A stretch of DNA of 24,000 nucleotides from Motilibacter aurantiacus (GTDB taxonomy: Bacteria > Actinomycetota > Actinomycetes > Motilibacterales > Motilibacteraceae), in NCBI RefSeq assembly GCF_011250645.1, contig NZ_JAANNO010000006.1, forward strand, positions 270,762 through 294,761, read 5' to 3'. Below the pieces are notes generated by a model. The model ran no database searches and had not been told where the DNA came from. It saw only the letters and a program-made list of their open reading frames with translations. Positions within the stretch are counted from its first letter, which is position 1. Each line of letters begins with the position of its first letter. A program made the position numbers and the translations under genes. Below are positions 1 through 24,000 of the stretch, piece by piece.

Positions 1-2207
1 CTCTGCCCGGCGAAGCTGACCGCGTACCCGGTGATCGGCGCGCCGCCGGTGTCCGTGGGCGCGTCCCAGCTGACCCTGACGAGGCCGGGCCCCTCGGAGG
101 AGACGCGCACCGCGGGCGGGGCCGGGGGCACCGCTGCGATCACCGTCTGCGAGCCGGAGGCCCCGAACTCGGTGAGCGCGCGGTACTGCGCGGAGTAGGA
201 GGCCGGGACGGTGAACTGGCCCGTGCCCGCAGCAGTGGACTTGACCTGCGCCACCGTGGACCAGCCCGCGCTCCCGTCCACCGGCAGCGCCTCGAGCGTG
301 ACCGGGGTCTTCGGCGGCAGGCCGGTGGCTCGGAAGGCCGCCGTCCGCCCCTTGCGCACGATGCCGTCGGCGGCGAGCAGGGCGGGGGTGAAGGGCACGA
401 CGGCGCTGCGCCGGGCGCCGTCCGGGCCGAGGGTGACCTGGGCCGAGCCGGACGGGGTGGTGAGCGCGACCGAGGCCCCGGCGCCGCTCACGCTGGCCGT
501 CGCCGACACCGTGCCGGCGCCCGCCCCGGCCTTGCGCGGCGCGATGACGGTGAGCCACGACAGCTCGGTGCCCGTCTGCGAGGCGCGCAGCGAGGGGGCG
601 GCGCCCAGCTCGCCGTACGCCATGCTGTTCCACCCCCGCCGCGGGCTGGTGGAGCCCTTGACGACGTCCATGGGCGCGCCGCCGGAGGTGAACAGCAGCG
701 AGACGTTCGCGCCCGGCCCGGTGGTGTGCGCCACGTCGGAGGTGAGCCGGACGGCCCTGTCCCGCCCCAGCAGCCACTGCTGGGAAGCCCGCACCGGCTG
801 GGTGGAGCTGAGCCGGTCCCAGACGACCAGCGCGTCCTCGGCCCGGTCGTACGCCAGGGTGCGGGTGATCGTCACGCCGCGGTAGCCGCGGTCGGTCACG
901 GTCACGAGGTCGACGCCTCCGGCGGACGACGCCCGCACCTGCGGCGCGCCCTGGTGGACCCGGGCCGCGCCGTCCACCACGACCACGTTGTGCGAGGCGT
1001 GGCTCAGGATGTGGTCCCGCATCGAGCCGTACTGGTAGCGCCACTGGCCCGGGTCGAGCAGGAGCGGGGAGCCCTGCGAGTAGAGCGTCACCGACGTGAC
1101 GTCGTCGTGGGCGTGCGGGATGCCGCTCTTGCGCCCGGCGCGGACGCTGTAGAACGTCTCGTCGGCGAAGGCTCGCGACTCGCCCCAGCCGGAGCGCCCG
1201 AACACGTAGCCGCCGGAGTACGCCGCGAAGGTCGACGCCGGCCTCGGCCCCGACGCGCCCTGCGTCCGAGCGAACTCGGCCGCCGTCCCGTCCCACACCG
1301 CGGACTGCAGCGTGTTCGGGCTGGTGTCGCCGAGCGCCTCGAGGCGGCCGTCGGGACGGGTGGCCATCGTGACGAACTCGGGCACCTTCGCCACCCGGTC
1401 CAGGGAGGACGGCAGCGGGGTCCCGCCCCGCTCGAGCCGGGTGCGCGCCTCCCCGAACCAGCGGTAGTTGGCCACGCCGTACGCCGGGGCCCCCTCGTTG
1501 TCCGAGCCGTCGGCGAAGATCAGCCGGGTGCCCAGCGTGCTCATGCGGTTGACCGCGGTGCGCTTCCAGTCCTCACGGCCGGTCGTGACGCCGATGGCGT
1601 AGAGGCCCATGGACTGGTGCAGGGAGGCGTTGTTGACGCCCTCGTAGCGGCGGGAGTCGGCCAGCATGGCCCCGTGCTGGGCGAGGGCCTTGCGCAGCCA
1701 GGCCTGCCGGCCCTTCGGCCCGGCGGCGGCGCAGGTCAGGACCAGCGCCCGGTACCCCTCGTAGATCGGCGGCCCCCAGGCGTAGCGGCGGCTGGACGCG
1801 CCCGGGCCGTTGTCCTTCACCCAGTCCTGCAGGACCCCGTAGAAGCGGTTGACCATCGCGCCGTTGCCGGTGCGGGCCCCTTCCCGCAGCAGCGGCAGCA
1901 GGTAGTCCAGCGAGTGCATGTGGCCCTTGCCGCTGCTGTCCAGCGTCGAGTAGGGCCGCCAGGACACGTTCTTGGCCAGCGGGAACCAGCCGTAGCCGCC
2001 GACCACGGCCCGCCCGGCCATGAGCCGGGCCGCCCGTTCGGCGTCGGACCTGGTCGGCAGGCCGAACGACAGCGCGCACTGCGCCGCCGCTGCGTTCGTG
2101 TCGACCGAGGGGAGCGCCGTCGCCGCCCCGGCCGGAGGCCCGGCGAGGAGCGGCGCGCCGAGCGCGACAGTTGCGGCGGCGGCGACCAGCCGTCGTACGA
2201 GCTTCAC
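1..2207 (-). CDS. Secreted heparinase II/III-like (polysaccharide-lyase type) protein with C-terminal FN3-like region; 3' end lies beyond the window start
   Basis: My own minus-strand translation; the gene is absent from the ORF track because no stop falls in the window. GTG at 2205-2207 is preceded by the SD GGGGAGG. The N-terminus VKLVRRLVAAAATVALGAPLLAGPPAGAATA looks like a signal peptide. The core ...SVRAGRKSGIPHAHDDVTSVTLYSQGSPLLLDPGQWRY... resembles the His/Asp core of the heparinase II/III family. The last residues ...VRVSWDAPTDTGGAPITGYAVSF look like fibronectin type III. GC3 is very high. The 509-aa + ORF 726..2255 is its antisense shadow. Confidence 0.75.
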   Translation of the reverse strand, partial: MKLVRRLVAAAATVALGAPLLAGPPAGAATALPSVDTNAAAAQCALSFGLPTRSDAERAARLMAGRAVVGGYGWFPLAKNVSWRPYSTLDSSGKGHMHSLDYLLPLLREGARTGNGAMVNRFYGVLQDWVKDNGPGASSRRYAWGPPIYEGYRALVLTCAAAGPKGRQAWLRKALAQHGAMLADSRRYEGVNNASLHQSMGLYAIGVTTGREDWKRTAVNRMSTLGTRLIFADGSDNEGAPAYGVANYRWFGEARTRLERGGTPLPSSLDRVAKVPEFVTMATRPDGRLEALGDTSPNTLQSAVWDGTAAEFARTQGASGPRPASTFAAYSGGYVFGRSGWGESRAFADETFYSVRAGRKSGIPHAHDDVTSVTLYSQGSPLLLDPGQWRYQYGSMRDHILSHASHNVVVVDGAARVHQGAPQVRASSAGGVDLVTVTDRGYRGVTITRTLAYDRAEDALVVWDRLSSTQPVRASQQWLLGRDRAVRLTSDVAHTTGPGANVSLLFTSGGAPMDVVKGSTSPRRGWNSMAYGELGAAPSLRASQTGTELSWLTVIAPRKAGAGAGTVSATASVSGAGASVALTTPSGSAQVTLGPDGARRSAVVPFTPALLAADGIVRKGRTAAFRATGLPPKTPVTLEALPVDGSAGWSTVAQVKSTAAGTGQFTVPASYSAQYRALTEFGASGSQTVIAAVPPAPPAVRVSSEGPGLVRVSWDAPTDTGGAPITGYAVSFAGQ

Positions 2208-2321
2208 GAGCCTCCCCTACGGGTGCCTACGGGCGCACGGCACACCGGTCCGTAAGGGAAGTATCGGCAATCCACCGCGCGGAGCGCACCGTACGCGCCG
2301 GTGCCGGGACGGTGGGAAGCA

Positions 2322-3677
2322 TCACGATCCGGACAACACCCCCGAGTCCGCACGGCGCACGGCGAGCCGGTTGACCAGCCAGAGCACGACGCCGGCGGCC
2401 AGCAGGACGCCCGCCCGGACGTACACGTCGGCGTCGCGGCCGGTCACCGGGGACGCGAGCACCAGGCTCGCGACCGCGCCGACCGCCGGTGCCCAGGTCG
2501 GGGCCCGGAAGTGCCGGTGCCCGACCGTCTCGCGGCGCAGCACGAGCACGCTGACGTTGACGGCGGCGAAGACGAGCAGCAGGAGCAGGACGGTGGTGTC
2601 CGCGAGCCCGGCCAGGTCGCCGGTCGCCACCAGCACGAGCGCCACCGCGGTCGTCGCCGAGATCGCGAGCCACGGCGTGTGCCGCGTGGAGTGCACGGTG
2701 GCGAGGGCCCGCGGGACGATTCCCTCGTTCGCCATCCCGTAGACCACGCGGGAGGCCATGAGCATGTTGAGCAGCGCGGTGTTGGTGACCGCGACCAGTG
2801 CGATCGCCGCGAACGCCTTGGCCGGCACGTCGATCCCGCCCGCACGCACGACCTCGAGCAGCGGCCCGGTCGAGCCGGCCAGCTCGTCGGTCGGCACGAG
2901 CAGGGTCGCCACCAACGCCACGGCGAGGTAGACGACGCCGGTGATCGCGAGGCCGAGGAAGAGCGCCCGGGGGAAGGTCGACTGCGGCTCCTCGACCTCC
3001 TCGGCCATGTTGACCGAGTCCTCGAAGCCGATGAGGGCGTAGAACGCGAGCGCGGCCCCGCCGAGCACGCCGAGCACGGCGCCCCCCTCGGCCGAGAAGT
3101 CGGTGGCCCGGGCGGTGTCGCCGTCCCCCTGCAGCAGCGCGGCCACGCCGACGACGATCACGAGGAGCAGCCCGCTCACCTCGATCAGCGTCAGCACGAG
3201 GTTGACCCGCACCGACTCCTTGGTGCCGAGCAGGTTGACCGCGGCGAGCAGGAGGACGAACCCGACCGCGACCAGCACGACGGGCAGGGTCACGAACTCG
3301 GCCAGGTAGTCCCCTCCGAACCCCCGGGCCGCCGCGCTCGCCGAGGTGATGCCGCTGGCCATCACCGTGAAGGCGACCATGAAGGTGACGAAGGGGCGGC
3401 CGAAGGCCCGGTTGACGTAGAGCGCTGCCCCGGCGGCCTTCGGGTACTTGCCCACCAGCTCCGCGTAGGCCGTCGCGGTGAGGAACGCGAGGACGAAGGC
3501 GACGAGGAACGGCAGCCAGATCGCGCCGCCGACCTCCCCCGCGACCTTCCCGGTGAGCGTGTAGATCCCCGCGCCGAGGATGTCGCCGACGATGAAGAGC
3601 AGCAGCATCCGCCGGCCCATGACTCGCTTGAGGCCCCCTCCTGGGGCGGCCTCGGACTGCTCGGCGATCGTGGCCAT
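2322..3677 (-). CDS. APC-superfamily amino acid permease
   Basis: Distal part of the 872-aa track ORF. ATG at 3675-3677 gives MATIAEQSEAAPGGGLKRVMGRRMLLLFIVGDILGAGIYTLTGKVAGEVGG... The protein is about 451 aa with about 12 hydrophobic segments. The GDILGAGIY and GFEDSVNMAEE motifs are typical of APC permeases. Confidence 0.85.
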   Translation of the reverse strand: MATIAEQSEAAPGGGLKRVMGRRMLLLFIVGDILGAGIYTLTGKVAGEVGGAIWLPFLVAFVLAFLTATAYAELVGKYPKAAGAALYVNRAFGRPFVTFMVAFTVMASGITSASAAARGFGGDYLAEFVTLPVVLVAVGFVLLLAAVNLLGTKESVRVNLVLTLIEVSGLLLVIVVGVAALLQGDGDTARATDFSAEGGAVLGVLGGAALAFYALIGFEDSVNMAEEVEEPQSTFPRALFLGLAITGVVYLAVALVATLLVPTDELAGSTGPLLEVVRAGGIDVPAKAFAAIALVAVTNTALLNMLMASRVVYGMANEGIVPRALATVHSTRHTPWLAISATTAVALVLVATGDLAGLADTTVLLLLLVFAAVNVSVLVLRRETVGHRHFRAPTWAPAVGAVASLVLASPVTGRDADVYVRAGVLLAAGVVLWLVNRLAVRRADSGVLSGS

Positions 3678-3721
3678 GCTCCGTAGTTCCCCGATCCTTG
3701 ATTCACCACTCGCAGATCGGG

Positions 3722-4940
3722 TCAGGGGACGGGGCCGGCCGGCAGCCGGCGCACCGAGGGCGACAGCAGCGCCAGCGCGTTGGCCAGGACGGCCAGCCCG
3801 GCGCACACCCAGAGCGTCGACGTCACGCCGATCAGCACCGAGACCGGGCCCACCGCCGCGAGCCCCAGCGGGTTGAGCGCGAAGGAGCCCAGGGCGTCGT
3901 ACGCGCTGACCCGCGCCAGCCGCTCCTCCGGCACGTGCGTCTGCAGCGCGGTGTACCAGAGCACGACGAACACGTCGGCGCAGACGCTGGCCGCGAACGC
4001 CCCGGCGAGGAGCAGCCAGAGCGGGGCTCCGAGGGCGAGCAGCGGCAGCGGGAGGACGAAGCCGAAGGTCGTCCACGTCGCCAGGAGCATGGGCAGCCGC
4101 GGGCGCAGCCGCAGCGCCAGGAAGCTGCCCGCGAGCAGGCCGGCCCTGTGCCGTCAGCACGGCGGCCCACGCCCCGGCTCCGCCGAGCTCCCGCTCCGCG
4201 ACGAGCGGGCCGAGGACGCGCATCGCGGCGGCGGTGGCGGTCGTCAGCACGGCGAACTGGGCGACGATCACCCAGACCCACTGCCGCGAGACGAACTCGT
4301 GCCACCCGTCGCGCAGGTCGGCCAGCACGCTCGCGGGAGCCGCCTTCGTCTGCGCCCTCGCCCGCACGCCGACCAGGATCAGCGCCGAGACGAGGAAGGT
4401 CGCGCCGTCGACCGCCAGCGCCCATCCGGCGCCGGCTACCGCTACGAGCAGCCCGCCCAGCGCTGCGCCGGCCAGCATCGCGACGTTCTGCGCCACCCGG
4501 ACCAGCGCGTTCGCCGGCTGCAGCTGCCCGGGCTCCACGACGAGCGGCAGCGCGCCGGTCGAGGCCGGCCGCAAGAGCGCCGCCGCCGCGCCGCCGGCGG
4601 CCGACAGGACGAGCAACGGCCCGAGCGCGTACGCCCCGGAGAGGAAGAGCGCCGCCATGCCGGTCTGCGCCGCGCCGCCGAGCAGGTCGGCGGCGGCCAT
4701 GACCCGCAACCGCGGCAGCCGGTCGGCCAGGGTGCCGCCCACCAGCAGGAGCAGCACCTCGGCCAGGACGCGCGCCGTGAGCAGCAGCCCGAGGTCGGTC
4801 GCCGACCCGCCCTCGTGGCCGAGCACGGCGAACGCCAGCGCCACGGGCGCTATCGCGTCGCCGAGCAGCGAGGTCGTGCGGGAGACGAAGAGCCGTCGGA
4901 AGGCGGGGACGCGGAGCAGGGCCGCGGCGCCCCCGCCCAC
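3722..4940 (-). pseudogene. MFS transporter (EntS/MFS_3-like) interrupted by a frameshift near 4140-4160
   Basis: The N-terminal 260+ aa (GTG 4938-4940: MGGGAAALLRVPAFRRLFVSRTTSLLGDAIAPVALAFAVLG...AVLTAQG) are a good MFS sequence, then become Arg/Ala/Pro nonsense. The MFS C-terminus continues in another frame (AGLLAGSFLALRLRPRLPMLLATWTTFGFVLPLPLLALG..., track ORF 3722..4090). That frame has a TGA just upstream, inside gtgctgacggc. The span is 1219 nt, which is not a multiple of 3, consistent with a 1-nt insertion or 2-nt deletion. Confidence 0.7.
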
Positions 4941-4948
4941 GGCCGGGC

Positions 4949-7066
4949 TCAGGCGTCGATGCGCTCGCGGTCCAGCCGCGCCGCGCCCTCGACGATGAAG
5001 TCGCGCCGAGGGGCCACCTCGTTGCCCATGAGCAGCTCGAAGACGCTGTCGGCGGCCTCGAGCTCGGAGATGTTCACCCGGCGCAGCGTCCGCTTGCGCG
5101 GGTCCATCGTGGTCTCGGCCAGCTGCGAGGCGTCCATCTCGCCCAGGCCCTTGTAGCGCTGGACCGGGTCACGCCAGCGGACGTTGCGCTTCTCCAGGTC
5201 GCGCAGCGTCTTCTTCAGCTCGGCGTCGGTGTAGGTGTAGAGGTACTTGGGCTGGTCCTTCTTCGGGTTCAGGATCTCGACCCGGTGCAACGGCGGCATC
5301 GCCGCGAAGACCCGGCCCTCCTCGACCAGCGGGCGCATCGTGCGGTAGAGCAGGGTGAGCAGCAGGCAGCGGATGTGCGCGCCGTCCACGTCGGCGTCGG
5401 CCATCAGGATGATCTTGCCGTAGCGCGCCGCGTCGATGTCGAACGAGCGGCCGGTGCCCGCGCCGATCACCTGGATGATCGAGGCGCACTCGGCGTTCTT
5501 GAGCATGTCCGAGGGCGAGGCCTTCTGGACGTTGAGGATCTTGCCGCGGATGGGCAGCAGCGCCTGGAACTCGGAGTTGCGGGCCAGCTTCGCCGTGCCC
5601 AGCGCCGAGTCGCCCTCGACGATGAAGAGCTCGCTGCGCGCGACGTCCTCGCTGCGGCAGTCGGCCAGCTTGGCCGGCAGCGAGCTGGTCTCCAGCGCGT
5701 TCTTGCGGCGCTGCAGCTCCTTGTGCTGGCGGGCGGCGATGCGCGTGCGCGCGGCGCTGGCGACCTTCTCCAGGATCGCCATCGCCATGGCCTTCTCCGT
5801 GCGCTTCGTGCTCGACAGCACCTCGGTCAGGTGCTTGTCGACCACGTGAGCCACGATGCGGGAGGCGGCGGAGGTGCCGAGCACCTCCTTGGTCTGGCCC
5901 TCGAACTGGGGCTCGGGCACCTTGACGGTGACGACCGCCGTCAGCCCCTCGAGCACGTCCTCCTTGGTGACGTCCGGCTCGGCGGTGCGCAGCACGCGGG
6001 ACGCGCGCAGCCGGGCGTTGAGCGACTTGGTCAGCGCGCGCTCGAAGCCGGCCACGTGAGTGCCGCCCTTGGGGGTGGCGACGATGTTGACGAACGAGCG
6101 GACGGTCGTGTCGTAGCCGGCCCCCCAGCGCAGCGCGACGTCGACCGTCATCTCGCGCGCGACCTCGGTCGGCGTCATGTGCCCCTGGTCGTCGAGGACC
6201 GGAACGGTCTCCTTGAAGTGGCCGACCCCCTGCAGCCGGAGGACGTCGCTGACCGCCGTGTCGGGGGCCAGGAACTCGCAGAACTCGGTGATGCCGCCGA
6301 CGTAGTGGAACTCCTCCTGCACGGGCGCGGCCGGGTCGCGCTCGTCGTGCAGCACGATCCGCAGCCCGGGCACCAGGAAGGCCGTCTGGCGGGCACGAGC
6401 GCGCAGCTGCTCGAGGTCGAGCGCCGCCTCCTTGAGGAAGACCTGCCGGTCGGCCCACCAGCGCACCCGCGTGCCGGTGACGCCGCGCTTGGCCCGGCCG
6501 GCGATCTGCAGCCCGGACTGCGGGGTGAACGGCGCGTCGGGGCCGTCGCCCGCGTAGACGCCCGGCTCGCCCCGCCGGAAGCTCATGAGGTGGACGCGGC
6601 CGGAGCGGTCGACCTCGACGTCCAGGCGGCTGGACAGCGCGTTGACGACCGAGGCGCCCACGCCGTGCAGGCCGCCGGACGCGGCGTAGGACCCGCCTCC
6701 GAACTTCCCGCCCGCGTGCAGCTTGGTGAGCACCAGCTCGACACCGGTCAGGCCGCTGCGCGGCTCGACGTCGACCGGGATGCCGCGCCCGTCGTCCCTG
6801 ACCTCGACCGAGCCGTCCGCGCCGAGCACCACGTCGATGCGCGTGCAGTAGCCGGCGAGCGCCTCGTCCACCGCGTTGTCGATGATCTCCCAGACGCAGT
6901 GCATGAGGCCGCGGCCGTCGGTGGAGCCGATGTACATGCCGGGCCGCTTGCGGACGGCCTCCAGCCCCTCCAGCACGGACAGGTGGCGCGCGGTGTAGCC
7001 GCCGTCACCGGCCCCCCGAGCGCCCTTCTTCGCACCCGGTACAGGCTCGGTCGGCTCGGCACTCAC
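4949..7066 (-). CDS. parE: Type IIA DNA topoisomerase B subunit (GyrB/ParE family; topoisomerase IV subunit B-like by context)
   Basis: Diagnostic GyrB/ParE motifs are present: LEGLEAVRKRPGMYIGST, HCVWEIIDNAVDEA, DDGRGIPV, GGLHGVGASVVNALS, the Toprim motif LFIVEGDSALGTAK, and IILMADADVDGAHI. The preferred start is GTG 7064-7066, preceded by AAGGAG 8 nt upstream. The track start at 7114 adds 16 aa. The ParE assignment rests only on location beside hrdB rather than beside dnaA-recF. Confidence 0.85.
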   Translation of the reverse strand: MSAEPTEPVPGAKKGARGAGDGGYTARHLSVLEGLEAVRKRPGMYIGSTDGRGLMHCVWEIIDNAVDEALAGYCTRIDVVLGADGSVEVRDDGRGIPVDVEPRSGLTGVELVLTKLHAGGKFGGGSYAASGGLHGVGASVVNALSSRLDVEVDRSGRVHLMSFRRGEPGVYAGDGPDAPFTPQSGLQIAGRAKRGVTGTRVRWWADRQVFLKEAALDLEQLRARARQTAFLVPGLRIVLHDERDPAAPVQEEFHYVGGITEFCEFLAPDTAVSDVLRLQGVGHFKETVPVLDDQGHMTPTEVAREMTVDVALRWGAGYDTTVRSFVNIVATPKGGTHVAGFERALTKSLNARLRASRVLRTAEPDVTKEDVLEGLTAVVTVKVPEPQFEGQTKEVLGTSAASRIVAHVVDKHLTEVLSSTKRTEKAMAMAILEKVASAARTRIAARQHKELQRRKNALETSSLPAKLADCRSEDVARSELFIVEGDSALGTAKLARNSEFQALLPIRGKILNVQKASPSDMLKNAECASIIQVIGAGTGRSFDIDAARYGKIILMADADVDGAHIRCLLLTLLYRTMRPLVEEGRVFAAMPPLHRVEILNPKKDQPKYLYTYTDAELKKTLRDLEKRNVRWRDPVQRYKGLGEMDASQLAETTMDPRKRTLRRVNISELEAADSVFELLMGNEVAPRRDFIVEGAARLDRERIDA

Positions 7067-7348
7067 GTCGCAAGGCTCCTTGTCCGATACACAGGGCGTC
7101 GCGGCGGGAAGCACTAGGCGAAGGGCACCCGGGACGCCTGGAACAGCAACGCCAGGCTACTCGGGGGCCCCGACAGGGTGAGGCCGACGCGCCTCGGCCC
7201 GCCTGAGGCGTCCCGCGGGTTACGTTCGCGTTCCGATCGGGATCGCGTACGGCGAACACGGCGTCAACGAGGTCTGGGACGAACGTAGCGTGGTAGGACG
7301 TTGGTCCAGACGTAGAGCGCAAGCTGAACGAGAACGAGAAGAGGGACC

Positions 7349-7579
7349 GTGACCACTGCCCTTGCCACCCACGCTGCCCTCACCGCGGCCGACCGTTGTG
7401 ACCGCTGCGGCGCCCAGGCGTACGTCCGGGTGACGCTCGAGTCCGGCGGCGAGCTGCTCTTCTGTGCGCACCACGGCCGGGAGCACGCGACCAAGCTCCG
7501 GGAGATCGCCTCCGACATCCAGGACGAGACCGGTCGCCTCGAGCGCACGACGCCCACCGCGCCCGCGGACGAGCGCTGA
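7349..7579 (+). CDS. Small conserved actinobacterial Cys/His protein (CxxC...CxHH, putative zinc ribbon; resembles the DUF7455 type, name uncertain)
   Basis: GTG start after a purine-rich gagaagaggga stretch. The 76-aa product is MTTALATHAALTAADRCDRCGAQAYVRVTLESGGELLFCAHHGREHATKL... GC3 is high. It is divergent from parE and followed by strong hairpins. Confidence 0.7.
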   Translation: MTTALATHAALTAADRCDRCGAQAYVRVTLESGGELLFCAHHGREHATKLREIASDIQDETGRLERTTPTAPADER

Positions 7580-7626
7580 GGCGCCCCTGACCGATCGCCC
7601 CGGGTGTGCGGGGCGGTCCCCGACCT

Positions 7627-7661
7627 CGACGAGCCCCGGTGCGCTGCACCGGGGCTCGTCG
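7627..7661. terminator. GC-rich hairpin between convergent genes (putative bidirectional intrinsic terminator)
   Basis: cgacgagccccggtgc-gct-gcaccggggctcgtcg forms a perfect 16-bp stem with a 3-nt loop. It lies between the stop of the small + gene (7579) and the stop of phosphoketolase (7707). A second 7-bp hairpin, cgccccg-ggtgtg-cggggcg, lies at 7596-7615. There is no U-tract, which is common in actinobacteria. Confidence 0.65.
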
Positions 7662-7706
7662 CGTGCCGGCGGGCTCGGGGCCGCCCGTGCCCGCTCGCGG
7701 CCGGGG

Positions 7707-10130
7707 TCAGCCTCGCTCGGCCCAGTCGCCCAGCGACCAGTCGCGGACCTCGGGCATGTCCTCGAGGTGCTCGACGACGTACGCCGCGTGCTCGGCGAGC
7801 TTCTGCTCGCACCAGGCCTTGAGCTCGGTGGCCCCGCGTGGTGTCCGCTTCGCGTTGTTGATCGCGTCCATCACCAGGTGGTACCGGGACGTCCGGTTGC
7901 GCACGACCATGTCGAAGGGCGTGGTCGTGGTCCCCTCCTCGATGAAGCCGCGCACCCGGAAGCGGTCGGCGTCCGGGCGCCCGTGCACCAGCTGGTGGAT
8001 CGCGCCGGGGAAGCCGTGGAACGCGAAGACCACGTCCGTGTCGTCGGTGAACAGCTCGGTGAAGTACGTGGGGCTCATGCCGTGGGAGTGGTCGCGCGGG
8101 CGCAGCAACGTCATCAGGTCGACCACGTTCACCACGCGCGTCCGCAGCTGCGGCAGCCGCTCCTTGAGGATCTGCGCCGCCGCGACCGTCTCCATCGTCA
8201 CCACGTCGCCGGCGCAGGCGAGGACGATGTCCGGGTCGTCGGCGCCGTCCTCGTTGCCCGCCCAGTCCCAGGTGCCGGCGCCCCGTCGGCAGTGCTCGAT
8301 CGCCTCGTCCATCGTGAGCCACTGCAGCTGCGGCTGCTTGTCGATGACGAGAAGGTTGATGTAGGACCGCGAGCGCAGGCAGTGGTCCGCGACCGACAGC
8401 AGGGTGTTCGCGTCCGGGGGCAGGTAGACGCGCGAGACGTCCTGGCGCTGGGTCAGCGCGACCTGGATCAGGCCGGGGCCCTGGTGGGAGAAGCCGTTGT
8501 GGTCGTTGCGCCAGGCGGTCGAGGTGAGCAGGATGTTCAGGCTCGGGACCTTCGCTCGCCAGGGCAGGTGCGTCGCCTCCTCCAGCCACTTGCCGTGCTG
8601 GACCGTCTGCGAGGCGCTGACCATGGCGAAGGCCTCGTACGTCGCGAACATCCCGTGCCGGCCGGTGAGCGTGTAGCCCTCGAGCCAGCCGTGGCAGTTG
8701 TGCTCGGAGAGCACCTCCATGACGCGCCCGTCCCGGCCGATCGCGAGGTCGTCCGAGGTGACCTGCTCCATGAACGCCCGGTCCGACGCCTCGAAGACCG
8801 CGCCGAGCCGGTTGCTGTTCGTCTCGTCCGGGCAGAACAGGCGGAACCGGTCGTCGTTGCGCACGTAGACGTCGCGCAGCAGCGCGCCGAGCTGCCGCGT
8901 CGACTCGGCCTTCACCTGCGCCGGGCGCGGCACCTCCAGCGCGTAGTCGCGGAAGTCGGGCAGGTCCAGGTCCTTGGTCAGCAGCCCGCCGTTGGCGTGC
9001 GGGGAGGCGCTCATGCGCAGGTCGCCCGTCGGGTTGGCCCGGCGCACGAGCTCGGTGGGGGCGCCGTCGGCGTCGAAGAGCTCCTCCGGCCGGTAGGACC
9101 GCAGCCACGTCTCCAGGATCGCCAGGTGCTCGTCGTTGCCCTTGACCCCGGACAGCGGGACCTGGTGGGAGCGCCAGGTGCCGGTGACCCTGACCCCGTC
9201 GATCTCCTCCGGGCCGGTCCAGCCCTTCGGCGAGCGCAGCACGATCATCGGCCAGCGCGGGCGCGTGCCGTCCCAGTCGCCACCGCGCGCCGCCTCCTGG
9301 ATCGCCCGGATCTTCCCGTACGCCTCCGCGAGCACCGCCGCGAAGCGCAGGTGCATGCCGGGCAGGTCGTCGCCCTCGACCTCGAGCACGTCGTAGCCGT
9401 GCCCACGCAGCAGCGAGCGGACCTCCTCGGGGTCCTTGCGCCCGAGGACGGTCGGGCCGGCGATCTTCGCGCCGTTGAGGTGCAGGATGGGCAGCACCGC
9501 GCCGTCACGGGCGGGGTTGAGGAAGGAGACGCCCTTCCAGGACCCCTCCAGCGGCCCGGTCTCGGCCTCCCCGTCGCCCACGACGGCGATCGCCAGCAGG
9601 CTCGGGTTGTCCATCACCGCGCCGAACGCGTGCACCAGGACGTACCCGAGCTCGCCGCCCTCGTGGATCGAGCCCGGCGTCGTCACCGAGACGTGGCTCG
9701 GGATGCCGCCCGGGCTGGAGAACTGGCGGAACAGGCGCAGCAGGCCCGCCTCGTCCTGCGTCACGCGCGGGTAGGTCTCGGTGTAGCTGCCCTCGAGGTA
9801 CGACGCCGCCACGAGCGCCGGCCCGCCGTGGCCGGGCCCGGCGAGGTAGATCGCCTCCTGGCCGGTGTGCCGGATCACGCGCGACACGTGCGCGTAGATG
9901 AACGAGAGGCCCGGGCTGGTGCCCCAGTGCCCCAGCAGCCGGGGCTTGATGTGCTCGGAGGAGAGCTGCTCGCGCAGCAGCGGGTTGCCCTGCAGGTAGA
10001 TCTGGCCGATGGTCAGGTAGTTGTTCGCCCGCCACCAGGCGTCGAGAGCCTCGACCTCGTCGTCGCCGGGATGGGCGAGCGCGTGGAGTACGCCCTCGGT
10101 CGTGCTGCCGGTCAGGGTGTCGAGAGCCAC
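7707..10130 (-). CDS. xfp: Phosphoketolase (xylulose-5-phosphate/fructose-6-phosphate phosphoketolase)
   Basis: The 807-aa product carries hallmark phosphoketolase sequence: WWRANNYLTIGQIYLQGNPLL, HIKPRLLGHWGTSPGL, GPGHGGPA, SHVSVTTPGSIHEGGELGY, and EHNCHGWLEGYTLTGRHG. GTG start at 10128-10130 follows the SD GGAAGGA. Confidence 0.95.
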   Translation of the reverse strand: MALDTLTGSTTEGVLHALAHPGDDEVEALDAWWRANNYLTIGQIYLQGNPLLREQLSSEHIKPRLLGHWGTSPGLSFIYAHVSRVIRHTGQEAIYLAGPGHGGPALVAASYLEGSYTETYPRVTQDEAGLLRLFRQFSSPGGIPSHVSVTTPGSIHEGGELGYVLVHAFGAVMDNPSLLAIAVVGDGEAETGPLEGSWKGVSFLNPARDGAVLPILHLNGAKIAGPTVLGRKDPEEVRSLLRGHGYDVLEVEGDDLPGMHLRFAAVLAEAYGKIRAIQEAARGGDWDGTRPRWPMIVLRSPKGWTGPEEIDGVRVTGTWRSHQVPLSGVKGNDEHLAILETWLRSYRPEELFDADGAPTELVRRANPTGDLRMSASPHANGGLLTKDLDLPDFRDYALEVPRPAQVKAESTRQLGALLRDVYVRNDDRFRLFCPDETNSNRLGAVFEASDRAFMEQVTSDDLAIGRDGRVMEVLSEHNCHGWLEGYTLTGRHGMFATYEAFAMVSASQTVQHGKWLEEATHLPWRAKVPSLNILLTSTAWRNDHNGFSHQGPGLIQVALTQRQDVSRVYLPPDANTLLSVADHCLRSRSYINLLVIDKQPQLQWLTMDEAIEHCRRGAGTWDWAGNEDGADDPDIVLACAGDVVTMETVAAAQILKERLPQLRTRVVNVVDLMTLLRPRDHSHGMSPTYFTELFTDDTDVVFAFHGFPGAIHQLVHGRPDADRFRVRGFIEEGTTTTPFDMVVRNRTSRYHLVMDAINNAKRTPRGATELKAWCEQKLAEHAAYVVEHLEDMPEVRDWSLGDWAERG

Positions 10131-10154
10131 CTGCTGTCCTTCCGCTCAGGAGTG

Positions 10155-10179
10155 GTGCCTGTTCGTGCCTGTTCGTGCC
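10155..10179. repeat. 10-bp tandem repeat gtgcctgttc x2.5 in the phosphoketolase leader/divergent intergenic region
   Basis: Read directly: gtgcctgttc gtgcctgttc gtgcc, 25-50 nt upstream of the phosphoketolase GTG on the minus strand. Confidence 0.8.
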
Positions 10180-10387
10180 GGAGCAAGGGACTGTGCATCC
10201 CTGGACAAACTCTGGCGTAACGGGCGGTGCGCTGTCGATCACAGCCAGCCTTCCAGCGCGGGTGTGGACGGCCCAGGGACCTTCGTCACCCGTGGGGCCG
10301 ACCAACTCCCCGCGCTACCGCCGGGCGCCGGGACGGCCCCGGCGGCGCCCGCCCGGCCTGCGAAGCGCCGGGTAGGCTCGACCGCCC

Positions 10388-11023
10388 ATGACGGGAGGCT
10401 GGACAACGGTGGCGCAAGGCCCGCGCGAGGTCGACCTGCTGGTCGTCGAGGGGGAGGTCGAGCGGGCGCACCGCGCTGTCGTCCTCGCCGGCCGCCGGCT
10501 GGAGTCGCTGCGGGGCCCGTCCGGGGGGCGCCGTTCGGGCCGGGCGCTCACCGAGGCCCATCTCTACTTCGCCGACGCGCTGCGCGAGTGGGGCGAGCTC
10601 GTGGTCCGGCAGGAGGCGCTGCGCGACGAGCTGTTCGCCGCGCGCGTCGGAGCCCCGGCCCCGCTCGAGGACGCCCGGCCGGCCGGGCCGGGGCCGACCC
10701 CGCCCGCCGACCTGCGGGCGGCCCGGATCGCCCTGCGTGACGCCCTCGCCGACTACACCCGGTCCCGTGGGGGCGCGCCGGACCTGCATCGCCGGGCCCG
10801 GGCGGTCTGGCGCCGCCGGCTCGAGCAGTGGCAGCAGTTGCTGCTCGAGGAGCGCTCCCCCGCCGGCGGGCGCTCCTTCCCGCAACCGGAGACCGGGCAG
10901 ACCGAGCCCGGGCAGACCGAGCGCGGGCAGACCGAGCGCGTGCAGACCGAGCCCGCGGCGGGCCCGGCCGGACTGTTCGAGGTCGCCCGGCCGGCCGGCC
11001 CCGACGAGGAGGAGGCCCGATGA
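10388..11023 (+). CDS. Hypothetical protein, helical and Arg/Glu-rich, with an internal G-Q-T-E-x pentapeptide repeat
   Basis: 211-aa ORF with consistently high GC3. The overlapping minus-strand ORFs look like shadows. No family recognised. The start is uncertain because there is no clear SD before ATG 10388. Its stop overlaps the next start as ATGA. Confidence 0.5.
   Translation: MTGGWTTVAQGPREVDLLVVEGEVERAHRAVVLAGRRLESLRGPSGGRRSGRALTEAHLYFADALREWGELVVRQEALRDELFAARVGAPAPLEDARPAGPGPTPPADLRAARIALRDALADYTRSRGGAPDLHRRARAVWRRRLEQWQQLLLEERSPAGGRSFPQPETGQTEPGQTERGQTERVQTEPAAGPAGLFEVARPAGPDEEEAR
10895..10954 (+). repeat. In-frame 15-bp tandem repeat x4 (gggcagaccgagcNc) encoding GQTEP/GQTER/GQTER/VQTEP
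   Basis: Read directly: gggcagaccgagccc gggcagaccgagcgc gggcagaccgagcgc gtgcagaccgagccc. Confidence 0.9.
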
Positions 11024-11367
11024 GCGGGAGCTGGCGCGACGGGGTCCCGACGCTGCACGCCGCGCAGTCCTGCCCCGAGCACCCGGGCGAGCGGCCGCAG
11101 CCCAGCTGCCGGCTCTGCCCCACCCCGCAGGAGCAGGCCCGCGAGACCGCTCGCTCCGCCCGTCGCCCGGCCGAGCCGACCGGCGACTGCGCCGCCCACG
11201 GGCCCGGCGTGGCGCTCGACGTCTTCGGGCGCTGCCTGGCCTGCCACCCCGCCCTGGCCGGCGTCCGGGAGAAGCCGGCCCGCGAGCCCGCCGACCCGTA
11301 CGCCGGGGTCCGCGCCATGGTCGAGCAGTGCGCCGACTACGCGCGCAGGCCGCGGCGCGAGCGCTGA
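11020..11367 (+). CDS. Hypothetical Cys-rich protein with two CxxH...CxxC modules
   Basis: ATG 11020-11022 overlaps the upstream TGA (ATGA). The 115-aa product is MSGSWRDGVPTLHAAQSCPEHPGERPQPSCRLCP...DCAAHGPGVALDVFGRCLACHP... GC3 is near 100%. The track lists a longer ORF from 10828 whose N-terminal part is out-of-frame reading of the upstream gene. Confidence 0.6.
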   Translation: MSGSWRDGVPTLHAAQSCPEHPGERPQPSCRLCPTPQEQARETARSARRPAEPTGDCAAHGPGVALDVFGRCLACHPALAGVREKPAREPADPYAGVRAMVEQCADYARRPRRER

Positions 11368-11429
11368 GCCGGGCCGCCGAGGCAGCCGTCGAAGACCCTC
11401 GGACGGGTGGAACGGGGATGGTGGAACGG

Positions 11430-11466
11430 CGAAGCCCCCGGCCTGCACGGCAGGCCGGGGGCTTCG
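11430..11466. terminator. Strong hairpin between convergent genes (terminator for hrdB/sigA and the + operon)
   Basis: cgaagcccccggcctg-cacgg-caggccgggggcttcg forms a perfect 16-bp stem. It lies 16 nt beyond the sigma-factor stop and about 60 nt beyond the + gene stop. Confidence 0.75.
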
Positions 11467-11481
11467 AACGGCAGCGGGAGC

Positions 11482-13020
11482 TCAGTCCAGGTAGTCGCGC
11501 AGCACCTGCGACCGCGACGGGTGGCGCAGCTTGCTCATCGTCTTGGACTCGATCTGGCGGATCCGCTCGCGGGTGACCCCGTAGACCTTGCCGATCTCGT
11601 CCAGCGTCTTGGGCTGGCCGTCGGTGAGCCCGAACCGCATGGACACCACGCCCGCCTCGCGCTCGGACAGCGTGTCGAGCACCGAGTGCAGCTGCTCCTG
11701 GAGCAGCGTGAACGACACGGCCTCGGCCGGGACGACCGCCTCGGAGTCCTCGATGAGGTCGCCGAACTCGGAGTCCCCGTCCTCACCGAGCGGGGTGTGC
11801 AGCGAGATGGGCTCGCGGCCGTACTTCTGGACCTCGACGACCTTCTCCGGGGTCATGTCGAGCTCCTTGGCCAGCTCCTCCGGGGTGGGCTCGCGGCCCA
11901 GGTCCTGGAGCATCTGGCGCTGCACGCGGGCGAGCTTGTTGATGACCTCGACCATGTGGACCGGGATGCGGATCGTGCGCGCCTGGTCGGCCATGGCGCG
12001 CGTGATCGCCTGGCGGATCCACCACGTCGCGTAGGTCGAGAACTTGTAGCCCTTGGTGTAGTCGAACTTCTCGACCGCCCGGATGAGGCCCAGGTTGCCC
12101 TCCTGGATCAGGTCCAGGAAGAGCATGCCGCGGCCGGTGTAGCGCTTGGCCAGCGAGACGACCAGGCGCAGGTTGGCCTCGAGCAGGTGGTTCTTGGCCC
12201 GGCGCCCGTCCTCGGCGATCCAGTCGAGCTCTCGCTTGAGCTTCGGGGCGAGCTTCTCCCCCGAGCCGAGTTTCTCCTCGGCGAAGAGGCCGGCCTCGAT
12301 CCGCTTGGCGAGCTCGACCTCCTGCTCGGCGTTGAGGAGGGCGACCTTGCCGATCTGCTTGAGGTAGTCCTTGACCGGGTCCGCGGTCGCGCCCGCCGTG
12401 GCGACCTGCTGGGCCGGCTCGTCGGCGTCGTCGTCGGAGAGGACGAACTCCTCGGTCTCCCCGCCCTCCTCGGCCGCGGCAGGGGCCGCGGCCGGCTCGG
12501 CACCGTCGGCCGCCTCCGCGGCGCCGTCGACCGGCTCCGCGGCGTCGGCGACGACGTCCACGCCATCAACACTGTCGACACCGTCCACGAGGTCCCCGGG
12601 GCCGGCGGGCTCGACGAGGTCCTCCAGCACGACGTCATCGGGCTCGGCCGAGTCCTCGGCCGGGTCCGCGAGGCCGGTGGCGGCCTTGGCCGCCGGAGCG
12701 GCGGCCTTCTTGGCGGACTTGCGCGGCGCAGCCTTCTTCGCGGCGGTGTCGACCGAGGAGGTCGCGGTCGCCCGGCGCGCGGTGGTTGCCGCCACGGCTC
12801 GCCGGGACGCCGGGGCCGGGGCGTCCAGCGCCACGGTGACGCCCTCCTCGGCGAGCGCGCGCAGCACGGCCTTGACGCGCGAGACGGCTATGCGGCCGTC
12901 GCACGCCTCACGCACCTGAGCTGCGGTGACCGATCCGGTGGACCTTCCGGTCGTGAGGAGCTCCTGCACCTCGGGGACGGCGAACTCGGGCGGAAGCGGG
13001 CGGGGCGTGACCGACGACAC
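11482..13020 (-). CDS. sigA: Principal (group 1) RNA polymerase sigma factor, HrdB/SigA/RpoD
   Basis: Regions 1.2-4.2 are complete: [108 protein letters not shown], and [41 protein letters not shown]. An acidic/Ala-Lys-rich N-terminal extension is typical of actinobacterial HrdB. The preferred start is GTG 13018-13020 ([10 protein letters not shown]...) with GAGAGG 6 nt upstream. The 120 extra codons of the track ORF are Arg/Gly junk. The 254-bp upstream region contains TGGCAGAAT (complement of 13197-13205), an extended -10-like element; this is weak evidence. Confidence 0.95.
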
Positions 13021-13274
13021 GTACAACCTCTCGCTGGACGGGCGACCGTGCAGGACGGGCAGGACCGGGATCCGGGCACATCTGTCGCGACGTTCCCTTC
13101 CGGCGATGGCGGGACTTGCTACCGGACGACACCGCTCGCGCGCGCAACGCCGTCCGGGCCGCCGCTCTGGGAACATCTCAGGGCAGCAACCGCACCATTC
13201 TGCCACGGCGGCAGCGCCGCTCGGCGGTCTCGAGCCCGGGGCCCGCGGGCCGTCGCCGCTCCTGGACGTCCAGC

Positions 13275-15044
13275 TCAGACGCGCAGTGCCAGCAGGGTCA
13301 CGTCGTCCCAACGCTGCCCCGCGCTCGCCCCGGCCGCGACCGCCCGGTCGAGCAGCGCCTCCAGCTCCAGCCCGCCGCACCCACCGAGGCTCTGCGCCAG
13401 CGCGTCGAGCCCGGCGCCGATCCCGGCCTCCCGGGTCTCCACCAGCCCGTCACTGAACGCGAGGATGGTGTCGCCCGCGGACAGCTCGAGCACGCGCTCG
13501 GAGCGCGGCTCCGGCACGCCGAGCGGCGTGGCCAGCTCGACCACGGGGAGCAGCCGGGCCGGGCCCGACGCCGGTACGAGCACGACCGGCGGGTGCCCGG
13601 CGGCGGTCGCGACCAGGGTCCGGGTCGCGGGATCGAGCACCCCGTAGACCAGGGTGACGATCTGCTCGAGGCCCTCGGTCGCGGAGAAGACCCGGTCCAG
13701 CCCGGACAGGACCGCCGACGGGGACGGGTCGGTGAAGGCCAGGGCCCGCAACGCGGCGCGGACCCGCCCCATCCCCGCCGCCGCGTTCACGCCCTTGCCC
13801 ATGACGTCGCCGAGCGTGACGGCGAGCCGGCCGTCGGGCAGCGCGAAGGCGTCGTACCAGTCGCCGCCGACCGCCGTCGCCTCCCAGCCGCGGGTACCCG
13901 TGCGGGACGCCGGCAGGTAGCGGCCGGCCAGCTGGGCGCCTGCGACCTGCGGCAGCCGGTCCGGCAGCAGGCTGGCCTGCAGGGCCTCCGCCGTGCGGTG
14001 CTCGTTCTCGTACAGCAGCGCCCGCTCGACCGCGACGGCGCACTGGGTCCCGACGGCCTCGAGGAAGACCCGCTCCTCGGACGCCAACGTGCGCGGCTCG
14101 GCGAACGCGACGCGCAAGGCCCCGAGCGTCCCGCGCGCGGTCAGGAGCGGCACCGCCGCCCAGGAGCGCTCCTTCGAGGCCCCGACCTGCCGGGAGATCC
14201 ACTCCGGGTCCGTGCCCAGGGTCACCAGCTCCTCGGGAGAGGCGGCGTAGACCGGTCGCCCGGTGGTGATGGCCACCGCGGTGGGCACGCGGCTGTCCAG
14301 CGGGACGCGGACGCCGTCCGGCCGCGCGTCCGGGCCCGGGACCACTCCGGAGTCCGGGCGGAACACGACCTCGTCCCCGTCGAGCAGGGAGAGCCCCGCC
14401 ACCAGGGCCCCCAGCGACCGCGCCTCGTCGGTGACGACCGCCATGACCTCGGCGAGCGTGAGGGCGGTCGCCAGCCGGGTCGTCACGGTGAGCAGCCGCT
14501 CGGCCCGTTGGTACGCCGCGAGCAGCGCGTCCTCGGTCGTGCGGCGCTGCGTGACGTCCGCGACGAACACGGCGACGCCGCGGATGCGGCCGTCCTCCCC
14601 GCGTGCCGGGAACCACTGCGACTGCCAGTGGGTGACCGAGCCGTCCGGGCCGGTGCCGACGAAGTCGTCGTCGTGGACGGGCGCGCCCGTCTCCATGACC
14701 CGGCGCAGCATGTCCTCGACGGCCACGCCGAGGTCGCCGAGGATCTCGGCCGGGCGGTGGCCCAGGTGCTCCTCGACGGGGAGCCCGTTGACGGCGGCGA
14801 GCACCCGGTTGATCCCGCGGTAGCGCAGCTCGGCGTCGTAGAACGCGAAGCCGAGCGGCGCCTCCTGGACGAGCATCTCCAGCAGCGCCGCGTCGGTCGG
14901 GGGCAGCGTCCCGCTCGGAGTGCCGGCCGCCTCGTCCCCCGGCGCCACGCCGCCTCCCCTCGCTCGCGCGCCCCATCCGGGGCGATCGGCCCGCGAGCCA
15001 CGTCGGCCCCCGCTGCCGCTCACGCTAACGTGATCGGCCGTCAC
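13275..15044 (-). CDS. PAS-GAF-PP2C (SpoIIE/RsbU-type) serine phosphatase
   Basis: The N-terminal region looks like PAS ([34 protein letters not shown]...). The central region looks like GAF ([29 protein letters not shown]...). The C-terminus is PP2C/SpoIIE: [12 protein letters not shown]...[34 protein letters not shown]...TLVYGVLDP...AGHPPVVL...FSDGLVE...[10 protein letters not shown]. The start is ambiguous: GTG 15044 has no SD, while the in-frame GTG 14946-14948 follows GGGGAGG. Confidence 0.85.
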
Positions 15045-15086
15045 GGTAAGGCGATCGCGGGAATCAGTCGCCGGGACGGGCCGAAC

Positions 15087-15497
15087 TCAGCGGTCGTCCT
15101 CGTCGGCCTTGACCGCCAGGACGGGGCACGGGGCGTCGAGAAGGACGCGCTGGGCGTTGCTGCCGAGGATCAGCTTGCCCACCGGGGAGCGGCGGCGCAG
15201 CCCGATGACGATCACGTCGGCGTGCACCTCCTCGGCGATGGCGATGAGGTCCTCGGACGGCTCCTGGCCGCGCACCAGCTGGCGTACCTCGTGCTCGATG
15301 CCGGCCGCCTCGAGCGCGTCGCGCACGCTGAGCAGTTCCTTCTCGTACTGGTTGTCCGCGTCGGCCCCGGTGTCCCGGACGGCGCGCAGCGAGCTGACGA
15401 CGACGAGCCGCTGCTTGCGCAGCCGGGCCTCCTCGGCGGCACGGCGCAGCGCGGCGCGCCCCTCGGGCTTGGGCACATAGCCCACGACGATCGTCAT
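15087..15497 (-). CDS. Universal stress protein (UspA family)
   Basis: The 136-aa product MTIVVGYVPKPEGRAALRRAAEEA...HADVIVIGLRRRSPVGKLILGSNAQRVLLDAPCPVLAVK shows the typical Usp fold signature, including the G-x2-G-x9-G(S/T) ATP-binding tail. SD AGGAGAGG lies before the ATG. Confidence 0.85.
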   Translation of the reverse strand: MTIVVGYVPKPEGRAALRRAAEEARLRKQRLVVVSSLRAVRDTGADADNQYEKELLSVRDALEAAGIEHEVRQLVRGQEPSEDLIAIAEEVHADVIVIGLRRRSPVGKLILGSNAQRVLLDAPCPVLAVKADEDDR

Positions 15498-15560
15498 CGC
15501 GGCCTCTCCTGCGTCTCGCCTTGCTCGGTGTGCCCGTCGTTCGCGGGTTGCCGACGAACG

Positions 15561-16160
15561 CTATCCGTATTGTGCGGAGGTATCGCCCACCAGGCCCGTC
15601 GGGGCGGCCGCGTCGGGGTCGCCGAGGCCCAGCGCACGGTCCATCTCGATCTCGCGGGCGGCGGGGTCGAGCGGGTACGGCTCGGTCCGCCCGGTGGCGG
15701 TGAACCCGTGGCGCGCGTAGAAGGCGGCCGCCCGCGGGTTGGCCTCGTGGACCAGCAGACGGATGCGGTCCGCGCCCGCCTCGTCGCGGGCCCAGCGCAG
15801 GACCGTTCGCAGCAGGAGGTCGGCGACGGGGCCGCCACGGCGCTCGGGCACGACGAACACCGACACGAGCAGCGCCCGGCCGGGGCGCTCGAGCACGCCG
15901 CCCATCGTGCCGAGCCAGTCGCCGCCCGGCCCGACGGCGGCGTACGTCGCGATCGACGTGCCGGCCGAGCCGCGCCGGGCGCGGCGCCGCCACTCGCGCT
16001 CGTCGAAGCGACGTGTCTGCTCGATGGTCTCGGTGAACGCCAGCGGCGTGTCGGCCAGCATCGCCAGGCGGAGCGCCCGCACGCGCTCCCAGTCCTGCTC
16101 CCGCACACGGGCGACCCGCACGCCCGTCCCGGAGCCGTCGTCGTGGGGCGGGCCGGTCAC
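15561..16160 (-). CDS. GNAT-family N-acetyltransferase
   Basis: The 199-aa product contains VSVFVVPERRGGPVADLLLRTVLRWARDEAGADRIRLLVHEANPRAAAFYARHGF, which matches GNAT motifs A/B. GTG start follows SD GGAGG. Confidence 0.8.
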   Translation of the reverse strand: MTGPPHDDGSGTGVRVARVREQDWERVRALRLAMLADTPLAFTETIEQTRRFDEREWRRRARRGSAGTSIATYAAVGPGGDWLGTMGGVLERPGRALLVSVFVVPERRGGPVADLLLRTVLRWARDEAGADRIRLLVHEANPRAAAFYARHGFTATGRTEPYPLDPAAREIEMDRALGLGDPDAAAPTGLVGDTSAQYG

Positions 16161-16240
16161 GCGCGGCCTCCGCAGCCGCTCCCGCGCGAGCCGCTGGACG
16201 TGCCGGTGGGGCGGCCGGAGGCCCGCCTACGCTCGGAGCC

Positions 16241-17122
16241 GTGACGCTCGGGTCGACGGGGGACGGATGGGCCCGGTGCGACGCCGGGCACCGGCACTGG
16301 GGCCTTGGCGGAGCCGCCGGCCTGCTGCTGTGGGCACAGGGCTCGGTCCTGCTCCAGCTGCGCGCCGCGTGGAGCCACGAGGGCGGCACGTGGGGGCTTC
16401 CCGGCGGGGCCCGCGGCCTCGACGAGGACGCGGTGGGCGCCGCCCTGCGGGAGACCCGCGAGGAGACCGGCCTGACCGTGGCGCGCGCGGCCGCGACCGG
16501 CCGGCTGGTCGTCGACCACGGCGGGTGGTCGTACACCACCGTGCTCGCCCGCGTCGACTGCGCGTCGCCCGTGGTGGCCGACCGGGAGAGCGCTGCACTC
16601 GAGTGGGCCCCCGTCGGCCAGGTGGCCGAACGGGAGCTGCACCCCGGCCTGGCGGAGGCCTGGCCGTTGCTGGAGACCGCGGCCGGCCGGCGGCTGCGCC
16701 TTGTCGTCGACGCCGCGAACGTCGTCGGGTCGCGCCCGGACGGCTGGTGGCGCGACCGTCGCGCCGCCGCCGCCCGGCTGCGCAGCCAGCTCGTCGGCCT
16801 CGCCGTCCCCGGGCCGGCGCTGCCACCCGTGCTCGGCCTGCCGGCGCTGGACTCGTGGGCGCCCGAGACGCTGCTCGTCGTCGAGGGTGCCGCGCGGGGC
16901 CTCGCCGACGAGCCGCCGCGCCCCGGTCTGACGGTCGTCGCAGCGCCCGCCTCGGGGGACGACGAGGTGGCCCGGGCCGCCGTGCCTGCGCCCGGGGACG
17001 CCGTGCTCGTCGTGACGAGCGACCGTGAGCTGCGACGTCGCTGCGCTGATCTGGGCGCGTCCGTGGTGGGCGCGGGCTGGCTGCGCGAGCTGCTCGACGC
17101 CCGCGCCGACCCCGACCGCTGA
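16241..17122 (+). CDS. Fusion protein: N-terminal NUDIX hydrolase plus C-terminal NYN/YacP-like (PIN-type) putative ribonuclease domain
   Basis: The Nudix box is GLPGGARGLDEDAVGAALRETREETGL (G-x5-E-x7-REuxEExGu). The C-terminal half, RLVVDAANVVGSRPDGWWRDRRAAAARL...LLVVEGAARG...AVLVVTSDRELRRRCADLGASVVGAGWL, follows the YacP/Rae1-type NYN pattern (hhVDGxN ... hhVhFD-like ... TSD ... GA). TACGCT lies 7 nt before the GTG, so the transcript may be leaderless. Confidence 0.75.
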   Translation: MTLGSTGDGWARCDAGHRHWGLGGAAGLLLWAQGSVLLQLRAAWSHEGGTWGLPGGARGLDEDAVGAALRETREETGLTVARAAATGRLVVDHGGWSYTTVLARVDCASPVVADRESAALEWAPVGQVAERELHPGLAEAWPLLETAAGRRLRLVVDAANVVGSRPDGWWRDRRAAAARLRSQLVGLAVPGPALPPVLGLPALDSWAPETLLVVEGAARGLADEPPRPGLTVVAAPASGDDEVARAAVPAPGDAVLVVTSDRELRRRCADLGASVVGAGWLRELLDARADPDR

Positions 17123-17145
17123 CCGGCCGGGCGGACGGGCCCGCC

Positions 17146-17166
17146 GGGCCCGCTGGGCGCGGGCCC
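17146..17166. terminator. Short GC hairpin between convergent genes (possible terminator)
   Basis: gggcccgc-tgggc-gcgggccc forms an 8-bp stem between the NUDIX-NYN stop (17122) and the stop of the 61-aa minus ORF (17188). Confidence 0.35.
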
Positions 17167-17187
17167 ACGCTCCCCCTGGGTCCCGCC

Positions 17188-17373
17188 TCACGCGTGCCCG
17201 GTCTCCTCCGACCTGGCCGGGTCGACCGACCCACCCGCGGCGTCGGGGTCTGCGGCCCGGGCCTGCTGCTCGCCGCCCACCAGCTCCCCGAGCACGTCGC
17301 CGTGCGGCGGCGTGGAGTCCTCGGGGTCCGGGTGCGGCCCCGTGCTCGTCCCCTGACCGCTCGTTCCTGTCAT
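17188..17373 (-). CDS. Small acidic hypothetical protein (61 aa), translationally coupled to the DUF3072 gene
   Basis: Its ATG overlaps the upstream TGA (caggaATGAcagga). GC3 is about 90%. No family recognised (MTGTSGQGTSTGPHPDPEDSTPPHGDVLGELVGGEQQ...). Confidence 0.45.
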   Translation of the reverse strand: MTGTSGQGTSTGPHPDPEDSTPPHGDVLGELVGGEQQARAADPDAAGGSVDPARSEETGHA

Positions 17374-17618
17374 TCCTGCCCCGCCTCCTCGCGCAGTCGG
17401 TCGATCTCGCGGCTCGCGTCGGCCTTGGTGATCTCCTCCGGGCTCTGCGGCGCCTCCTCGCCCGCCTGGCGGGCCAGCGTCTCCAGGTAGCTCAACTGGG
17501 CACCGGTGGCCGGCTCACCGCCGGTCACCCACTCGCTCGGGTCCTTCTCCGTGGACCGCTGCTGGGCGTCCTCGGACCGCCCGGTGTCGCTCTCGTTCGC
17601 TTGGCTGCTGTCGCTCAT
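17370..17618 (-). CDS. DUF3072-type small protein
   Basis: MSDSSQANESDTGRSEDAQQRSTEKDPSEWVTGGEPATGAQLSYLETLARQAGEEAPQSPEEITKADASREIDRLREEAGQE matches the DUF3072 pattern (KDPSxWxTGxEPMTGAQxSYLxTLxxEAGE...TKAEASxxID). ATG at 17616-17618. The longer track ORF (to 17828) reads through low-complexity repeats (RCRCGCGCGCGC). Confidence 0.8.
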   Translation of the reverse strand: MSDSSQANESDTGRSEDAQQRSTEKDPSEWVTGGEPATGAQLSYLETLARQAGEEAPQSPEEITKADASREIDRLREEAGQE

Positions 17619-17627
17619 GCCGCGTCG

Positions 17628-17653
17628 GTACCCCCGCCCCGCGAGCGTTGAAC
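17628..17653 (-). promoter_or_regulatory. Candidate SigB/SigF-type (group 3 stress sigma) promoter of the DUF3072 gene; near-leaderless
   Basis: The minus strand reads GTTCAA-N14-GGGTAC-cgacgcggc-ATG. This is close to the known general-stress consensus GTTTAA-N12-15-GGGTAT (B. subtilis SigB; similar GGGTAC/T -10 for Streptomyces SigB and mycobacterial SigF). Only 9 nt and no SD lie between the -10 and the ATG. Confidence 0.45.
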
Positions 17654-17697
17654 GCCGGACCCGGCCGCTGCCGGTCACGCAAGCACGCCGTCGGCCG

Positions 17698-17759
17698 GAC
17701 CGGCACCCGCAGCCGCACCCGCAGCCGCACCGGCACCTGACCGGCACCTGACCGGCACG
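17698..17759. repeat. Compound short tandem repeats: gcacccgcagcc x2 followed by cggcacctgac x2.5 (CGGCAC motif four times)
   Basis: Read directly: gaccggcacccgcagcc gcacccgcagcc gcac cggcacctgac cggcacctgac cggcacgtg. Located in the 469-bp divergent intergenic region between the DUF3072 gene and the riboswitch/rpf-like gene. Confidence 0.85.
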
Positions 17760-17845
17760 TGTACGCGCCCGCTCCCGGGGCAGCCTGCCGGCAACGAGGC
17801 GGGGACGGCCGTCCCGGCTGTGCCGCACGCCACGGCCCCTCAGGC

Positions 17846-17875
17846 TGGACGCGCGTGCGAGGGCTGCTCTACGGT
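17846..17875 (+). promoter_or_regulatory. Candidate housekeeping-type promoter for the riboswitch-rpf-like transcript
   Basis: TGGACG-N18-TACGGT (-10 fits TAnnnT) lies about 55 nt upstream of the riboswitch-like element. This is a motif match only. Confidence 0.3.
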
Positions 17876-17929
17876 GCTGAACGTCCCGCAGCTCCTGCTG
17901 CGGGTCCCTCGTGCGGCGCCGAGTCCTGC

Positions 17930-18070
17930 CCGGGCACGAGGTTTCCGTGGATCACGGGCAGGAGCGGGGGACCCAATCGCGGGCGGTGCAGTTCGCCGCC
18001 CTTGGGGTGAAGCCGCAGCATGCGGCCGGGAAATCTCCTCCCGAACCCGACAGCTCACTTCGCAGGCGCT
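17930..18070 (+). promoter_or_regulatory. ydaO/yuaA-type cyclic-di-AMP riboswitch (boundaries approximate)
   Basis: The conserved ydaO blocks appear in the correct order: GGAUC...GGAGCGGGGGACCCA...UUGGGGUGAAGCC...GCCGGG...CCCGAACCCGACAGCUCACUUCGCAGGCG. The remembered consensus is AAUC..GGGGACCCA..GGGGUGAAUC..GCCGGG..CCCGAAUCCGACAGCUAACCUCGUAGGCG. The SD GGAGAGGG of the downstream Rpf-like gene follows immediately, which is a classic genomic context for this riboswitch in actinobacteria. Confidence 0.8.
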
Positions 18071-18087
18071 GGAGAGGGCCACCTCGC

Positions 18088-18735
18088 GTGCCGAGTTCGA
18101 TCCTGCGTCCCTACCAGGGGCGCCACCGCGCCGTACGCCCGTCCACCGCTCCCCGTGCGCTCGTCGCCGTTGCCGGAGCTGGCCTGACCACCGCGGCGCT
18201 CGCGGCCGGGAGCGCCGGTGCGGGCGCCGCACCCGCCAAGGGCAAGGCCGTCGTGCGCACGCCGCTGCTGGTCCAGGGGGCCGAGGGCGGTGCCGTCCGC
18301 GACCTGCAGGCCAGCCTGAAGATGTCGACGGTGACGGGCACGTTCGGCCCGAAGACCGTCGCCGCGATCAAGGCCTTCCAGCGGCGCAACCACCTGCCCG
18401 TGACCGGCAAGGCCGACGCGCTCACCTGGCGCGCGCTGCCCAAGGTCAAGGCCCCTGCGTCGCGCTCGGCCGACCGCAAGGTCGGCGGCCGCGACCTCGG
18501 GCTCGACAGCCTCAACTGGTCGGCGCTCGCCCGTTGCGAGTCCGGCGGCAACCCGCGCGCGGTGAACCCCGCGGGCTACTACGGCCTTTACCAGTTCAAC
18601 GTCGGCACCTGGCGTGGGGTCGGCGGCTCGGGGATGCCGCACCACGCGTCCGCGGAGGAGCAGACCTACCGGGCGCAGCTGCTCTACAAGCGCAGCGGCG
18701 CGCGCCCGTGGCCGCACTGCGGCAAGCTGCTCTGA
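18088..18735 (+). CDS. Secreted Rpf-like (resuscitation-promoting-factor/transglycosylase-like) protein with a PG_binding_1-type peptidoglycan-binding domain
   Basis: The C-terminus LNWSALARCESGGNPRAVNPAGYYGLYQFNVGTWRGVGGSGMPHHASAEEQTYRAQLLYKRSGARPWPHCG matches the Rpf/transglycosylase-like domain (catalytic CES, GxYQF, WP.CG). The middle, LLVQGAEGGAVRDLQASL...TGTFGPKTVAAIKAFQRRNHLPVTGKADALTWRAL, matches a PG-binding repeat. The N-terminal ALVAVAGAGLTTAALAAGSAGAGA looks like a signal peptide. The preferred start is GTG 18088 after GGAGAGGG. The track start 17911 lies inside the riboswitch. Confidence 0.85.
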   Translation: MPSSILRPYQGRHRAVRPSTAPRALVAVAGAGLTTAALAAGSAGAGAAPAKGKAVVRTPLLVQGAEGGAVRDLQASLKMSTVTGTFGPKTVAAIKAFQRRNHLPVTGKADALTWRALPKVKAPASRSADRKVGGRDLGLDSLNWSALARCESGGNPRAVNPAGYYGLYQFNVGTWRGVGGSGMPHHASAEEQTYRAQLLYKRSGARPWPHCGKLL

Positions 18736-18790
18736 CTCCTGCTTCCCGAGCCTGGCGGTGGCGAACGCTGCCGGGGGACCCTGCTCAGCC

Positions 18791-18825
18791 CGAGGGGCGG
18801 CGCTTCGTGCAAGCGCCGCCCCTCG
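18791..18825. terminator. Strong hairpin between convergent genes (terminator)
   Basis: cgaggggcggcgctt-cgtgc-aagcgccgcccctcg forms a perfect 15-bp stem between the rpf-like stop (18735) and the DUF3140 stop (18890). Confidence 0.75.
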
Positions 18826-18889
18826 CGCGCGTAGCGCCGCGTCCCGGAGCGCGGGCCCGGATGCTGCCGGCCACGACCGCGGGAAGCGG

Positions 18890-19339
18890 TCAGTGGACCC
18901 GCAGCGGGTCGTGGCCCACAGCCATCAGGGAGCGCCGCAGCGCGTCATCGCGCAGGTCGATGGTGTTGTGGGTGACGTCGCCCTCCGGGTACGCCGCTCG
19001 CACCCGGTCGATCACGGCCCGCATGACGTCCACGTCGTGCTCGGTGAGGTCGACCTTCCGCTTGGCCAGCACCTGGGCGACCGCCTCGCCGAGGCCCTCG
19101 CTCTCCAGCGCCGCCCGCTCGCCGTCACCCATGTCGTCCGCGGCCATAGAGCCCATCGTCGCCTCCACCGAGGTGTCCGCCCCGGGCTGGCTCGCCGAGC
19201 CCGCCGTCATGCCGGGCAGCACCTCGCCGTCCTCGCTCGATGCATCGGCCCGCAGGAACTCCTGCAGCTCGCGCGAGGTCATGGTGACCACGCCGTGGAA
19301 CTCCTCCCACAGCGCGTCCAGCTCCTGACCGCGGTCCAT
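18890..19339 (-). CDS. DUF3140-type protein
   Basis: MDRGQELDALWEEFHGVVTMTSRELQEFLRADASSEDGE...AVAQVLAKRKVDLTEHDVDVMRAVIDRV... follows the DUF3140 pattern (WxEFHxxVNMTxxELxxWL...ILxKRKxDLTxxD). A strong SD GAGAGGGGA lies 4 nt before the ATG. Confidence 0.75.
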   Translation of the reverse strand: MDRGQELDALWEEFHGVVTMTSRELQEFLRADASSEDGEVLPGMTAGSASQPGADTSVEATMGSMAADDMGDGERAALESEGLGEAVAQVLAKRKVDLTEHDVDVMRAVIDRVRAAYPEGDVTHNTIDLRDDALRRSLMAVGHDPLRVH

Positions 19340-19351
19340 GCCGTCCCCTCT

Positions 19352-19393
19352 CGACGTTTCCCTGTGCGACGTTTCCCTGTGCGACGTGCTTCC
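19352..19393. repeat. 15-bp tandem repeat cgacgtttccctgtg x2 plus a diverged partial third copy, in the DUF3140 leader
   Basis: Read directly: cgacgtttccctgtg cgacgtttccctgtg cgacgtgcttcc, 13-55 nt upstream of the ATG. The minus strand reads cacagggaaacgtcg x2. Confidence 0.9.
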
Positions 19394-19467
19394 GACGGTC
19401 GAGCCGGCACCCGCGCGCTGTCATGCCCGCGGTGGCAGTACATGCTCGACGGCGCCTGGTGTCCGAT

Positions 19468-19493
19468 ATGCCCGCTGCTCTCGAGGTTGACCC
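19468..19493 (-). promoter_or_regulatory. Weaker candidate SigB/SigF-type promoter upstream of the DUF3140 gene
   Basis: The minus strand reads GGGTC-N15-GGGCAT, about 128 nt upstream of the ATG. The -10 has C where the consensus has T (GGGTAT). Confidence 0.25.
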
Positions 19494-19526
19494 GTGCCCG
19501 TGATCCGGGCCACCGGAGCGAGCAGG

Positions 19527-19919
19527 TCAGCGGGCGGAGCGGGCGACGAGGTCGCGGACGTCCTCGGGCAGCACACCGCGTGGCCGGGAGGCGAGGCCGC
19601 CGCCGCTCTCGAGATCGACGATGCGGAAGACCGTGCGGGCGACCGAGGCCGCGCGCGGCGCGTCCAAGCTGGTGCGCTCGGCGACCAGCGCGACGAAGTC
19701 GTCGGCCAGCGCCGGGTCCGCGGGGCCGTTCGCGCCCAGCCCGTCGCGCAGGTGCGCGGCCAGGTCGGGCGGGAGCCGCTCCGCCAGCGTGGCCGCGACG
19801 GTGTCGGGGACGCGTTCCCCCAGCGCCCGCAGCGTGGCGCTCGTGGCACGGTCGGCCATCGCCGGTGAGGCGAGCCGGGCGCGATGCTGGACCAGGCGGG
19901 CGAGCTGGGCGTAGTGCAC
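19527..19919 (-). CDS. DUF2267-type protein
   Basis: VHYAQLARLVQHRARLASPAMADRATSATLRALGERVPDTVAATLAERLPPDLAAHLRDG...DDFVALVAERTSLDAPRAASVARTVFRIV... follows the DUF2267 pattern (two helical repeats, AxxAxxAVLxTLGERL...LAxxLPxxL). The preferred start is GTG 19917-19919 after GGAGG. The track ORF extends 68 codons further. Confidence 0.75.
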   Translation of the reverse strand: MHYAQLARLVQHRARLASPAMADRATSATLRALGERVPDTVAATLAERLPPDLAAHLRDGLGANGPADPALADDFVALVAERTSLDAPRAASVARTVFRIVDLESGGGLASRPRGVLPEDVRDLVARSAR

Positions 19920-19963
19920 GTACAACCTCCAGCGCCGTGGCGGGATACTCGCGTGCGCTGGGC

Positions 19964-19990
19964 TTGCCCCGATGGTCGGGCTTCGAACCC
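19964..19990 (-). promoter_or_regulatory. Weaker candidate SigB/SigF-type promoter upstream of the DUF2267 gene
   Basis: The minus strand reads GGGTTC-N15-GGGCAA, about 45 nt upstream of the GTG. Confidence 0.25.
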
Positions 19991-20060
19991 TCAATTGGTG
20001 ACAATTCGTCCCTGCATGGTCACGGAGCGATAGGAGAAGGGGTCGCACCGCCGACGGCAC

Positions 20061-20085
20061 GTTGGGAGGGACCGTCGACGGGTAG
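20061..20085 (+). promoter_or_regulatory. Candidate SigB/SigF-type promoter of the 73-aa ORF; near-leaderless
   Basis: GTTGGG-N13-GGGTAG-ggcaggctc-ATG has the same 9-nt distance from the -10 to the ATG as the DUF3072 gene. No SD is present. Confidence 0.4.
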
Positions 20086-20094
20086 GGCAGGCTC

Positions 20095-20316
20095 ATGACC
20101 ACTTCTGACGACGCCCCTCCCACCCCGGCCGACGACGCGGTCCGCGACCGGCTCGCTGACAGCGACCTCGCGGCGAAGCCGCCGGCGATGCCGGACGCCG
20201 AGCGGCTCGAGTCGGCGCTGCGCGAGGGCGGCCCGCTGGTGCACGACGACCCGGAGCGGGAGCAGGCACGCCGGGCGCAGCCGACCGAGGACGGCCCGGG
20301 GACCTCGCTGACCTGA
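20095..20316 (+). CDS. Small acidic hypothetical protein (73 aa)
   Basis: MTTSDDAPPTPADDAVRDRLADSDLAAKPPAMPDAERLESALREGGPLVHDDPEREQARRAQPTEDGPGTSLT. GC3 is high, the sequence looks disordered and acidic, and no family is recognised. Confidence 0.45.
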   Translation: MTTSDDAPPTPADDAVRDRLADSDLAAKPPAMPDAERLESALREGGPLVHDDPEREQARRAQPTEDGPGTSLT

Positions 20317-20404
20317 CAGCACCACGCCGGCCGAGCAGCCGGCCGGGTCGCGGTGGCCTCCCGGTGGGGCAGGCCACCCTCCCGGCCGGCGGCCGGACGG
20401 AAGC

Positions 20405-21478
20405 ATGCCGGGCCCTTCGTGCGTTGACGTCTCTGCTATGACAATCGAGACGAGGCTGCAGACGACGCAGCAGACGCACCCGGGGGCTCCCACCCCCTCC
20501 GACGACTCTAACCGTGCAGCCGACGCGGCGACGCCGGTGTCCGAGCAGGACCTCGACCTCGCCGCCCCGACCGCTGACCTGGTCCGCCTCTACCTCGATG
20601 ACATCGGGCGGACCCCGCTCCTCACCGCGGCCGAGGAGGTAGAGCTCTCCCAGCGCATCGAGGCCGGTGTCTACGCCGAGCACCTGCTCAAGGAGGCGCC
20701 CAGCGACCTCGACGCCGAGCGGCGGGCCCAGCTCGAGGCGCTCGTCCGGGACGGCCTGCGGGCCAAGGACCAGATGCTGCGGGCCAACCTGCGGCTCGTC
20801 GTGTCGGTGGCCAAGAAGCACAGCCACCGCGGGCTGCCCTTCCTCGACGTCGTCCAGGAGGGCAACCTCGGCCTGGTCCGGGCGGTGGAGAAGTTCGACT
20901 ACCGCAAGGGCTACAAGTTCTCGACGTACGCCACCTGGTGGATCCGGCAGGCGATCGGGCGCGGGCTGGCCGAGCAGGCGCGCACCATCCGGCTGCCCGT
21001 CCACGTGCACGAGCAGATCGGCAAGCTGACCCGCGCCCTGCGCGAGCTGTCGAGCAAGCTCGAGCGCGAGCCCACGGACGAGGAGATCGCCGAAGCGCTC
21101 GGCTGGGACGTCGCGGACGTCGTGTCGCTGCGCCGTGTGGGGCGCGAGGCGATCAGCCTCGACACCCCGGTCGGCGACGACATGGACACCAGCGTCGGCG
21201 AGCTCGTCGTCGACACCGACGCCGTCACCGCTGTGGAGGCGGTCGAGCACCGCGCGATGCTGCGCGAGCTGCACCGAGCGATCGCGACGCTGCCGGAGCG
21301 GGAGGCGGCCATCGTGCGGCTCCGTTACGGGCTGCTCGACGGCCGGGCACGCACGTTGGACGAGATCGGCCGCGAGCTGGGCCTGACCCGCGAGCGGATC
21401 CGCCAGCTGGAGAAGGAGGCGCTGGCCAAGCTGCGCCACCCGTCGGCGACCCGGGACCTGCTCGACTGGGCGAGCTGA
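20405..21478 (+). CDS. Group 2 RpoD-family sigma factor (SigB/HrdD-like, non-essential paralog of the principal sigma)
   Basis: [108 protein letters not shown], and [30 protein letters not shown] are present. It lacks the long acidic N-terminal region of the principal sigma. An alternative start is ATG 20438 (MTIETR...). Confidence 0.9.
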
Positions 21479-21516
21479 CCCCGGGCGGCAGTGTCGGCCT
21501 GGTCCATGCTGGCTCC

Positions 21517-22005
21517 ATGGAGCTGTGGGAGCTGGCCCTCGTCGCGCTGGCGATGCTGGTGGGCCTGGTCGGAGTGCTCGTCCCGGTCCTGCCCGGCCTG
21601 GCCGTCATCTGGGCGGCCGGGCTGGTGTGGGCCTGGCTGGAGGACGGCGTCGCGCCCTGGCTCGTGCTGGCCGCCGTCACCGCGGTGCTGGGCGCCGGCA
21701 CGACGGCGAAGTACGTCCTCCCGGCCCGGGCGCTGCGCGGCTCAGGAGCGCCCACGTCGACGGTCCTTGCCGGGGCGGCGCTCGGCGTCGTGGGCTTCTT
21801 CGTCCTGCCGGTCGTGGGCCTGCCCCTCGGCTTCGTCGGCGGGGTCTACCTCGCCGAGCAGGCGCGGCTGCGCGCGCCGCGCGCGGCCTGGGCCAGCACG
21901 GTGGTGACGCTCAAGGGCATCGGCATCGGTGTGCTCCTCGAGCTGGCCGCCGGCCTGGTCGCCGTCGGGCTGTGGACGGTCTCGGCGCTGATCATCGCCG
22001 CCTGA
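21517..22005 (+). CDS. DUF456-type small integral membrane protein
   Basis: MELWELALVALAMLVGLVGVLVPVLPGLAVIWAAGLVWAW...GAGTTAKYVLPAR...GFFVLPVVGLPLGFVGGVYLAE... has four hydrophobic segments and the LPGxP/AKY signature of DUF456. It lies in the frame of track ORF 20938..22005, but only the last 162 codons are credible. Confidence 0.7.
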   Translation: MELWELALVALAMLVGLVGVLVPVLPGLAVIWAAGLVWAWLEDGVAPWLVLAAVTAVLGAGTTAKYVLPARALRGSGAPTSTVLAGAALGVVGFFVLPVVGLPLGFVGGVYLAEQARLRAPRAAWASTVVTLKGIGIGVLLELAAGLVAVGLWTVSALIIAA

Positions 22006-23563
22006 CGCCCGGGACGGCACCAGGCCCGGCCGCGAGGCGCCCAGGCACCGGCAGCGGCACCAGCCGAAGGCCCCCTGCGTCGACCAGCAGCTCGCAGACC
22101 TGGTGACCCGCGGGGCCGCCGCGTACGCCGAGCACGGCCACCGTTCGCGCGAGCCGGTCGCCGAGGTCGAGGTGGCGCAGCAGCAGCACGCCGTCGGCCG
22201 CGGCCAGCAGCTCGGGATGGAGGTCCTGCGGGTCTCCGATCAGCGGCTGGGTGGACGTGGTGAGCAGCGTGGTGCCGCCGGTCGCCCGCAGCACCGCGTC
22301 CAAGCCGCGTACCAGCTCCGCGAAGACGACCTCCGACGCGGCCCGCTGCACGGCTCCGAGCCCGTCCACGACGACGCGGGCCGGCGCGAGCTCCTCGACT
22401 GCGAGCTGCACCGCCACGAGCATCTCCTCGGGCGCCTCGGGGCGCACGGGCAGGAACCGGAGGTGGCCCTTTCGCTCCGCCGCCTCGAGCCGGTAGCCCG
22501 CCCCGGCCGTCGCATGGAGCACCTGCTCCCGGGTGCGGTCGCACGCGACGAAGAGCACGGGCCCGTTCTCGCCGGCAGTGGGCTCGACCGCGCAGGCGAA
22601 CGACGCGGCGAGCAGCGTCTTGCCCGACGCGGCCGGTCCCGCGACCAGCAGCACCGACCCGCGGTACGCCCCGCCACCGCACAGCTCGTCGAGCTGCGAG
22701 CTGCCGAGCGGGACCCGGTCGTTGCCGGGCCGCGGGAGCGGTCGCCCGCCGCGCCCGGGCAGGACGACGACGCCTCGCCGCGGGTGGACGGAGAAGGGGT
22801 GCTCGCCGCCGCGGTGGCCCGCCCCGCGCATCTTCAGCACCTCGATGGTCCTGCGCCGGCGCTCCCCCTGCAGCCGGTTGCGCAGGACCACGACGTTGTC
22901 GGCGACGAACTGTCCGATGCCGGTCAGGGTGAGCCGTGGGTCGGCCTCGGCCGTCTCCGCCGTGAGCACCACGGTCAGCCCGAGGCGGCGCAGCTCGGCC
23001 ACGAGCCGGCGCAGCTGGCCGCGGACGACCTCGGTCCCCGCGCTGCGCAGCAGCACGGCGTCCAGGGAGTCGATGGCCAGCCGGACCGCGCCCGTGGCGT
23101 CGACCGCCCGGCCGATCTGCGCGGCCAGCGTCTCCAGGCTGTAGTCGGTGAAGGCCTCGGCGGACTCGCCCACGACGACGGGTGAGGCGTCGACGAAGCT
23201 CCACAGCTCCTGCCGCTCCCAGTCCGCGATCGGCCAGCCGAGCGTGGACAGGTTGGCCCGCAGCTCGTCCGCCGGCTCCTCGAGGGAGACGAAGACGGCC
23301 GGCTGCCCGCGGCGTACCCCCTCGGCGAGGAACTGGGCGGCGAACACCGTCTTCGCGGCTCCGGCCTCACCGGAGACCAGGGTGGCCCGTCCCCGCGGCA
23401 GGCCTCCCCCGCTGATGACGTCGAAGCCCGGGATCCCGGTCTCGACCCGCGCGAGCTCGGGGTCGGCGTGCTCGGCCGGACCGCGCTGCTCGTGCGGCGA
23501 GGGGTGAGCAGTGGGTGGTGCGCCATGCGTCCCCTGGGCGCCCGCAGGCCCAGGGGCCGTCAC
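21992..23563 (-). CDS. KaiC-like double RecA-domain ATPase (atypical, non-clock type)
   Basis: Domain 1, VETGIPGFDVISGGGLPRGRATLVSGEAGAAKTVFAAQFLAEG...AVFVSLEEPADEL...LAIDSLDAV...IEVLKMRGAGHRGGEHPFSV, aligns almost residue-for-residue with KaiC CI. Domain 2 is RVPLGSSQLDELCGGGAYRGSVLLVAGPAASGKTLLAASF...VLFVACDRTREQVL...VVVDGLGAV...VAVLGVRGG. The preferred start is GTG 23561-23563, overlapping the upstream stop (GTGA). The track start is 23611. Confidence 0.85.
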   Translation of the reverse strand: MTAPGPAGAQGTHGAPPTAHPSPHEQRGPAEHADPELARVETGIPGFDVISGGGLPRGRATLVSGEAGAAKTVFAAQFLAEGVRRGQPAVFVSLEEPADELRANLSTLGWPIADWERQELWSFVDASPVVVGESAEAFTDYSLETLAAQIGRAVDATGAVRLAIDSLDAVLLRSAGTEVVRGQLRRLVAELRRLGLTVVLTAETAEADPRLTLTGIGQFVADNVVVLRNRLQGERRRRTIEVLKMRGAGHRGGEHPFSVHPRRGVVVLPGRGGRPLPRPGNDRVPLGSSQLDELCGGGAYRGSVLLVAGPAASGKTLLAASFACAVEPTAGENGPVLFVACDRTREQVLHATAGAGYRLEAAERKGHLRFLPVRPEAPEEMLVAVQLAVEELAPARVVVDGLGAVQRAASEVVFAELVRGLDAVLRATGGTTLLTTSTQPLIGDPQDLHPELLAAADGVLLLRHLDLGDRLARTVAVLGVRGGPAGHQVCELLVDAGGLRLVPLPVPGRLAAGPGAVPGVRRR

Positions 23564-24000
23564 CGGGTGGCGCCCCGCGGGCCCGCCGCGGCCAGGACGA
23601 ACCAGACACACTTGCCGTCCGGCTCGGTCGTCACCCCCCAGTCGTCACTGAGCGCGGAGAGCAGGGCCAGCCCGCGCCCCGACGTGCGGGAATCGCTCTC
23701 CGCCTGCGGCTCCGGCTGCTGGGGGTTGTGGTCGGCCACGGTGACGAGGACCGCGGAGTCCAGCCGCGTCACGCCCACGGTGAACCGGGTACGCGCGTGC
23801 AGCACGGCATTGGTCACGACCTCGCTGACCAGGATGTCGAGGGCGTCTGCGGCCTCGGGGCCGAGCGGCGGTACCTGCGACCGCACCCACAGCCGAGCCT
23901 CCCGTGCCGCCCGCGGCTCCGGGCGCAGGTCCACGGAAGCGTGGGGAGCCCCCGGGGGGACCGCAAAGGCGTGTCCCTCCAGCAACGACTGCCTCCCCAT
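23560..24000 (-). CDS. RsbW/SpoIIAB-like HATPase_c-type serine kinase / anti-sigma-factor-like protein
   Basis: The 146-aa product contains ...AREARLWVRSQV...ADALDILVSEVVTNAVLHARTRFTVGVTRLDSAVLVTVADHNP...TSGRGLALLSALSDDWGVTTEPDGKCVWFVL. That covers the N-box (E..TNA..HA), G1 and G2 (GRGL) of the HATPase_c_2 family. Its ATG sits exactly at the window end (23998-24000), so a longer N-terminus cannot be excluded. Confidence 0.75.
   Translation of the reverse strand: MGRQSLLEGHAFAVPPGAPHASVDLRPEPRAAREARLWVRSQVPPLGPEAADALDILVSEVVTNAVLHARTRFTVGVTRLDSAVLVTVADHNPQQPEPQAESDSRTSGRGLALLSALSDDWGVTTEPDGKCVWFVLAAAGPRGATR

Follow-up and report, generated by a model that had tools for sequence, protein, structure and literature searches.

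An RsbW-like protein encoded in the kaiB slot before a kaiC homologue in Motilibacter and other Actinobacteria looks like part of a KaiC signalling module rather than a clock

Of all protein timers, KaiC is understood best. To our knowledge, almost nothing is known about the roles of its homologues beyond cyanobacteria and a few proteobacteria. In Motilibacter aurantiacus, the gene of a double-domain KaiC homologue is overlapped by that of a small protein of the RsbW/SpoIIAB fold, called HAT here when it is encoded upstream of kaiC. This raises the question of whether the KaiC homologue is itself the partner of HAT and, if so, what kind of system the two proteins form. We analysed the pair within a stretch of 24,000 nt (the window; Table 1) and compared it with related loci.

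Table 1. Features of the HAT-kaiC locus of M. aurantiacus, in window coordinates
Feature	Position	Strand	Remarks
HAT gene, HATPase_c_2, 146 aa, complete	23560..24000	minus	first gene of the operon
GTGA junction	23560..23563	minus	HAT stop overlaps kaiC GTG start; read directly from the sequence
kaiC homologue, double-domain, 523 aa	21992..23563	minus	second and last gene of the operon
CI domain, residues 37-270	22754..23455	minus	keeps E95-E96 and KMRG
CI Walker A, GEAGAAKT	23348..23371	minus	Ala replaces Gly before Lys
CII domain, residues 285-500	22064..22711	minus	degenerate pseudo-kinase half
CII Walker A, GPAASGKT, canonical	22616..22639	minus	HMMER and 120-sequence alignments
D342-R343 replacing CII catalytic pair E318-E319	22535..22540	minus	alignment and sequence
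L453-A454 replacing phospho-sites S431-T432	22202..22207	minus	alignment and sequence
DUF456 membrane protein gene	21517..22005	plus	Pfam PF04306, 1.3e-29; context, outside the module
SigB-like group-1/2 sigma factor gene	20405..21478	plus	Sigma70 regions 1.2, 2, 3 and 4; context

The HAT-kaiC pair is a self-contained, translationally coupled two-gene operon. The HAT stop codon TGA (23562-23560) overlaps a GTG (23563-23561) in frame with the KaiC ORF, forming the GTGA junction that a first-pass annotation of this DNA had read. No further ATG, GTG or TTG lies between this GTG and the beginning of the KaiC homology, and the sole alternative kaiC start is a GTG 52 nt deeper within the HAT gene; the 523-aa NCBI model (P0001) also starts at the overlapping GTG. 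The KaiC sequence is identical to the NCBI "ATPase domain-containing protein" of M. aurantiacus, and HAT is its 146-aa "ATP-binding protein" (P0121; 100% identity and coverage). Two points of the first-pass annotation need correction: the 5' side of the operon is not cut by the window end, as the 146-aa gene is complete, and the operon is not directly back-to-back with the sigma factor gene, as the DUF456 gene lies between them, convergent on kaiC with a 14-nt overlap at the kaiC 3' end. The DUF456 gene adjoins the pair only in Motilibacter. The 4-nt overlap is more than chance, because 25 of 31 independent loci with HAT upstream have an ATGA or GTGA junction; one further locus has an 8-nt overlap, and independent gene callers give overlaps of 4, 8, 4, 4 and 4 nt. 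Motilibacter deserti is an exception: the overlapping GTG does not share the reading frame of kaiC, and the two genes are separated by 67 nt containing a 24-codon mini-ORF. The next gene upstream of HAT in this species is a divergent S15 peptidase gene about 145 bp away.

The two genes remain neighbours in related genomes. A HAT orthologue is found directly upstream of kaiC, on the same strand, in all 29 genome loci of the actinobacterial clade; with the window and four further metagenome contigs, the pair occurs in at least 34 distinct actinobacterial loci, down to about 45% KaiC identity. Outside this clade, kaiB is upstream of kaiC in 51 of 51 loci, and HAT in none of them. By gene order, HAT appears to occupy the kaiB slot of an ancestral kaiBC operon. 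A metagenome-assembled genome (MAG) of Mycobacteriales (L009) has the order HAT, kaiB, kaiC with overlapping junctions; its KaiB matches the Pfam KaiB family at 5.8e-14, and its KaiC is, in a neighbour-joining tree, the HAT-linked sequence closest to the kaiB-linked cluster. Since HAT and KaiB coexist in this genome, HAT is not a strict KaiB substitute. The kaiB-slot position of HAT had been missed by the first-pass annotation. The surroundings of the cassette vary: its neighbours are adnAB and moeZ in one subclade and sigB in another, and the remaining loci have it at other places, which suggests that it moves as a unit. Seven of the eight positions separating HAT-linked from kaiB-linked KaiCs fall in CI, two of these in the helix just after the B-loop, a contrast that is confounded with phylogeny. 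Among the open-access papers searched, none connects actinobacterial KaiC to RsbW, HATPase_c_2 or anti-sigma factors, in line with the earlier remark that no characterised RsbW-KaiC module was known.

What kind of protein is HAT? The families to which both proteins had been assigned were borne out by profile searches: HAT matches Pfam HATPase_c_2 (PF13581) at 3e-15, and KaiC contains the Pfam KaiC domain (PF06745) twice (3.1e-87). The AlphaFold2 model of HAT (pLDDT 88.6) has SpoIIAB, RsbW and UsfX as its top Foldseek matches (E 7e-9 to 6e-6, TM 0.6-0.7), and this predicted structure places HAT among the true RsbW/SpoIIAB-fold proteins. The N-box residues E60 and N64, D90 and the G2 box (G108-R-G110) are invariant in the HAT family, and so is R36, the counterpart of SpoIIAB R20 in the alignment. 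Of the G1 box, D90 alone remains, and the glycines are missing across the whole family; thus, kinase activity of HAT is uncertain. The protein scores 19 bits against the SpoIIAB equivalog (cut-off 135). Its top NCBIfam match is the RsbA model NF041045 (1.2e-9), covering only C-terminal positions 185-298 at 37.8 bits (cut-off 210), and HAT consists of one 146-aa domain. An RsbA-type protein (MEDS plus HATPase_c_2) was rejected, as the match is below the cut-off and not full-length with the N-terminal MEDS domain. HAT is 95% identical between the two Motilibacter species, with a dN/dS of 0.04. In a whole-database search, the HAT profile retrieved more than 58,000 cluster representatives, many in PAS/GAF/SpoIIE partner-switching contexts; the fusions seen among HAT homologues involve PAS/GAF, SpoIIE and HK-REC domains. 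Neither 95 close homologues nor the best 150 of these representatives included a HAT-KaiC fusion. The nearest homologues without KaiC linkage (40-46% identity) adjoin STAS genes and form a separate group, more distant than the KaiC-linked HATs.

The KaiC homologue aligns over its full length with solved KaiC structures (phmmer, 3.6e-96 to 1e-79), and its motifs were checked on the HMMER alignment to these structures and on a 120-sequence alignment. The motif assignments made by hand in the first-pass annotation hold for both domains. In CI, the catalytic Glu pair and KMRG are retained, and the Walker A motif is GEAGAAKT instead of the GT(S/P)GTGKT of the solved structures. The annotation had taken this as one side of a complementary degeneration of the two halves; this part does not stand. 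The P-loop GxAGSAKT is conserved throughout the actinobacterial HAT-linked clade, and about 40 of the 51 KaiCs linked to kaiB (Chloroflexota, Magnetococcales, Acidobacteriota and other groups) have it as well, making it the majority CI P-loop in both sets; thus, the AKT form is an ancestral variant under selection and not a sign of decay. CI is 90% identical to that of M. deserti (dN/dS 0.10) and 55-62% identical to relatives, the mean among other HAT-linked KaiCs being 69%, so the divergence of the Motilibacter domain seems close to the usual level of the clade. CI is apparently catalytically competent and well conserved.

The degeneration of CII, the other side of the earlier claim, does stand, for Motilibacter only. 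Besides the replaced catalytic pair and phospho-sites, L448 stands at the position of T426, and KMRG is replaced by GVRG. M. deserti has D-Q at E318-E319, and the remaining 118 homologues of the 120-sequence alignment have E-E; at S431-T432, relatives of the Motilibacter KaiC have S-T or S-G. The Motilibacter CII is about 30-37% identical to those of relatives, which share 58-75% among themselves. Judged from these alignments, the loss of CII function is real and confined to the genus Motilibacter. Autophosphorylation of CII is impossible, because the catalytic Glu pair, T426, S431 and T432 are lost. At the same time, the Walker B residue D400 and the Arg finger R481 do not vary in alignment A1. 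With a dN/dS of 0.29 against M. deserti, CII is still under purifying selection. Nucleotide binding is probably kept: with its P-loop, Walker B Asp and Arg finger retained, CII probably binds ATP for ring assembly.

Accordingly, the first-pass view that this is not a clock-type KaiC is upheld. The protein scores below both NCBIfam equivalog cut-offs (NF006799, 370 against 408 bits; TIGR02655, 273.5 against 546 bits), lacks the CII Glu pair and the phospho-acceptors S431, T432 and T426, and has neither a KaiA nor a KaiB gene beside it. Indeed, no KaiB-like ORF is present in the 24,000-nt window or at the M. deserti locus, and membership of a kaiBC or kaiABC system was rejected, as no kaiB gene adjoins the window kaiC. 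Having lost these residues, the Motilibacter version cannot act as a clock or hourglass based on phosphorylation. KaiC weakly matches the MEDS domain (2.9e-5) and gives no direct match to the RsbA model.

The cassette shares features with several known systems. The kaiBC operons of the Rhodobacter, Rhodopseudomonas and Legionella type (KaiA-less hourglass or stress systems) likewise encode a double-domain KaiC with a small coupled partner gene upstream, many kaiB-linked KaiCs have the same CI P-loop variant, and one relative, L009, still has kaiB. However, the partner is thioredoxin-like KaiB there and a Bergerat-fold HATPase_c_2 protein here, and a phosphorylation cycle is, unlike in kaiBC systems, impossible in Motilibacter because the CII autokinase and all phospho-sites are gone. 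HAT has the fold and size of the anti-sigma factors in RsbW-RsbV-SigB, SpoIIAB-SpoIIAA-SigF and M. tuberculosis UsfX-RsfA/B-SigF partner switching, together with the N-box, the G2 box and the Arg aligned with SpoIIAB R20. The overlapping downstream gene encodes the bound protein in these systems (sigB or sigF), and this gene is kaiC here, whose product HAT would bind. HAT differs in lacking the G1-box glycines, in falling far below the SpoIIAB cut-off, and in an operon without a STAS gene or a SigB/F/G-type sigma gene. SasA and CikA, the histidine-kinase outputs of cyanobacterial KaiC, are also GHKL-type ATP-binding proteins genetically dedicated to KaiC, and HAT plausibly reads the KaiC state as they do; it belongs to the RsbW branch instead of the histidine-kinase branch, and has no KaiB-like docking domain, HisKA domain or cognate response regulator. 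RsbA-type anti-sigma factors of Streptomyces, which have an N-terminal MEDS domain, also combine a KaiC-like with an RsbW-like module, a weak precedent for the pairing seen here, but as a fusion of MEDS and HATPase_c_2; here, two proteins are involved, one of them a full double-domain KaiC ATPase. The MEDS domain has been classed as an inactivated KaiC, "iKaiC" (PMC5847659). Finally, Makarova, Galperin and Koonin (2017) proposed archaeal KaiC-like ATPases as signalling hubs; these are KaiC-family proteins, a part of them with inactivated domains, that are connected to varied signalling partners instead of a clock. HAT-kaiC differs in being bacterial, in having two KaiC domains and in its likely derivation from kaiBC, and an RsbW-like protein is not among the hub partners that we found described.

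Related loci have a GGDEF diguanylate cyclase gene directly downstream of the pair, or B12-binding or GAF-PP2C genes directly upstream. Genes of GAF-SpoIIE (PP2C) phosphatases adjoin the pair in loci L084 and L088, and also occur within the window.

The pairing of HAT and KaiC could be explained in other ways. HAT may be an active Ser/Thr kinase with KaiC as its substrate in place of a STAS protein (RsbV, SpoIIAA), so that trans-phosphorylation by HAT would replace the CII autokinase in Motilibacter. The N-box Glu and Asn, the adenine-contacting Asp and the G2 box are retained, the fold matches that of the kinase-active SpoIIAB and RsbW, phosphatase genes are at hand in L084, L088 and the window, and constraint on HAT is strongest in the very lineage in which CII autophosphorylation is not possible. 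We still consider this unlikely: the missing G1-box glycines concern the whole family, relatives retain a fully canonical CII autokinase and so would need no external kinase, KaiC has the RecA and not the STAS fold, and no conserved extra Ser/Thr acceptor was identified. The adjacent SigB-like sigma factor offers another target, with HAT as its anti-sigma factor and KaiC as the anti-anti-sigma factor releasing it. HAT has the anti-sigma fold with the invariant Arg, and the sigma gene is convergent on the operon in both Motilibacter species and in their two closest relatives, L085 and L088 (67% identical sigma). It is shared by these alone, though, and is missing from about 30 other loci; a search with the sigma sequence found no sigma gene within 10 kb of the pair in the other 27 HAT-linked genome loci, and gene calls for L081, L083, L084 and L089 show none beside the pair. 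The sigma gene converges on the operon with a DUF456 or GGDEF gene between, and synteny common to close relatives suffices to explain the adjacency. Known RsbW-type targets are SigB/F/G-type sigma factors, but this one has region 1.2, is principal-like (group 1/2) and scores 414 bits against the NCBIfam SigB subfamily (cut-off 464). That it is the target of HAT seems very improbable to us.

Operon membership alone can reflect co-regulation instead of binding, and HAT might serve a distant STAS and sigma set while merely sharing a promoter with kaiC. Actinobacteria often encode STAS genes elsewhere, many of the HAT-profile representatives lie in partner-switching contexts, and the searches described above returned no HAT-KaiC fusion. 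Neither the window nor the M. deserti locus has a STAS gene, for the window in agreement with the first-pass annotation, or a SigB/F/G-type sigma gene, and no STAS or sigma set precedes the pair in M. deserti. Against co-regulation alone, the 4-nt overlap persists between lineages with a KaiC identity of only about 45%, even as the cassette relocates, HAT is in the kaiB slot and mutually exclusive with kaiB in the 51 loci outside the clade, and the nearest STAS-linked homologues form a separate, more distant group; we regard this explanation as improbable. Decay of the Motilibacter kaiC into a pseudogene after loss of function would account for the lost CII catalytic residues and phospho-sites, the divergence of this domain to about 30% identity with relatives and the lack of conservation in the N- and C-terminal tails. 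It is hardly credible, as two species with a divergence of about 0.67 in dS both have an intact ORF, dN/dS is well below 1 in CI and CII alike, the P-loop, Walker B Asp and Arg finger of CII are kept, and the HAT partner is so similar between the two species.

With moderate confidence, we propose that HAT is a KaiC-dedicated RsbW-like partner, and that the two genes are a cassette of one Actinomycetota clade, derived from a kaiBC operon. The earlier suggestion that the KaiC-like ATPase is itself the partner of the kinase-fold protein is supported, at the level of gene order, by a pair conserved as mostly overlapping neighbours. Because it recurs in the kaiB slot of so many actinobacterial loci, HAT-KaiC appears to be a KaiC signalling module that has not been described before, and not a clock. 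A HATPase_c_2 gene from STAS-type partner-switching systems may have been placed before kaiB; this HAT-kaiB-kaiC state would survive in the Mycobacteriales MAG, kaiB having later been lost from the others. HAT would be made in fixed proportion to KaiC and bind the KaiC hexamer, most likely at CI, since KaiB and SasA dock on CI in cyanobacteria. The nucleotide or phosphorylation state of KaiC would decide whether HAT is held or released, and HAT would act as an output or regulator in a partner-switching manner. In Motilibacter, this would have to work through the CI ATPase, the ATP:ADP state or phosphorylation by HAT at other sites. More tentatively, and with considerable doubt, this clade may have rebuilt the KaiBC timer as a partner-switching device of a new kind, with the RsbW-like protein, not KaiB, reading the state of the KaiC hexamer and relaying it to a transcriptional or second-messenger output. 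If so, the sigma factor, the downstream GGDEF protein and the upstream B12-binding or GAF-PP2C inputs of the related loci would be candidates for the relay.

Actinobacteria are nowhere mentioned in a broad 2017 census of Kai homologues (PMC5520375). The locus described here defines a conserved actinobacterial cassette with an RsbW-like protein in the KaiB slot, linking KaiC ATPase and phosphorylation switches with anti-sigma partner switching, two fields that are usually studied separately. Natural points of comparison are at hand: CII is canonical in relatives, kaiB persists at one locus, and in the cultured genus Motilibacter the CII kinase is dead and the partner very strongly constrained. 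Together, they make it directly testable which half of KaiC talks to the partner. If the more tentative reading of a rebuilt timer is true, Motilibacter would be a natural "CII-dead" version, showing that the CI ATPase alone can drive the coupling of KaiC to its partner.

In the window (G+C, 74%), both predicted proteins, HAT and the KaiC homologue, are identical to NCBI M. aurantiacus proteins. HAT, the small protein of RsbW/SpoIIAB fold encoded directly 5' of kaiC, matches HATPase_c_2 in Pfam and, more weakly, HATPase_c. The KaiC homologue has two KaiC domains (Pfam, 3.1e-87), the first and second of which we call CI and CII, and aligns at full length to solved KaiC structures (HMMER, 3.6e-96 to 1e-79). 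The first-pass annotation had reported a 4-nt overlap between the HAT stop and a kaiC GTG, and this is borne out by the sequence and by the NCBI 523-aa model, which starts at that GTG; no alternative start codon lies between the GTG and the onset of KaiC homology. It had also taken the 5' side of the operon to be cut by the window end, which is not so: the NCBI model has the same 146 residues, so the HAT gene is complete, its start being the final three bases of the window. The orthologous locus of M. deserti stands in for the region beyond window position 24000. There, a divergent S15 peptidase gene lies about 145 bp 5' of HAT, and the operon therefore consists of two genes; no STAS, PP2C or sigma gene was found upstream of HAT in this locus.

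The M. deserti junction retains the GTGA at the HAT stop, yet out of frame with kaiC. A 24-codon mini-ORF leads from it to a second GTGA, which is in the kaiC frame, and the NCBI start of kaiC (465 aa) is still further downstream. Coupled restarts in a chain, a duplicated junction or an indel in the assembly could each explain this.

Coordinates of features in the window and at the compared KaiC loci
Feature	Location	Strand	Remark
HAT gene, 146 aa	window 23560-24000	minus	Pfam HATPase_c_2, 3e-15
HAT stop TGA	window 23562-23560	minus	overlaps GTG of kaiC
kaiC start GTG	window 23563-23561	minus	in frame with KaiC ORF ending at 21992
kaiC-DUF456 3' overlap	window 21992-22005		leaves no room for a terminator between the genes
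DUF456 gene	window 21517-22005	plus	convergent with kaiC; 3' ends overlap by 14 nt
SigB-like sigma gene	window 20405-21478	plus	has region 1.2; beyond DUF456 gene
Universal stress protein gene	window 15087-15497	minus	
PAS-GAF-SpoIIE (PP2C) phosphatase gene	window 13275-15044	minus	
Principal sigma factor gene	window 11482-13380	minus	
Phosphoketolase (XFP) gene	window 7707-10130	minus	
GyrB/ParE-like type II topoisomerase B-subunit gene	window 4949-7114	minus	
HAT-kaiC junction, M. deserti	L001:2822-2896		second GTGA at 2893-2896
HATPase_c_2, KaiB and KaiC genes, Mycobacteriales MAG	L009:1320-3678		1320-1826, 1823-2116 and 2116-3678; all junctions overlap
GAF-PAS-GGDEF gene, close relative	L085:7142-8599	same as kaiC	109 nt from kaiC
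GAF-PAS-GGDEF gene, close relative	L088:4577-6127	same as kaiC	16 nt from kaiC
B12-binding protein gene, Mycobacteriales MAG	L036:8246-9403	plus	directly 5' of HAT
B12-binding protein gene, Mycobacteriales MAG	L059 ~6400-8427	plus	directly 5' of HAT
Further B12-binding protein gene	L030:7188-8279		
Further B12-binding protein gene	L064:6278-7360		

Eighty KaiC loci came from a scan with one genome for each species, and they fall into two arrangements. In an actinobacterial clade of 29 loci (mostly Frankiales, Mycobacteriales and Actinomycetota MAGs, with M. deserti included), HAT is directly 5' of kaiC in 29/29 and kaiB is 5' of kaiC in a single one, L009; in the 51 others, among them one actinobacterial MAG (L074), kaiB is 5' of kaiC in all and HAT in none. 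The pair is also present on four further metagenome contigs, thus the expectation that HAT and KaiC are conserved neighbours holds. Of 31 loci, 25 have ATGA or GTGA at the HAT-kaiC junction and one more has an 8-nt overlap; independent gene calls concur on the overlaps. The exceptional L009, one Mycobacteriales MAG, carries HAT, KaiB and KaiC together. Hand-entered KaiB, SpoIIAB and RsbW sequences served as phmmer seed or alignment guides, and the L009 KaiB was afterwards confirmed by Pfam (KaiB, 5.8e-14). Its KaiC is the HAT-linked sequence closest to the kaiB-linked cluster in a neighbour-joining tree, which is confounded with phylogeny and the long Motilibacter branch and is weak evidence only. 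This layout and tree position fit a history in which HAT joined kaiBC and kaiB was lost later; the locus looks like an evolutionary intermediate from kaiBC to the HAT-kaiC cassette.

Motif states were read from the HMMER alignment to KaiC structures and from a 120-homologue alignment, and every KaiC substitution listed from the sequence at first reading appears in both. In CI, the Walker A motif GT(S/P)GTGKT of clock-type KaiC is GEAGAAKT, and the catalytic E-E pair and the KMRG Arg-finger motif are kept. In CII, Walker A is canonical (GPAASGKT), and the Walker B Asp (D400) and Arg finger (R481) are kept; the catalytic pair E318-E319 is D342-R343, the phospho-sites T426, S431 and T432 are L448, L453 and A454, and KMRG is GVRG. 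The protein scores under both NCBIfam clock-KaiC cut-offs, and the earlier view that it is not a clock-type KaiC stands.

The first-pass annotation had described complementary degeneration of both halves, of which only the CII part survives. The CI P-loop is not decay: GQAGSAKT is the commonest form (81/120 closest homologues), and across the 80 loci the Ala-Lys-Thr form is the majority in kaiB-linked KaiCs too, including those of Chloroflexota, Magnetococcales, Acidobacteriota, Bacteroidales and others. Since HAT- and kaiB-linked KaiCs have it in common, the form is old and has been kept by selection. The CII substitutions are confined to M. aurantiacus and M. deserti, whose KaiCs are 79% identical; all other homologues retain GxTGTGKT, E-E, and S-T or S-G. 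Motilibacter CI is 55-62% identical to that of its relatives, near the usual range of the clade, and CII only ~30-37%, where relatives' CII domains share 58-75% with one another. These CII changes could be read as kaiC being a decaying relic. Between the two species, dN/dS is 0.04 for HAT, 0.10 for CI and 0.29 for CII, thus CII is relaxed, yet still under purifying selection. On these sequence comparisons, its evolution is that of a retained pseudo-kinase domain, and not of a pseudogene.

The AlphaFold2 model of HAT (pLDDT 88.6) is closest to SpoIIAB, RsbW, M. tuberculosis UsfX and the RsbW domain of Rv1364c. E60 and N64 of the N-box, D90, G108-R-G110 of the G2 box and R36 are invariant in family alignments, in which the G1-box glycines are absent; R36 aligns with SpoIIAB R20, which we take to be a partner-contact residue. 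More than 58,000 cluster representatives match the HAT profile in a whole-database search, thus the KaiC-linked HATs form one branch within a very large family of RsbW-like proteins in actinobacteria. Family members at a greater distance (40-46% identity) adjoin STAS and GAF-ANTAR genes, which suggests classical partner switching as the source from which HAT was recruited. HAT-KaiC fusions were found neither among 95 close homologues nor in the ten longer proteins from the best 150 whole-database profile matches; the fusions that did turn up are to PAS/GAF, SpoIIE and HK-REC. Most KaiC-linked HATs (alignment of L002-L059) open with M/V-S-C-Q-R, with Cys at position 3, and the Motilibacter N-termini, MGRQS/MGRHS, are without it. 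This may be the loss of a redox-sensitive or modified residue.

The genomic setting of the cassette varies, so it was inherited or moved as a unit. Neighbour clustering across 30 loci gave no third conserved gene, just housekeeping synteny in one subclade (adnA/adnB, moeZ, DUF3152 and a methyltransferase), where the cassette lies between adnAB and moeZ. Accessory neighbours differ by lineage. A gene for a B12-binding_2 plus B12-binding protein forms a coupled three-gene operon with HAT and KaiC in two Mycobacteriales MAGs (L036, L059), with ATGA/GTGA overlaps; a GAF-SpoIIE phosphatase gene is directly 5' of HAT at L084, and a second HATPase_c_2 gene at L081. HAT and KaiC thus make up the core, to which each lineage adds inputs or outputs of its own. 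One Blastocatellia MAG and one Bacteroidales MAG encode homologous B12-binding proteins ~1.7 kb 5' of kaiBC, and this protein may feed light or cobalamin signals into Kai-type systems. L085 and L088, the closest relatives outside Motilibacter (identity: HAT 64%, KaiC ~48%, sigma 67%), have a diguanylate cyclase gene 3' of kaiC, which hints at a c-di-GMP output, followed by a convergent SigB-like sigma gene; Motilibacter has the opposite-strand DUF456 gene in its place. Elsewhere in the window, a phosphatase gene of the partner-switching type, ~8.5 kb from the pair, adjoins genes for the principal sigma factor and a universal stress protein, and the topoisomerase and XFP genes are ordinary housekeeping context. 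A defence system was rejected, as the sole PADLOC match, to 'mad8' (33.7 bits, ~70 residues), is a trivial one over the P-loop.

We propose that HAT is a dedicated KaiC-binding protein, because the two would be produced in stoichiometric amounts, the pair is conserved across deep divergence and HAT takes the kaiB slot. In classical operons, the anti-sigma factor binds the product of the gene that overlaps the 3' end of its own gene (sigB, sigF); here, that gene is kaiC. HAT would be held or released according to the nucleotide or phosphorylation state of KaiC, and would act as its output or regulator. In two less likely readings, KaiC may instead be a substrate of HAT, or the two genes may merely be co-regulated. 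A third makes HAT the anti-sigma factor of the neighbouring sigma, which does adjoin the pair in Motilibacter, L085 and L088; it is absent at other loci, and the idea is mostly rejected because no more than three lineages, all related, have this neighbour, and its sigma class is the wrong one.

If HAT is a KaiC binder, CI is its likelier docking and sensing site, being the well-conserved half. Judged by its residues, the CII half in Motilibacter is unable to autophosphorylate, and yet HAT is 95% conserved there; any coupling can therefore not depend on S431 or T432. Seven of the eight residues separating HAT-linked from kaiB-linked KaiCs are in CI, weak evidence that is confounded with phylogeny and the long Motilibacter branch.

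The closest functional parallels to the locus are a kaiBC system with the small partner exchanged and an RsbW partner-switching pair with the STAS or sigma partner exchanged. It does not qualify as clock KaiC, as kaiBC, or as RsbW, SpoIIAB or RsbA at the equivalog level. RsbA-type anti-sigma factors carry MEDS and HATPase_c_2 in one chain, MEDS at the N-terminus, and may offer a looser precedent for the pairing: the top NCBIfam match of HAT is the C-terminal part of the RsbA model, and the window KaiC weakly matches MEDS. The MEDS domain itself has been placed in the KaiC family as an inactivated form (PMC5847659). The searchable literature gave no description of a module that pairs KaiC with an RsbW-like protein, and searches for KaiC with anti-sigma, RsbW, HATPase_c_2 or Actinobacteria gave nothing relevant; a broad census of Kai homologues leaves Actinobacteria unmentioned (PMC5520375). 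The comparative series of canonical CII, CII-dead and kaiB-retaining loci makes the question of coupling testable.
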